From Alphaproteobacteria bacterium (lineage in GTDB: Bacteria; Pseudomonadota; Alphaproteobacteria; CAAGCB01; CAG-977), in the NCBI GenBank assembly GCA_900768185.1, contig CAAGCB010000004.1, forward strand, positions 102,815-166,814: a DNA stretch of 64,000 bases. The letters are read 5' to 3'. A program made the translations under genes and the position numbers. The stretch's first letter is position 1. Every line of letters begins with the position of its first letter. Positions 1 to 64,000 of this stretch are shown here, in pieces. The notes beneath the pieces are model-generated. The model worked only from the letters and a program-made list of their open reading frames with translations. It was not told the origin of the DNA and ran no database searches.

Positions 1-7
1 TTCATAC

Positions 8-38
8 AAAAAAATCCCCGCAAAACGGGGACTTTTTT
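8..38 (-). terminator. Intrinsic terminator hairpin immediately 3' of tRNA-Ser (bidirectional shape)
   Basis: Stem TCCCCG (15-20) / CGGGGA (26-31) with a 5-nt loop, flanked by an A-run (8-14) and a T-run (33-38). On the minus strand the hairpin is followed by T7, just after the tRNA 3' end at 42. Confidence 0.7.
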
Positions 39-41
39 GTA

Positions 42-133
42 TGGCGGACGGAGGGAGATTCGAACTCACGAACTCCGTAAAGAGTCGCCGGTTTTCAAGA
101 CCGGTGCATTCAACCGCTCTGCCATCCGTCCGC
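42..133 (-). tRNA. tRNA-Ser (anticodon UGA), long variable arm, CCA encoded
   Basis: The reverse complement reads GCGGACG...CCGGT-CTTGAAA-ACCGG...GAGTTCGAATCTC...CGTCCGC-CA. It has a 7-bp acceptor stem, an anticodon loop CT-TGA-AA, a TTCGAAT T-loop and an ACTC/GAGT extra arm. Total length is 92 nt. Confidence 0.9.
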
Positions 134-142
134 GACCAGTGC

Positions 143-171
143 ATTTTGTCCGATTCTTTTGAAAAAATCAA
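143..171 (-). promoter_or_regulatory. Candidate sigma70-type promoter for tRNA-Ser
   Basis: On the minus strand: TTGATT (171-166), a 17-nt spacer, CAAAAT (148-143), then 9 nt to the mature 5' end at 133. Each hexamer matches consensus at 4/6. Confidence 0.3.
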
Positions 172-337
172 GGATTTATAAAAAAGTATAAACATTTTTA
201 AATATATATAAAATTCAATATGTTGCATTTTAAAGTTAAAGCTTTGCATAAGATTATCGGGCTAATCCTCTCTTGAAGAAACGTTGAAAATGTGCCACAA
301 TCCGACAGTTTTGATTTTTTTATCGGGAGATTTTTTT

Positions 338-964
338 ATGACGGAAGAAACACCTAAAACGCCGGAACAACTGAAAGCAGAAGCCGCCGCCAAAGCACAG
401 GAAGTCGGCAAAAAATTGACGGGATTTTTGGGCGGTCTGGCTGAAAAAGCCAAAAATATCGACATGAAGGATTTGACCGAAAAAGCGAAACAAAAAGTCA
501 ATGAAGTCAAAGACAAAGCAAACGAACTTAACGCCGGAAAAGCGGATAAGTCCATACCCGCGCGCGAAACGATTTCCGCCGAAGAAATGAAATCGCTGAT
601 CATCGGCGCGGCGCAAACCCCCGACGAAATCCCGAATGTCGTCCGCGCCGTTCTGGCTGATGTGACGCAGGGCGAACAAGTCGTTTTGAAGATGAAATTC
701 GGAACAGCGGCGGAGCCTGCTTATGTCGCGGTGTCGGCAAAGGCTTTGTACCATTTTGTCAAAGCTTCCGATCAATTTGTCGTTTCCGTTTATCCCGCGG
801 CGGACATCTGCGGATTTTCCCTGTTGCCTCCGCGCGGGGATACGGCGGGACGATTCGTCGTCATGACGCGCGACGGTGAAGTCAAGCTGACGATTGCCAG
901 TCTGGAAACATACGGAAAAACGCTGATTTTATATAAAAAAGTGCGTGAATTGATCGAAAAATAA
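338..964 (+). CDS. Hypothetical protein (Lys/Glu-rich N-terminal half, compact beta-rich C-terminal half)
   Basis: ORF 284-964. I prefer the ATG at 338 (MTEETPK...), which is preceded by GGGAGA 8 nt upstream. I recognise no family motif. Confidence 0.6.
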   Translation: MTEETPKTPEQLKAEAAAKAQEVGKKLTGFLGGLAEKAKNIDMKDLTEKAKQKVNEVKDKANELNAGKADKSIPARETISAEEMKSLIIGAAQTPDEIPNVVRAVLADVTQGEQVVLKMKFGTAAEPAYVAVSAKALYHFVKASDQFVVSVYPAADICGFSLLPPRGDTAGRFVVMTRDGEVKLTIASLETYGKTLILYKKVRELIEK

Positions 965-1057
965 GCTTTTCGGAACAGGCGGGATTAACGAAAAAATAAC
1001 GTCTTTTCGCTACAAAAAAAACAAGGCTTTTTCTGTGGACGCAAAGGGCGGTATTTG

Positions 1058-2704
1058 ATGAAATCGTTGTTGAAATGCGGCATTTTCGGTTGCGCTTTGC
1101 TGTATTCAATCCCGCCGGTCGCGTCAAACAGCGTCGGACAGAGCTTTGACGAATGGGTTGAGGAGTTTCGCCGCGAAGCTGTGGAGGACGGCGTTTCGGC
1201 GCAAATGTTGGATTATGCTTTTCGCGATTTGCAGCCTGTTCCGAAAGTTGTTCAATCCGATCGAAAACAGCCGGAGTTCCGTCGCGACTTTCAAACGTAT
1301 CTGGATAACGCCATCAACGGATCGCGCATCAGGCGAGCGCGGAATTTGTTGGAAAAACACGCGGAATTATTTAAAGAAATCGAAAAAAAATATCATGTTC
1401 CCGCCTATTATCTGGCGTCGTTTTGGGGCATGGAAACCGATTTCGGAAACGCGAAAGGCGATTTTTCGACTTTAAACGCTTTGGCGACTTTGGCGTACGA
1501 TACGCGCCGTCCCGCTTTTTTCAGAACCGAGCTGATGCACGCCGTTCATCTGGTGCAAAACGGCGTCCCCGTTGAAAAAATGCGGGGATCATGGGCGGGG
1601 GCGGGCGGTCATTTTCAGTTCATGCCGTCAACGTTCAGTCATTTTGGAACGGATTACGACAATGACGGTCAAATCGATTTGTGGGATAGTCTGCCCGACG
1701 CTTTGGCGTCCGCGGCGAATTATTTGTCGGCGGAGGGGTGGAAAAACGATGTCGGCTGGGGCAGGGAAGTTCTTTTGCCCAAAAAGTTCGACTGGAATAT
1801 GATTGAGCACCAAAAAACTCTGAAAGAATGGCTGGACGACGGCGTTTCTTTCGCCAACCCCGCCGATGTCAAAGAACCCCTGTCCACAATGGCGAAGCTG
1901 TTTTTGCCGGCGGGAATTCACGGTCCCGCGTTTTTGACATATTCCAATTTTGATGTGATTTTAAAATGGAACAAATCCGTTTTATACGCTATTGCCATCG
2001 GGCATTTGGCGGATAGAATCCAAGCCAAACCGCCTTTTTCGAAAAAATATTTTCAACGCGGGGCGATGTTCACGATGGAAAACGCGCAGGAAGTTCAGGA
2101 ATTGCTGGCGAAAATGGGATTGTACGAAGACGGGATCGACGGTTTTCTGGGGCGCAAAAGCCGCGAAGCCGTGCGAAAGTTTCAGAATTTGTACGGTCTG
2201 CCCGCCGACGGGTACGCCAACGCGTCTTTGTTGCATTTCATGCGGCTGGCGGTCGGGGGCGGGGAAAAACGCAAGGCTTTGACTTTTGATGAAATCACGG
2301 AATTACAGCGGATTTTGACGCAGGGATCGTATTACATAGGTCCCGTTGACGGCAAGCTGGGACGCGCGACGTTGGCGGGGATTGATTTGTTCAAAACGGT
2401 GTACGGCATTGAAGCCGACGGTGTGAACAGAACTTTGCTGGAAAAAATGCGCGTCCAGTTCGCCCGAGGCATGGAAAACGGCGAAATCGATCCGTTGGTC
2501 AAAGAACATATCAAACGGGAAGCCGAACGAAAAAAAGCTTTGGAAAAAGAACGCCGGAAAGCCGAACAGAATCGGCGCAAGCTATTGAAAAAACAAAAGA
2601 AAAATAAGAAAGAGAACAAAGCTGTCAAACACCGCGCCGTCAAAGTCGGAAAAAACGTTTCGAAAAAGACGAAAGTTTCAAAAAAATCGGCTTTGTCGCC
2701 TTGA
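1058..2704 (+). CDS. Lytic murein transglycosylase (MltB/SLT_2-like) with two peptidoglycan-binding repeats and a Lys-rich tail
   Basis: It has a signal peptide. The core is MltB-like (FWGMETDFG, GHFQFMPSTF, DLWDS). There are two PG_binding_1-like repeats (GIDGFLGRKSREAVRKFQ and GPVDGKLGRATLAGIDLFK). The last ~65 aa are about half K/R. Confidence 0.85.
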   Translation: MKSLLKCGIFGCALLYSIPPVASNSVGQSFDEWVEEFRREAVEDGVSAQMLDYAFRDLQPVPKVVQSDRKQPEFRRDFQTYLDNAINGSRIRRARNLLEKHAELFKEIEKKYHVPAYYLASFWGMETDFGNAKGDFSTLNALATLAYDTRRPAFFRTELMHAVHLVQNGVPVEKMRGSWAGAGGHFQFMPSTFSHFGTDYDNDGQIDLWDSLPDALASAANYLSAEGWKNDVGWGREVLLPKKFDWNMIEHQKTLKEWLDDGVSFANPADVKEPLSTMAKLFLPAGIHGPAFLTYSNFDVILKWNKSVLYAIAIGHLADRIQAKPPFSKKYFQRGAMFTMENAQEVQELLAKMGLYEDGIDGFLGRKSREAVRKFQNLYGLPADGYANASLLHFMRLAVGGGEKRKALTFDEITELQRILTQGSYYIGPVDGKLGRATLAGIDLFKTVYGIEADGVNRTLLEKMRVQFARGMENGEIDPLVKEHIKREAERKKALEKERRKAEQNRRKLLKKQKKNKKENKAVKHRAVKVGKNVSKKTKVSKKSALSP

Positions 2705-2753
2705 TTTGAATGCGCGAAATCGTTATTGTTGCGGAATACGAAAGGATAGAAAG

Positions 2754-3878
2754 ATGCATTCGTTTGTAAGATTTCTTTTTTTGACGACGGCTTTGACGCT
2801 TTCGGCGTGCACCGACAACGCGCAAACGTTTTCATCGACCGCCGCGACGGGAAAACAGCCGCAATCCCAATCTTCCGTAAAAGCGACGGGGGGCTACTAT
2901 AAGGTCGGCACGCCCTATCAGGTCGAAGGCATCTGGTATCTGCCCAAAGAAGATTACACTTATAAGGAAATCGGCATCGCGTCTTGGTACGGTCCCGATT
3001 TTCACAACGGCATAACGGCTAACGGCGAATTGTACGACATGCACGGATTAACCGCCGCGCACAGGACGTTGCCGTTGCCCAGCGTCGTCAAAGTGACGAA
3101 CCTGCAAAACGGTCGGTCGCTGGTTTTGCGCGTGAACGACCGCGGACCGTTTAAAAACAACCGGGTGATTGACGTTTCCAAACGCGCCGCCCAGTTGCTG
3201 GGGTTTGAAGCGCAAGGAACAACGCAGGTTCAGGTTGAAATCATGCCCGAAGAAAGCAAAAAGCTGAAAGACGAACTGTTGGCGATGTCCGGAAAAACGG
3301 TCGCGAAAGCTTCGGTCGCCGATTTGAACGCAAACGAATACAGCGCCCAACCCATTGAAAAGCCGCAAAGTTTGGGCGGTATTGCGGATTACGACAGTAA
3401 CGCCGGATATGGCGCGCCGCTGATTGCGGCGACAGCCCCCGTTAAGGAAAGTCCTTATAATGACTGGAATTCCGATATGTCGCAGGCTAAGGCGCAAAAA
3501 AGCGCCAATGAAACGCCCAAGTCTGTTCCGGCGCCGAAGCCGGTCGTGAAAACGCCTCCTCCCGTTCCGGCGGTTAAAAAGGTACAGCCTGTTGTAGAAA
3601 AAACGGCGGCGCCCGGATATTACGTTCAGCTGGGCGCGTTCGGCAGTTTGGAAAACGCCGAAAAAACGCGCGCCAAAGCGGAGAGATTCGGACGCGCTTC
3701 GATTCTGCCCGTGACGGTTAATGCCAAAACGCTTTATCGCGTCCGTTTGGGACCCGATAACGCAAAAAAAGCTTTGGAAAACATGGATAAAGTGACTAAC
3801 AACGGTTTCCCTGACGCCCGATTGGTTGAGGAAAAAAGCTCTGTTTCCGTCGGTCGCCGTTTGGACAACGCGTTTTAA
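2754..3878 (+). CDS. rlpA: Septal ring lytic transglycosylase RlpA (DPBB domain + C-terminal SPOR domain), lipoprotein
   Basis: ATG at 2754 behind AAGGA. Lipobox LTLSAC. DPBB core: GIASWYGPDFHNGITANGELYD...VKVTNLQNGRSLVLRVNDRGPF. SPOR-like C-terminus: YYVQLGAFGSLENAEK...LYRVRLGP. Confidence 0.9.
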   Translation: MHSFVRFLFLTTALTLSACTDNAQTFSSTAATGKQPQSQSSVKATGGYYKVGTPYQVEGIWYLPKEDYTYKEIGIASWYGPDFHNGITANGELYDMHGLTAAHRTLPLPSVVKVTNLQNGRSLVLRVNDRGPFKNNRVIDVSKRAAQLLGFEAQGTTQVQVEIMPEESKKLKDELLAMSGKTVAKASVADLNANEYSAQPIEKPQSLGGIADYDSNAGYGAPLIAATAPVKESPYNDWNSDMSQAKAQKSANETPKSVPAPKPVVKTPPPVPAVKKVQPVVEKTAAPGYYVQLGAFGSLENAEKTRAKAERFGRASILPVTVNAKTLYRVRLGPDNAKKALENMDKVTNNGFPDARLVEEKSSVSVGRRLDNAF

Positions 3879-3891
3879 AGGTCTGAAAAAG

Positions 3892-5052
3892 ATGAAAAAG
3901 TATAAATCCCTGCTGTTAATGACGGCTTTTGCCGCCGTTCTTTCCCCGTTTTCCGCAAACGCCATTGAAACAAGGGCGAAAAACGCCGCTTTGATGGATT
4001 ATGAAACGGGAACGTTTTTTTACGAAAAAAACGCTGATGAAAGAATGGCGCCCGCGTCGATGAGCAAGCTGATGACAGCCTACATGATTTTCGAACGCCT
4101 GAAAAACGGCGCGCTGTCTTTGGACGACGAATTCGTCGTCAGCGTCAACGCTTGGCGCAAAGGCGGGGCGAAAACAGGCAGTTCGACCATGTTTTTAAAA
4201 AGCGGCAGCAGCGTAAAACTGGGGGATTTGTTACGCGGCATCATTGTTCAATCCGGAAACGACGCGTGTATCACGGCGGCGGAAAACATCGCCGGATCGG
4301 AACAGGATTTTGCCGAAATCGCCAATCAAAAGGCGCAGGAATTGGGGCTGACCAACACGCACATGGCGAACGCGACGGGCTGGCCTAATCCCGAACACTA
4401 TATGTCGCCGCGCGATTTAGCGACTTTGGCCGCGCGCATTATTCGCGAATTTCCGGAATATTACAGTATTTATTCCGAAAAAGAATTCACCTATAACGGC
4501 ATCAAACAGGGCAACAGAAATCCGTTGCTGTTTTCCATGCCCGACATCGCCGACGGTATGAAAACGGGACACACCAGCTCTTCCGGATACGGTCTGGTCG
4601 GATCGGCGAAGAAAAACGGTCGCCGCATCATTATGGTGATCAACGGACTGAAAACTCAGCGAGAACGCAGCGAGGAAGCTAAAAAGCTTATGCTGTGGGG
4701 GTTCAGGGATTTTGACAACTATTCGATTTTGAAAAAAGGCGTCGCTGTGGTCGGCATTCCCGTTTGGCTGGGCAGCTCGCGGAAAGTTTCCGCCGTTCCC
4801 GCCGAAAACGTCGTCTTGACTTTGCCGAAAGGCAAGCAGAAAAACGTCAAAGCGCGCGTTGTCTACGAATCCCCCGTCAGCGCGCCCGTTAAAAAAGGAC
4901 AAAAAATCGCGGAACTGACGTTGGAAATTCCCGATCGCGACGAAATGAAAATCGATCTGTTCGCTAAAAACGACGTGAAGCGTTTGGGGTATTTCGGACG
5001 GTTGAAGGAATTGATTAAATACCTTTTGTTTCAAAGTTTCAGTCGGGGATAA
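3892..5052 (+). CDS. D-alanyl-D-alanine carboxypeptidase (PBP5/6 family serine peptidase)
   Basis: ATG at 3892 (MKKYKSLLL signal peptide). SxxK motif (ASMSKLMT), SxN motif (QSGND) and KTG motif (MKTGHTS) are all present. Confidence 0.9.
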   Translation: MKKYKSLLLMTAFAAVLSPFSANAIETRAKNAALMDYETGTFFYEKNADERMAPASMSKLMTAYMIFERLKNGALSLDDEFVVSVNAWRKGGAKTGSSTMFLKSGSSVKLGDLLRGIIVQSGNDACITAAENIAGSEQDFAEIANQKAQELGLTNTHMANATGWPNPEHYMSPRDLATLAARIIREFPEYYSIYSEKEFTYNGIKQGNRNPLLFSMPDIADGMKTGHTSSSGYGLVGSAKKNGRRIIMVINGLKTQRERSEEAKKLMLWGFRDFDNYSILKKGVAVVGIPVWLGSSRKVSAVPAENVVLTLPKGKQKNVKARVVYESPVSAPVKKGQKIAELTLEIPDRDEMKIDLFAKNDVKRLGYFGRLKELIKYLLFQSFSRG

Positions 5053-5057
5053 GTCCG

Positions 5058-5699
5058 GTGTCGAATTGTTTTTTCATCACGTTTGAAGGCGGCGAGGGGA
5101 CGGGAAAGTCAACCCAAGCCAAATTACTGGCTGATTTTTTGGAACAGCGCGGCTGTCCGTGCGTTTTGACGCGCGAACCCGGCGGGGCGCCGGGGGCGGA
5201 GGAAATCCGCAATCTGGTCGTCAAGGGCGATGTCGGACGCTGGGACGTGATGACGGAAGCTTTGCTGATGTTTGCGGCGCGGCGCGACCATCTGGTCAAA
5301 ACGATTTTACCGGCGATGAATCAAGGAAAAACCGTTATTTGCGACCGTTTTTCGGATTCAACGACCGCCTATCAGGGCTTTGGGTATGCCGATCGCGGTC
5401 TGGGACGCGAAGTCATTGACGAAATTTATAAAATTGTCGTCGGTGATTTCAAACCGAACCTGACGATTATTTTAGACATGCCTGTTGAACATGGTGTTGA
5501 ACGCGCTTTGAAACGCGATGCGAACGCCAACCGGTATGAAAAAATGGGGCTGGATTTCCACCGCAATTTGCGCCAGGCTTTTTTAGAAATCGCAAAACGG
5601 GAACCGGAACGGTGCGCCGTCGTTGACGCAACGGGATCGGTGGAGCAAATTCACGCCGCCGTCGTCGATTTGGTAACAAAGCGTCTGCTGAAAGGTTGA
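5058..5699 (+). CDS. tmk: Thymidylate kinase
   Basis: P-loop FITFEGGEGTGKSTQ and the DRF/DS motif (CDRFSDST). Length is 213 aa. The start codon is GTG. Confidence 0.92.
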   Translation: MSNCFFITFEGGEGTGKSTQAKLLADFLEQRGCPCVLTREPGGAPGAEEIRNLVVKGDVGRWDVMTEALLMFAARRDHLVKTILPAMNQGKTVICDRFSDSTTAYQGFGYADRGLGREVIDEIYKIVVGDFKPNLTIILDMPVEHGVERALKRDANANRYEKMGLDFHRNLRQAFLEIAKREPERCAVVDATGSVEQIHAAVVDLVTKRLLKG

Positions 5700-5702
5700 G
5701 GC

Positions 5703-6836
5703 ATGGATTCCGACGCCCGACTGCCCGAAGAACAATCCTCTCTGTTCGGATTTGACGCCGCTCAAAGCTTGTTGTTGGATTTGTGGAATCGCGGAACTTT
5801 GGCGGGGGCGTGGCTGTTTTGCGGTTTAAAGGGAATCGGCAAGGCGACCTTGGCATATCGACTGGCGCGTTTTGTGCTGGCTCAGCCCGACAATAATGAC
5901 GGCGGATTGTTCGGCGCGCCCGAACCGCCCGAAAGTTTGGATATTTCCGAAAGCAACCCTGTTTTCGGAACAATCGCCCAAAGGACGAATCCCGGGCTGA
6001 AAGTCGTTGAATTCGCTCTGAAAGACGACGAAGTCAAAGACCGTCAAGCGTTGATCGACGCAGGAAAACCGCTGGATCCCGAAATTGAAAATAAACGCAA
6101 GCGTTATGACGAAATTCGTGTGACGGATATTCGCGACGCCGAAAATTTTCTGCATCTGACGGCGGGAGCGAACGGCTGGCGTGTGATGATTATTGATGCG
6201 GCGGACGATATGAATATCAACGCGGAAAACGCTTTGTTGAAATCATTGGAAGAACCGCCCGCGAAAACACTGATTATTTTGATCAGCCACGTTCCCGGAA
6301 AATTATTGCCGACGATCCGTTCCAGATGCCGGAAATTGTTGTTGAAACCGTTGCCCGACGAAATTTTGACAAATCTTCTGAAAACAAAAATCAATGACTT
6401 GGACGCCGATGAATTGATTGCGCTGACGCGATTGGCGCAGGGCAGTTTGGGGCGGGCTTTATCTCTGCATGATGCGAACGGCGTAAAGATTTTCCGTCAA
6501 ATGCTGACTTTGTTTGATGATTTTCCGTTGTATTCCGTTTCAAAACTATATGATTTGGTTGAAAAAGCGTTGAAAGACAAAAACACGCTGAAGATGGCGC
6601 AAACTTTGTTGTTGCAATGGCTGACAAAAGTGTGCGTCTGTGGCGGGAAAGGGGAAGACGACGCGGAAATCTTTGCGGGCGAAATCGCTTTGCGCGAACG
6701 GGTGCGGCAACATATTCCCGTTTTACGGCTGATGGATTTGATTAACGAAATCAGCCGCGGATTTGCGGATATCGATTTGGATCAAAAGCAGGTTTTCGTG
6801 AATGCTTTTTCAAAATTGCAGCAAGGGGCAAAGTGA
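5703..6836 (+). CDS. holB: DNA polymerase III subunit delta'
   Basis: Clamp-loader AAA+ core: GLKGIGKATLAYRLARF, a Walker B-like IIDAADDMN and sensor TIRSRCRKL. It sits directly after tmk, as in many bacteria. Confidence 0.88.
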   Translation: MDSDARLPEEQSSLFGFDAAQSLLLDLWNRGTLAGAWLFCGLKGIGKATLAYRLARFVLAQPDNNDGGLFGAPEPPESLDISESNPVFGTIAQRTNPGLKVVEFALKDDEVKDRQALIDAGKPLDPEIENKRKRYDEIRVTDIRDAENFLHLTAGANGWRVMIIDAADDMNINAENALLKSLEEPPAKTLIILISHVPGKLLPTIRSRCRKLLLKPLPDEILTNLLKTKINDLDADELIALTRLAQGSLGRALSLHDANGVKIFRQMLTLFDDFPLYSVSKLYDLVEKALKDKNTLKMAQTLLLQWLTKVCVCGGKGEDDAEIFAGEIALRERVRQHIPVLRLMDLINEISRGFADIDLDQKQVFVNAFSKLQQGAK

Positions 6837-7618
6837 TGTTTTTCGCGGACAGCCACTGCCATTTGAATTATCCGGACTATTCCGAAACGGAACGGATCGA
6901 GATTGTCGAACGTGCCGAACAGTTGGGAATACAAAGATTTTTGACTGTTTCAACAAAAATGGACGATGTGCCGGAACTGATTGAAATGACGCGCAAAAAT
7001 CCGCACATTTTCGCTTCCGTCGGCGTCCACCCCGAATATGCGGCTGAACAGGGGGAGGGGGTTTCCGTTGAACAGATTTGCAAAGCGGCGCAAGATGCAA
7101 AAGTCGTTGCCATCGGAGAAGCGGGATTGGATTACCATTACGGTGCCGCCGAAACCCGCGCGGCGCAAAAATCGCTGTTTCGCAAACATTTGCAGGCGGC
7201 GAAACTGACCGGATTGCCGATTATCGTTCATACGCGTGAAGCCGAAGACGACACGATCGATCTGTTGCGTGAAGAACAGGACGGTACTTTGCGGGGCGTT
7301 TTGCATTGTTTTTCATCGCAGGGCAGGTTGGCGGAATTCGGATTGGATATCGGATTTTACATTTCCGCATCAGGCATCATCACATTTAAATCGGCGCAGT
7401 CTTTACGCGACACGTTTGAAAAAATTCCGATGGATCGTCTGTTGGTTGAAACAGATGCTCCGTATTTGGCGCCCGTTCCGTTTCGAGGACGGAAAAACGA
7501 GCCGTCTTATCTGATTAAAACGGCGGAAATGCTGGCGCAAATCAAAGGAACCGACCTGGATTTCCTGCGTCAAAAAACGACGGAAAACTTTTTCAGATTG
7601 TTTTCAAAGGCGTACTGA
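6836..7618 (+). CDS. tatD: TatD family metal-dependent hydrolase
   Basis: Motifs DSHCHL, GEAGLDYHY, VHTREA and ETDAPYL. The ATG overlaps the holB TGA (ATGA-type junction at 6834-6838). Confidence 0.9.
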   Translation: MFFADSHCHLNYPDYSETERIEIVERAEQLGIQRFLTVSTKMDDVPELIEMTRKNPHIFASVGVHPEYAAEQGEGVSVEQICKAAQDAKVVAIGEAGLDYHYGAAETRAAQKSLFRKHLQAAKLTGLPIIVHTREAEDDTIDLLREEQDGTLRGVLHCFSSQGRLAEFGLDIGFYISASGIITFKSAQSLRDTFEKIPMDRLLVETDAPYLAPVPFRGRKNEPSYLIKTAEMLAQIKGTDLDFLRQKTTENFFRLFSKAY

Positions 7619-7619
7619 A

Positions 7620-8396
7620 ATGAAATTTCGAATTTTAGGTTGCGGATCGGCGGGCGGCGTTCCGATGATTTCAAAAGGGTGGGGAAAATGCGATCCGAAT
7701 AATCCGAAAAACCGTCGTTTAAGAACATCGCTGTTGTTGCAACATCATGATATGAATGTGTTATTTGACAGCGGTCCCGATTTGCGCGAACAATTATTGG
7801 CGGCTCAGATTAAATCGCTGGACGCCGTTTTATACACGCATGAACACGCCGATCACACGCACGGGATTGACGATTTGCGCGAAATTAACCGCGCCATGAT
7901 GAAAAGCGTTCCCGTCTACGCGAACTTTACGACGTTGAATTTGTTAAAAGAACGCTTCGGATACGTTTTTCGACCTGTAAATATCGATAAGGAACCGTTT
8001 TATCATCCGTGGCTGGAGCCGAACTTGGTTGTTCCCGGAGAATCTTTTTATATCAAAGATTTAAAAATCATTCCGTTTTCGCAGGATCATGAATGGACAA
8101 CCAGTTTGGGCTTCAGAATCGGAAATTTCGGGTATTCGACCGATGTCGTGCATTTGTATGAATCGGCTCTGTCTGTTTTAAAGGGGATTGACACTTGGGT
8201 CGTCGGGTGTCTGTCCGAAAAAGATCATCCGAGCCATGCGTCAATTCGGCAAGTTTTGGAATGGGTGGATATTATCCGACCGCGGCGAACGATTTTGACA
8301 CACATGTCCATCGGTTTGGATTATGACACGTTGCGCCGAAAGTTGCCCGACGGCATAGAACCGGGATATGACGGATTGGAATTTGAAGTCGCATAA
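7620..8396 (+). CDS. MBL-fold metallo-hydrolase (PhnP/GPP-like)
   Basis: HxHxDH motif (YTHEHADHTHG) plus downstream His/Asp ligands. It is the last gene of the + strand run. Confidence 0.85.
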   Translation: MKFRILGCGSAGGVPMISKGWGKCDPNNPKNRRLRTSLLLQHHDMNVLFDSGPDLREQLLAAQIKSLDAVLYTHEHADHTHGIDDLREINRAMMKSVPVYANFTTLNLLKERFGYVFRPVNIDKEPFYHPWLEPNLVVPGESFYIKDLKIIPFSQDHEWTTSLGFRIGNFGYSTDVVHLYESALSVLKGIDTWVVGCLSEKDHPSHASIRQVLEWVDIIRPRRTILTHMSIGLDYDTLRRKLPDGIEPGYDGLEFEVA

Positions 8397-8406
8397 ATTT
8401 TTACAG

Positions 8407-8442
8407 ACTCCGGCATCAAAAAAGAAGCCGGAGTTTTCTTTT
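8407..8442 (+). terminator. Intrinsic terminator after the MBL hydrolase gene
   Basis: Stem ACTCCGGC (8407-8414) / GCCGGAGT (8427-8434), followed by TTTCTTTT. Confidence 0.6.
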
Positions 8443-8503
8443 AAAGGCAGTTTTTTACAACTCTTTGAAAAAGAATGATTTTCCCAAAACGAATAACATT
8501 TTG

Positions 8504-8514
8504 TTATCCCTCTG
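8504..8514 (+). repeat. 11-nt exact repeat TTATCCCTCTG, copy 1 (left of dif)
   Basis: Identical to 8622-8632. The two copies bracket the dif site. Confidence 0.8.
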
Positions 8515-8528
8515 TCGCCTTACCCGTA

Positions 8529-8556
8529 TTTTAACATAATAAACATTATGCGACAA
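8529..8556 (-). other. dif, the XerC/XerD chromosome dimer resolution site
   Basis: The minus strand reads TTGTCGCATAA-TGTTTA-TTATGTTAAAA. This matches E. coli dif (GGTGCGCATAA-TGTATA-TTATGTTAAAT) at 22/28, with the XerD arm at 10/11. It lies in a convergent intergenic gap, and GGGNAGGG motifs are polar toward it. Confidence 0.8.
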
Positions 8557-8621
8557 TAGCATATAAATAAACAGTGCTGTTTCAGCGGCTATCTGCATGA
8601 TATAAAACGGTTTTCAAAAGT

Positions 8622-8632
8622 TTATCCCTCTG
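8622..8632 (+). repeat. 11-nt exact repeat TTATCCCTCTG, copy 2 (right of dif)
   Basis: Identical to 8504-8514. A related GTTATCCGAC lies at 8659-8668. Confidence 0.8.
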
Positions 8633-9028
8633 AAATCCGAACAGGTTTTTCAAGAGGTGTTATCCGACTTATGCCGATTTTGTGATTAACGGCTTTATGC
8701 GTTTCAAGAATCCTTTATTTTCAATCAGATGCGCCGTGATATTTTGATTAGAGAGATGCGAACGATTCCGGGCGAGCCGACTGTAAAAAAGTGTCGTCTG
8801 TAACGGCAAGGCGTTTAAACGGAAAGAAATCGGATCCGGAAAGAAAATGTATTTGCCTCCCCGCTTTGCCTTTTGCACAAAAATTTACCCGCGGGTTCTC
8901 TCTGCCCGACCAACGCGACGCGATGCGCGAATGAATTTCTATCGCTTGGTGGCTCCCTGTTCAACGGATATTTCCCTTTGACTTTGATTGCAAATCGCTC
9001 CCCGCCCCCGCCTTCCGGTTTCATATCA

Positions 9029-9073
9029 GCCGTTTGTCCCAAGCTTTCGGACACCGCATGCCGGCTTTTTTTT
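9029..9073 (+). terminator. Candidate + strand terminator with no assigned gene
   Basis: Interrupted hairpin GCCG(9029-32)..GTCC(9036-39)/GGAC(9049-52)..CGGC(9062-65), followed by T8 (9066-9073). The upstream gene already has its own terminator at 8407-8442. Confidence 0.35.
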
Positions 9074-9078
9074 CGCAT

Positions 9079-9113
9079 ACAAAAATCCTCCGCGACCGAA
9101 GCCGTGGAGGATT
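9079..9113 (-). terminator. Intrinsic terminator downstream of ppiB
   Basis: An 11-bp stem AATCCTCCGCG (9084-9094) / CGTGGAGGATT (9103-9113) with one G-U pair. On the minus strand it is followed by TTTTTG. Confidence 0.7.
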
Positions 9114-9202
9114 TATCAAGAGATTGCAGTTAAAGTCTGAAATTTAACACAACATAGTTACTATCGCATAACCCATCGTCTAAATCAAGTCAGACAAAGG
9201 TA

Positions 9203-9670
9203 TTATGCCAATTTCATCGAAATGATGCAATCCGGATCTTTAACCATGCCGTTGCCGCCCGTTCCCTTTTTGATTTTATCGACAAATTCCATACCCTTGA
9301 CGACTTTTCCCCAAACGGTGTATTGCTTATCCAGCCACGGGCAGTCGTCATAGCAAATGAAAAACTGGCTGTCGGCGCTGTGAATATCCATCGCGCGCGC
9401 CATGGAACAAGTACCGCGCACATGCGGTTCGTCGGAAAATTCAGCCCGCAACAGCATGCCGCTGCCGCCGCAACCGTCGCCGTCCGGATCGCCCGTTTGC
9501 GCCATAAAACCATCAATCACGCGATGAAACTTCAATCCGTCGTAAAATCCCTGTTTAACCAGTTCTTTAATTCTAGCGACATGTTTCGGCGCCAAATCGG
9601 GACGCATTTCTATTTCGACAACGCCGTCTTTCAATTCCAGCAAAAGTTTGTTGTTTTCCTTGTCTTTCAT
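9203..9670 (-). CDS. ppiB: Peptidyl-prolyl cis-trans isomerase, cyclophilin type
   Basis: Cyclophilin core FHRVIDGFMAQTGDP...FFICYDDCPWLDKQYTVWGKV. I prefer the ATG at 9670 (MKDKENN); the longer ORF would overlap coaD. Confidence 0.9.
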   Translation of the reverse strand: MKDKENNKLLLELKDGVVEIEMRPDLAPKHVARIKELVKQGFYDGLKFHRVIDGFMAQTGDPDGDGCGGSGMLLRAEFSDEPHVRGTCSMARAMDIHSADSQFFICYDDCPWLDKQYTVWGKVVKGMEFVDKIKKGTGGNGMVKDPDCIISMKLA

Positions 9671-9672
9671 TT

Positions 9673-10179
9673 TCAATGTTCCTTGCCATGCAAACATTTT
9701 ATCAGTTTTTCCGCAATTTCGGGGGTGACGAAAGTCGATATGTCGCCGCCCAGCTGACATATTTCCTTGACGAACACGGAAGAAACGAACTGATGTTTTT
9801 CGGACGCCATTAAAAAAACGGTTTCAATGTCTTCTTCCAAACGTCGGTTCATCACGCACATTTTAAATTCGTATTCGAAATCCGACACGGCGCGCAACCC
9901 GCGAAAAATCACTTGCGCTTTGTTTTCTTTGGCGAAATTCACCAAAAGCGTGTCAATCAGCGGTTTGACGACGATAACGCTTTTATCGCGGTACTTTTCA
10001 ACCGCCTGCTCTGTCATCGCCAGCCGGTCTTCAAGACTGAAAAGCGAATTTTTATGCTGATTGACGGCGACGCCGATAACCAGCTTGTCAACCAAGCCCG
10101 CCGCGCGTTCAACCAAATTCATGTGACCATAGGTAATCGGGTCGAACGTCCCCGGATAAACACCAATCCGCTCACGCAT
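9673..10179 (-). CDS. coaD: Pantetheine-phosphate adenylyltransferase
   Basis: [14 protein letters not shown] nucleotidyltransferase motif. Length is 168 aa. Confidence 0.92.
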
Positions 10180-12952
10180 CGGTGTTCTCCGTCATTTCTT
10201 TTGCGTCAATCGATTCCGCCGAATTTTCGCTTTCGGGCGCATCTTCGGCATTATCCGGTGTTTCAAGCGATTCCTCGTCATCGTAATCTTCGATACAAGT
10301 TGCGGAAACAACGTGTTCGGCATCGTTCAAGCGGAACATGATTACGCCCATCGTATTGCGTCCGGCGATGCGAACGTCTTTGATCGGCATGCGAATCAAC
10401 TTGCCGGCATCGGTCACAAGCATGACATGCGCCATATCGGTCACGGGGAACGAGGCGACGACACAGTCTTTGCGTTTTGTGTTGTCGATATTCGTGACGC
10501 CCTGCCCGCCGCGCCCCGTAATGCGGTATTCGTAGGCGGAAGTGCGCTTGCCGTAGCCGCTGTCGGTAACGGTCAGGATAAATTCCTCTTCTTCCTGCAT
10601 CTTTTTAAATTCATCGTCGGACAGCGTCAGCGTGGTGGACGATTCAATGTCGTCGGTTGTCGAACCGTCGTCGTTTTCATCGGAACGGCGCAAAGCTTTT
10701 GCCATTTTCAGATAGGCATACCGTTTTTCCATATCGGCTTCGGTATGGCGCAGAACGGACATTGAAATCACTTCGTCATTTGCGCCCAAGCGAATGCCGC
10801 GAACGCCCGTCGACGTGCGTCCCGAAAAAACACGAACTTCGGAAACGGGGAATCGAATGGATTTGCCCGCTTTCGCCGCCAACAAAACGTCCTGTTCGTC
10901 GGTGCAGATTTTGACATCGATCAAGGTGTCGCCTTCGTCCAGTTTCATTGCGATTTTACCGTTGGCTTTGACGTCAACGAAATCGGACAGTTTATTACGG
11001 CGGACGTTGCCTGAACGGGTCGCGAACATCACGTCCAGATTTTCGCATTCGGTTTCGTTTTCCGGCAGCTGCATAATCGTGGTAATGCGTTCGTCCTGTT
11101 TTAGCGGCAACAAATTGATCAAAGCTTTCCCCGTTGATTGCGGAGAACCGATCGGCAGGCGATAAACTTTCATTTTATAAACCAGTCCCGCGTTCGAGAA
11201 GAACAGAACCGGCGTGTGCGTGCTGGCGACAAACAGATTGGTGATGTAATCTTCTTCGTGCGTATTCATGCCCGTGCGACCTTTGCCGCCGCGTTTTTGC
11301 GCGCGATAGGCGGATAACGGAACGCGCTTGATGTAGCCCGTGTTTGTCACGGTCACGACCATGTCTTCGCGCTGAATCAGATCTTCGATATCGTGTTCGA
11401 ATTCGACTTCTTCAATCGTGGTGCGGCGCGGAGTGGCGAATTCCTCTTTCACGGCGATAAATTCGTCGCGCATAATGCCGTACAGCTTTTCACGCGAAGC
11501 CAAAATGGACAACAGTTCCTTGATCAAGGAACCCAATTCTCGCAATTCGTTGTGAATCTTGTCGCGTTCCAAGCCCGTCAAACGATGCAAACGCAAATCC
11601 AAAATCGCGTCAGCCTGCTTGTCGGACAGCATGCACATGCCGTCGACGGCTTCGTATTCGGGATCGTCGATCAAATCGATCAGCGGCACGATTTCGCGCG
11701 CGTTCCAAGACCGTTTCATCAACTCTTCTTTAGCGGCGGGACGGTTCGGCGCTTTGCGAATCAATTCAATGACGGGATCGAGGTTTTCGACAGCCAAAGC
11801 CAAACCGACCAACAAATGCGCGCGGTCACGGGCTTTGCCCAAATCAAAAATCGTTCTGCGGCGAATGACTTCTTCACGGAAAGAAATGAACGCGGCAATC
11901 ATTTCGCGCAGGTTCATCAGTTGCGGACGACCGGCGTTCAGCGCAATCATATTCGCGCCGAAACTGGTCTGCAACGCCGTATAGCGGAACAGTTGGTTCA
12001 AAATGATTTCGGGGTGGAAATCGCGTTTGACTTCAATCACGACGCGAATTCCCTGACGATCCGTTTCGTCGCGGACGTCGGCGATGCCTTCGATCACCTT
12101 GTCGCGCACCAGTTCCGCGATGCGGGAAATCGTGGCGGCTTTGTTCACCTGATAAGGAATTTCCGTCACGATGATCGCCCAGCGGTCTTTGCGGATTTCC
12201 TCGATGTGCGTTTTGGCGCGCATCACGATGGATCCCCTGCCCGTCAGTTCGGTCGAACGCGATCCGGATCGCCCTAAAATCAAGCCGCCCGTCGGAAAAT
12301 CGGGTCCCGGAACAATGGACAGCAGTTCTTCGTCCGTAACGTCGGGATTGTCAACCATGGCAATCGCGGCATCAATGACTTCGCCGGGATTGTGGGGCGG
12401 AATGTTTGTCGCCATGCCGACGGCGATGCCCCCCGCTCCGTTAACAAGAATATTCGGAAAACGCGCGGGCAAAACGACCGGTTCCCGTACCGTTTCGTCA
12501 TAGTTCGGCATAAAGTTGACGGTATCTTTGTCAATATCGTCCAACAGATTGTGCGATGCCGGAGCCAAACGCGCTTCGGTGTAACGCATGGCGGCGGGAG
12601 GATCGCCGTCAATGGAACCGAAATTCCCCTGCGACGAAATCAGCGGAACGCTCATGGAAAAATCCTGCGCCATACGCACCATGGCGTCGTAAATCGCCGC
12701 GTCGCCGTGGGGGTGGTATTTCCCCATCACGTCACCGACGATGCGGGCGGATTTTCTGAACGGTTTGTTATAATCGTAACCGCTTTCGTGCATCGCGTAC
12801 AAGATGCGGCGATGCACGGGTTTCAGCCCGTCGCGAACATCGGGCAAGGCGCGCGACACGATAACGCTCATCGCATAGTCCAGATAGGACCGTCTCATTT
12901 CTTCTTCGATACCGACAACGACGGTAGAAGAATCGTTCACAGTATTTTCCAC
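10172..12952 (-). CDS. gyrA: DNA gyrase subunit A
   Basis: [26 protein letters not shown] and the catalytic Tyr context [10 protein letters not shown]. It has a beta-pinwheel C-terminal domain and an acidic tail. It overlaps coaD by 8 nt. Confidence 0.97.
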
Positions 12953-12999
12953 AGCGTCAATCCTGTTTAAATTGAAGGAAAGTTTTTAAAATCAGCCGA

Positions 13000-13476
13000 T
13001 CAGAACGGAATTTCGTCGTCAAAACCGCCGTTATCGGCAGGTTTCGTATCCCAACCGGACGAAGCGGACGGCGCGTCAAAGCCCGCGGAAGCTCCGCCGA
13101 AAGAGGAATCGGACGAAGAACCGCCGCGGCTGTCCAACAAGGTCATTTCACCGCTGTAATTTCCCAAAACGACTTCGGTCGTGTATTTTTCGACGCCGTT
13201 TCCGTCAGTGTATTTGCGGGTTTGAAGCGATCCTTCGACATACAGTTTCGTCCCCTTTTTCACATAGCGTTCGGCAATTCCCGCCAATCCGGCGTTAAAG
13301 ATGACGACGCGGTGCCATTCCGTTTTTTCTTTGCGTTCCCCGCTGTTTTTATCTTTCCATGTGTCGGACGTGGCGATCGTCAGGTTGACGATTTTTCTGC
13401 CGTCCGCCGATTGACGGATTTCGGGGTCTTTGCCGACGTTGCCGATTAAGATGACCTTGTTAACGCTTCCAGCCAT
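13000..13476 (-). CDS. ssb: Single-stranded DNA-binding protein
   Basis: OB-fold N-terminus ([15 protein letters not shown]), a Gly/Ser-rich linker and the acidic tip DDEIPF. Confidence 0.95.
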
Positions 13477-13772
13477 AATGATATCCTATTCTATTAAGAG
13501 GGTCGAAAAGTTATCCCTTTTTACACCGATTGCCCGCGAAAGGAAAGCTTTTCTTTTCACACCGCCTGCCAAAAAGCATTTTTTTATGTTTTTCAACATG
13601 ATTTAAGCTGTTTTGAAATGCTTGCTTTACCATGTTAAAGTGGGATAAGCGCTTTCGGCGGCGACTGTTCCCTCTTGTCATATAAACAAAGTCAATTTTA
13701 CCTTGACTTTTCGGCGGCGAAGATTTTTTATACACCCTCAGTTAGGTTTAAAGCTTTCAGAAAGGAAAAATA

Positions 13773-15854
13773 ATGTCTTTAAGCACATTCTTTAACCCCC
13801 GTTCCGTCGCCGTAGTCGGTGTTTCCGCCGATGAATCGAAGCTGGGCGCGGTCGTTTTCAAAAACTTGATCGAAGCCGGATTTGAAGGAACGCTGTACGG
13901 TGTCAACCCGAAACTGGCGGGACAGGAATTGAAAGGCAAAAAATGTTTTGCTTCCGTCCGCGACATTCCCGAACCCGTCGATCTGGTCGTCTTGCTGGTT
14001 CCCGCGCGTTTCTGCGAAGCCGCCGTTGACGACGCGATCGCGAACGGCGCGAAGAATGTCAGCATCATCACCGCGGGTTTCGGCGAAGCGGGACACAAGG
14101 ATTTGGAAATGAGCATCGCCAAAAAATGTTTGGACGCGGGCATCAACCTGCTGGGACCGAACTGCTTGGGACATATTTCCACGTTTGACAAACTGAACGC
14201 CAGCTTTGCGCCGTGCTTCCCCCTGCAGGGTAACGTCGCCTTTATTTCGCAGTCGGGCGCGTACTGCTCGGCGATTTTGGACTGGGCGGAAGAAAAAGGC
14301 ATCGGTTTTTCGCACTTCATTTCCATCGGCAACAAAGCCGACTTGAACGAAGCGTCCCTGCTGGAAGCCATTCAGCACGACGAAAACACAAAAGCGTTCG
14401 TTTTCTATCTGGAAGGATTGAAAAAGGGTCAGGAATTCCTGCGCGTTTTGAAAGAAGTCAGCAAAACGAAACCCTGCGTCATCATGGAACCGGGCAAATC
14501 CTCCAAAGCGCAGGCGGCGAGCTTGTCCCACACGGGGTCGTTGGCTCCGAACTATCGCGTTTTGGAAATCGCTTTGCAGCGCAGCGGCGCGATTCAGGTC
14601 TATACGACGCGTGAACTGTTCGGCGCGCTGGAATTGTTGCAGCACGTCAACCACACGGACTTTTCGGGTTCCGTCGGCATTCTGACGAACGCGGGCGGCG
14701 TCGGTGTTCTGTCTTCCGACCTGTGCGAAGAAGCGCATTTGGATTTGGCGCGTCCGTCCGAAGCCACGATTGAAAAACTGCGCGCGGTTCTGACGGCGGA
14801 AGCGTCCGTCGGCAATCCGATTGACGTTGTCGGCGACGCAAAAGCCGACCGTTATGAAAACGCTCTGCGCGTTTTGTGCGAATCCGGCGAATACAAGAAC
14901 ATCATCGTTCTGTTGACCCCGCAGATGTCCACGGAACCCACGGAAACCGCCGAAGCCGTCGTCAAATTGGCGAAAGAATACAAAAACGTCAACATCTTCT
15001 GTTCGTTCATCGGCGGTCAGCGCGTCCGCGAAGCCGTCAACCTGCTGAAAGCGGCGAACGTCTTGGCGTACGACTACCCGACGGACTGCATCCGTTTGCT
15101 GGGATTGATGAAAGCGCAGATGGCGTTCAAGGGCATGCCCGAAGTCAAAGCCGAATTGCGCGAAGTCCCCGCCGAAATCCGCGAAGACGTCAAAAAAGCG
15201 GTCGCCGACGGTCTGGCCTCCCTGCCCCAGTCCACGATGAACAAAATCATGGACCATTACGGCATCGACTATCCGAAATGCGGCAACTTCACCGACAAAG
15301 CGGAAGCTCTGGCTTTCTGCAAAAAGCTGTTCCCCGCTCCCGTCGTGTTGAAACTGTCCGCTCCGGACGCTTTGCATAAAACGGAAATGAAGGGTATTTA
15401 CCTGAACATTGACGACGAAGCGAAGTTCAACGCCGCGTTTGACGAACTGACTGCGACGATTGCCAAATTCCAGCTGAAGAACGCCAGCGTTCTGATTCAG
15501 GAAATGATTGTCAAAGCCACCGAAACGATTATCGGCGTGAATTCCGACAAAAACTTCGGTCGCGTGATGATTTTCGGCACGGGCGGCATCTATACGGAAG
15601 TTATGCGCGACACCACGATGCGCATTTTGCCCGCGAACGACTTTGACGCGATGATCAAAGAAACCAAAGTCGGCACGATTTTGAACGGCGTCCGCGGCGA
15701 AGAACCCAAAGCGGTAGGACCTTTGGCGGAAACGCTGAAGAAAGTTCAGGAATTGGTTTTGGAAATCCCCGAAATCAAATCCATCGACGGCAACCCCGTT
15801 TTGGTCACCAAAGACCGCGCGGTTGTCGTGGACTTCAAGATGTTGCTGAAATAA
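13773..15854 (+). CDS. Acetate--CoA ligase (ADP-forming), fused alpha/beta (ACD family)
   Basis: N-terminal CoA-binding fold (NPRSVAVVGVS), a succinyl-CoA-synthetase-like ligase domain (ITAGFGE, NCLG) and a C-terminal ATP-grasp half. Length is 693 aa. Confidence 0.8.
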   Translation: MSLSTFFNPRSVAVVGVSADESKLGAVVFKNLIEAGFEGTLYGVNPKLAGQELKGKKCFASVRDIPEPVDLVVLLVPARFCEAAVDDAIANGAKNVSIITAGFGEAGHKDLEMSIAKKCLDAGINLLGPNCLGHISTFDKLNASFAPCFPLQGNVAFISQSGAYCSAILDWAEEKGIGFSHFISIGNKADLNEASLLEAIQHDENTKAFVFYLEGLKKGQEFLRVLKEVSKTKPCVIMEPGKSSKAQAASLSHTGSLAPNYRVLEIALQRSGAIQVYTTRELFGALELLQHVNHTDFSGSVGILTNAGGVGVLSSDLCEEAHLDLARPSEATIEKLRAVLTAEASVGNPIDVVGDAKADRYENALRVLCESGEYKNIIVLLTPQMSTEPTETAEAVVKLAKEYKNVNIFCSFIGGQRVREAVNLLKAANVLAYDYPTDCIRLLGLMKAQMAFKGMPEVKAELREVPAEIREDVKKAVADGLASLPQSTMNKIMDHYGIDYPKCGNFTDKAEALAFCKKLFPAPVVLKLSAPDALHKTEMKGIYLNIDDEAKFNAAFDELTATIAKFQLKNASVLIQEMIVKATETIIGVNSDKNFGRVMIFGTGGIYTEVMRDTTMRILPANDFDAMIKETKVGTILNGVRGEEPKAVGPLAETLKKVQELVLEIPEIKSIDGNPVLVTKDRAVVVDFKMLLK

Positions 15855-15871
15855 TCAGCACAAACGATTGC

Positions 15872-15907
15872 AAAAGAGCCGCTCAACCGAGCGGCTCTTT
15901 TTTTTTG
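15872..15907 (+). terminator. Strong intrinsic terminator after the ACD gene
   Basis: Stem AAAAGAGCCGCTC / GAGCGGCTCTTTT with loop AACC, followed by a T-run to 15907. Confidence 0.85.
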
Positions 15908-15985
15908 CAGAAGCTGAATTATCCAAAAATTCAGTTGTCGCAAAATTTGCGACAACCGCCGCCGACGGCAAAACCAGACGCAGGT

Positions 15986-16108
15986 TCCGTTTTTCATCAT
16001 CAAGCTGTCGAAAAAGCGACGAGCGAGTATAAAAAATATCAAGCAAAAACGCTCAGTTCCGTTGAACGCGATTTCCTGTCCGCTTTAAAAGCGTTACCGA
16101 AAAAATAA
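15986..16108 (+). pseudogene. 3' remnant resembling the C-terminus of RhuM-family proteins
   Basis: The translation ...SVFHHQAVEKATSEYKKYQAKTLSSVERDFLSALKALPKK* matches my memory of RhuM C-termini (..A.EKA..EY.KY......E.DF......L.K). There is no ATG and no N-terminal domain; only about 40 codons remain. This is recognition from memory and was not aligned. Confidence 0.4.
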
Positions 16109-16121
16109 ATACTGCCTAATA

Positions 16122-16147
16122 CAAAAGAGCCGCTTAAAAGCGGATCT
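16122..16147 (-). terminator. Hairpin downstream of the zinc-ribbon/DUF805 gene
   Basis: Stem AGAGCCGC / GCGGATCT with one mismatch. It shares the 13-mer CAAAAGAGCCGCT with the terminator at 15871-15883. Confidence 0.4.
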
Positions 16148-16154
16148 TTCTGTA

Positions 16155-16904
16155 TTAATTATTTGATAATTTTGTTATAATAGCAGTCATAATTGCCGCT
16201 GCAATTATAAGTAACGCACATCCGTCTTTAATCGAAAATACTTCTGCATCCGCCTGTTTTTCAGCGTCTTCCAGATTTTCTTTATTTTCGTTCTTTTCAT
16301 CAATAAACTCATCTTCTTCCTGTCTAAATTTTTCTCCCGGGAGAAACATAACATAGGCTGTGTAGAAAATAAAAACAATAATTCCGATCAATTTTATTCC
16401 ATCTTCATCTCCATCCATTAAGATACCGCAAGTTGGCGGAATCAGCATTACCCAAAGAGAAACGCCTAAGTCTTTCAATCTTTTTACATACGAAGCGCAT
16501 AACAACCAAACAAAGGCAATAAACCATGGAATTACAATTATTTCAGATAACAGCTTGGAAATTCCGTAAAGAAAAACAGGAATTCCAGATGAAAGATAAA
16601 TAATCAAACGCGCATAAAAAAATTCCAATCTGGAATATGTTCCATTGAATAAAAAATATTCTTTAATGTCTTTTGAAAAGAATTTTTTGCACATTTTCTG
16701 AAAACTGACGTGTCCGTCAACGCAGTTTGAATAATCGTCATTTTCAGAATAAACAGAATTTTCAACACAATATTCTGTATTTTCTTCATTTGAAACAGCT
16801 TTGGCGATATCCTCTTCGTCATCTATAAAATTGACAGGATTTCCGCAATACATACAGAATTTTGCATTGTTTTGAATCCGCTTCCCGCAGTTTGAACAAA
16901 ACAC
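16155..16904 (-). CDS. Zinc-ribbon + DUF805-like polytopic membrane protein
   Basis: N-terminal CxxC..CxxC (FCSNCGK...FCMYCGN), then an acidic linker. DUF805-like signatures follow (FNGTYSRLEFFYARL and VKRLKDLGVSLWVML), with several hydrophobic helices. The start is GTG at 16904 behind AGAGGA. GC content is very low. Confidence 0.7.
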   Translation of the reverse strand: MFCSNCGKRIQNNAKFCMYCGNPVNFIDDEEDIAKAVSNEENTEYCVENSVYSENDDYSNCVDGHVSFQKMCKKFFSKDIKEYFLFNGTYSRLEFFYARLIIYLSSGIPVFLYGISKLLSEIIVIPWFIAFVWLLCASYVKRLKDLGVSLWVMLIPPTCGILMDGDEDGIKLIGIIVFIFYTAYVMFLPGEKFRQEEDEFIDEKNENKENLEDAEKQADAEVFSIKDGCALLIIAAAIMTAIITKLSNN

Positions 16905-16905
16905 C

Positions 16906-17499
16906 TTATTTATCCTCTTTATTGCTTATCAGTTTAATTTCTTCATTTTTGGGCAGAGCTTTCTTCTCTTTTTCATCGGGCGTCATTGCCGCACATAGTG
17001 TAGTTGCCGCTGTTATCGCTTGCGAAGCGGTTATTCCGGCCTGCATTCCCCCGCCCAAAGCCGCCAAGCCGCTGGTCGTCGCCGCCGCTCCTGCCGTTCC
17101 CGTTGCAGACAGCGCAGATGTCAACCCGGAAGCCGCCACATTCCCAATGGCAAACCCCACAGCGGCTTTGCCAATAACTTTTCCGTATTTTTCGGCTGCA
17201 GTTATTGTTTCGGGTGAAGCATCGCACAATTCGCATACTTTTTTTGTCACCCCACCCGTTATATCGCCCGCTAAGTTAACACCACCATCAATCACATCTT
17301 CCGCAAAATTAGATACAGGAACAGAAACATCATTTATCGCATCAGATATCTGATTACTGAATTTTTGAAGAGATTTTTTATTCTCCGGATTGTCTATGAA
17401 GTCCGCGGTTACATAACACACAGCTTTTTGTGCCGCATCAACAGTGATACAGGACAATTTGATAAGATTTTTTGTTAATTTTCCGAACGTAAACGCCAT
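16906..17499 (-). CDS. Hypothetical protein with a ~60-aa Gly/Ala/Thr-rich glycine-zipper-like hydrophobic segment
   Basis: ATG at 17499. The zipper segment is GKAAVGFAIGNVAASGLTSALSATGTAGAAATTSGLAALGGGMQAGITASQAITAATT, followed by a Lys/Glu tail. There is no signal peptide. Its stop codon lies 1 nt from the next gene's GTG start. Confidence 0.6.
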   Translation of the reverse strand: MAFTFGKLTKNLIKLSCITVDAAQKAVCYVTADFIDNPENKKSLQKFSNQISDAINDVSVPVSNFAEDVIDGGVNLAGDITGGVTKKVCELCDASPETITAAEKYGKVIGKAAVGFAIGNVAASGLTSALSATGTAGAAATTSGLAALGGGMQAGITASQAITAATTLCAAMTPDEKEKKALPKNEEIKLISNKEDK

Positions 17500-17512
17500 A
17501 ACATACCCCTTT

Positions 17513-17543
17513 GCAAAAAAAAGACCGCCTTTTAAAAGCGGCG
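17513..17543 (-). terminator. Hairpin + T8 on the minus strand directly upstream of the 16906-17499 gene
   Basis: Stem CCGC (17525-28) / GCGG (17538-41) plus flanking A-T pairs. On the minus strand it is followed by T8 (17522-17515). The stem is short, so confidence is moderate. Confidence 0.45.
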
Positions 17544-18021
17544 CGGGGAGTTCGAAAAATCAACTGTTGCGGTGATCCTTTTGACCTTTAAAGCATACAG
17601 GGTACGCTTCTGAACATACGCCAAAAGCTCCCCGAACCCATAAGGAAATCGGGGATACAGTTCCGTTTTGCGAATACGCGAAACGGTTTCGATGCCATAT
17701 CATAGCACCGGCAACAGTCAGAGCTTTTCGACGGCTCCGCGCCTCTTTTTCAGGCACTGGCGCGCAAACGTTCATTTGCACGCGTATAATCAGGATACGT
17801 TTTTATCCGCTCAAATAGCAAGAAGTTTTTTATCACTTCGGCGACACGGCGATCCGGAACAGCCGCCGTCTTTCACCGGCATCGCTTTACCGCGGCGTTG
17901 ATAACGGCATACGCGCCGCAAAAGTAATCCGTTGTTCCTTGTCGATACGGTTTTATTTTTCACCTGTAAATTTGTTTTAAAATATTGTATTTTCTTTTTA
18001 TCGTTTTGAAAGGAAATCGGC

Positions 18022-18426
18022 ATGAACTCGCCAGAAATCAAAGAAATTTTTCAAAATTATCCGATCGGTCTGCTACTGCAAGGGCAGCCCGACGTTAAGA
18101 AAATAGAAAAAAGCCTGAACAAAGGACATTGTTTTGCCGCTTTTGACGGTGACGGCATTGTCGGCGTCTATGTCCTGCGGAATATGAAAGACGGTTCGGT
18201 GGAATTATCCGATATCGCCGTTGTCGAAAGTGCGCGCGGCAAAGGTTTGGGCAAAGCGTTGCTGAACGACGCCATAACGCGCGCCCGTGCAGACGGATAC
18301 GACGGACTAAACGCTACGATTAAAATCGACGCCGACGCGCGGATTTTTTTTGAAATAAACGGTTTTTCCGTTGATGCGGACGCGGAAACGCCGGACGGCT
18401 TCACGCGCTTATCCCTGCCCTTGTGA
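18022..18426 (+). CDS. GNAT family N-acetyltransferase
   Basis: Acetyl-CoA binding motif ARGKGLGKALL. Length is 134 aa. Confidence 0.85.
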   Translation: MNSPEIKEIFQNYPIGLLLQGQPDVKKIEKSLNKGHCFAAFDGDGIVGVYVLRNMKDGSVELSDIAVVESARGKGLGKALLNDAITRARADGYDGLNATIKIDADARIFFEINGFSVDADAETPDGFTRLSLPL

Positions 18427-19017
18427 CTATTCGGGATAGCCGACGACCTGCGACACGATCACCTGCTTGCCGTCGGACAGGTTCAGTGCTTTTGTCATTT
18501 CGTCGTTGTCCTTTCCGCCGCGCACGACGTTATTCAATCCGAACGCGGCGCAGAATAATCCGACGTTTTGGTACAGCGATCCCGCGTGCATTCCGGCGAA
18601 TCTTCCGTTTTGCGCGACGTACAGCAGCGTCACGGGCGCCTTTTTCGCAAACGGCTGAGTGTTGATGTTTCGCAAATCCTTATCTGAAACGGGTAGCAAC
18701 GCGTTTTCTTTGGCGTCATACAAAAACACGCCGTCCTTGTTCAAAACGTAGATGTCCATATCCTGTTTGTTCATCGCGGTCGGCGCGGTGCGCTTGCCGT
18801 CCTGACGGTTGACGCCGAACGCCGCCCACAGCATATCCGCCAGAATTTGCGGTTCGACGGATTTGTCGGCGAAAGAGCGCGTTGATTTCCGCGCATTCAA
18901 CGCGTCCATCAGCGGCATGCCGCCCGTTGTCCGCGGCGCGGGAAGCTTGATCGTTTCAGCGGCGAAAACGGATTGCGCCGATAGCATCAAAGACAAAACG
19001 GCTAGGGACGATTTCAT
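18427..19017 (-). CDS. Nitroreductase-family protein with N-terminal signal peptide
   Basis: Signal peptide MKSSLAVLSLMLSAQSVFAAE, followed by a nitroreductase-like core (RKSTRSF...LADMLWAAFGVNR...). Confidence 0.75.
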   Translation of the reverse strand: MKSSLAVLSLMLSAQSVFAAETIKLPAPRTTGGMPLMDALNARKSTRSFADKSVEPQILADMLWAAFGVNRQDGKRTAPTAMNKQDMDIYVLNKDGVFLYDAKENALLPVSDKDLRNINTQPFAKKAPVTLLYVAQNGRFAGMHAGSLYQNVGLFCAAFGLNNVVRGGKDNDEMTKALNLSDGKQVIVSQVVGYPE

Positions 19018-19038
19018 AGCGTTATCCTTTTGAAAAAA

Positions 19039-21627
19039 TTAAAATTCGCGTTCGTTGCGTAAAAAATCGGGAATGTCGGCGGCGGGCATCGGGCGGCTGA
19101 CGTAGTATCCCTGAATGATGTCGCACCCCTGCTTTTTCAGCAATTCCAGTTGTTCTTTGGTTTCGACGCCTTCGGAAACGATTTCCAATCCCAAGGTATG
19201 CCCCAGGTTGATAATGGCTTGAGCGATTTCGGCATCGTCGTAGTTATGCGTCATATCGCGCACAAACGACTGATCGATTTTCAAGCGGTCGACGGCAAAG
19301 CGTTTCAAATAGCTTAGCGACGAATAGCCCGTTCCGAAATCGTCAATCGCCAGCTTGATGCCGACGCGGGACAAGCGCGACAAAATGTTATCCGCTTTGC
19401 GCGCGTCCTGCATAACGACGCTTTCGGTCAATTCCAGTTCCAGACGGTCGGGTGAAACGCCGCTGTCGGACAGGATTTTTTCGATTGTTCCTGCCAGATC
19501 TTCCTGCTGGAACTGAATGGCGGACAGATTGACCGCGATCGAAATTTTCGGCAATCCCATTTCGTCCCATTGTTTCAAATGGCGCAAGGCTTCTTTTAAA
19601 ATCCAGTCGCCCAAAGGAATAATCAGCCCCGTATCTTCGGCGATCGGAATGAAACGCGCGGGCGACACGATGCCGCGCGTCGGGTGTATCCAGCGCACCA
19701 AAGCTTCCGCCGCGTTGATTTTTCCCGTATGAACGTTCAGCTGCGGCTGGAAATAAAGCGCAAATTCGTTTTGTACCAGCGCTTTGCGTAAATCGCGTTC
19801 CAAAGCCAGACGGTCTTCGGTTTCATCGTTCATTTCCTGCGAAAAGAAAAAATAGCTGTTCGGCGCGGAATTGGCGGCGGTACGCAAAGCCATGTCGGCG
19901 TAGTTCACCAGTTTGTCGGGATCGGTGTCGTCGTCCGGAAAAATGGAAATACCGACGTTTGCGCCGACGTTGACTTCCGTTTCGCCCAAAAATATCGGCG
20001 CCAAAATGGTTTCAATCATCGTCCGCGCGTTCATTGCCGCCGTTTCGGTGTTGGGAATGTCCTCAATCACCATCGTAAATTCGTCCCCGCCGATACGGGC
20101 GACAAAGTCGTTCGCCGACACCTGTTTTAACAGACGTTCGGCGACGATCTTTAATAAATCGTCCCCCGCCGCGTGTCCCAGCGTGTCGTTGATGCGGTTG
20201 AAATTTGTTAAATCGGCGAACAGAACGGCGACTTTTTTCTTGCGCGCCGCCGACCGTTTCAAAATCTGGCGCAACTGTTCGTGGAACAAACGACGGTTCG
20301 GCAATCCCGTCAGCTGGTCGTAATTCGCCAGATGCAAAATCTGTCCTTCCGCGTTTTTGCGCTTTGTCACGTCGTCGCGCACGATCACACAATACGTCAG
20401 ATGCCCGTCGGCGTCCAAAATCGGCGAAATACGCTCGTCCACGGTGTACAGAGAACCGGATTTGTGCCGTTCGATGATTTCGCCGTGCCAGCATTTTCCC
20501 GTATGCAGGACGTTCCACATTTCCGTGTAAAACGCTTCGTTTTGCTGTTCGGTGCGCCGATGCACCAGTTTGTGTTCCAAAATTTCTTCGCGTCTGTAAC
20601 CGCTTTGCGCGCAAAAGGCGTTGTTCACCCACAGCGCGATGCCCCGTTCGTCCGTAATGACAAAGGCGTTCGGCGACATTTCCAACGCGGCGCGCTGCAA
20701 CCGCATGCTTTGTTGATCGGCGGCGAACTGCATCGCCATGGCGGCGCGCAGGGAAAAAGTTTCCAGCCGCTGAATGGTTGCGTTGTCCAGCCGCCCCAGT
20801 CCCGAATGGATTTCCAAAACGCCGTCGACGCCATCATGCGTCACCAGCGGGAAAGTGACAATCTGACGGGTGTGTTCGCGCCCGTCGGCATCAACGGTTT
20901 TGTCATCAGTCAATTCGATGACGCAGGTTCTTTTGGTTCGGATCGCCTGCCCCGTCGGACCGAATTTTTCCGTCAAGTCGTCCCAGCGAATGGGATTGGA
21001 CGGGAAACCGGCGGACGCTTTACCCGCGACGGCGCGCACGTCGACCGTGCCGTCTTTTTCCTTTTTACCGATCCAGACCAGCGGGCAGCCTATCAATTCA
21101 ACGATTTTTTCGCACAAAAAAGCGCAAAACCGTTCCGGCGGCTGTCCGCGCAGAACGCGGCGCAAAGTCGCATGCAGAACGGAATCCATGCTTTCCGACA
21201 TTTGGCGTTTGGAAATATCGCGCAACAGACAAACGTAACCGTCGTTACACGGGGTTAGGACGATTTCGACCGGAAATTCCGTGTCGTCCTTTCGCAAACC
21301 GACGATTTCCGCCGTATTTCCGATCGCGTTTTCCCCGCGCAAAGCCGTCAGTGCGCCGAAAGCCGCGGCGGGACGTTCCCCGTCGGGCAGAACCGTTTGA
21401 ACGCGCTTGCCGATCAATTCGTCGTTATTGTAGCCGAACAGACGATGAACCGAAGAATTCGCCGCGACAATCTTTCCGTCGGAATCGATTTTTAAAACGG
21501 CACTCAGGTTGTTTTTTAACAGCGCGGCCACAGTAGTGTTCCTTATCAGACTGCATGTAGAAGTCGTTGCGCCTTTTATAGCGTGACGCGGGATAAAAAT
21601 CAAAGAAAAATCGGAATCCGCCCTCAA
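19039..21627 (-). CDS. PAS-GAF-PAS-GGDEF-EAL signalling protein (c-di-GMP synthase/phosphodiesterase)
   Basis: Intact GGDEF motif (RIGGDEFTMV) and EAL motif (AEALVRW), plus the downstream EAL motifs DDFGTGYSSL and EGVET. PAS-like and GAF-like regions lie upstream. The true start may be an internal GTG near 21530. Confidence 0.88.
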   Translation of the reverse strand: MRADSDFSLIFIPRHAIKGATTSTCSLIRNTTVAALLKNNLSAVLKIDSDGKIVAANSSVHRLFGYNNDELIGKRVQTVLPDGERPAAAFGALTALRGENAIGNTAEIVGLRKDDTEFPVEIVLTPCNDGYVCLLRDISKRQMSESMDSVLHATLRRVLRGQPPERFCAFLCEKIVELIGCPLVWIGKKEKDGTVDVRAVAGKASAGFPSNPIRWDDLTEKFGPTGQAIRTKRTCVIELTDDKTVDADGREHTRQIVTFPLVTHDGVDGVLEIHSGLGRLDNATIQRLETFSLRAAMAMQFAADQQSMRLQRAALEMSPNAFVITDERGIALWVNNAFCAQSGYRREEILEHKLVHRRTEQQNEAFYTEMWNVLHTGKCWHGEIIERHKSGSLYTVDERISPILDADGHLTYCVIVRDDVTKRKNAEGQILHLANYDQLTGLPNRRLFHEQLRQILKRSAARKKKVAVLFADLTNFNRINDTLGHAAGDDLLKIVAERLLKQVSANDFVARIGGDEFTMVIEDIPNTETAAMNARTMIETILAPIFLGETEVNVGANVGISIFPDDDTDPDKLVNYADMALRTAANSAPNSYFFFSQEMNDETEDRLALERDLRKALVQNEFALYFQPQLNVHTGKINAAEALVRWIHPTRGIVSPARFIPIAEDTGLIIPLGDWILKEALRHLKQWDEMGLPKISIAVNLSAIQFQQEDLAGTIEKILSDSGVSPDRLELELTESVVMQDARKADNILSRLSRVGIKLAIDDFGTGYSSLSYLKRFAVDRLKIDQSFVRDMTHNYDDAEIAQAIINLGHTLGLEIVSEGVETKEQLELLKKQGCDIIQGYYVSRPMPAADIPDFLRNEREF

Positions 21628-21722
21628 ATTTTGCCTTGTAAAGGTTTTATCCGTTGATTTTTGTCAAACGGCGGGTTAAAAAAATAGCAAAAGGTTCACA
21701 TAACTTTCTAAGGATTTGCGGC

Positions 21723-22511
21723 ATGTCTGCTTTGGTTGGGATTATTTTGGGCTGGGGGATTGTTTTTACCTCCATTCGCTTGGCGACCCCCGATATGTTG
21801 TCGTTTTGGGACTTGAACAGTTTTTTGCTGGTCATCATCGGTCCGTATTTTTCGATGCTGATGGCGTATTCGGGCAAGGACGTCAACTCCGCCAACAAAA
21901 AATGGCTGGGCGCGTTTAAAAAGGACGTTCCGATCCCGTATAAAGACGAAGTCGGGCGGTTCGTGCGCTGGGCGTACATCACGCAAAAAAACGGATTGCA
22001 GGGACTGGAAAACGACGCCATGTCGACCGTCGGCGAAAACGATCCTTTTTTAAAGTACGGCGTCGAACTGGTGATTTCGGGCTATACGGGAACGGAAATT
22101 CGCGAAATTTTAAAGGAATCCGCCTTCAGCACTTATCAGCGCGACGGCAAGCCGTCTGAAATTTTAACAAACATCGGGGGTTACGCTCCCGCATTCGGTA
22201 TGGCGGGAACCCTGATCGGACTGGTCGTCATGCTGGGCAATATGGGCGCCGATCCCGCCGCAATCGGATCCGGCATGGCGGTGGCGTTGATTACGACGTT
22301 CTACGGCGTTATGTCAGCCCGTCTGATTTATCTGCCCATCGGCGTGAAACTGGGGGCGAAAAACGACGAAACGCTGTTTCGCAACCTGCTGGTGACGGAA
22401 AGTCTTGTCCTGCTGGCGGAACGCAAAAGCCCCCGTTACATTCAGGACAAGCTGAACGCGTTTTTGGATCCGTCCCAACATTTCCTGATCGACCGCGACA
22501 TGCAACGCTGA
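21723..22511 (+). CDS. motA: Flagellar-type stator protein MotA/PomA family
   Basis: Four-TM MotA/TolQ/ExbB-type channel (GYAPAFGMAGTLIGLV, ALITTFYGV). I prefer the ATG at 21723. Confidence 0.8.
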   Translation: MSALVGIILGWGIVFTSIRLATPDMLSFWDLNSFLLVIIGPYFSMLMAYSGKDVNSANKKWLGAFKKDVPIPYKDEVGRFVRWAYITQKNGLQGLENDAMSTVGENDPFLKYGVELVISGYTGTEIREILKESAFSTYQRDGKPSEILTNIGGYAPAFGMAGTLIGLVVMLGNMGADPAAIGSGMAVALITTFYGVMSARLIYLPIGVKLGAKNDETLFRNLLVTESLVLLAERKSPRYIQDKLNAFLDPSQHFLIDRDMQR

Positions 22512-22524
22512 AAGGATTTTCGCA

Positions 22525-23187
22525 ATGCCGATGCCTTCCAAGAAAAAAGAGATCAATACCGACGACTGGCAGGGGACTTACGGCGACTGCGTAACGCTGT
22601 TGCTGTGCTTTTTCGTCATGTTGCTGGCGGCGTCGAAAATGGATACGGTCATGTTCGAACAAATCAGAACGGGCATGGCGCGCGAATTTACGGACAAACA
22701 GCCGGACAGTCCCGTTATGTTGCTGCGTTCTGATTTGGACGACGATTTGCGCGCGCTTAACATGGATTCGACGGCGACGCTGGGCAGCGATCACGTCGGT
22801 TTGATTTTGGATTTGGAAACGGACGCTTTTTTCGACAGCGGTTCGGCGGAGTTGAAGCCCGCCGCCATTCCCGTCCTGCGCCGTTTGGCGTCGACGCTGA
22901 ATTCCCCGCGCTATCGTATTTTCAGATTCGAAGTACAGGGACATACGGACGACGAACCGATTGCGACATCGCATTTTCCGTCAAACTGGGAACTGTCGTC
23001 CGCGCGCGCGTCCGCCGTTACACGCTTTTTAATTCAAAGCGGCATTGATCCGACACGTTTGCGCGCCGTCGGTTTGGCAGACGTTCAACCGCGCTATCCG
23101 AACAGAGACGCTTACGGCGAGCCGATTCAGCACAATCGGCGGCGCAATCGGCGCGTTCGTCTGCGCATGGATCCCGTATATAAATAA
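22525..23187 (+). CDS. motB: MotB-type stator protein (OmpA-like peptidoglycan-binding domain)
   Basis: Single TM helix with a conserved Asp (TYGDCVTLLLCFFVML). The OmpA-like domain has GHTDDEPI...NWELSSARA. Confidence 0.85.
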   Translation: MPMPSKKKEINTDDWQGTYGDCVTLLLCFFVMLLAASKMDTVMFEQIRTGMAREFTDKQPDSPVMLLRSDLDDDLRALNMDSTATLGSDHVGLILDLETDAFFDSGSAELKPAAIPVLRRLASTLNSPRYRIFRFEVQGHTDDEPIATSHFPSNWELSSARASAVTRFLIQSGIDPTRLRAVGLADVQPRYPNRDAYGEPIQHNRRRNRRVRLRMDPVYK

Positions 23188-23203
23188 ACGCTTTCACGGA
23201 ATT

Positions 23204-23236
23204 AAAACGCCGCGGCTTTTTCCGCGGCGTTGTTTT
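23204..23236. terminator. Bidirectional terminator between motB and the hydrolase gene
   Basis: Stem ACGCCGCGG (23207-15) / CCGCGGCGT (23222-30), with an A-run on the left and a T-run on the right. Confidence 0.75.
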
Positions 23237-23978
23237 AAACCAGAAAATTCAATTCGTTTTCCAGAACAGCCAGTTCATGCGGTTCGGACAAACGATGTCC
23301 GCTGTTTTTCAGAACGACGATTTTAATGTTTTCGCTTTTTGCGGCATCGCATATTTTAAAAGCCGTTTCAACAGGAACGCAGTCGTCTTTGGCACCATGA
23401 ATCAACGTCATCGGACAAGTAATGTCCAAACTGTCCGTGCCGTTTAAAACCAGATGTTTTTTACCGTCTTCAAACAGGTCGCGCGTCCAAGGATCCCCTT
23501 CTTCCGTCCAGCCGTTCGGAGTATGGATAATCCCGTTTTCCAAGATGTCGCGACGCTGTCGATCGGTAAAAGATTCCCAAACAGCGACGGTGAAATCAGC
23601 CGCCGCAGCCAATCCGACGACGGCTTTGACGCGTTCCGGACGCGCGCGCGCCGCCAGCAGGGAAATCCAACCGCCCATCGAACTGCCGACCAAAATCAGC
23701 GGCGATTGCGTCACGCCGTCAATGATGTCCAGCGCGTTATCCCGCCAAAGCCCGATTGTGCCGTCGGTATATTTTCCGGACGATTGACCGTGTCCGATGA
23801 AATCAAACGCCGTGAACGAAAAATCGTTTTTTTCGCAGTATTCTTGCAAAAACAGCGATTTTGATGCGTTTTTGTCGGACAGCGTGCCGTGCATAAAAAC
23901 GATTTCAACGGTCTTTTTCCCCGACACGCGGCGATAGGACAACTTTCGTCCGTCCCTTAACGTCAAAAAGGAATCCAT
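23235..23978 (-). CDS. Alpha/beta hydrolase
   Basis: Nucleophile elbow GSSMGG, plus an HG oxyanion motif (FMHGTLS) and a C-terminal His (NSGHRL). Confidence 0.85.
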   Translation of the reverse strand: MDSFLTLRDGRKLSYRRVSGKKTVEIVFMHGTLSDKNASKSLFLQEYCEKNDFSFTAFDFIGHGQSSGKYTDGTIGLWRDNALDIIDGVTQSPLILVGSSMGGWISLLAARARPERVKAVVGLAAAADFTVAVWESFTDRQRRDILENGIIHTPNGWTEEGDPWTRDLFEDGKKHLVLNGTDSLDITCPMTLIHGAKDDCVPVETAFKICDAAKSENIKIVVLKNSGHRLSEPHELAVLENELNFLV

Positions 23979-23990
23979 GCTTCACCTCCT

Positions 23991-25583
23991 CTATAAATCG
24001 GAAAACAGATCGTCAACGGCGGCACCTTTTTTATCGTCCTTTTTTTCGGATCGTTCCTCTGATTTTTTATCGTCAGCATCGTCTTGCGGTTTTTCCATCG
24101 CGCCGTCGTCATCGTCTGAAAACGCATTGAAAATATTGCCGAACAGTTTTTTCTTTTTTTCCTTTTTGGGTGTTTCTTTGCGCGCGATCCACGCGTCAGC
24201 AAGCTGTTTTCCCGAATCCCGAATGGATTTTTCCAGATTTTCGTCCAGCATTTGAACGTTGCCGTTTGCGGCGGACAGGGAATCTTCGTCCGTGTATTTT
24301 TGCGCCAGCAAGATATACTTGTAACATTCCGCCAAATCGGGCGTCACGCCGTTGCCTTCGCAATACATGGGTCCCATTTTGGAAAAGGCGATAAAATCGT
24401 TGCGTTCGTTTGCCAACTGCTGATAAATATCCAGCGCCGCCAACGGATTGGGGGATTCCAGTCCCTGCCCCAGAACATACACATCAGCCAAAGCGAGCAA
24501 CGCCGCGCGATCGCCCGTGTCCGCTTTGGTTTTTAACGCGTCGATGACGGGCTGAAAATTATTTTCGCGCACCGCTTTATTCAAAAGACGGCGGGAAACG
24601 CCTCCCGCGACAATCAAGTCTTCGGTCGGGGTCTGAATGGTCAGTTTGATTTCTTTTTGCGGCTCTTTACCGTTTTTGCCTTTGGGCGATTTTCCGCCGG
24701 TTCCCTCGTCCAGCAGGGAATCCGCCATGACCAGACGCGGCAGAGATTCCTCACGCGTTTTCTTTTTCCATTTTTGCGCGCGCCCCTGAGCCAAAGAAAC
24801 TTCTTCGCTGCGCATTCTTTTCGCCAAAGTGTCGCGTTTTTGGGCGGCTTCCTCTTTGGCGGGCGACGTCCCGTATGCGGCGACCAAGTTATAATAGGTA
24901 TGCGCGCCGACAACGTTGAAAGGCAATCCGCGGATTGTCGCGTTGCCGTACAAATCGGCAAGTTCCAGTTGGGCTTTGGAATTGCCCTGATCCGCGGCGA
25001 GCTTGTACCAGAAAACGGCTTGGGAAAAATCCTGCGGCGTGCCGACGCCTTTCAGATACATGCGTCCCAAAGCCATTTGCGCGGGGGCATAGCCCTGATC
25101 GGCGGATTTTTTGTAAAAGGAAAACGATTTGACAACGTCTTTTTTGACGCCCAGCCCCTCTTCATACATCAGGGCGATATTGTATTGCGCGGGAAAGCTG
25201 TTGTTTCCCGCCGCCTTGGAATACCAGGAGAATGCCTCCTTGTAGTTTTTTTCCTCGCCCTGCCCCGTATAATAGGCGTTGCCGATTTTCAGCTGGGCTT
25301 TTTCGCTGCCGTCAGCCGCAGCTTTGCGATAGATTTCCATCGCCTTGAATTGATCGGGGTCGACACCCTGTCCCTGTTCGTACATGCGCCCCAAATAATA
25401 GCGCGCGTCGGCGTCGCCCTCTTTTTCAGCCAAGCGGGTAAATTCCTCGGCGGCAAAGGTGTAGTCGCGTTCGTTCAACGCGTCCAACGCTTCGCGCAAC
25501 GTGGCGGACGCCGGCGAAATCAACGTCGGGAAAATCGTTCCGAACAAAAGTCCGTATTTTATCAAATCGCGCGCAGTCGTCAT
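23991..25583 (-). CDS. Sel1-repeat (SLR/TPR-like) protein, probably exported
   Basis: Hydrophobic N-terminus. It has many repeats of the type A..WY.KAA.QG...AQ..LG.MY..G.GV. The C-terminal tail is about 70 aa of mixed charge. Confidence 0.85.
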   Translation of the reverse strand: MTTARDLIKYGLLFGTIFPTLISPASATLREALDALNERDYTFAAEEFTRLAEKEGDADARYYLGRMYEQGQGVDPDQFKAMEIYRKAAADGSEKAQLKIGNAYYTGQGEEKNYKEAFSWYSKAAGNNSFPAQYNIALMYEEGLGVKKDVVKSFSFYKKSADQGYAPAQMALGRMYLKGVGTPQDFSQAVFWYKLAADQGNSKAQLELADLYGNATIRGLPFNVVGAHTYYNLVAAYGTSPAKEEAAQKRDTLAKRMRSEEVSLAQGRAQKWKKKTREESLPRLVMADSLLDEGTGGKSPKGKNGKEPQKEIKLTIQTPTEDLIVAGGVSRRLLNKAVRENNFQPVIDALKTKADTGDRAALLALADVYVLGQGLESPNPLAALDIYQQLANERNDFIAFSKMGPMYCEGNGVTPDLAECYKYILLAQKYTDEDSLSAANGNVQMLDENLEKSIRDSGKQLADAWIARKETPKKEKKKKLFGNIFNAFSDDDDGAMEKPQDDADDKKSEERSEKKDDKKGAAVDDLFSDL

Positions 25584-25585
25584 GG

Positions 25586-26293
25586 TTACGATTCCTTTTC
25601 TGTCATATCGCCGCCGCGCACATTGCGAACCAACTGTTCCAGCCGGCGCACGTCGTGAACGACCAACGCGCCGTTTTCCCGCGTGACGATGCCTTGTTTT
25701 GCCAAATCGCTCATGGTGCGGGCGACCGTTTCCCGCACCGTGCTGATGCGCGCCGCGATATCGCTGTGAACGGGAATGGGGGAAATGTAGATCTTGCCGT
25801 CCTTTTCCACACCCTGTTTATGCGCCAGCCGCAAAATTTCGGCGTGAATGCGGTTGTTTGCCCCAAACGTTGACAATTCAATGATTCTTTCATTCGCGAA
25901 ACGAATAATCGTCGCCATTCTTTGCATGGTGCGCAGGGAAACCTTGAATTCCTTGCGCAGACCGTCCATAAACTTTTCCGCCGGCAAAAAAGCGATTTCC
26001 GTCGGTTCCAAAGCGATAACGCTGGCGGAACGCGGCGCTTTGTCCAAAGCTGACATTTCGCCGAAAAAATTGCCCGCCTCGACATCGTCCAAACGCACTT
26101 CGCGTCCCGACAGCATGTAAATTAGAACGCAGACGCTACCCTTGACAACGAACAAAATATCGGTGTTGACATCTTCGCGGTTAATGATCTCCTGTCCCGT
26201 TTTATATGTTTTCCAACGCAGGCACGGGTCGGTTTCCTTTTTAAATTCTTCCGAAGTTCCCTCAAACAACGGAATCGCATCAATTTTCAACAT
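25586..26293 (-). CDS. Crp/Fnr family transcriptional regulator
   Basis: cNMP-binding fold (FFGEMSAL) and a C-terminal HTH (RETVARTMSDLAKQGIV). I see no N-terminal Fnr-type Cys cluster. Confidence 0.88.
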   Translation of the reverse strand: MLKIDAIPLFEGTSEEFKKETDPCLRWKTYKTGQEIINREDVNTDILFVVKGSVCVLIYMLSGREVRLDDVEAGNFFGEMSALDKAPRSASVIALEPTEIAFLPAEKFMDGLRKEFKVSLRTMQRMATIIRFANERIIELSTFGANNRIHAEILRLAHKQGVEKDGKIYISPIPVHSDIAARISTVRETVARTMSDLAKQGIVTRENGALVVHDVRRLEQLVRNVRGGDMTEKES

Positions 26294-26336
26294 TCCCTCC
26301 TTATTTGAAATTTCAACATTCCCTCCTTATTTGAAA
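26285..26336 (-). repeat. Perfect 2 x 26-bp tandem duplication spanning the crp RBS/start and the purU stop
   Basis: Positions 26285-26310 equal 26311-26336 (plus strand TTTCAACATTCCCTCCTTATTTGAAA). On the minus strand each unit is TTTCAAATAAGGAGGGAATGTTGAAA. Confidence 0.95.
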
Positions 26337-27196
26337 ATCACGGTGCGGCGACCGTTCAGCAAAACACGGCGTTCCGTGTGATAACGCACGGCGCGCGCCA
26401 AAACGATGTTTTCCAAATCTTTGCCGATTGCCACCAGCTGTTCGGGCGTGTTCGTGTGATCGACACGTTCGACCGCCTGTTCGATAATCGGTCCTTCGTC
26501 CAAATCGGCCGTGACATAGTGCGCTGTCGCCCCGATCAGCTTTACGCCGCGTTCATACGCCTGATGATACGGTTTCGCGCCTTTAAAGCTGGGCAGAAAC
26601 GAATGGTGGATATTGATGCAGTGTCCCGTCAGCGCGCGGCACATGTCGTCGGACAGAATCTGCATATAACGGGCAAGAACGACCAAATCAATGTGCAGTT
26701 CGTCCTTTAACGCCAGAATTTTGTTTTCCTGCGCGCGTTTTTCTTCAAATGTCGATCCTTTGGGCAGCGGCAAATAGAAATAAGGGATTTTGTGCCATTC
26801 GACAAAATCGCGCATATCCTCGTGATTGGAAACGACGCCCGCGACATCGATGTTCAGCAGACCCGCGCGGTAGCGGTACAACAGATCGTTCAGACAATGA
26901 CTTTCTTTGGACACCGCCAGCAACAGCCGCGCGGGACGGTCGCCGTTATGCAGTTTCCAGTTCATTTCAAATTCACGGGCGACCGGAGCGAAAAGCCCTT
27001 TGAACCGTTCGCGGGTATTTTCACCGGATTGCGTGGTAAAGACGATACGCATAAAAAAAAGTTTGCTCAGCGCGTCGCCGAACTGCGCCGCCTCGATTAC
27101 GAACCCGCCCTGTTCGGCGATAAAACCGAAAACGCGCGCCGCGATTCCCGTCTTATCGGGACAGGTGATTGTTAAAATATGCGTTTCTTTACCCAT
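26327..27196 (-). CDS. purU: Formyltetrahydrofolate deformylase
   Basis: N-terminal ACT domain and a formyltransferase core (INIHHSFLPSFKGAKPYHQA). Length is 289 aa. Confidence 0.92.
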   Translation of the reverse strand: MGKETHILTITCPDKTGIAARVFGFIAEQGGFVIEAAQFGDALSKLFFMRIVFTTQSGENTRERFKGLFAPVAREFEMNWKLHNGDRPARLLLAVSKESHCLNDLLYRYRAGLLNIDVAGVVSNHEDMRDFVEWHKIPYFYLPLPKGSTFEEKRAQENKILALKDELHIDLVVLARYMQILSDDMCRALTGHCINIHHSFLPSFKGAKPYHQAYERGVKLIGATAHYVTADLDEGPIIEQAVERVDHTNTPEQLVAIGKDLENIVLARAVRYHTERRVLLNGRRTVIFK

Positions 27197-27242
27197 TTAA
27201 ACTTAATCCGTCTCTTTAAATTCGGTCAACAACATATTGCCG

Positions 27243-30200
27243 TTATTTGTTTTCCGTTGCTATATCCGCCATTTTTTCCATCAATTTCCGCATGCCTTTC
27301 AATCTGTCCGCGGGGATATCCCAAACGCGTTTGTACACGATTTTTTGATCGGGGCGCAACTTTGCCGCACCGTTGTTCCGTGCTATAAATTTAACAAGTC
27401 CCGCCGGATTTGGAAAGACATTATTTCGCAAAGTGATGACGGCGCCTTTGGGACCCGCTTCGATTTTTTCGACGTTGGCTTTGCGGCACAGGTTTTTAAT
27501 CGCGATAATTGCCAGCAAATTTTCGACTTCGGGCGGCAAAGCGCCGAAACGATCGGTCATTTCGGCGGCGAACGCTTCGATTTCGCTTGATTCCGTGATG
27601 TCCGCCAGCCGTTTGTACAATCCCATGCGAATCCCCAGATCGCGCACATACGTTTCGGGAATCAAAACGGGCATGCCGGCGCTGATTTGCGGCGACCAGT
27701 TTTGTTCCTTTTCTTCGTCTTTAACGCCGTTTCCGGCTTCGGCGACGGCTTCTTCCAGCATTTTCTGGTACAGTTCGACGCCGACCTCTTTGATATGACC
27801 GGACTGTTCCTCGCCCAGCAGGTTGCCCGCCCCGCGAATGTCCAAATCATAGCTGGCGAGCGTGAACCCCGCCCCCAGCGTATCAAGTTTTTGCATGACT
27901 TCCATGCGTTTCAGGGCGGTTTTTCCGACTTTCTGTCCGGCGGGCAAGGTCAGATAGGCGTATCCGCGCAATTTGCCGCGCCCGACGCGTCCGCGCAACT
28001 GATAAAGCTGAGCCAAACCGAACATGTCCGCGCGGTGGACGATCATCGTGTTGACGGACGGCATGTCCAGCCCCGATTCAATGATCGTCGTCGACAGCAG
28101 AACATCGTATTTTTTGTCGGCGAAAGCGGTCATGATGTCTTCCAATTCCTTGGGCGTCATGCGACCGTGCGCGGCGACGACCTTGATTTCCGGCACAAGG
28201 ACTTTCAGTTTTTTCATCACTTCGTCCATATCGGAAATGCGCGGACAAACGTAGAAAGTCTGCCCGCCGCGCATTCGTTCGCGCATCAGCGCCTCGCGTA
28301 TGACGACGGGATCGAACGGCAAAACGAACGTGCGAACCGCCAGACGGTCGACGGGCGGCGTGGCGATGACGCTAAGCTCCCTCACCCCCGTCAGCGCCAT
28401 TTGCAGGGTTCGCGGAATGGGCGTCGCCGTCAGTGTCAGCACATGGACGTTGGCACGCAGTTGTTTCAGCCGTTCCTTGTGCGCGACGCCGAAATGCTGT
28501 TCTTCGTCAACGATCAACAGTCCCAGTTTTTTAAACGTCAGCGTTTTCGCCAGCAAAGCGTGCGTGCCGACCACGATGTCCAGCGTTCCTTCCGCCAGCT
28601 CTTTTTTCACCTGCGCGGCTTGTTTCGCCCCCGTCAGGCGCGACAGTTGGGCAATTCGCAACGGAAAACCGGATAAACGTTTGAAAAAGGTTTCGTAATG
28701 CTGACGCGCCAGCAACGTCGTGGGTACGACGACGGCGACCTGATCGCCGTTCATCGCGGCGACGAAAGCGGCGCGCAGGGCGACCTCGGTTTTGCCGAAA
28801 CCGACGTCGCCGCAAACCAGACGATCCATCGGGCGACCTTTGGTCAAATCCGTTAAAACGTCGTTGATGCTTTTTTCCTGATCGTCCGTTTCAGTATAGG
28901 GAAAGCGGGCGCAAAAATCGTCGTACACGCCGACGGGAACGGGCAGCGCGTCGGCCTTTTTCAAATAGCGTTCCGCCGCGATTTTGATCAAAGCGTCCGC
29001 CATGTCGCGAATGCGTTTTTTCAACCTCGCCTTTCGCGCCTGCCACGCCGCGCCGCCCAGCTTGTCCAACATGACTCCCGCCTGTTCCGAACCGTAGCGG
29101 GACAAGACTTCGATGTTTTCGACGGGGACGAACAGTTTGTCGTCGTCGGCGTACAGCAAACACACGCAATCATGCGGCGCGCCGCCGACCTGCAAGGTCG
29201 TCAAGCCGCTGTATCGCCCGATTCCGTGGTCGATATGAACGACCAGATCCCCCTCGTTCAGCGCGGACACGTCGGAAATGAATTGATTGCCGCGTTTTTT
29301 ACGTTTGACGGAACGAATCAGACGATCGCCCAAAATATCGGATTCCGAAACGACCGTAACATCGCCGATTCTAAATCCTTGATCCAGCGGCAGAACGGCG
29401 AAAGGCGTTCCGTCCCTTGTTTTCAACGCCTGATCCCAAGTGTCGACCTCGGTCACAACGGCGGCGCGTTCCTTTAACAAAGAAATCAACCTTGCCCTTG
29501 AACCGTTTGAAAAACCGCATAAAACAACGTGACGTTTCTTTTGACGCTCGGCGATGACGAATTTGCGCACCTCGTCATAAAGGTCGGCGTCCGGAACGGC
29601 GCGTTCGGCGGAAAAGTCCCTGCCCGCGCGCCCGCCCGCGTCAATCACGTCGACATCGATTTTCGTTTCCGGCGCGGCAAAGGGAAACAGGCGGTAGACC
29701 GCGCGCGCCGACAACAGAGAATCCAACTCCGCCTTGTCCAAAAACATGCGGTTGACGGGAACGGGGTGGTAGACCATGCCGCCCTCCGACAGACCGTTTT
29801 GTTCCGCTTCCCTGCGCGCCTGATAAAACTCGCCGATTTGCTCGATGCGGGAATCGACCGCCTCGTCCGTCTGATAATCCAGTGAAACAGCGGCGTTTGG
29901 AACAAAAGCGAACAACGTGTCCATGCCGTCGTGAAACAAAGGCAACCAATGTTCCATGCCGACAAAGCGGCGTCCTTCGGAAACGCTTTCGTATAAAACG
30001 TCCTGCGCTCCCATGCCGAACAATTCGCGGTAGTTTGTGCGGAAGCGGGACACGGCGTCGGAACCGAGGGCGACTTCGCTGACGGGCTTGAACGTGAACC
30101 GGTCGATTTTTCCGGTCGTCCTTTGCGTCATGGGATCAAACGTGCGGATTGTTTCCAGTTCGTCCCCGAACAGATCAAGACGCAAAGGTTCCGCCGTTCC

Positions 30201-30728
30201 GGGGGCGAAAACGTCGATAATTCCCCCGCGCACGGCGTATTCGCCCGCCTCCATCACCTGTTCGGTGCGCTGATATCCGTTTTTTTCCAGAAAAGCGTGA
30301 AAAGCCTGCTCGTCAAAGGTCTTGCCCGCTTCGGCGGTCAGCGACGCTTTGAAAAAATCGAACGGCGGCACACGCTGCAAAACGGCGTTGGCGGTCGTGA
30401 CGACCAACCGCGGGGATTTCCCTTTTCCCGAATGCAGCCGCGACAGCGTTTCCAACCGCCGCGCGACAACGTCCGTGTTCGGCGACACGCGGTCATAGGG
30501 AACGGTGTCCCACGCCGGAAAAGCCAGAACGTCCAAAGCCGGCGCAAAAAACGCCAGCTGGTCAAGCAACGCGGACAAACGCGTGTCATCGCGGCAAATA
30601 TGCAAAACATCGCCCGTTTGCCGCGTCATTTCCGCCAGAACCAATGCCGCGGCGTTGTCGGGAACGCCCGCCAGCAGATGCTTTTCGGGATTTTTCGAAA
30701 ATTTCATTTTAAACTTGCTCCGTATCAC
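27243..30728 (-). CDS. mfd: Transcription-repair coupling factor
   Basis: UvrB-homology N-terminus and an RNAP-interaction domain. SF2 translocase motifs are present (GDVGFGKTEVALRAAF, DEEQHFG). The start is GTG at 30728, with an alternative ATG at 30707. Confidence 0.95.
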   Translation of the reverse strand: MIRSKFKMKFSKNPEKHLLAGVPDNAAALVLAEMTRQTGDVLHICRDDTRLSALLDQLAFFAPALDVLAFPAWDTVPYDRVSPNTDVVARRLETLSRLHSGKGKSPRLVVTTANAVLQRVPPFDFFKASLTAEAGKTFDEQAFHAFLEKNGYQRTEQVMEAGEYAVRGGIIDVFAPGTAEPLRLDLFGDELETIRTFDPMTQRTTGKIDRFTFKPVSEVALGSDAVSRFRTNYRELFGMGAQDVLYESVSEGRRFVGMEHWLPLFHDGMDTLFAFVPNAAVSLDYQTDEAVDSRIEQIGEFYQARREAEQNGLSEGGMVYHPVPVNRMFLDKAELDSLLSARAVYRLFPFAAPETKIDVDVIDAGGRAGRDFSAERAVPDADLYDEVRKFVIAERQKKRHVVLCGFSNGSRARLISLLKERAAVVTEVDTWDQALKTRDGTPFAVLPLDQGFRIGDVTVVSESDILGDRLIRSVKRKKRGNQFISDVSALNEGDLVVHIDHGIGRYSGLTTLQVGGAPHDCVCLLYADDDKLFVPVENIEVLSRYGSEQAGVMLDKLGGAAWQARKARLKKRIRDMADALIKIAAERYLKKADALPVPVGVYDDFCARFPYTETDDQEKSINDVLTDLTKGRPMDRLVCGDVGFGKTEVALRAAFVAAMNGDQVAVVVPTTLLARQHYETFFKRLSGFPLRIAQLSRLTGAKQAAQVKKELAEGTLDIVVGTHALLAKTLTFKKLGLLIVDEEQHFGVAHKERLKQLRANVHVLTLTATPIPRTLQMALTGVRELSVIATPPVDRLAVRTFVLPFDPVVIREALMRERMRGGQTFYVCPRISDMDEVMKKLKVLVPEIKVVAAHGRMTPKELEDIMTAFADKKYDVLLSTTIIESGLDMPSVNTMIVHRADMFGLAQLYQLRGRVGRGKLRGYAYLTLPAGQKVGKTALKRMEVMQKLDTLGAGFTLASYDLDIRGAGNLLGEEQSGHIKEVGVELYQKMLEEAVAEAGNGVKDEEKEQNWSPQISAGMPVLIPETYVRDLGIRMGLYKRLADITESSEIEAFAAEMTDRFGALPPEVENLLAIIAIKNLCRKANVEKIEAGPKGAVITLRNNVFPNPAGLVKFIARNNGAAKLRPDQKIVYKRVWDIPADRLKGMRKLMEKMADIATENK

Positions 30729-30785
30729 AAGATAAATACAATAGGATTAAAAGAAAATCATCTTTTATTTTTCAGGAATCCGTCG

Positions 30786-32876
30786 ATGCGTCCCGAAATT
30801 CTGTTCCCGTTCTTCGCCCCGTTGGAAAGTCTGTCCGGAATTGGCAAAAAAACGGCTGTTTTATGCGAAAAACTGTGCGGTTCGACAGTTGCCGACCTGC
30901 TGTTTCACATGCCGACGGGATACATAGACCGCCGATTGAAAACAAAAATCGCCGACGCGCCCGAAAACGCCGTCGTCACGATCGAAGTCGAAGCCGTCCG
31001 CCACATCGCCCCCGCCGCGCGCAAAAGTCCCCATCGGGTGATTTGCCGCGACGACACGGGAACGATTACGGTCGTTTTTTTTCACGCTTTCGGCAATTAT
31101 CCGCTTCAAGCCCTGCCCGTCGGAGAACGGCGTTTCATCAGCGGCAAGGTTGAACGGTTCGGAACGGAAAACGCGCAAATTCAAATGCCGCACCCCGATT
31201 ATATCGTTTCCGAAACGGAATTTGACAAAATTCCGCAAATCGAGTGCGTTTATCCTTTGACAGCCGGTCTTTCCGGTAAAATTTTAAACAAAGCCGTTCG
31301 TGCCGCCATCGAAAAGATGCCCGCCTTGCCTGAATGGCAAGACCCCGCCATGACCGACCGCGAAGGCTGGACGGATTTCCCGACCGCGCTGAAAACAGTC
31401 CATCACCCCCGAAACAACGACGATCTGCGGAATTTGGAACGGGCGAAACAGCGGCTGGCGTATGACGAACTGTTGGCGAACCAACTGGCTTTGGCGTTGG
31501 TGCGCCGCAGTTTGCGCCGCGTCGCGGGACGTTCGATTCACGGGGACGGAAAAATCAGAAAAGCGGTACTTGACGCTTTGCCGTTTTCACTGACAGGCGC
31601 GCAAATCCGCGTCTTAAAGGAAATCAACGCGGATATGGTTTCGCCGTCGCGCATGTTACGGCTGATTCAGGGCGATGTCGGATCGGGCAAAACGATGGTC
31701 GCGCTGTTTTCGATGCTGAACGCGGTTGAAACGGGGGCGCAGGCGGCTTTGATGGCGCCGACGGACATTCTGGCGAACCAGCATTTCAATTCGATTTCGA
31801 AAAACGCGGCGGCGGGCGGCGTCAATGTCGTTTTGCTGACGGGACGCGACAAAGGCAAAAAACGGCGGGAGATTTTGGATCAAATCGCGTCCGGCGCGGC
31901 GCAAATCGTCATCGGTACGCACGCCCTGTTTTCCGAAGACGTCGTTTTTAAGGATTTGGCGCTGACCGTTGTGGACGAACAGCACAAATTCGGCGTGCAT
32001 CAGCGTTTAAGTCTGTCGGAAAAAGGAAAAAACGCGGATATGCTGGTTATGACGGCGACCCCCATTCCCCGCACGTTGGCGCTGACGTATTACGGCGACA
32101 TGGAATCGTCGCAGATCGACGAACTGCCGCCGGGACGCAAACCGATAGCGACGCGCGTCCTGCCCGCGCAAAGACTGGACGAGGTCGCCGCCGCCCTGTG
32201 CCGTACATTAGCGGACGGCAATAAAGTGTACTGGGTTTGCCCGTTGGTCGAGGAAAGCGAAAAAATCGACCTTGCGGCGGCGGAGGAACGCTTTGAATAC
32301 CTGAATCGGCTTTTTCCGAACCGCGTCGGATTGGTGCACGGCAAAATGAAAGGCGTTGAAAAAGACGCAGTCATGAAAAAATTCGCGGGTCGGGAATTTG
32401 ATATTCTGGTCGCCACAACGGTGATTGAAGTCGGCGTTGACGTTCCCGCCGCCACGGTGATGGTGATTGAACACGCGGAACGTTTCGGATTGGCGCAACT
32501 GCACCAGCTGAGGGGACGCATCGGACGCGGGGACAAGGCGTCGACGTGCCTGCTGTTGTACGCCGACCCGCTGAGTCCGACGGCGAAATCGCGGCTGACG
32601 GCGATGCGGGAAACGCAGGACGGCTTTAAAATAGCCGAAGAAGACTTGACCCTGCGCGGCGCGGGCGAAGTTCTGGGAACCAAACAAAGCGGCGTTCAGG
32701 AATTTAAAATCGCTGATCCGGCGACGGACCGCGATTTGCTGACCATGGCGCGCAACGACGCCAAATACATTATGAACATCGATCCCGAATTAAAAACAGA
32801 ACGCGGACGGGCTTTACGGGTATTGCTTTACCTGTTTGGCAAAGACGAAGTCGTAAAAACATTGAGCGCCGGATAA
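30786..32876 (+). CDS. recG: ATP-dependent DNA helicase RecG
   Basis: ATG at 30786 (MRPEILFPFFAPLESLSGIGKK). It has a wedge domain and the helicase motifs GDVGSGKTMVAL and VDEQHKFG. The 5' part of the listed ORF (30123-30785) is antisense to mfd and is not coding. Confidence 0.93.
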   Translation: MRPEILFPFFAPLESLSGIGKKTAVLCEKLCGSTVADLLFHMPTGYIDRRLKTKIADAPENAVVTIEVEAVRHIAPAARKSPHRVICRDDTGTITVVFFHAFGNYPLQALPVGERRFISGKVERFGTENAQIQMPHPDYIVSETEFDKIPQIECVYPLTAGLSGKILNKAVRAAIEKMPALPEWQDPAMTDREGWTDFPTALKTVHHPRNNDDLRNLERAKQRLAYDELLANQLALALVRRSLRRVAGRSIHGDGKIRKAVLDALPFSLTGAQIRVLKEINADMVSPSRMLRLIQGDVGSGKTMVALFSMLNAVETGAQAALMAPTDILANQHFNSISKNAAAGGVNVVLLTGRDKGKKRREILDQIASGAAQIVIGTHALFSEDVVFKDLALTVVDEQHKFGVHQRLSLSEKGKNADMLVMTATPIPRTLALTYYGDMESSQIDELPPGRKPIATRVLPAQRLDEVAAALCRTLADGNKVYWVCPLVEESEKIDLAAAEERFEYLNRLFPNRVGLVHGKMKGVEKDAVMKKFAGREFDILVATTVIEVGVDVPAATVMVIEHAERFGLAQLHQLRGRIGRGDKASTCLLLYADPLSPTAKSRLTAMRETQDGFKIAEEDLTLRGAGEVLGTKQSGVQEFKIADPATDRDLLTMARNDAKYIMNIDPELKTERGRALRVLLYLFGKDEVVKTLSAG

Positions 32877-33007
32877 AAAAGTTGCTTTTCTGCCGAAAAT
32901 CGTGTAAAAAACACCGTCTTTCAATTTTTATTCGGAGCGTTTCGCAATGACAATCGATTTCGCGGGTGAATTTATCCCTTACATTCGTATGTAACGACAG
33001 CGATCGA

Positions 33008-33031
33008 AAGCCCCGCGACGCGGGGCTTTTT
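33008..33031 (+). terminator. Intrinsic terminator
   Basis: GCCCCGC-GAC-GCGGGGC followed by TTTTTC. Confidence 0.7.
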
Positions 33032-33231
33032 CATTTCAATTTTCCTTTTTATTTCAGTTTCTTCCGTCCCTTCCCGCCTTAAACGAACGCGCCTTTCAAC
33101 GCATACCGCGGCGCGCGAATCGCCACAAAATATTAAGAGAGTGTAAGAAAAACACTTTCGTGCATTACATCAAACAGTGTATAAAAATTACAGCACATCT
33201 TGACTTTCTTTACAGGAGCGAAAATCAATTC

Positions 33232-36200
33232 ATGCGCATCGTCACAAAACACGGCCTGTCCGTTTTGAGCCGCCTTTATCAATCCGTTTTAATCAAATGC
33301 CTGCTGGCGGGAATGGTGTTTTTGCCGCGCGCGGCGAACGCCTATTTAAATTTCGATCCGAACACCGGAACGATAACCGTTGATCAAGACTCGGCACTTG
33401 AGAACTCTGTAGAAAACATCAAAACGATCACGTTCGGGAACGGAAAAATTCTTGACGGTCAAGGGAACACCCTTTCCGGCTTTGACGGAGAAAACCTTAC
33501 CCTCTCCACTTCCGGAACGACGTCCGGCGGATCGCTGAACGACATCACGTTAAAAGCTTCCGAAATCGCGGGTGACACGACAGATTCAGCCCCTGTTGAA
33601 ATCACGGGCAATGTTGTTTTTGACGCGGCGACGGTTTCAAACATCCACCTGAAAGGGGGCGATGATTCCGCTTCACTGACACTGAAAGGAACAATGAAGG
33701 GCGGTTCGCTGGCATCACAATTCACAGTTACGGGAACGCTGGATAATGTGGATTTGACATCTTTTGACGGCATTGCCAAAGATACCGCTTTTCTTAATTA
33801 TGACACGTTTAATTTTGATCAGATGAATCTGGCAGGGAAAACGGAAATCCACGCCGATAATATTAACGGAGTCTATCATCTTCCAAATCCACTTTCACAG
33901 AATCTTTTTGAAAGCGGCACAACGCTTGTTTTGCGAAACAAGAATGATTCGGATAAAGGCACATGGGATGTCGGAGGTCAGGGAACAAGCCCTTATGTTA
34001 AGTTACGTGGCGGAAATATTTACGGGAATTTGAAAAACGGCAAACTTTTGATTGACAGCGGCGATTCAATATTTGAGGGCGCCTTGAATAACTTTGTTGT
34101 CGAAATTTGGCGCGACTACGTTTGGAATGGCAATATACGGCTTGATCCGTCGTCATCCGATGTCACGCTTTCCCTTGGTAACGACCTTTCTCGCCCCACC
34201 CCCAATCAAATCACTTTTATCATGACGGCGGATGTGAACAACATATCGGAAGTGTCCATTCACGATACAACCGTCAACGGGAACGGAAAAACCATAACGA
34301 CCCCGACATTGACTGTGGAAAACAACGGTTATTTCAACAACGTTAAAATCAAATCCGGCGAAAATCTGACTGTGACGGGGGGAGGTGCGTTGAACCTGAC
34401 CAATTCGTCGCTGAGCGCGGGAAATTCGATTACGGCAACGGATATCAACGTGACCGGCACGTTGGACGTTGACCTGTACGCGGCCGCCGGCGACCAACGT
34501 TTTTACACCAACAACATTACGGGAACAAACGGCGCGGCGGTCACTTTCCGGACAAGCGGAAAATCATCGGACGGAACCGTGTATTTCAACAAAAAAACGG
34601 GAAATCGGATAGAAATCAAAGACGTTTCTTTGAATTTTTCGGGAACGAACGCCTCGTTTGCGAGCGATGTTTATTTTACAAATGCCAAAATATCGATGAC
34701 GCAACGGGATACCGCTTTTGAATTTCAAGGTCTCTTCTCTGCTTTTTTCAGCGGGGAAAACACCATTTTCGCCGACAATATTAAAACAGATATCGGCCGC
34801 GCCCTTGTTGATACAAACGCCAGTCTGACGTTGAAAAACATTGACGGCACGGGCAACGGTTTGCTGAACGGGAATTTGAACCTGTACGGACATTTCACGG
34901 GCGACATGAAAGGCGACATATTAACCCTCGATGCCGGTTCCGACTGGTCGTTCAGCGGAAAATTGAATGCCGATTCGGTTACAGCTCATTTTACCAACGA
35001 CGACACCCTCGATATGGCAAATTTAAAATTGACGGCGGGTTCGTCCATAGAACGATTGACTTTGATAAGCAGTAAATCCCGATTAACCCCTCGCATGATT
35101 GTCAATTCCGACTTTTCCGTTAATGAATTGCGGCTTATTAACAACGTTAGCTCTGCGGAAACCGCGGCGCGGATCGTCGGAACGGGAACGTTGAAAACGA
35201 ACAAAATCTATCCGTATGACAACAAAAACGCAAAGCTAACCGTTTATTTTGACGGAATCAACATCGCCGCATTGAATGACGATCTGGACTTCACGGGAGT
35301 ACATTTAGGAAAAGCCGCCTTTACGAACAACGCGATTTCCGCGCCAAATCACATCGGGATTGCGGCGGATGCGGATTTCAACGGCAATTCGTCGCTGACC
35401 GCGCAAACCATATCGGTGGTTAAAGCCACCATTAACGGAACCTTGACGGTCAACGGCAAGCTGGTGGCAAGCGGCGGCATCACGGGCGGCACACTGACGA
35501 TGAACGGCAGATTGGTGGCGAAAAACATCACGGACAGCACGCTGAACATCGTGCTGCCCTCCGTCGCCGACCCGATTTCGGAAGGCGCGATCCTCCTCGG
35601 ACGGGCGAGCAACGTCAATCTGAACCTTGATTTGAAAAACGTCAAAAGCAAAAACGCGCAGCAATACTTTGTGGTTGACGAGCTGCACTACGGCGAATAC
35701 ACCATTTCCGGCAGTTACGGAAAATACGCGTTTTCTTCGGACGGCGCATTCACTTTGGACGATTGGAAAGCCGATAAAGACAAATACCTGTTGTCAAACG
35801 TATGGGGTAATTCAAAAGGCAAACTGTGGATTTTAAAGGTCGCGGGCGGCGCGGAAAGCGCGATCGACGATCTGCGCGCGGCGGGAATTTACGTTTCCCC
35901 GACCGAGGAAAACGCGTCCAAAATCCTTGACCTGACCGGCAACAACCCGTTTGCCGACCGGCTGACCGATATGCTGGACAGCGGCGACGCGGGCTTGCAA
36001 AAACAGGCTTTGCGCGAGATTGTTCCGACGGACGCGGCGGCTTCCGCTTTTAAAACCGCGAAAAGCGCGGCGAACGCCGTCATGAACAGCGTTTCCGGTC
36101 GGTTGGGCGGCGGCGGTTCGGACGCTTCCGGTCGTTCGGGCGGCGATCTGACCGTCGGCAAATCCGTCGCGTGGGTGCAAGGGTTGTTCAATCGCGCCAA

Positions 36201-36936
36201 AATGACGGGCGGCGACGGGTTCACGTCCGGCACGACGGGCTTTGCCGCGGGTGTTGAACACAACGTGACCGACGAAATCAAAGCGGGCTTCGGCTATGCT
36301 TTTGCTTCGACCGACATCAAAACCGACCGTTCCAAAACCGACGCGGACACGCACACGGGGTTCGTATATGGTGAATACGTTCCGGACGCGCTTTATGTTA
36401 ACGCGATGCTGGGCTACGGCCGTTCCGATTACGACGACAAAGCCAAATTGTCGGGCATGAAAAATTCGTACAAGGCCGACACGTTTTCCGCACGGATCGC
36501 GGCGGGATACGATATGGGATTGCTGACGCCCGAAGCGGCGTTGCGTTTCACCGCCGTGCGGCAAAACGCCTACACCGACGATCTGGGCGCGCGTGTTTCG
36601 GCGAAAAACCTGAATACGACGACCGCCGTCATCGGCACGAAAGCCGGAAAAGACTTCACAGCCGGCAAATACACCGTATCGCCGGAAATGAAAGCCGCGC
36701 TGACCTACGACCTTTCCCGTCCGAACGAAAGCCGCACGGTTACTTTGCCCGACGGGTCAAGCTATGTCGCCGCGGGCGAACACTTGAAGCGTTTGGGGGT
36801 TGAGGTCGGGGCGAAAGCCGCCGTCCGCCTGACCAACGAAGCGGAATTGTCGGTATCTTACGACGGCGCGTTCAAAGAACACTATCGGGATCACACCGGC
36901 ATGATCAACGTCAAAATCGATTTCCGCCCCTTATAA
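33232..36936 (+). CDS. Autotransporter (type Va) with a long beta-helical passenger and a C-terminal beta-barrel
   Basis: ATG at 33232 behind AGGAG. The signal peptide ends ...PRAANA. The passenger is rich in G/T/N/L repeats. The last ~300 aa follow an autotransporter barrel pattern (alternating aromatic/aliphatic beta strands: GFGYAF, FVYGEY, YVNAMLGYG). Confidence 0.85.
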   Translation: MRIVTKHGLSVLSRLYQSVLIKCLLAGMVFLPRAANAYLNFDPNTGTITVDQDSALENSVENIKTITFGNGKILDGQGNTLSGFDGENLTLSTSGTTSGGSLNDITLKASEIAGDTTDSAPVEITGNVVFDAATVSNIHLKGGDDSASLTLKGTMKGGSLASQFTVTGTLDNVDLTSFDGIAKDTAFLNYDTFNFDQMNLAGKTEIHADNINGVYHLPNPLSQNLFESGTTLVLRNKNDSDKGTWDVGGQGTSPYVKLRGGNIYGNLKNGKLLIDSGDSIFEGALNNFVVEIWRDYVWNGNIRLDPSSSDVTLSLGNDLSRPTPNQITFIMTADVNNISEVSIHDTTVNGNGKTITTPTLTVENNGYFNNVKIKSGENLTVTGGGALNLTNSSLSAGNSITATDINVTGTLDVDLYAAAGDQRFYTNNITGTNGAAVTFRTSGKSSDGTVYFNKKTGNRIEIKDVSLNFSGTNASFASDVYFTNAKISMTQRDTAFEFQGLFSAFFSGENTIFADNIKTDIGRALVDTNASLTLKNIDGTGNGLLNGNLNLYGHFTGDMKGDILTLDAGSDWSFSGKLNADSVTAHFTNDDTLDMANLKLTAGSSIERLTLISSKSRLTPRMIVNSDFSVNELRLINNVSSAETAARIVGTGTLKTNKIYPYDNKNAKLTVYFDGINIAALNDDLDFTGVHLGKAAFTNNAISAPNHIGIAADADFNGNSSLTAQTISVVKATINGTLTVNGKLVASGGITGGTLTMNGRLVAKNITDSTLNIVLPSVADPISEGAILLGRASNVNLNLDLKNVKSKNAQQYFVVDELHYGEYTISGSYGKYAFSSDGAFTLDDWKADKDKYLLSNVWGNSKGKLWILKVAGGAESAIDDLRAAGIYVSPTEENASKILDLTGNNPFADRLTDMLDSGDAGLQKQALREIVPTDAAASAFKTAKSAANAVMNSVSGRLGGGGSDASGRSGGDLTVGKSVAWVQGLFNRAKMTGGDGFTSGTTGFAAGVEHNVTDEIKAGFGYAFASTDIKTDRSKTDADTHTGFVYGEYVPDALYVNAMLGYGRSDYDDKAKLSGMKNSYKADTFSARIAAGYDMGLLTPEAALRFTAVRQNAYTDDLGARVSAKNLNTTTAVIGTKAGKDFTAGKYTVSPEMKAALTYDLSRPNESRTVTLPDGSSYVAAGEHLKRLGVEVGAKAAVRLTNEAELSVSYDGAFKEHYRDHTGMINVKIDFRPL

Positions 36937-36946
36937 ATTCCAACCG

Positions 36947-36984
36947 AAAACGCCGCCCCGATTGCCATATCGGACGGCGTTTTT
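36947..36984. terminator. Bidirectional terminator between the autotransporter and the lipoprotein gene
   Basis: Outer stem AAAACGCCG / CGGCGTTTT and inner stem CCGAT / ATCGG. Confidence 0.65.
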
Positions 36985-36992
36985 CGCGCTGA

Positions 36993-37619
36993 TTATCGAT
37001 TGGTCGTCACCGCCCGGCGATAGGTTTGCACCAGCTCGTTTGCGCCGGATTCCTTGCCGCCCGTCTGTTCGATTTTATGCGCCAGTTCATTTTCGGGAAT
37101 ATTCATCATCTGTGCCAGCGTTTTTGTTTTTTCGCCGCGACCGACGGACGCTTCGGCTTTTAAATCATCATAGTTCAGCATAAAAAAACGCCGGATTTCC
37201 TGCTCGTTCCGCTGTTGTTCCAAATCTTCGGCAGAACCTTTTTCAATCATGTGAACGTAAATTTTCGCGGGTTCGTATTCATACGCCGCACCGGTAGCCA
37301 GATCAACCGTCGTCGCGGGCGAAAAAGTCACGTTCGACGTCAGCATGTGTTTGAAAAAACTTTTTTCCGGAACGACCGTCAGGAAAAACGGACGATTGAC
37401 GTATCCGGCCTTTTTGGCGACAAAGTATAAATCGTTTTTCTGGCGGGGCAATTCGATTTCGCACGGCGTCGCGCAGACGACCCGTCCGTCGCGATCAAAA
37501 ATCGTCGTTTCGTCAATATTTGACGAGAAAAAAACGCTCTGCGTTTTACCGACCTCCATCAACCCGCACCCCGTCAGGGCGGTCAGCATCACGACGGAAT
37601 ACATTGATTTTATTTTCAT
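36993..37619 (-). CDS. Hypothetical lipoprotein
   Basis: Lipobox LTGCG. No assignable family. Confidence 0.6.
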   Translation of the reverse strand: MKIKSMYSVVMLTALTGCGLMEVGKTQSVFFSSNIDETTIFDRDGRVVCATPCEIELPRQKNDLYFVAKKAGYVNRPFFLTVVPEKSFFKHMLTSNVTFSPATTVDLATGAAYEYEPAKIYVHMIEKGSAEDLEQQRNEQEIRRFFMLNYDDLKAEASVGRGEKTKTLAQMMNIPENELAHKIEQTGGKESGANELVQTYRRAVTTNR

Positions 37620-37634
37620 GATCTTTTTCCTTTC

Positions 37635-38624
37635 TTACCGTTTTTCCATATACGCCAACGGATCGACGGCTTTCGTCCCCTTGCGGATTTCGAAATGCAG
37701 CTGCGGTTCTTTGGCGCTGCCCGTTTTGCCGACTTTGGCGACAGGCTGACCGCGCTTGACGGTTTGACCGCGCGCGACCAGTATTTCCCGATTATGGGCG
37801 TAAGCGGTGATCCAACCGTCGGAATGTTTGATCAGCAACAGATTGCCGAAACCCTTTAACTCGTTGCCGGCATAGGCGACGACGCCGTTTTCCGCGGCGC
37901 GGACGGAAACGCCCTCTTGCGCGGAAATGTTGATGCCGTCGTTGTGACGTCCCGCGCCCGCCGAACCGAATTTCGTCATCACGCGCCCCAAAACGGGCCA
38001 AGCGAACTTGCCTCGGGATCTGGACGGCGGAACAGGCAGACGCACGGCTTTTTTACGGCTGGCGGGCTTTGTTTTTCGCGGTCGGCTTTTAGCAACCGTT
38101 TTTGTCGTTTTTTCAGTCGTTTTCTTGGTCGGGTTCAGCCAAACGGTCTGTTGGACGGGCGGTTCGGCGACAATCGTTCCGGGCATGCGCAAGAACTGTC
38201 CTTCGTAAATCGCGTAAGGAGCTTTGATCTTGTTGTGTTTCGCCAACTGGCTCATATCGACATTATAGCGGCGCGAAATGCTGTAAATCGTATCGCCTTT
38301 ACGCACGACGTGGACGGCGGGCTTCGGCAGTTTCAGCCGTTGCCCCGGCGTCAACAGAAACGGCGCGGACAAATTGTTGACTTCAATCATCGCGCGAATG
38401 GGAACTTCGTGCGTGCGGGACAGCGAATAGACGGTATCGCCCTTTTTCACGGTCACATATTCGGGCGACATACTGTTCAGACGGTATTTTGTCCTGTCGT
38501 GCGGACTTTGACGGGCAATCGTCCGTTTCGCGTATTGCGGATTATCGTCCAGCGGAATCAGGGTGCAACCGACCAGCGCCGCCGCCAGCAACGCCACCAC
38601 GCCCGTTTTTATCCTTAATCCCAT
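37635..38624 (-). CDS. LysM-domain M23 family metallopeptidase (NlpD-like lipoprotein)
   Basis: Lipobox LVGCT. Two LysM repeats (VKKGDTVYSLSR and VRKGDTIYSISRRY). The M23 core has HNDGINI...GWITAYAHN...PQLHFEIR. Confidence 0.88.
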   Translation of the reverse strand: MGLRIKTGVVALLAAALVGCTLIPLDDNPQYAKRTIARQSPHDRTKYRLNSMSPEYVTVKKGDTVYSLSRTHEVPIRAMIEVNNLSAPFLLTPGQRLKLPKPAVHVVRKGDTIYSISRRYNVDMSQLAKHNKIKAPYAIYEGQFLRMPGTIVAEPPVQQTVWLNPTKKTTEKTTKTVAKSRPRKTKPASRKKAVRLPVPPSRSRGKFAWPVLGRVMTKFGSAGAGRHNDGINISAQEGVSVRAAENGVVAYAGNELKGFGNLLLIKHSDGWITAYAHNREILVARGQTVKRGQPVAKVGKTGSAKEPQLHFEIRKGTKAVDPLAYMEKR

Positions 38625-38770
38625 ACGTTTTCTTCGGTTAGAATGATTTTTCGCGTATTATAAAAACACTTCGCTAAGAAAAAGTTTAAATCAATCGAAA
38701 AGTGCTTGGAACACCTGCGGGATTTGATTAAACTTTTCCACGATTTTTCGAATGTTTCAAGGAAAAGGAA

Positions 38771-41350
38771 ATGACAGCCGCCCCCGAAACCGTCTATGCG
38801 AAAGACTATAAAAAGCCCGCTTATCAAATCAGCCGCGTCGACATGACGTTCGATCTGGATTTGACGCGATCGAAAGTGACGGCGGTCGCGCGCGTCCGCC
38901 GCGATCCCGATACGGAACAAAGCGCGCCGTTGTTTTTGGACGGCGACGACCTGACGCTGAAAAGCGTCGCGATTGACGGCGTCCCCTTGTCCGCCGACCG
39001 CTACGCCTTGTCGGAAAAAGGCTTGACGGTTTTTGCCCCGCCTGACGACTTTACGCTGACGGTTGAAACGGAAATCCGTCCCGCAGCCAATACGAAATTA
39101 CAAGGGCTTTACGCGTCCGGCGGCATTTTATGCACAAAATGCGAAACGCACGGCTTTCGCCGCATCACCTTTTTTCCGGATCGTCCGGACGTGATGCCCG
39201 TCTGGCGCACGACATTGATTGCGGACAAAACGAACCTGCCTGTTTTGATTTCGAACGGCAATCGAGAATCCGCCGAAATTCTGCCCGACGGGCGGCACAA
39301 AGCCGTATTTTTCGATCCGGTGCCGAAAGCGTGTTATTTATACGCCGTCGTCGCGGGAAAACTTGACGGGCGGCGGGACGAATTCATCACCCGTTCGGGG
39401 CGCAAAGTCGAATTAAACATCTTTGTCGAATCGGGCAAAGGAAATATGACCGCCTACGCTCTCGAATCTCTGAAACGCGCGATGAAGTGGGACGAAGACG
39501 TTTTCGGACGCGAATACGATCACGACGTTTTCAATATCGTCGCCGTACCCGATTTTAATTCGGGAGCGTGCGAAAATACCTCGTTGAACATCTTTAACGA
39601 CAAATACGTTCTTGCCGATCCTCAAAAGGCGACGGACGCCGACTACGCCCGCATCGAAAGCGTCATCGCGCACGAGTATTTTCACAACTGGTCGGGAAAC
39701 CGCGTCACTTTGCGCGACTGGTTCGATCTGACATTGAAAGAGGGACTGACCGTCTACCGCGATCAGGAATTTTCAGCCGACATGCGGTCGCGCGCCGTCA
39801 AAAGAATTGAAGACGCGGCGGATCTGCGCGCTTTTCAATTTCCGCAGGACGCCGGTCCCCTCGCCCACCCGATCCGTCCCGATTCCTATATTTCCGTGCG
39901 ATCGCTTTACACAACCACCGTCTACGACAAGGGGGCGGAGGTCATTCGCATGATGGAACGCATGGCGGGCAAAGAAAAATTCCGTAAAGGCATGGATCTG
40001 TATTTCGACCGCAACGACGGCAAAGCAGTGACGTGCCACGATTTCGTCACGGCGATTTCCGACGGCGCGGAACTGGATCTGAAACAATTTGAAGCGACAT
40101 GGTATCATCAGGCGGGAACGCCGACCGTCACGGGATCGGGAATTTACGACGCCGACGGCAAAACTTACGCGCTGACTTTGAAACAATCGACGCCGTCCAC
40201 ACCGGATCAGCCTGTCAAACGACCTTTTGTCATTCCTTTGCAAATCGGATTGTTGGATAAAAACGGCGGCGATATGGCGGACAAAGTCGTCGTCCTAACG
40301 AAAGACGAACAGACGTTTGTTTTTGAAAACATCGCCGAAGCCCCCGTTTTATCCGGCAACCGCGGTTTTACGGCGCCGATTTGGTTCAAAACGGATTACA
40401 CGCCCGAACAACGCGCCCTGCTGATGGCAAAAGATTCCGACTTGTTCAATCGATGGGACGCGGGGCAGCAATTCGCGACCGACGTTTTACTGGCTTTGAT
40501 CAAGGACGCGAACGCCCCTGTTCCGATCGCCTTTATCGACGCGTTGCGGGGATATCTGGTTGATGAAACGGCGGATAAAGCGTTCGTCGCAAAAGCTTTC
40601 GTCATGCCGTCGGAACGCATGCTGGCGGAACAGACTGATACCGTCGACGTCGACGCCATTCATCGGGCGCGAGAAATCTTGCGCCGCCGGATTGCGACGG
40701 AACTGAAATCCGAATTGCTGAACGCCTACGACGCCAACGCGACCGAAGGGGCTTATGCGCCGAACGCGGCGGATTCCGGAAAACGCGCCGTTAAAAACAC
40801 GGCTCTGGCGTATCTCAGTCTGCTTGACGACACCTTGGCGCGAAAACAATATTACTCGGCGACGCAAATGACCGACAAAGACGCCGCCGTCCGCGTGTTC
40901 GCGGGCAAAGACACGCCGGAAGCCAAAGCGATTATGGAAGATTTCTATCAAACCTATAAAAGCGATTCCCTTGTTGTCGACAAATGGCTGTCGATGCAGG
41001 CGACGGCGGGCGAAAACGCGTTGAAAACAGTAAAGAAACTGCTGAAACACGAATCGTTTTCACCGACAAACCCGAACAAGGTTCGCGCGCTGATCGGGGC
41101 ATTTGCCGCAAACCCGACGGCTTTGCATAAACGGGACGGTTCGGGTTATGATTTCATCGTTGAACAAACGCTGGCAATCGATAAAATCAATCCGCAAATC
41201 GCCGCGGCGATTCCAGCGCCTCTGGGCAAATGGAAAAAATTTGACGCCGAACGTCAAACATTGATAAAAGCCGCTTTGGCGCGTATTTTGAATACGCTTG
41301 ATTTATCGCCGAACACCTATGAAATCGCGTCAAAGTCGTTGAAAGGATAA
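38771..41350 (+). CDS. pepN: Aminopeptidase N
   Basis: GxMEN-like GACENTS, zinc motif HEYFHNWSGNRVT and the downstream E (LKEGLTV). Length is 859 aa. Confidence 0.93.
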   Translation: MTAAPETVYAKDYKKPAYQISRVDMTFDLDLTRSKVTAVARVRRDPDTEQSAPLFLDGDDLTLKSVAIDGVPLSADRYALSEKGLTVFAPPDDFTLTVETEIRPAANTKLQGLYASGGILCTKCETHGFRRITFFPDRPDVMPVWRTTLIADKTNLPVLISNGNRESAEILPDGRHKAVFFDPVPKACYLYAVVAGKLDGRRDEFITRSGRKVELNIFVESGKGNMTAYALESLKRAMKWDEDVFGREYDHDVFNIVAVPDFNSGACENTSLNIFNDKYVLADPQKATDADYARIESVIAHEYFHNWSGNRVTLRDWFDLTLKEGLTVYRDQEFSADMRSRAVKRIEDAADLRAFQFPQDAGPLAHPIRPDSYISVRSLYTTTVYDKGAEVIRMMERMAGKEKFRKGMDLYFDRNDGKAVTCHDFVTAISDGAELDLKQFEATWYHQAGTPTVTGSGIYDADGKTYALTLKQSTPSTPDQPVKRPFVIPLQIGLLDKNGGDMADKVVVLTKDEQTFVFENIAEAPVLSGNRGFTAPIWFKTDYTPEQRALLMAKDSDLFNRWDAGQQFATDVLLALIKDANAPVPIAFIDALRGYLVDETADKAFVAKAFVMPSERMLAEQTDTVDVDAIHRAREILRRRIATELKSELLNAYDANATEGAYAPNAADSGKRAVKNTALAYLSLLDDTLARKQYYSATQMTDKDAAVRVFAGKDTPEAKAIMEDFYQTYKSDSLVVDKWLSMQATAGENALKTVKKLLKHESFSPTNPNKVRALIGAFAANPTALHKRDGSGYDFIVEQTLAIDKINPQIAAAIPAPLGKWKKFDAERQTLIKAALARILNTLDLSPNTYEIASKSLKG

Positions 41351-41356
41351 GAGCAG

Positions 41357-41827
41357 GTGAACAAAACCGTTTTACTTTCCGCCGCGTGTTTTTTGACGGG
41401 AACGGCAATCGGCTTTTTTGCCGCCCCGAAAGAAAAAAGCGTAGACGTTCCGCGTCCGCTGATTTTACGCCTGTCGTCGCAGGGGCGCGCCGCCGTCACA
41501 GCCGCAGCCGCGCAAATCAACGCCGTATTGGACGAAGAAACCGGAAAAATGATGGCGGACAAGACCCGATCGCTTCAAGCGGTCGCGACGGACGCGCCCG
41601 ATCGCGCGGCGGCGGAGTTTCATGCGTTCGGGTTCGAAAAACGCTTTTGCGATGTTCTGGCGCGGATTGATCTGATTATCTTGGACGCGTTGGAACAAAT
41701 GCCCCGCATCGACCGTCGCGCCTATATGGATTTTTATCTGGAAAACAGGGCGAATATCCGGTCGAACGGCGTTGTTCTGCCGTTGATATCCGCGACCGGT
41801 TTTGCGCAAACGGATAAAAAAGAATAA
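41357..41827 (+). CDS. Hypothetical exported/membrane-anchored protein
   Basis: GTG start and a hydrophobic N-terminus. No recognised motif. Confidence 0.5.
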   Translation: MNKTVLLSAACFLTGTAIGFFAAPKEKSVDVPRPLILRLSSQGRAAVTAAAAQINAVLDEETGKMMADKTRSLQAVATDAPDRAAAEFHAFGFEKRFCDVLARIDLIILDALEQMPRIDRRAYMDFYLENRANIRSNGVVLPLISATGFAQTDKKE

Positions 41828-41838
41828 AGAGGCTTCAA

Positions 41839-42330
41839 ATGGCAAATCACGATTTAAAAAAAACAAACGCCATGCGTCAGCTGGATCAGGCGCGCGTTCC
41901 CTATGAATATTACGAATACGACGTGACGGACGGAAAAATCGACGCCGTGTCCGTCGCCGCGAAAATCGGGCAAGCTCCGGAACAGGTGTTCAAAACGCTG
42001 GTGACGCAATCACCGGCGCGCGAATGTTTCGTGTTTGTCATTCCGTCAATCTGCGAATTGAATTTGAAAGCCGCCGCCAAAGCCGCGGGACAAAAAAGCG
42101 TCGAAATGCTGCCGTTGAAATTGTTGTTGCCGACGACGGGATACGTTCACGGCGGCTGTTCCCCCGTCGGCATGAAAAAGCCGTTTGCGACATTCATCGA
42201 CGAAACGGCTTTGCTGTATGATAAAATTTGCGTCAGCGCCGGAAAGGTCGGCGTCAATCTGTGCCTGTCGCCGCAGGTTCTGGCGGATTTTGTTCAGGCT
42301 CGGTTCGCGGATCTGGCGCGTCAGCCGTAA
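41839..42330 (+). CDS. ybaK: Cys-tRNA(Pro)/Cys-tRNA(Cys) deacylase YbaK
   Basis: YbaK/ProX fold with the HGGCSPVG motif. Length is 163 aa. Confidence 0.85.
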   Translation: MANHDLKKTNAMRQLDQARVPYEYYEYDVTDGKIDAVSVAAKIGQAPEQVFKTLVTQSPARECFVFVIPSICELNLKAAAKAAGQKSVEMLPLKLLLPTTGYVHGGCSPVGMKKPFATFIDETALLYDKICVSAGKVGVNLCLSPQVLADFVQARFADLARQP

Positions 42331-44797
42331 CCGCTTCGGCGTCATCTTCCGTTTTATCCGATTTAGCCTCGCGCTCCGCCGCGATTTTCGCGGCGGCGGC
42401 ACTGACGTCTTTGACGGTGTACCACGCCAAGTCCGGCTCAATCACCTTGCCTTCGGGGTATTCGGGGGAAAACAGAATATTTGCCGGAATACCGTAGTCT
42501 TTTTCCTGCATCAGCAGTTCTTTGACAAAGTCGTTTTGATAATTGATTCGCATGAAAACGACGTTATCCGTATCTTTCGCTTTTTCCGTCAGCAACATGT
42601 TTTTGACGCATGCCAAACAATAATTTTCACCGACGCCCAAAATGACGGACTTGCCTTCGCCGACGAAACGATGCAAAGCGGTTTCGTCAAAAGGCACTGA
42701 CAAGCGTTCCATCAAATTCCCCTGTTTCGGAAACAGCGGCAAAACCGACAGCGCCGCAAGGATAGCAACAATCGGCGCGGTCGTCACTTTTGCGACACGC
42801 TTGACCGCCGATGCCATTACGATCAGCAAGGCCGCCGCGACGAGCGTCAATTTGACGTCCGTTTCAACGCCGATAATCGCCAGCAACGCGATAATTTGCG
42901 CAATCAGCGGCAAGGGCAGAATAAAAGCCATAATTTTGCGCTGTTTTTCATAGACGGGAAATTCCTCCGCGCGCTTATCCAACAGGGAAAGGGCGATAAA
43001 CGGCGCCAAAACGCCGACGGCAAAGCCGACGGAATACAGAACGACCGATTTCGACAACAGCAAATAGGTGTCGAAATAGAGCCGTGTCGCCGGAGTGACA
43101 AACAGCAACGCCCCCGTGACGAACCCCGTCAGCAGCCCCGCCTGTTCACGCGGCGTCGCATTTTGAAAAAACCTGACCGGCAGTTTTTTAAACGCCTTGA
43201 TGACGGCGATATCGTCAAACACTTTTGAAACCGCCAAAGCAGACAAAGTGAAAACAGCCGCCCAGCAGAAATTTGCAAAAGGCGAATAGAATTGCACGCC
43301 CCAGACGAATATGCCGTCGGGCAAGAGCGCGCACGCTCCGGCGAACAGGAGATAAAACACGACCCAAAAATAGCCGGTCTTTCCCAAGCCGCTATAAAAA
43401 TCAAGCGATTTGTCCGCGGATTTGCGCACGGCGAAAACCACTTGCGTTCCGAAAATCAAAAATGCGGTCAAAAGAGGCGTTAAAAACAGAAACTTCAGTC
43501 CGGCAAGAACGGAAAACAGAAAATCAATGACGGAAAACGAAAACACGGAAACGACGCGTCCGAAAGACAAATCCGTGAATCCGGCTTCGCTTTCAAATTC
43601 GATCGCGCCGCCCGCGTAACCGACGTCAATCGTCAATTTGACGACCGCGTCCGGTTCAATCGGCGACAGCACGCGCATTTTTAAAACCGTTTCGCCGCCT
43701 TTTTTCAAAACAAACGGATCGCCGAATTTGACGCCCTGCTGATTTTTGACATGAATGACGGGATCCGTAACATAAAAGGCGGGCTTCAAAACGACATACA
43801 AATCCGCGCCGCCGGATTTGCTTTTTTTGAAATATGCCCGCTTTAATTCTACGGACGCCAATCCGGACGCGGGCGACAGCATCATTTGCTGCGTCAAATC
43901 CGTGCATAAAACGGACTCCATCAAGAATTTCACGGGAGTATAGACGATTTCCGGCGTCGTTTCCCACCTGCAGCCGTCGTCGTCACACACGTTCATCGTC
44001 AACGTCGCTTTCAGTTCGCTCGGAAGATCGTTGTTTTGAACATAGGCGTCGAACGGCAGATAGAATTTTTCAGCATAGCCGAACATGTTTTTCCCGTTTC
44101 CGGCGACGTTCTGTTCAAAAGGCGGATACAGTTTGCCGATCACCATGTTTTCGGACGCCGAAAAATCCACCTTCACCGGCGTGAACGGCGCGTTGTCTGC
44201 GGAAGTGACGACAAAGCTTCCTTTTTTGGGAGCCACGATGAACGACATCAGAATTTTTCCTTTGCCGCTATCAACGCAAGACGCCAGAACCGTTGTCGTC
44301 AACGGCGTTTTAACAATATTCGAATAATAATTGATCGGTTTGACCTGACTGAGAAATTCGCCCAAAGAAAACTTTCCCATCGGCATGTTTTTAATGTTTT
44401 TCAAGGTCGACAAATCATCGAAATCAATCAATCTGTCGACTTCTCCGGGGTATTTTTCCAGTATTTTCATATTGATGTTGTCAATAACGTTTCTGGAAAG
44501 ATGTTCCATATCCTTGTAGCGTTTTCCCAGCATCGAAATTTTTTCGACCCATTCGGAATTTTTGCCGTCTTTAACATCAAATTTCAGCAGTTCGTTCAAA
44601 ATCTGTCCGTCGGTCGCGCCGACGGCTTTGTTCTTTTTATAGAACTCGACAACAAAATCCCAGCGTTTTCCCTCCTTCGGGTCGCGCCATTTTTCCAATT
44701 CGCCGTTTGTCAGCGGAATGACCTTTGATTCTTCGGCGGTCAGGGCGGCGGGAAAAATCAGCCCCATAAACAGAAACAAAACGATTTTTCGGAACAT
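42254..44797 (-). CDS. DsbD/ScsB-family protein-disulfide reductase-like membrane protein
   Basis: ATG at 44797 with a signal peptide. It has a large periplasmic N-domain, about eight TM helices and a C-terminal thioredoxin-like domain with CxxC (NYCLAC). The tail is a low-complexity A/E/D/P region. Confidence 0.75.
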   Translation of the reverse strand: MFRKIVLFLFMGLIFPAALTAEESKVIPLTNGELEKWRDPKEGKRWDFVVEFYKKNKAVGATDGQILNELLKFDVKDGKNSEWVEKISMLGKRYKDMEHLSRNVIDNINMKILEKYPGEVDRLIDFDDLSTLKNIKNMPMGKFSLGEFLSQVKPINYYSNIVKTPLTTTVLASCVDSGKGKILMSFIVAPKKGSFVVTSADNAPFTPVKVDFSASENMVIGKLYPPFEQNVAGNGKNMFGYAEKFYLPFDAYVQNNDLPSELKATLTMNVCDDDGCRWETTPEIVYTPVKFLMESVLCTDLTQQMMLSPASGLASVELKRAYFKKSKSGGADLYVVLKPAFYVTDPVIHVKNQQGVKFGDPFVLKKGGETVLKMRVLSPIEPDAVVKLTIDVGYAGGAIEFESEAGFTDLSFGRVVSVFSFSVIDFLFSVLAGLKFLFLTPLLTAFLIFGTQVVFAVRKSADKSLDFYSGLGKTGYFWVVFYLLFAGACALLPDGIFVWGVQFYSPFANFCWAAVFTLSALAVSKVFDDIAVIKAFKKLPVRFFQNATPREQAGLLTGFVTGALLFVTPATRLYFDTYLLLSKSVVLYSVGFAVGVLAPFIALSLLDKRAEEFPVYEKQRKIMAFILPLPLIAQIIALLAIIGVETDVKLTLVAAALLIVMASAVKRVAKVTTAPIVAILAALSVLPLFPKQGNLMERLSVPFDETALHRFVGEGKSVILGVGENYCLACVKNMLLTEKAKDTDNVVFMRINYQNDFVKELLMQEKDYGIPANILFSPEYPEGKVIEPDLAWYTVKDVSAAAAKIAAEREAKSDKTEDDAEAVTADAPDPRTEPEQNPPEPAATGTD

Positions 44798-44880
44798 GTT
44801 TTTAATATCCTTTAAATTTTTAAGGCGTATTTTTGAGAATAATACCACAAACAAATCGGAAACAACAGGGGTTAAAATGT

Positions 44881-45435
44881 ATGGACTTTTTTAACGGTCA
44901 ATGCCTGCTTGCCATGCCGGGCATGCGGGACGAACGATTTGAACGCGCCGTCATCTATGTCTGTTCGCACACGGCGGAAGGAGCGATGGGACTGGTTGTC
45001 AACAAGCCTTTACAACATCTGACTTTTGACGACTTGTTGGCGCAACTGCACATCGTCCGCCCCGAAAAAGGCGTCAATCCCTCTGTTATGGCGGGCGGTC
45101 CCGTTGACGTCGTGCGCGGTTTCGTTCTGCATTCCCCCGAATACACGGGCAAAGCGACCTTGACCATGACCGATTTGGCGTCGCTGAGCGTCACGACCGA
45201 TATCATTGACGACATCGCGACGGGAAAAGGTCCCGAAAGATACCTGATTGCCTTGGGATACGTCGGCTGGGGCGCCGGACAGCTGGAAAACGAAATCAAA
45301 GAAAACAGCTGGACGCCCGTTTCCGCCGATGCGGATTTGCTGTATTCTCTGCCGAACGAAAAAAAATGGAGCCGCGCCTTCGCATCGCTGGGCGTCGATC
45401 CGTCGTTTTTATCCGAAGAACAGGGAAAAGCCTGA
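44881..45435 (+). CDS. yqgE: YqgE/AlgH family protein
   Basis: FERAVIYVCSHTAEGAMGLVVNKP and GYVGWGAGQLENE signatures. Confidence 0.88.
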   Translation: MDFFNGQCLLAMPGMRDERFERAVIYVCSHTAEGAMGLVVNKPLQHLTFDDLLAQLHIVRPEKGVNPSVMAGGPVDVVRGFVLHSPEYTGKATLTMTDLASLSVTTDIIDDIATGKGPERYLIALGYVGWGAGQLENEIKENSWTPVSADADLLYSLPNEKKWSRAFASLGVDPSFLSEEQGKA

Positions 45436-45441
45436 AATAAA

Positions 45442-46158
45442 TCACAAATTTTCGGCGTATCCGAAATCGATCAGCGTTTCCCCCAAACCGACCGCGCCGA
45501 CGAAACATTCGGCGATGTCGGAATCGTCTGACGACGGATAACATCTGCCCTCCGATCCGTCGTAGCGGCGTTTCAATTCACCGAAAGCGTCGCCCGCCCT
45601 GCCCGATCGGATTTTTACGGGCAAAGAAAATTCCATGCCGTTTATTCTGACTTTGGACGATCCGACAATGTTCAGACGTCCTTTGATAAAACGATCGTTC
45701 AGCTCCGGTTCGTCCGCTTTCGGCGCGACGGCGGAAATGAAATAGTCCGCCGTCGGACGCGGCGGTTCCGCAACAAAAGCGGGGGGATTTGAAGCCGTCG
45801 CGATCGTCCCGTCGTCGCGAATAACGATTTCGGCATCGTCGCGGCGCACAGGAAAAAGCACCGGCGGCGAAACGTTTTGTTTTTTTTCCGTTTTGGTTCC
45901 GCGTTGGGCGTCGATATAGTCTGACAGCTGTTGCAAATCCTCTCGCCATACTTTTTTTCTGTCGGCGACGACGGCGTTCCATTTTTCGCCGACAACTGAC
46001 GGAATCGCGCGCGGTTCAACTCCGACCAACCAAAACGCGCCGATGACAACCGCCAGCAACAAGGCGACGTAATGCGGACGCGCCAGCAATTTAAAGAATA
46101 ATCGGGCGGCGTCTTTCACCAGCCCGATCATTCCGCGAACATACAGCAACAGCCGCAT
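45442..46158 (-). CDS. Hypothetical membrane-anchored protein
   Basis: I prefer the ATG at 46158, immediately after the metG stop. It has one TM helix (HYVALLLAVVIGAFWLVGV). The C-terminal region only weakly recalls SNase-like proteins. Confidence 0.55.
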   Translation of the reverse strand: MRLLLYVRGMIGLVKDAARLFFKLLARPHYVALLLAVVIGAFWLVGVEPRAIPSVVGEKWNAVVADRKKVWREDLQQLSDYIDAQRGTKTEKKQNVSPPVLFPVRRDDAEIVIRDDGTIATASNPPAFVAEPPRPTADYFISAVAPKADEPELNDRFIKGRLNIVGSSKVRINGMEFSLPVKIRSGRAGDAFGELKRRYDGSEGRCYPSSDDSDIAECFVGAVGLGETLIDFGYAENL

Positions 46159-46160
46159 GC

Positions 46161-47867
46161 TTATTCTTCCGGATTGCCGCCGTAGCGTTGACACAAATCC
46201 TCAACCTCTTCGGGCGTGATTTTCCGGAACAACGGCTGATCGGGAATGTTGAACGCATGTCCGGCGGGCAGTTTTTGCAATTCCGCCGCCAAATTTCCGG
46301 CGTCAATCCACGCCAAGCCGTTTGCGTCCAAATTCAGCAAAGCCAGCATTTTGCCCGCCGTTTCCGGAATGACGGGCGCGGACAGAACGGCGTACAGCCG
46401 AATGACGTTCAGCGCCAGCCGCAAAATCATCGCGGCTTTGTCTTTGTCTTCCTTGATCACCGTCCACGGCGCGGCGGCGGTCAGGTAGTTGTTGCCCTCC
46501 ACCCAAATGGCGCGCAATTCGACCAAAGCCTTGCGATATTCCATTTCCGACAGATATTTCGTGTAATCGGCGATTCTGTTTTCCAGCGTTTTGACGAATT
46601 CCCGTTCCGCGTCGCCCCATTCGCCGCCCGCGGGAACGGACGCGCCAATCTTTGACGCCGTCATTTTCAAAACACGGTTGACGAAGTTGCCCAGAACGTC
46701 GTTTAAATCTTTGTTCACCGTCGCGGCGAACCCGTTGAACGTAAAACTGGAATCGGAGCTTTCGGGCGCGTTTGCCATCAGCCAGTAACGCCAATAGTCG
46801 GGCTGAAATTCGTCCAAAGCCTGATTGGTGAAGATTCCGCGTTTCTGCGACGTGGAAAACTTGCCGCCGTAAAACGTCAGCCAGTTAAATCCTTTGATAT
46901 AGTCGACCTTTTTCCACGGTTCGCCGGACGCCAGCAACGTCGCGGGGAACATGATGGTGTGGAACGGAATGTTGTCTTTTGCCATAAATTCGACATAGCG
47001 CACGTTTTCGGCGTTGTACCACCAGCTTTTCCAATCGCGGTGTTCGGGGTCTTTTTCCGCCCATTCGGCGGTCGAACCGATGTATTCGATCGGCGCATCG
47101 AACCAGACGTAGAACACTTTGCCTTCAAACCCTTCGACGGGGACGGGAACGCCCCATTTCAAATCGCGGGTAATGCACCGTTCGCGCAAACCTTCCTTCA
47201 ACCATTTGCGGGCGATGGACGTGACGACCAACGGCCATTCGGCTTCGTGTTCGTCGATAAAAGCGGACAGTTTACTTTCCAAAGCGGGCAATTTCAAAAA
47301 CAAATGCTTGCTGTCGCGGATTTCAAGATTGTGCGATCCGGAAACGGCGGAGCGCGGATTGATCAAATCGGTCGGATCCAAAACGCGGGTGCAGTTTTCG
47401 CATTGGTCGCCGCGGGCGGCTTCGTATCCGCAATGCGGACACGTTCCGACAATATAGCGATCGGGCAAAAAGCGACCGTCGTCAACGGAATAGACTTGTT
47501 TGATGACGCGTTCTTCAATATAGCCGTTTTCCATCAGTTTTTTGCAAAAATGCTGCGTCAATTCCGTGTTCTGATGCGACGACGAACGCCCGAAATGATC
47601 AAACGACAGGTTAAAGCGGGCGTAAATATCTTTTTGCACGTCATGCTGTTCGGCGCAGAACGTTTCGACGTTCTGATTTTTTTCCATGGCGGCGAGTTCC
47701 GCGGGCGTGCCGTGTTCGTCGGTCGCGCAGATAAACAGAACCTCCTCCCCCCTTTGCCGCAAAAAGCGGGCGTACACGTCGGCGGGCAGCATCGACCCGA
47801 CCAGATTGCCCAAATGTTTGATGCCGTTGATATAGGGAAGCGCGCTGGTAATCAGATATTTCGTCAT
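46161..47867 (-). CDS. metG: Methionine--tRNA ligase
   Basis: HIGH-type motif ([10 protein letters not shown]), a Cys4 knuckle ([17 protein letters not shown]) and a KMSKS-type motif (KFSTSQ). Confidence 0.95.
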
Positions 47868-47958
47868 AAATTCGAACCTTTTAACAGAACAAACGGATAT
47901 TGATTTTTATCACGCTTTTCATATAGAATTTCAAGAACATTTTTATCAGGAGTCCGAA

Positions 47959-48507
47959 ATGTCAGACAGTCCCGTTTTAATCCGTTCCGCCGTCGCCGCC
48001 GACATTGACGCGATCATGAAAATCGAAAACGAAAGCTTTGTTCCCGGATCGCGCGAGGAACGCGACCTGTACCTGAAACGGATACAGGCGTTTTCCGACG
48101 GTTTTCTGGTGGCTCAAGACACGCTGACCGGTGAAGTCGGCGGCTATATTTCGTCCGAATTGTGGCGCGAAGATCAAGGTATCGACGCCGATGTTCTGGC
48201 ACTGGGACACGATCCGCTGAAACTGCACGACGACAACGGGAAACACCTGTACGTCACATCATTCGGCACGCTGCAAAATTGGCGCGGCAAAAAAATCGGG
48301 CTGGCGCTGTTTTCCGCGCTAGAGGAAAAAATAGCCCGCGATTATCCGAATGTCGCGCGCGAAATTCTGATCGTTTCCGAAAAATGGACGGCGGCGCGTC
48401 ATTTGTACGCCAAGCGCGGATTCACGGAAACGGGACGCATCATCGATTTTTTCACCCCTGATGACCTGCCCGCCGAAGACGCCGTTATCATGATGAAAGA
48501 CGTTTAA
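47959..48507 (+). CDS. GNAT family N-acetyltransferase
   Basis: WRGKKIGLALF acetyl-CoA motif. Confidence 0.8.
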   Translation: MSDSPVLIRSAVAADIDAIMKIENESFVPGSREERDLYLKRIQAFSDGFLVAQDTLTGEVGGYISSELWREDQGIDADVLALGHDPLKLHDDNGKHLYVTSFGTLQNWRGKKIGLALFSALEEKIARDYPNVAREILIVSEKWTAARHLYAKRGFTETGRIIDFFTPDDLPAEDAVIMMKDV

Positions 48508-49817
48508 TCGGGATATAAATCCGGCAGATGCTTTTTTACGGTTTTGGCGGGCTTGACGGACAATGCGGCGGCTTGTTTGAACGAACGCGCCAGTTTGTCG
48601 GTCAAAGCCGTCCGCGCCGACGGGACATGCTTTCCGAACCGCCCCGTGGCGTACAGATACGCCTGCAATTCGTCAATATCGGCGGCAAAATCAGCCGCCC
48701 TTTCCGCGTACAAAGCGCGCACGGCGCTCAAATCGACGATTTTCCGTTTCGGGTGTTCGCTTGCCGCCCAATCGACAATCGCTTTTGCCGCCTCGTCAAA
48801 CTTCTGATTTTTCAGCGCGTCCAAAACAGCTTTTTTCAGTTTTTTACGCCGCTTCCGACGTTTCAGAAAAGGCGCGGAAATCAAGACGGCGCCTAAAAAA
48901 ACGCCCGCGGCAGCCGCCGTTTTCGCATCGAAAAAAATGAAAGAGCGGGCTTCCGTCCCTTGAACGACGGACGGCGGAAGCGCGGCGGAACGATCAGACA
49001 CGACGGTTAAAACGCGCGGCGGAACCGTCGATTTTTCGATTTGTTCGGCAACCGTGTTCCACCACCAAATGTCGAACGCCGGCAGTTCCAGCCGCCCCGC
49101 GCGTTCAGGAACGATAACGACGGTTTTTCTGACGGCGGCGACCAATTCCTTTCCCGCCGTCGACAACGTGCGTTCCGTTTTGCCGTCGTATGATTTGGCT
49201 CCGTCGGGCGTTACGGGGGAAATATCGGGCAAAAAAGCGTCCAAAGTCCCTTTCGCCGTCAAAATCAGCGACCTTTTCAAAGGAGTCCCCGCTTTAACCG
49301 TATCGGATCGCGGAAAAACGCCTTCGAACAACTCGACAGATGTCGCCGGAAACAAAGGCGGCGCGTGCGGCGGAACAGCCAAAACGTCAAACGATGGCGC
49401 GGGTGTGCAGATTGCGACCGTTCCCGACGGATCGAGCCGAACGTAGTCGGGCAAGTCGCGCGCCGATAAAACAAGCCCTTTCGCCGTCAGACACAGCGGC
49501 GAATAGTGTGCTCGCCCCGCCGATTTAACCACCAGTCCGAAGCGGAAAACCGTCACGTCGTAGATTTGTCCGTCGCGTTCGACGCGTCCTTTGTTTTCGG
49601 GTTTTTCCATATATAAATCGGCGTTTTGCCAATCCGTCGGGACGATACCGAAATCCGACAATCCGATCGCGTCAAACAGCGTCAATTCGAATTTGACTTC
49701 CTGCCCCGCGTAAAAACCGGCGGGCGGCGGGGCGAAATCAAGCCGGACGCGCAAAGGCGCCGCCTGCACGGTCGTCGCCCACGCCAACAAAAAAAGGAAT
49801 TGAAGAAACTTTACCAT
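48504..49817 (-). CDS. batD: BatD-like (oxygen tolerance) protein
   Basis: It has a signal peptide, a C-terminal TM helix followed by a KRRKRRKK stretch, and sits last in the Bat operon. Confidence 0.7.
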   Translation of the reverse strand: MVKFLQFLFLLAWATTVQAAPLRVRLDFAPPPAGFYAGQEVKFELTLFDAIGLSDFGIVPTDWQNADLYMEKPENKGRVERDGQIYDVTVFRFGLVVKSAGRAHYSPLCLTAKGLVLSARDLPDYVRLDPSGTVAICTPAPSFDVLAVPPHAPPLFPATSVELFEGVFPRSDTVKAGTPLKRSLILTAKGTLDAFLPDISPVTPDGAKSYDGKTERTLSTAGKELVAAVRKTVVIVPERAGRLELPAFDIWWWNTVAEQIEKSTVPPRVLTVVSDRSAALPPSVVQGTEARSFIFFDAKTAAAAGVFLGAVLISAPFLKRRKRRKKLKKAVLDALKNQKFDEAAKAIVDWAASEHPKRKIVDLSAVRALYAERAADFAADIDELQAYLYATGRFGKHVPSARTALTDKLARSFKQAAALSVKPAKTVKKHLPDLYPD

Positions 49818-51526
49818 TTCGCCCCGATTTCAGGTTCGCCGTCAAATCTGTTTTCGTAATACTGAAACAGAATTTTATATTTCAGCAAAGCCGCTGGATC
49901 TTCATGCACGGGAATCATATCCCCGCCGTCTTCGCCGCCGCCCTGTCCGTCGTTTTGATCGTCGTTTTCCCGTTCGTTCAAAACGTTGTCGGATTGATCG
50001 TTTGAACCGTCCCGACTTTCCGCGTCGCCGCCGTCGCCGTTATCGCCGCCGTTTTGTTCCTTTTCATCATCTTGCGGCGAATTTCCGTTTTGATTCGCGT
50101 CGCCCCCGTTTTCCGAATCGTCGTTTTCGGAATTGTCCGAACCGTCGCCCGTTTCGTCTTCGTTTGAAGATCCTCCGCCGCCTTCGTTTCCACTATGATC
50201 GCCGTCGTTTTCGCCGTTCCCGTTTCCCTCGGAATCCCGCGGCGGATTTTTGTTCAGCCGTCTGGCGATTTCCAGATTGATTTGCGCGTTTTCATCATCG
50301 GGACGCAAAGCGACGGCTTGTTCCAGCACCAACACGGATCGAGCGTAATTCCCGTCCAAAATCAAGCGCGTTCCGACGTTGTAAAGCGCGGTAAAATCCT
50401 TTGATCGTTCGGCTGTTTCGACGGCGGCGTCCGTCTTTCCCGCCCCCGTTTGTCGCGCGACAGCCATTGACGGACTGAGAAACAGATCGATGAAATCGGC
50501 TTTTGCGGATGCGGAAAAAAGCAAAAGAACCGCCACCAGCCGTCCCCGCCCGAATAAAAACGGAAACAGCAGCGCGGGCAGAATCAAAAACCAATATCCG
50601 GTATCCGCCTGTCCGCCGTCCGTCATATCGGCTTTCGCCCCCGTTTGATAGCGGTATTTTTGTTTCAAAAAAGCGATATCCGCCCCGTCGGACGACACGG
50701 AAACGTACGCGCCGTTTCCGATTGCCGCCAAATGACGCAACCAAACGTCATGCAAGCGATGGGTGACGGGATTTCCCAGCGCGTCAAAAACAGGCGTGTT
50801 TTCCTTTTGCAAAACGGCGCCGCCAGTCGTCGTCCCGACGCCGACCACAAACAGACGGGAACCTTTTTTCGCGGCGGATTTGACCAGAGCTTCCGCTTTG
50901 TCGCGCAGTTCGAAAACTTCGTCTCCGCCGTCAGTAATTAAAAAAATGTCGCCGAAAGCCGCTCCGGATTCCTCCAGCGTTTCAACAGCCGCGGCAATCG
51001 CGCGATCCAGCCGCGACCCCTGCGACGGCATTAAACCGAAATGCAGTAACGGCAACATATTTTCAACGACGCCCTTTTCCGTCGTTGTCGGAACCAGCTG
51101 ATAGGGTTCGTCCGTAAAAACGACAAAGCCGGTCGGAACGCCCTTCAATTCGTTCAGCAGATCATACACCTTGAAAACGGCGCGGCTGAAACGGTTGGGC
51201 GAAACGTCCGCCGCGCGCATGGACAACGACATGTCCAGCACGATGACGGCGGGCGATTTCGGTTCATACAGCGCCCTTTCCGTTCCGGCGACGCTCACCC
51301 CCGCCAAAGCCGCGAGGACACACAGACACGCCGACACGGCGGCGGCTTTTTTCGCTTTGGTTTCGACGGACGTTTTAATCCCCGTCGAAAGCGACCGCAA
51401 AAGGTTGGCGTCGACGACGCCCGACCACGACTTGAAGCCGCGCAGACCGAACAGAATAAAAAGAACGACGGGCGGAATGAAAACGAAAGCCCACGGACGT
51501 AAAACGGAAAAAGACAAATCAGTCAT
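49811..51526 (-). CDS. VWA-domain + TPR protein (BatB/BatC-like fusion) with a long acidic tail
   Basis: Two N-terminal TM helices, a VWA core (VIVLDMSLSM...FLITDGGDE) and a TPR segment. A D/G/N/E/S-rich stretch of about 110 aa lies near the C-terminus. Confidence 0.75.
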   Translation of the reverse strand: MTDLSFSVLRPWAFVFIPPVVLFILFGLRGFKSWSGVVDANLLRSLSTGIKTSVETKAKKAAAVSACLCVLAALAGVSVAGTERALYEPKSPAVIVLDMSLSMRAADVSPNRFSRAVFKVYDLLNELKGVPTGFVVFTDEPYQLVPTTTEKGVVENMLPLLHFGLMPSQGSRLDRAIAAAVETLEESGAAFGDIFLITDGGDEVFELRDKAEALVKSAAKKGSRLFVVGVGTTTGGAVLQKENTPVFDALGNPVTHRLHDVWLRHLAAIGNGAYVSVSSDGADIAFLKQKYRYQTGAKADMTDGGQADTGYWFLILPALLFPFLFGRGRLVAVLLLFSASAKADFIDLFLSPSMAVARQTGAGKTDAAVETAERSKDFTALYNVGTRLILDGNYARSVLVLEQAVALRPDDENAQINLEIARRLNKNPPRDSEGNGNGENDGDHSGNEGGGGSSNEDETGDGSDNSENDDSENGGDANQNGNSPQDDEKEQNGGDNGDGGDAESRDGSNDQSDNVLNERENDDQNDGQGGGEDGGDMIPVHEDPAALLKYKILFQYYENRFDGEPEIGAKW

Positions 51527-52469
51527 CGCCGCCTCCGCCGAAAGCGGCGCGTCCGACCGCGCGTTTAAAAACGGCGCAGGACGCGATCAGGGCAAACAAA
51601 GTCAACGGAAAGCGATAGAGTTCTTTTTTCCGCATCAAATAAACGTCAGCCGCCGACAGCGGTTCGTTTTCCGAAATGCGGTCGTAAGCCGCCTGAACGC
51701 CCGCGGCGTTCCGCGCCATGAAAAACATACCGCCCGTCTGCTGCGCCGCGCGCGCCAGAAAATCCGCATCGACGTTTTCGCCTTCGCCGACGCCGACGGT
51801 ATAGAACGTCACGCCGTTTTGGCGCGCGGCGGTCAGCGCGTCGTCCGGCGCCAGATTGCCCGCATTGTTCACGCCGTCAGTCAACAAAACGATCACTTTA
51901 CGCGGGGCGTCGCTTTGTTTTAAGTGCTTCAACGCCAATCCGGTCGCATCGCCGATCGCCGTCAGCGATCCCAGCCACCCCGTCCGCGCCGCGGACAGCA
52001 TCTTTTCGACCGCGCGCGCGTCAACAGTCAAAGGAACGTACAAATTGACTTGTTCCGAAAATAAAACAACGCCGACGCGATCGTTTTTACGCCGTTTGAC
52101 AAAATCGATCGCGGCGGATTTGGCGGCGTCCAAGCGCGTCATTCCTTCGCCCGCATCCGCGCGCAACATGGAACGCGAGATATCGACGACCAACATGACG
52201 TCCCGCACGGGAACGGTGTAATTCTGTATTTTGTCAGGCATTTGCGGACGCGCCAAAGCGGTGACAAGCAGAACCCACAACACCCACAGCAGCGGAGCGC
52301 CTTTGACGCCGCCGACCGCCGCCGTTTGCCTGTTCAACGTCTTGATTTGTCTGAAAAAAGGAACTTTGATCGCGGCAGAAGTTTCCCCGCCGCGCGTTCC
52401 AGACAGCCGACGAACCAAAATCGGCGCGGGAAGACACAGGAAAACATACCACCACGCAAAGGAAATCAT
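51519..52469 (-). CDS. batA: VWA-domain membrane protein BatA-like
   Basis: MIDAS context VVDISRSM...VLLTDGVNN. The ATG at 52469 overlaps the upstream TGA (ATGA junction). Confidence 0.8.
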   Translation of the reverse strand: MISFAWWYVFLCLPAPILVRRLSGTRGGETSAAIKVPFFRQIKTLNRQTAAVGGVKGAPLLWVLWVLLVTALARPQMPDKIQNYTVPVRDVMLVVDISRSMLRADAGEGMTRLDAAKSAAIDFVKRRKNDRVGVVLFSEQVNLYVPLTVDARAVEKMLSAARTGWLGSLTAIGDATGLALKHLKQSDAPRKVIVLLTDGVNNAGNLAPDDALTAARQNGVTFYTVGVGEGENVDADFLARAAQQTGGMFFMARNAAGVQAAYDRISENEPLSAADVYLMRKKELYRFPLTLFALIASCAVFKRAVGRAAFGGGGDD

Positions 52470-52951
52470 GTATTTTCGGCAACCCATTCCTTTGCCGCGG
52501 CGACCAAGGCGGCAACATTTTCGCCTTTAAACCGATCGGCGGGGACATACATGACGCTTTCAACGATATCGCCGGCATCGCCTTTAAATACGGGCTTTTT
52601 GACCGTTTGTTCCAAAAAAGCGCGCCATTTTTCCCCCGACAAGGACGCGGTTTCCGGGTGTTTCATGATAGCGATGCGCTTCATCAACAAACAGATTTCC
52701 GTCGCCAAACGGTAATCGTTGCCGGAAAAACGCCGCGCCAACCCGTCGATTTCACGGTTTGCGTATTTTCTTGCGGTCAATCTGCGGGCGAACTTCGCAA
52801 CGAACCAAACGGCGCAGACAATCGCCGCCAGAACGGTTAACGCGATCCAAAACCGCGCCGGCAACGGAAACAACGGCGGAACAGGCGGCAAATGAATATC
52901 CCGCAATCCCGACAAATCAATTCCCTGTTGCATGACCTGCCGCGGCATCAT
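52466..52951 (-). CDS. DUF4381-like small membrane protein
   Basis: It has one TM helix and lies between the DUF58 and BatA genes, as in Bat/MoxR operons. Confidence 0.6.
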   Translation of the reverse strand: MMPRQVMQQGIDLSGLRDIHLPPVPPLFPLPARFWIALTVLAAIVCAVWFVAKFARRLTARKYANREIDGLARRFSGNDYRLATEICLLMKRIAIMKHPETASLSGEKWRAFLEQTVKKPVFKGDAGDIVESVMYVPADRFKGENVAALVAAAKEWVAENT

Positions 52952-53925
52952 CGCTTTTCTCCCGCCGTTAAAACACCGCGGCGCACGGTTTGGACGATAT
53001 CTTTGTCCGTACGCAAACCGATATAGACGATATGACGGCTTTTACAAAAATTTTCCAAATCCCGTCGCGGTTTGACAAACATATTTTCATACGCCGCGCG
53101 CCATTTTTTATCGTCCGTGTAAATCGTCACGCTGCGCTTTCCGTCACTGATTCGGTAAGCCCCCGGCGGCGGCGGCGTTTCTTCCAGAACATCGAAAATT
53201 TGCACGCAAACAACATCGCAATGTTGGGCAATACAGGTCAAATGCTTTTTACATTCATCGTCAAAGCCGTAAAAATCGCTGACAATATAAATTCGTCCGC
53301 CGTTCTTACTGACGCGGCGCAATTCCGCCAAGGCGTCTTCCAGCGTCGCGCCGACGCTTGACGCGCCATCGTCGTTCGCGGCGGTGACAACGGCATTGAA
53401 CACCTCCATCAAACGGCGCATTTGGCGGTGCGGGGCGATTTTAAAATAGTGGTTTTCCGACATCACGATCGCGCCGATTTTATCGCCGCGTTCGCGCGAC
53501 GCCCATGCCAAAGCCGCCAAAACCCGCGCGGCGACGACGGATTTGAACGCCTTTTTCGTGCCGAACCGCATTCCGGAACGAAAATCGCCCAAAAACAAAA
53601 CGGGACGATCGCGTTCTTCGCGATAAAGCTTTGTGTGCGCTTTGCCCGTGCGGGCGGTCACGCGCCAGTCAATCAATCGGATATCGTCGCCCTGATGATA
53701 GGCGCGGACTTCGTCAAATTCCATGCCGCGCCCGCGAAACGGGGAACGATGGACGCCCAATCCCTCCGCCTTTGAAAAGCCCGCCTGTTCAAACGACAGC
53801 AACGGAACAAACCGTTTTTGCGCCAGCAGTTCGGACAGCGTCACATGCACGCCGTCGCCTTCGCCGCCGTTCGTGACGGACGAAGTCAAATTCGAACGCA
53901 AAAATGATTTCAGCTTATCAAACAT
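52948..53925 (-). CDS. DUF58 domain protein (MoxR-associated, VWA-like)
   Basis: DUF58 signature region GMEFDEVRAYHQGDDIRLIDWRVTAR. Confidence 0.8.
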   Translation of the reverse strand: MFDKLKSFLRSNLTSSVTNGGEGDGVHVTLSELLAQKRFVPLLSFEQAGFSKAEGLGVHRSPFRGRGMEFDEVRAYHQGDDIRLIDWRVTARTGKAHTKLYREERDRPVLFLGDFRSGMRFGTKKAFKSVVAARVLAALAWASRERGDKIGAIVMSENHYFKIAPHRQMRRLMEVFNAVVTAANDDGASSVGATLEDALAELRRVSKNGGRIYIVSDFYGFDDECKKHLTCIAQHCDVVCVQIFDVLEETPPPPGAYRISDGKRSVTIYTDDKKWRAAYENMFVKPRRDLENFCKSRHIVYIGLRTDKDIVQTVRRGVLTAGEKR

Positions 53926-54917
53926 TACGGCAACGGCACCCGTTCCAGCAACAAGTCGATAAAGCTGTCGGGAGTGACGCCCTCGGCTTCTGCTTCAAAG
54001 GTCAAAATAACACGGTGGCGCAAAACGTCGCGAACGACGGCGTGAATATCCTCGGGCAGAACGTAGTCCCTGCCCGCCAGCCAAGTGCGGGCGCGCGCGC
54101 ATCTGTCCAAAGCGATCGTGCCGCGGGGGCTGGCGCCGAAAGCGACCCAACGGGCGAATTTCGCGTCGTAGGATTCGGGGTGTCTGGTCGCCATGACCAG
54201 CTGGACGATGTATTCTTCCAGCGCAGGCGACAAATGAACGCCCAGCGCTTCTCGTCTGGCGGAAAAGACGCGTTCCTGGGGCATAACCTCGATCTGTTCC
54301 GTCCGTTCCTGCAAAGCCTCGTTCCTGACCAGTTGCAAGATGCGTCGTTCCGCCGCCGCGTCGGGCTGTCCGATTTTAACATACATCAGAAAACGATCCA
54401 GCTGGGCTTCGGGCAAAGGGTACGTTCCTTCTTGTTCAATGGGATTTTGCGTCGCCATCACCATGAACAAGCGGGGTAATTTGTAAGTCTTTCCGCCAAC
54501 CGTAACCTGACGTTCCGCCATGGCTTCCAACAGAGCGGACTGGACTTTCGCGGGCGCGCGGTTGATTTCGTCCGCCAGAACCAGATTGTGAAAAATCGGT
54601 CCCGCCTGAAATTTGAAATCCCCCGTTTCGGGACGGTAAATATCACTGCCCGTGATGTCTGACGGCAACAAGTCGGGCGTGAACTGAATGCGCTGATCGT
54701 CGCCTTCGATGGCTTCGGACAATTTTTTGATGGCTTTTGTTTTTGCCAGTCCGGGCGCGCCCTCGACCAGCAGATGACCGTCCGCCAGCAGAGAAATCAG
54801 CAATTTGTCGACCAAATCGGCTTGTCCGACAATACAGCCGTTCATATAATCCTTCAATCGCGCAAAGCCGCGTCGGGCTGTCGTCATTTCCGTTTCGGGT
54901 CTGGTTTCGGTCGACAT
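53925..54917 (-). CDS. moxR: MoxR-family AAA+ ATPase
   Basis: Walker A LVEGAPGLAKT and Walker B VLADEINRAP. I prefer the ATG at 54917, behind AGGAG. Confidence 0.9.
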   Translation of the reverse strand: MSTETRPETEMTTARRGFARLKDYMNGCIVGQADLVDKLLISLLADGHLLVEGAPGLAKTKAIKKLSEAIEGDDQRIQFTPDLLPSDITGSDIYRPETGDFKFQAGPIFHNLVLADEINRAPAKVQSALLEAMAERQVTVGGKTYKLPRLFMVMATQNPIEQEGTYPLPEAQLDRFLMYVKIGQPDAAAERRILQLVRNEALQERTEQIEVMPQERVFSARREALGVHLSPALEEYIVQLVMATRHPESYDAKFARWVAFGASPRGTIALDRCARARTWLAGRDYVLPEDIHAVVRDVLRHRVILTFEAEAEGVTPDSFIDLLLERVPLP

Positions 54918-54999
54918 AGAAAAAACTCCTTTTTTGCTTTGATGGCGTCCCTGATCCGTCATATTATACGACATCACCATTCAAGGACAGTACAAATTT

Positions 55000-55743
55000 A
55001 TGGTCGCTCAACCGTTTTATCAAATCCTGATCGGGACTTTCGACGAAAAAAATTTTTCGGGCGCCGTTTTGACACCGGACAAACCGCCCGAACCGGTGAC
55101 GTTCAATCTGCGCTTTCCGTCCTGCGCCAAAGGCGACATTTGCGGCGTGACGCGATTGAAAGGCAAGGACACGATCGTTTTGACGAACAGGACTTGTTCC
55201 GGTGTTTGTCCGTTGTTTTCACTGTCAAATCAAACGATTTCGCACACGGCGATCTCCCCCGACCGTCAGAAAATAGCCTTTGCCGTCACGAACGGCGAAA
55301 CGGGCGAAACGGTGCTGCGCGTCATTATGCGTGAAGAATTCGGCTGGTTTCCTCTGCCTTTTGTCAAACCGCCGTGCCTATCCTCGCCGATTTGTTTTTG
55401 TTCCTCCTCCGCCGTTTTGTACACGGCGCCCGACGGCGCGCTGAACGCCGTTTCGCTGTCGCGCAATCCGAAAACCATCACGTTCGCCCCGGCGGGACGC
55501 CTGCCCGCCTATCATCAGGCAAGCAGACGCACGGCATATATAAACGGCGACCAAATCGTTATCGCCGGTTCCGTTCCGTACGCGTTTTCCGTTGACGGCG
55601 TGAAAACGTCAAGCTTTTTTGAAAACGGGGAAGCTTTGCTTTACGCCGTTGACAACAAACTGTTCCGCCGAAATTTAAACGCGGAGGAATCGGTTTTACT
55701 GTTTGAATCAAACGCCCCGATTGATTTCGCGGCAGAGCTTTAA
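55000..55743 (+). CDS. Hypothetical protein (possible beta-propeller-like repeats)
   Basis: SPDRQKIAF resembles a TolB/PD40-type repeat. There is no signal peptide. Confidence 0.5.
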   Translation: MVAQPFYQILIGTFDEKNFSGAVLTPDKPPEPVTFNLRFPSCAKGDICGVTRLKGKDTIVLTNRTCSGVCPLFSLSNQTISHTAISPDRQKIAFAVTNGETGETVLRVIMREEFGWFPLPFVKPPCLSSPICFCSSSAVLYTAPDGALNAVSLSRNPKTITFAPAGRLPAYHQASRRTAYINGDQIVIAGSVPYAFSVDGVKTSSFFENGEALLYAVDNKLFRRNLNAEESVLLFESNAPIDFAAEL

Positions 55744-56885
55744 TACGACCGCCGCTCCGATTCCCCCAGCATTACCGCCGCCAAAACAGGCTGGAAAGAC
55801 GTGCCGAAATAATTCAGGAAAGCGGCTTCAAAAAAAACGGAAACAAACGCCGCCGCGAAAAGAATCCGATCAAACCTGATGAACCCGCGTCCGTACACAT
55901 CATACAACAGAAAAGCGACGCCCGCATATAAAAGACCGTAATCGGAAAGCGTCATAATCGGCGAGGCGACGCAAACACCCGTGCAAATATAGGCGTTTTG
56001 AACCGCCAGAGGGCAATTTTCACGTTTGAAAATTTGAACGCCGCCGAAACAAACCGCGACAATCGCCAAGAACTGGAACGCGGCGGCAGTCACGTTCCCG
56101 AATCCGCTTTCGCGAAAGATCGCAAACCATGACACAAACGCCTGCGGTTTGTCCGACAACAACCGGAACGTCGCCGCGAACGATTCCGAAAACGCGGACG
56201 GTCCGTAGCGCCCCCACGCCAGCAAAACGATCGCCATGCCGCCCGCCAGACACACAACGGCGGCTTTGCGGCGTTTTTGAACGATAAAAGCCGTCAAAAC
56301 GGCGCAGAACACGATCGGTTCCGCGATGCACAGCGCGCCGAAAAAACCGGCAAGCTTCGGTCGCACGCGGGCGTAAGACAAAGCCAGTATCACGGCAGCG
56401 GCGGCATAGACGCCCCACCCCCCGCCGACAAAGCTCAAATACGCGGCGGGCAGAGCGAACATCAACAACAAGGCGTCCGCCAGCCCGAACAAAGCATATA
56501 AAGCCGTTCCGAACAAAAACAATCCCCAAAAAATCCATGTTTCGAAAAACGCGTCATACGGCAAGGACAGCCAGGGAACAAGGATAAAGGATTTCATCGG
56601 CGACGCGATCGGTGAAAAAAACGCCGTCACCCGCGCCGATTGACGCAGATATTTCGACACGATTTGCGGATTGTAAGCCTCGGCGGGAGGTCTTCCGTCT
56701 TCCAACAGACGAAAGGCGCCGTAATCTCCCGCCAGATTTTCGCCGATGACGCGCAAAGTCACATATTGCCCTTTCGGCGTTCCGCTTTCGTCATAAAACG
56801 CCGCGCGCAACAAAAAAGTGTAGCTTGTCAAACAGGCGAAAAGAATCAAAAAGAGATATTTATACGATTTTTTGCTGTCGTCCAC
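55740..56885 (-). CDS. Polytopic integral membrane protein of unknown function
   Basis: It has at least 9 hydrophobic helices. I do not confidently recognise any catalytic motif. Confidence 0.6.
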   Translation of the reverse strand: MDDSKKSYKYLFLILFACLTSYTFLLRAAFYDESGTPKGQYVTLRVIGENLAGDYGAFRLLEDGRPPAEAYNPQIVSKYLRQSARVTAFFSPIASPMKSFILVPWLSLPYDAFFETWIFWGLFLFGTALYALFGLADALLLMFALPAAYLSFVGGGWGVYAAAAVILALSYARVRPKLAGFFGALCIAEPIVFCAVLTAFIVQKRRKAAVVCLAGGMAIVLLAWGRYGPSAFSESFAATFRLLSDKPQAFVSWFAIFRESGFGNVTAAAFQFLAIVAVCFGGVQIFKRENCPLAVQNAYICTGVCVASPIMTLSDYGLLYAGVAFLLYDVYGRGFIRFDRILFAAAFVSVFFEAAFLNYFGTSFQPVLAAVMLGESERRSY

Positions 56886-56974
56886 GGTAGAATCCTCCGA
56901 AAAAGCGCTGACCGATTATCGCTAAAACGCCGCGGCGTTTCAAGCGGTATTCGTCCCCGTTCCGGCTATGTCCG

Positions 56975-57006
56975 AAAAAAGCCCCCGAGTTTCCTCGGGG
57001 GCTTTT
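56975..57006 (-). terminator. Intrinsic terminator downstream of nifJ
   Basis: Stem GCCCCCGAG (56981-89) / CTCGGGGGC (56994-57002). On the minus strand it is followed by T6. Confidence 0.85.
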
Positions 57007-57022
57007 CCTGATCGGCGTCAGA

Positions 57023-60000
57023 TTATTTTTCTTCCGCCAGATGTTCGTACAGTTTGCGGCGTTCTTCCACCTGTTCCTGAGCGAACTTGACCAAGCGGTC
57101 GTAACGTTCGGGATCGGCTTTTTTGACGATCTGGAAACGCGTTTCGTTCGCCATGTAATCCGCCATGACTTTCGTCGGGGCTTTGGAATCCAGCTGCAAA
57201 CCGGCTTTTCCTTCCGCCACGCGGCGCGGGTCGAAACGGTACAGGGGCCAGAAACCGGATTCGACAGCGGCTTTTTGGTGTTCCAGACCCTGTTCGCCGA
57301 TTTCGTAACCGTGAGCGATACAATGCGAGTACGCGATAATCAAAGACGGACCGTTGAAGGATTCCGCTTCGACGAACGCTTTGATCGTCTGCGCGTCGTT
57401 GGCGCCCATCGCGACCTGCGCGACATAGACGTTTTCGGACGACATCGCGATCATGCCCAGATCCTTGCGGGGGATCGCCTTGCCGGCAACCGCGAATTTC
57501 GCGGACGCGCCGATCGGGGTCGCTTTGGACTGCTGACCGCCGGTGTTGGAATACACGCCGGTATCCAGAACCAGAATGTTGACATTCTTGCCGGAATACA
57601 GGACGTGATCCAGACCGCCGTAACCGATATCGTACGCCCAGCCGTCGCCGCCCAGCGTCCAGACCGACTTTTCAACGAAGTAGTCGGCAACGCCGTTCAA
57701 GCGTTTGGCTTCTTCGCCGTTCATCGCGGACAGTTTGGCTTTCAAAGCGTCGACGCGTTCGCGCTGAGCCTTGATTTCGGCTTCGTTCGTCTGCGGAGCG
57801 GTCAAAATCGCGTTGACCAGATCGCCGCCGATTTCGCTTTCCAGATCTTTGATCATCTGATTGGCGTAGTTTTTCTGGAAATCGACGCCCAGACGCATAC
57901 CCAGACCGAATTCCGCCGCGTCTTCAAACAACGAGTTCGACCAAGCCGGGCCGCGACCGTTCGCGTCCTTGGCGTACGGCGTGGTCGGCAGGTTGCCGCC
58001 GTAAATGGACGAGCACCCCGTCGCGTTGGCGATCATCAAACGGTCGCCGAACAACTGCGTCAACAGTTTGACATACGGGGTTTCGCCGCAACCGGCGCAA
58101 GAACCGGAAAATTCAAACAACGGACGCAACAACTGGACGTTTTTGACCAGCTTCTTTTCGATCTTGGTGCGATCGACGTCGGGCAGCTGCATGAAGAAGT
58201 CGAAGTTCTTCTTTTCCTGATCCAGATGCGCGGCGATCGGTTCCATGTTGATCGCTTTCTGTCCTTTGACTTCGGGGCAGGCGCGCGTGCACAGCGTGCA
58301 GCCCGTGCAGTCTTCCGGAGCAACCTGAATGATCCAAGCGGAATCCGCAAAGTCCTTGCCTTTGAACGCGGCGGATTTGAATCCGGCGGGCGCCTTCTTC
58401 AAATCTTCGTTCGTGGCGACTTTGGCGCGGATCGCGGCGTGCGGACAAACCATGGCGCATTTGCCGCACTGGATGCAGGCTTCGGGATTCCAAACGGGAA
58501 TGTCGGACGCGATGCAACGTTTTTCATACTGCGTCGTCGCCGTCGGCCAAGTGCCGTCAGCCGTCCACGTCAAATCGGACACTTTCAGTTCTTCGCCCTT
58601 GCCTTCCAAAATCTTGCCCGCGACTTTGCGAACGATTTCGGGAGCTTCGGCGGGAACACCCGGCAGACGTTTGAACTGCGACGTCGGTTTTTCCGTCACT
58701 TTGATTTCGTGCAGGTGCGCCAAAGACGCGTCCACCGCGGCAAAGTTCTTGTCAACCAGCGCCTGACCTTTTTTCATATAGGTCTTTTCAATGGACTTTT
58801 TGATCGCCTTGATGGCTTCGTCGCGCGGCAGAACGCCGGACAACGCGAAATAGCAGGTCTGCATGATCGTGTTGATGCGGCGCCCCATACCGGTCTGTTT
58901 GGCGACTTCGACAGCGTCGATCGAATACAGTTTCAGATGTTTTTTGATGATTTCATCTTGCACTTCGACCGGCAGGTGATCCCAAACCTCTTCCGCTTTG
59001 AACGGAGCGTTCAACAGGAACACCGCGCCGTCTTTCGCCTGCGCCAGCATATCGATCTTTTCCAAGAACGGGAAATGGTGGCAAGCGACAAAGTCGGCTT
59101 TGTTGATCAGGTACGGAGCGTTGATGACATGGTTCGCGAAACGCAGATGCGACGTCGTCATCGCGCCGGATTTTTTGGAGTCATACACAAAGTAAGCCTG
59201 ACCGTAGACACCGTCTTCGCCGGCGATGATCTTGATCGAGTTTTTGTTCGCGCCGACCGTGCCGTCCGCGCCCAAACCGAAGAAGATCGCGCGTTTAACG
59301 TCTTCGTCTTCGATGTCAAAGGAATTGTCAACGTCCAAAGACAGGTTCGTCACGTCATCGGTCATGCCGACGGTGAAACGGGTTTTCGGTTCCGCCTTTT
59401 CGGCGTTTTCAAACACGGCTTTCGCCATGGCGGGCGTGTATTCCTTGGAAGACAAGCCGTAACGACCGCCGATGATGCGCGGCATGGATTTGATCTTGCC
59501 CGCGCCGAAAGCGTCGGCGACGGCGGCGACAACGTCCAAATACAACGGTTCGCCCTGCGAGCCGGCTTCTTTGGTGCGATCCATGACGGCAATCGTCTTG
59601 ACCGTGGCGGGCAGAGCCTTGACCAGTTCTTCCGCGGGGAACGGACGATACAGATGGATTTTGACAACGCCGTATTTTTTGTCTTTCAAATGGGCGACGG
59701 TCGCTTCGGTCGTGTCGGCGCCCGATCCCATGATGACGACAACCTGTTCGGCGTCTTTGGCACCGGCGTATTCAACCAAGTGATACTGGCGACCGGTAAT
59801 CTTGGCGTATTTGTCCATGGCTTCCTGAACGATGCCGCCGACTTTGGCATAGTACGGATTGGCGGCTTCGCGAATCTGGAAGAACACGTCGGGGTTCTGC
59901 GCCGTACCGCGCAAAACGGGGTGATCCGGCGTCAACGCGTGTTCGCGATTGAAAGAGGTCGGCAGACCTTCGACGAATTCGCGCAACTGGTCGTCGGAAA

Positions 60001-60565
60001 TGACTTCGATCTTGTTGATTTCGTGCGAAGTGCGGAAACCGTCAAAGAAGTGCATGAAGGACACGCGGGATTTCAGCGTCGCGTACTGCGCGATCGCCGC
60101 CATGTCCTGCGCTTCCTGAACGTTGTCGGAGCACAGCATGGCGAAACCCGTCTGACGGCAAGCCATAACGTCGGAATGGTCGCCGAAAATGGACAGGGCG
60201 TGAGCCGCCAGAGCGCGCGCCGCGACGTGCATCACGAACGGAGTCAGTTCGCCCGCGATTTTGTACATGTTCGGGATCATCAGCAGCAAACCCTGCGACG
60301 CCGTGAACGTCGTCGTCAAAGCACCGCCCTGCAACGCGCCGTGAACCGCGCCGATCGCGCCGGCTTCGGACTGCATTTCATAGATTTCGGGAACCTTTCC
60401 CCAAATGTTTTTGACGCCCTGAGCCGCCCACGCGTCCGCCCATTCGCCCATCGGTGAAGACGGGGTGATCGGGTAGATGACGGCGACTTCATTCAGACGA
60501 TGAGCGACGCCCGCCGCGGCTTCGTTCGCATCCATCATCTTCATTTTTTGGTTTTTATCCGCCAT
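57023..60565 (-). CDS. nifJ: Pyruvate:ferredoxin (flavodoxin) oxidoreductase
   Basis: ATG at 60565 behind GGAGA (MADKNQKM...). Two ferredoxin-type clusters (CIQCGKCAMVCP and CTGCTLCTRACP) and a TPP-binding GDGWAYDIG motif are present. Length is about 1180 aa. Confidence 0.95.
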   Translation of the reverse strand: MADKNQKMKMMDANEAAAGVAHRLNEVAVIYPITPSSPMGEWADAWAAQGVKNIWGKVPEIYEMQSEAGAIGAVHGALQGGALTTTFTASQGLLLMIPNMYKIAGELTPFVMHVAARALAAHALSIFGDHSDVMACRQTGFAMLCSDNVQEAQDMAAIAQYATLKSRVSFMHFFDGFRTSHEINKIEVISDDQLREFVEGLPTSFNREHALTPDHPVLRGTAQNPDVFFQIREAANPYYAKVGGIVQEAMDKYAKITGRQYHLVEYAGAKDAEQVVVIMGSGADTTEATVAHLKDKKYGVVKIHLYRPFPAEELVKALPATVKTIAVMDRTKEAGSQGEPLYLDVVAAVADAFGAGKIKSMPRIIGGRYGLSSKEYTPAMAKAVFENAEKAEPKTRFTVGMTDDVTNLSLDVDNSFDIEDEDVKRAIFFGLGADGTVGANKNSIKIIAGEDGVYGQAYFVYDSKKSGAMTTSHLRFANHVINAPYLINKADFVACHHFPFLEKIDMLAQAKDGAVFLLNAPFKAEEVWDHLPVEVQDEIIKKHLKLYSIDAVEVAKQTGMGRRINTIMQTCYFALSGVLPRDEAIKAIKKSIEKTYMKKGQALVDKNFAAVDASLAHLHEIKVTEKPTSQFKRLPGVPAEAPEIVRKVAGKILEGKGEELKVSDLTWTADGTWPTATTQYEKRCIASDIPVWNPEACIQCGKCAMVCPHAAIRAKVATNEDLKKAPAGFKSAAFKGKDFADSAWIIQVAPEDCTGCTLCTRACPEVKGQKAINMEPIAAHLDQEKKNFDFFMQLPDVDRTKIEKKLVKNVQLLRPLFEFSGSCAGCGETPYVKLLTQLFGDRLMIANATGCSSIYGGNLPTTPYAKDANGRGPAWSNSLFEDAAEFGLGMRLGVDFQKNYANQMIKDLESEIGGDLVNAILTAPQTNEAEIKAQRERVDALKAKLSAMNGEEAKRLNGVADYFVEKSVWTLGGDGWAYDIGYGGLDHVLYSGKNVNILVLDTGVYSNTGGQQSKATPIGASAKFAVAGKAIPRKDLGMIAMSSENVYVAQVAMGANDAQTIKAFVEAESFNGPSLIIAYSHCIAHGYEIGEQGLEHQKAAVESGFWPLYRFDPRRVAEGKAGLQLDSKAPTKVMADYMANETRFQIVKKADPERYDRLVKFAQEQVEERRKLYEHLAEEK

Positions 60566-60821
60566 GGATTTTTCTCCAAGAAGTATAACGATAAAGACTG
60601 AAAAAGAGGGAAAACGCCACGGCGTCCTTAACAAAATCGCCGCGCGAAAATCAAACCCTCGATTTGCGAAAATGACTGTAACGCACCGCAGGCGTTTCAT
60701 CAACCTTTTTTTGTGATTTTTTTGCCCTTTCCGAGCCGGACGGATACAAGAAAAAGTTGACTTTTCGCCCTCCGCGCGTCTACTAAGGAGCTTTCCCGAC
60801 CGTTTTTCACAGGAGCCTCCC

Positions 60822-61460
60822 ATGCCCGATTTCACTTATGAAAAAGCTTTCGCCCCCGCGGAATTGATTGTCGGCGTCGACGAAGCGGGGCGCGGTCCGT
60901 GGGCGGGTCCCGTCGTCGCGGGCGCGGTGGTTTTCCCGAACCTGGAAATCACGGATTCATTGGCGCGAAAACTGGACGATTCAAAAAAACTGACCGCCGC
61001 CAAACGCGAAAGCCTGTTCGACGAACTGCACGCGTCAAACGCAATCATCGGCTGCGGCATGGCAAGCGTCGAGGAAATCGACACTTTAAACATACTGCGG
61101 GCGACCTTTTTGGCGATGCGCCGCGCCGTCGCGGCTTTGCCCGCCACCCCCTCTTTCGCCATTGTCGACGGCAACAAAATCCCGCCCGATCTGCCCTGCC
61201 CCGCCCGTTGTTTGATCAAGGGCGACGCGCTCAGCCTTTCCGTCGCCGCCGCATCCATCGTCGCGAAAGTCACCCGCGACCGTCTGATGTGCGATCTGGC
61301 GCGGGAATTTCCGTACTACGGCTGGGAAAAGAACGCGGGCTACGGCACCAAAGCGCATCAGGACGGACTGGCGGCGCACGGCGTTTGCGTCCACCACCGC
61401 AAATCCTACGCCCCCGTTCAAAGAATACTGGCGTCCGGTCAAAAGGTTAACCAAGTGTAA
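60822..61460 (+). CDS. rnhB: Ribonuclease HII
   Basis: VGVDEAGRGPWAGPVV catalytic motif, plus DSKKL and SIVAKVTRD. Confidence 0.93.
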   Translation: MPDFTYEKAFAPAELIVGVDEAGRGPWAGPVVAGAVVFPNLEITDSLARKLDDSKKLTAAKRESLFDELHASNAIIGCGMASVEEIDTLNILRATFLAMRRAVAALPATPSFAIVDGNKIPPDLPCPARCLIKGDALSLSVAAASIVAKVTRDRLMCDLAREFPYYGWEKNAGYGTKAHQDGLAAHGVCVHHRKSYAPVQRILASGQKVNQV

Positions 61461-61570
61461 ATATTTGAAAATATTTTAAAAATTTAATCGAAAAAGCTCC
61501 GCCGTTAATAAATTGCTTACCTCTGCGCCCTATTCTGGCAACAGAAACAAATTGACCGATTACGGTTTAA

Positions 61571-62674
<1,104 letters not shown>

Positions 62675-62698
62675 ACCAGCGTCTTTTCTTATTAAAAA

Positions 62699-62730
62699 CC
62701 CCGCAAAAATTATCTTTGCGGGGCTTTTTC
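62699..62730 (+). terminator. Intrinsic terminator after ccrM
   Basis: CCCCGCAAA (62699-707) / TTTGCGGGG (62715-723), followed by CTTTTTC. Confidence 0.85.
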
Positions 62731-62790
62731 TGTTTTATTTTATCGAAAAAAGCGTTATCATTCTGTCCAGTCAATGAAAGAGGTGTCGCC

Positions 62791-64000
62791 ATGTCCGTTT
62801 TAGCCGAAGCTTTCAGCCACTCCGACCATCGGAGCTTTTCGCTGTTGTCGCGCCTGTTTTCGTCGCCGGTTGTGCGCGGAACGTACAAAGACGAAAAGCC
62901 CGAAGTCCGCATGAACTTCGTCGGTTCGAAAAACGAACAAAAACGATTGACGCATCTGGTCAACACGCTTTCACAGTCCACTACGGGAAAAAAGCTGTTG
63001 GAAAAAGCGGCTGCGGAAGGCTATACCGTCGGCTTTGAAATCATGCCCGGCACGTTCGGATGCTGCACTTGCGACGAAAAAACAAAGCACATCGCCCTTA
63101 ATCCCGCGTACGGCGACGCCAAGCTGACGGGAACGCTGGCGCACGAAGCCCGCCACGCTCAACAGTACGCGAACGGATTGCCGACGGAATTTTTGCAGTA
63201 CGATGTCGCGACGGAATTGAAGATGTGGCGAACCGCCGAAGCGGACGCCGAAGCGATCGCCGCCTTGTGCGGTTTGGAAATTCGCGCGGAAACGGGAGAA
63301 TCGAGCGTTCTCCGTCAGTTTGGGAAAACATCTCCGCATATCGGCGCGGCGGTGCGGGACGCGGCGCTTGACTGCTATACGCCAGAGGATTTGAAAAATC
63401 ATCAAAACGATATTCTGACCGCTGGTTTCGAAGCGTGGTTTTCCAATTCGGACATGGTTGAAGCCTACGAAAAAAGCTATCTGTGCGATCGACTGACGGA
63501 CGCTCCTTTCCTGCCCCGATGCAAACGATTGGAGTTTTATGAAAAATACCCGATGGATAAATCGTCAAGCGGAGCCGAAATTTTGCAGATGTTTTGCAAA
63601 ACGGCGGAAAACGATTGCTATTTTGCCGACAACTTGAACATCTTTGAACAAAAGCCGCATCTGTCGGCGATAACAAACGCCTCCCGTCACGCCGCCGACA
63701 AGTTTTTCGAACTTCGCCTGCGCGACACGGGAATCAAGCTTGACAAAAGCTATGCGGATTTGGCGGCGAACGGCGTTTCGGCAAGAGGACGCGATTTGCC
63801 GTACCTTTCGCCCTTTTCAATAAACGCGGGCGGTTCTTCCGCCTTGTTCAGCCTGAAAAAAGGTTCGGCGGCTTTGTCCGGCGAGAAATCGCTGTTGTCG
63901 CGCCTGTTTTCGTCGCCGGTTGTGCGCGGTTTTTACAAGGACGAAAAACCTGAAATCGATTTCCGCGCCGTCGGTTCCAAAACAGAAAAAAAACGGTTGA
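62791..64000 (+). CDS. Modular repeat protein with an HExxH motif; 3' end lies beyond the window
   Basis: ATG at 62791 behind AGAGG. The frame stays open to the window edge (403 codons), so it is absent from the complete-ORF track. HEARH lies at 63142-63156. The N-terminal module junction recurs exactly 350 codons later. Confidence 0.75.
   Translation, partial: MSVLAEAFSHSDHRSFSLLSRLFSSPVVRGTYKDEKPEVRMNFVGSKNEQKRLTHLVNTLSQSTTGKKLLEKAAAEGYTVGFEIMPGTFGCCTCDEKTKHIALNPAYGDAKLTGTLAHEARHAQQYANGLPTEFLQYDVATELKMWRTAEADAEAIAALCGLEIRAETGESSVLRQFGKTSPHIGAAVRDAALDCYTPEDLKNHQNDILTAGFEAWFSNSDMVEAYEKSYLCDRLTDAPFLPRCKRLEFYEKYPMDKSSSGAEILQMFCKTAENDCYFADNLNIFEQKPHLSAITNASRHAADKFFELRLRDTGIKLDKSYADLAANGVSARGRDLPYLSPFSINAGGSSALFSLKKGSAALSGEKSLLSRLFSSPVVRGFYKDEKPEIDFRAVGSKTEKKRL
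62839..62879 (+). repeat. 41-nt exact repeat, copy 1 (module junction SLLSRLFSSPVVRG)
   Basis: TCGCTGTTGTCGCGCCTGTTTTCGTCGCCGGTTGTGCGCGG, identical to 63889-63929. The offset is 1050 nt, in frame. Confidence 0.95.
63889..63929 (+). repeat. 41-nt exact repeat, copy 2
   Basis: Identical to 62839-62879. Downstream sequence is similar but diverged (YKDEKPE.. / VGSK.E.KRL). Confidence 0.95.

Follow-up and report, generated by a model that had tools for sequence, protein, structure and literature searches.

Does the short, partially palindromic sequence between two convergent gene runs of an uncultured gut alphaproteobacterium mark the place where the dimers of its chromosome are resolved and its replication ends? 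The sequence lies in the left part of the window, by which we mean the whole stretch of 64,000 nucleotides analyzed here, and it resembles the dif site of Escherichia coli. We consider it likely, with a probability of roughly 0.88, that positions 8529-8556 are the chromosomal dif at the replication terminus, and that they also serve as an attachment site for microviruses. The natural recombination products found at this site in related strains are the most direct evidence for its function as dif.

A dif-like 28-mer between convergent gene runs

Read directly from the window on the minus strand, from 8556 to 8529, the site is TTGTCGCATAA-TGTTTA-TTATGTTAAAA. Compared with E. coli dif (GGTGCGCATAA-TGTATA-TTATGTTAAAT) it is identical at 22 of 28 positions, which are distributed as 7 of 11 in the XerC arm, 5 of 6 in the center and 10 of 11 in the XerD arm. 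The four mismatches in the XerC arm are all outermost (positions 1-4), and the single mismatch in the XerD arm is its last base. The outer TTGT of the XerC arm is clade-specific and common to five related MAGs. A sequence-only reading of the window had described a near-canonical dif with these same counts, lying in a gap of about 0.8 kb between a plus strand gene run and a minus strand run at 9203-13476. Our recount agrees exactly, and the gene context is as it was described.

The 28-mer has the architecture of a proteobacterial dif, with two partially palindromic arms of 11 bp around a center of 6 bp, and with perfect inner arms. Its placement in non-coding DNA and its low G+C content are as expected of dif. 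Carnoy & Roten recognize dif by a non-coding position, a low G+C content and the vicinity of the cumulative skew peak (PMC2731167). The site presented here shows all three features, with 21% G+C in the 28-mer versus 52% in the window, and with a skew peak that is local, being defined over 82 kb.

The 23-nt core, in which one position was left free, is found as a single copy in the window, compared with a mean of 0.00 copies in 100 dinucleotide-preserving shuffles. No second site with eight or fewer mismatches is present elsewhere in the window. Furthermore, the 28-mer is identical in seven conspecific contigs in which the site is empty.

The site sits in an 806-bp non-coding spacer between the convergent runs (Table 1). 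The left run, on the plus strand, includes mltB-like, rlpA, dacA-like, tmk, holB and tatD genes, and its last member, encoding an MBL-fold hydrolase, ends at 8396. Because the genes of the region are chromosomal housekeeping genes (gyrA, parC, holB, tmk, metG, mfd, recG), the site is not a plasmid resolution site. The spacer was searched for phage remnants, RNA families and terminators. Neither a phage remnant nor an Rfam family was found in its 806 bp, and the window represents an empty attachment site. The one structural match in the spacer is a weak terminator-like hairpin for the PPIase gene. In the region between -9.6 kb and +72.6 kb, which includes the window, no xerC, xerD or ftsK gene was found; the presence of all three is implied indirectly by prophages which lack an integrase and have recombined at dif.

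Table 1. Features of the dif region and of the corresponding prophage and phage sites. Positions refer to the window, unless a contig is named.
Feature	Position	Strand	Remarks
dif site, 28 bp	8529..8556	-	TTGTCGCATAA-TGTTTA-TTATGTTAAAA; unique in the window, absent from shuffles
XerC-binding arm TTGTCGCATAA	8546..8556	-	assigned by homology to E. coli dif; inner 7 nt as in E. coli
Central hexamer TGTTTA, strand-exchange region	8540..8545	-	same in host dif and phage attP
XerD-binding arm TTATGTTAAAA	8529..8539	-	10/11 identical to E. coli
17-bp core common to phage attP, plus strand TTAACATAATAAACATT	8531..8547	.	homology blocks overlap here; doubled at prophage ends in lysogens
Non-coding spacer	8397..9202	.	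42% G+C; contains the cumulative G-C maximum at 8,855
MBL-fold hydrolase gene, last in left run	7620..8396	+	
PPIase, coaD, gyrA, ssb: first genes of right run	9203..13476	-	
KOPS-type motif GGGCAGGG	1759..1766	+	points right, towards dif
KOPS-type motif GGGGAGGG	7052..7059	+	last left of dif; points right
KOPS-type motif GGGCAGGG	10500..10507	-	first right of dif; points left
Eleven more GGGNAGGG motifs	12235..61201	-	all point left, towards dif
Starts of those eleven GGGNAGGG motifs	12235, 15220, 18413, 24463, 25258, 29618, 31111, 33068, 45597, 54068, 61194	-	
Prophage/dif region	L004 10911-15509; L006 8501-13092; L003 about 10914-11106 (N gap)		corresponds to window 8531-8547
attP / hybrid sites	L055 1642-1669; L057 6762-6789 and 11338-11365; L060 6752-6779 and 11300-11327		

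Several features elsewhere in the window are worth recording. A strain-variable cassette of low G+C (41-44%) occupies 16155-18426. In the window and in contig L005 it consists of a DUF805/zinc-ribbon gene and an ORF of 197 aa, and in L001, L007 and other contigs its place is taken by DUF6994 and TRL-domain genes. The ORF of 1,138 aa at 57041-60457 on the plus strand has no Pfam match and runs antisense to a pyruvate:ferredoxin oxidoreductase gene (57023-60835, minus strand); it is most likely a shadow ORF and not a gene. Also without a Pfam match are two predicted proteins encoded on the minus strand, one of 866 aa (42254-44854) and one of 437 aa (48504-49817), the latter inside a Bat-like operon (MoxR/VWA/DUF58) at 48.5-55 kb. 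An N6-adenine methyltransferase of the CcrM type, which ends in a RAMA domain (61583-62674, plus strand), fits an alphaproteobacterial host, and so does the alpha-type model matched by holB.

Replication terminus signature

The window alone extends 8.5 kb to the left of dif. For the skew analysis it was joined with conspecific contigs (98.8% identical) into a composite of 82.3 kb, from -9,662 to +72,674, of which 18 kb lie left of dif. In this composite, the cumulative G-C curve reaches its maximum at 8,855, approximately 300 bp from dif. A two-segment division places the best change-point at 8,854, and the approximate support interval, 8,266-8,896, includes the 28-mer. On the plus strand, G exceeds C left of dif and C exceeds G right of it, and because of this direction the switch points to converging forks and not to an origin.

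All real genes of the left flank are on the plus strand, and the influence of gene orientation was therefore controlled by comparing plus strand genes only. Left of dif these genes (n=15) have a GC skew of +0.083, and right of it (n=12) one of +0.008 (Mann-Whitney p=2.4e-4); the corresponding values of the GC3 skew are +0.029 and -0.116 (p=5.6e-3). Since the difference persists among plus strand genes alone, the skew switch reflects more than gene orientation.

A second signal comes from GGGNAGGG, the KOPS consensus of E. coli. All 18 copies in the 82-kb composite point at dif, five on the plus strand to its left and 13 on the minus strand to its right, and the strand switch falls between 7,052 and 10,500. 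In an unbiased polarity scan, GGGCAGGG was the most polarised 8-mer. The window has 14 copies of the KOPS motif, 4.6-fold more than in dinucleotide shuffles (3.0 +/- 1.6); relative to this null, a mononucleotide expectation (about 11) understated the enrichment. Part of the polarity is G-skew, as composition-matched G-rich 8-mers are 68-77% polar, and given this background the probability of finding 17 of 17 copies polar is approximately 0.002-0.01, not 1e-5. Several of the right-hand copies lie inside plus strand genes, for example those at 15220 and 61194. In other host lineages, 20 of 20 copies point at the respective dif, including where dif is flipped or has different flanks, with positions that are partly homologous. 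The KOPS motifs converge on dif, and they do so above the G-skew background.

The sequence-only reading had proposed the replication terminus for this locus and an extremum of the skew at about 8.5 kb of the window. The maximum and the change-point agree with the latter within the composite, and the skew switch, the orientation-controlled genes and the KOPS convergence support the former locally, over the 82 kb examined. We infer that the site lies at the replication terminus, or segregation endpoint, of the entire replicon, and that this replicon has no second dif.

Conservation of the site

An exact scan with one genome per species retrieved the 23-nt core at 29 loci in diverse Pseudomonadota, all of them dif-shaped and variable at positions 1-4. 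For 28 of these 29 hits the assembly has a single copy of the core; the exception is Candidatus Pantoea persica, with copies on two contigs. In two complete Acidithiobacillus chromosomes it is placed at 50.4% and 53.9% of the record, counted from a record start that may not be oriC.

Closer to the window, five related gut and rumen alphaproteobacterial MAGs carry TTGTCGCATAA-TGTTTA-TTATGTTAAA followed by A, T or C, beside the same MBL-hydrolase or PPIase-coaD-gyrA genes, and the exact core is found once in each related MAG assembly. Among named genomes, the closest are MAGs titled 'Alphaproteobacteria bacterium UBA6347/UBA6324' or gut/rumen 'uncultured Alphaproteobacteria', with 71-91% DNA identity. 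Identical proteins are encoded on numerous contigs from human-gut metagenomes (Hadza, Nepal and others), which reach lengths of 348 kb. Among strains and species, variation of the 28-mer is confined to positions 1-4 and 27-28, which is the pattern that Carnoy & Roten described for dif (PMC2731167).

The surroundings of the site are less stable. Related species differ in how dif is oriented with respect to the same flanking genes, as seen by comparing 8495-8694 of the window with 2936-3134 of L013, and also in L027, L023, L057 and L060. In these relatives a segment of approximately 200 bp around dif is inverted; the orientation of the prophage follows, and KOPS convergence is unaffected. In a related MAG (L012, 505-6829), about 6.3 kb including autotransporter-like sequence separate dif from the MBL-hydrolase gene, and in L060 the same place is taken by ppk1/ppk2 and a phosphatase gene. 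DNA adjacent to dif is a hotspot of variable content.

Microvirus prophages at the site

Two conspecific contigs, L004 and L006, are lysogens, with an additional 4.57 kb in the same spacer, inserted inside the 28-mer. The homology blocks at the two sides of the insert overlap by 17 bp (window 8531-8547), and in L004 this 17-mer is repeated directly and exactly at a distance of 4,571 bp. At the gyrA-side junction, the sequence is TTGTCGCATAA-TGTTTA-TTATGTTAAGA in L004, or ends in AAAT in L006, that is, the host XerC arm followed by a XerD arm with the outermost base of the phage. The other junction, AAGTTGTTGAA-TGTTTA-TTATGTTAAAA, joins the XerC arm of the phage to the XerD arm and the flank of the host. 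In the lysogens, the XerC arm thus stays with the gyrA-side flank and the XerD arm with the MBL-hydrolase-side flank, and the outermost base of the XerD arm marks the crossover. Because the junctions are hybrid, the crossover must lie within positions 10-26 of the 28-mer, around the central hexamer, and the arms were exchanged reciprocally. An identical central region and directionality are characteristic of exchange by tyrosine recombinases such as Xer. The products found in these genomes are natural, and not experimental, evidence that site-specific recombination takes place at the central region of dif.

The insert encodes a microvirus Rep, a major capsid protein of 516 aa, a DNA pilot protein, an Arg-rich protein of 41 aa and small ORFs. 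No integrase is encoded in its 4.57 kb. The prophages of L004 and L006 are 87-93% identical to each other, and the capsid protein is at most 49% identical to that of any deposited phage. A capsid protein search revealed close relatives of two kinds, some on contigs of phage size and others embedded in long bacterial contigs. One of the former, L055, comprises 4,559 nt without host DNA and corresponds to a circularly permuted prophage. The only dif-like site that it contains, ATGTCGTTGAT-TGTTTA-TTATGTTAAGC, is located exactly at the join of the prophage ends and is the predicted attP. In IMG/VR, the exact attP pattern had no match, and the capsid relatives from this collection reach only 29-43% identity and come without a dif-like site.

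The same arrangement recurs in other hosts. In a second host species, for which L013 represents the empty site, the lysogens L057-L059 show the same junction logic, and both dif and prophage are flipped relative to the flanks. The dif of a third host (L060/L061) reads TTGTCGCATAA-TGTATA-TTATGTGAGAA, and the halves contributed by the phage show the matching changes, TGTATA and TTATGTGAG. The prophages of L004, L006, L057 and L060 are all bordered by reciprocal hybrid sites. In all five attP versions the XerC arm has diverged (inner CATAA to TTGAA, TTGAT, TGTAA or TGGAA), and the center and the XerD arm are intact. As judged from these sequences, the site acts as attB for dif-integrating microviruses without an integrase, which are found both integrated and free.

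Proposed function and alternative explanations

By homology to E. coli dif, the left arm would be bound by XerC and the right arm by XerD, and the enzymes acting at the site are presumably the XerC, XerD and FtsK of the host. During cell division, the sister copies of the 28-mer would be brought together. FtsK, steered to dif by the converging GGGNAGGG motifs, would activate XerD for dimer resolution. Bound to TTATGTTAAAA and TTGTCGCATAA, respectively, XerD and XerC would then exchange strands across TGTTTA and resolve chromosome dimers. The microviruses of 4.6 kb, having no integrase, would use the same site by way of the host Xer machinery.

A real Xer target could also lie away from the place where the forks meet, if the switch in skew and KOPS marked the breakpoint of an inversion or a place where the genes change orientation. 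Over the 82 kb examined, the left flank has only plus strand genes, and skew and orientation are partly confounded; in addition, the flipped dif segment of some relatives is a local rearrangement. We nevertheless regard this explanation as unlikely, because the skew difference holds among plus strand genes alone and the polarity of the right-side KOPS copies, some of which are inside plus strand genes, is independent of the gene strand. Furthermore, dif and the switch are found together in at least three host lineages, whose flanks are partly different, and in surveyed proteobacteria dif is close to the skew peak (Carnoy & Roten, PMC2731167). It could be argued as well that the phages, which demonstrably use the site, point to a pseudo-dif, a secondary attachment site kept by mobile elements, with the true dimer-resolution site elsewhere on the replicon. 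This is very unlikely. In strains with an empty site the canonical 28-mer is complete and has no element in its vicinity, the site is conserved across species at the point of KOPS convergence, the exact core is present once per related MAG assembly, and the Xer-exploiting elements that have been reviewed target genuine dif (PMC5357621).

The insertions would have no bearing on dif function if they were made by the Rep (HUH) endonuclease of the phage, its only encoded DNA-processing enzyme, instead of the host Xer. This is highly improbable, given that attP itself is dif-shaped, that the crossover falls inside the 17-bp core at the central hexamer with reciprocally exchanged arms, that the center and XerD arm of attP co-vary with the host dif, and that the orientation of the prophage tracks the polarity of dif. 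Moreover, the same arrangement is XerC-dependent in E. coli (PMC7062461). The chance that the 28-mer is a fortuitous AT-rich palindrome or a mere promoter-like element is practically nil. A promoter scan reported a sigma-70-like match, TTGTCG-17-TAAAAT, over the same bases, but found fewer sites than expected by chance (1 versus 1.9), and an accidental origin is ruled out by the shuffles, which never gave the site, by the recombination junctions and by the exact conservation of the site across phyla. A chromosomal dif at the terminus, shared with microviruses, is thus the explanation that we retain.

Relevance for host and phages

As a dif, the site is ordinary in kind, and its association with phages has precedent. 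The added value lies in the unusually strong natural evidence of function and in a host-resolved family of gut microviruses. For the host, dif anchors the terminus of the chromosome of an uncultured gut alphaproteobacterium, which aids in orienting and closing MAGs and in measuring replication from coverage. For the phages, the insertions are a rare link, at the level of sequence, between human-gut microviruses and their host. The three host-phage pairs, in which the center and the XerD arm of attP track the host dif, form a natural experiment on Xer specificity.

We tentatively raise the possibility, at clearly less than even odds, that these phages form a previously undescribed temperate microvirus lineage of uncultured gut Alphaproteobacteria, with an attP that mirrors those of the characterized Xer-exploiting elements we checked and whose center and XerD arm co-evolve with the host dif. 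If this is true, a clade of gut microviruses would receive a direct host assignment, and the mirror-image attP would mean that Xer is hijacked in a distinct manner. This might be a XerD-first, FtsK-dependent integration, with lysogeny stabilized by poor XerC binding at the hybrid site. The diverged XerC arm of attP, if mechanistically relevant, would add a class to the ways in which mobile elements exploit XerCD.

Comparison with known systems

The site shares with the dif/XerC-XerD/FtsK-KOPS system of E. coli the layout of 11+6+11 nt, an identical inner XerC arm and 10 of 11 bases of the XerD arm, as well as the non-coding, AT-rich position at a skew switch on which GGGNAGGG converges. The two differ in the outer XerC arm (GGTG in E. 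coli versus TTGT here), in the center (TGTATA versus TGTTTA) and in the last base (T versus A). Furthermore, the host here is an uncultured gut alphaproteobacterium, for which we infer the Xer and FtsK enzymes. With the alphaproteobacterial dif sites of Carnoy & Roten 2009, for example that of Agrobacterium (TAATCGCATAAGATATATTATGGAACTT), it has in common the inner XerC CGCATAA and the inner XerD TTATG, and also the intergenic position near the cumulative skew maximum, here that of the 82-kb composite (PMC2731167). Its XerD arm, TTATGTTAAA, is however of the gamma/beta-proteobacterial type, whereas the type quoted for Rhizobiales is TTATGGAAC (PMC2731167). The exact 23-nt core is common to Acidithiobacillus and various gammaproteobacteria.

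In complete E. coli genomes, in many of which homology breaks off precisely at dif on the flank opposite to hipA, two dif-adjacent inserts were considered as gokushovirus lysogens and rejected, as they are integrase elements and not microviruses. In E. coli BW25113 (NZ_CP009273.1; L062, L063), the dif coordinate printed in PMC7062461, 3,046,436-3,046,463, falls inside ubiH; we located the 28-mer at 1,585,007-1,585,034, adjoining hipA.

The closest parallel for the phages are the enterogokushovirus prophages of Kirchberger & Ochman 2020 (PMC7062461). Like the phages described here, they have no integrase, measure about 4.5 kb, reside at dif with 17 bp of identity at their bounds, regenerate the bacterial dif and occur as free circular forms. 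Experiments in E. coli have demonstrated that their integration at dif depends on XerC/XerD (PMC7062461). The sites flanking the E. coli lysogen are AGTGCGCATAA-TGTATA-TTATGTTAAAT and GGTGCGCATAA-TGTATA-TTTAGTTTAAC (PMC7062461, Supplementary file 1), from which it follows that the XerC arm of the enterogokushovirus attP is preserved almost perfectly and that its XerD arm has diverged. In contrast, the phages of the gut Alphaproteobacteria have a diverged XerC arm (inner CAT to TTG, TGG or TGT), with the center and the XerD arm intact. A literature search, which was not exhaustive, retrieved no description of an element with a XerC-diverged attP, the arms being assigned by homology.

Exploitation of the host XerCD through a dif-like attP is also known from TLCphi, VGJphi and CTXphi of Vibrio cholerae and from the gonococcal genetic island, collectively IMEX, and the IMEX prophages are likewise flanked by one good and one hybrid site (PMC5357621). 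The details differ among these elements. In TLCphi and the gonococcal island it is the XerD arm that is divergent, and here the XerC arm; the center of VGJphi differs on the XerD side, while here it is identical; and CTXphi uses a folded single-stranded attP built from two sites (PMC5357621), whereas the microviruses described here carry one attP.
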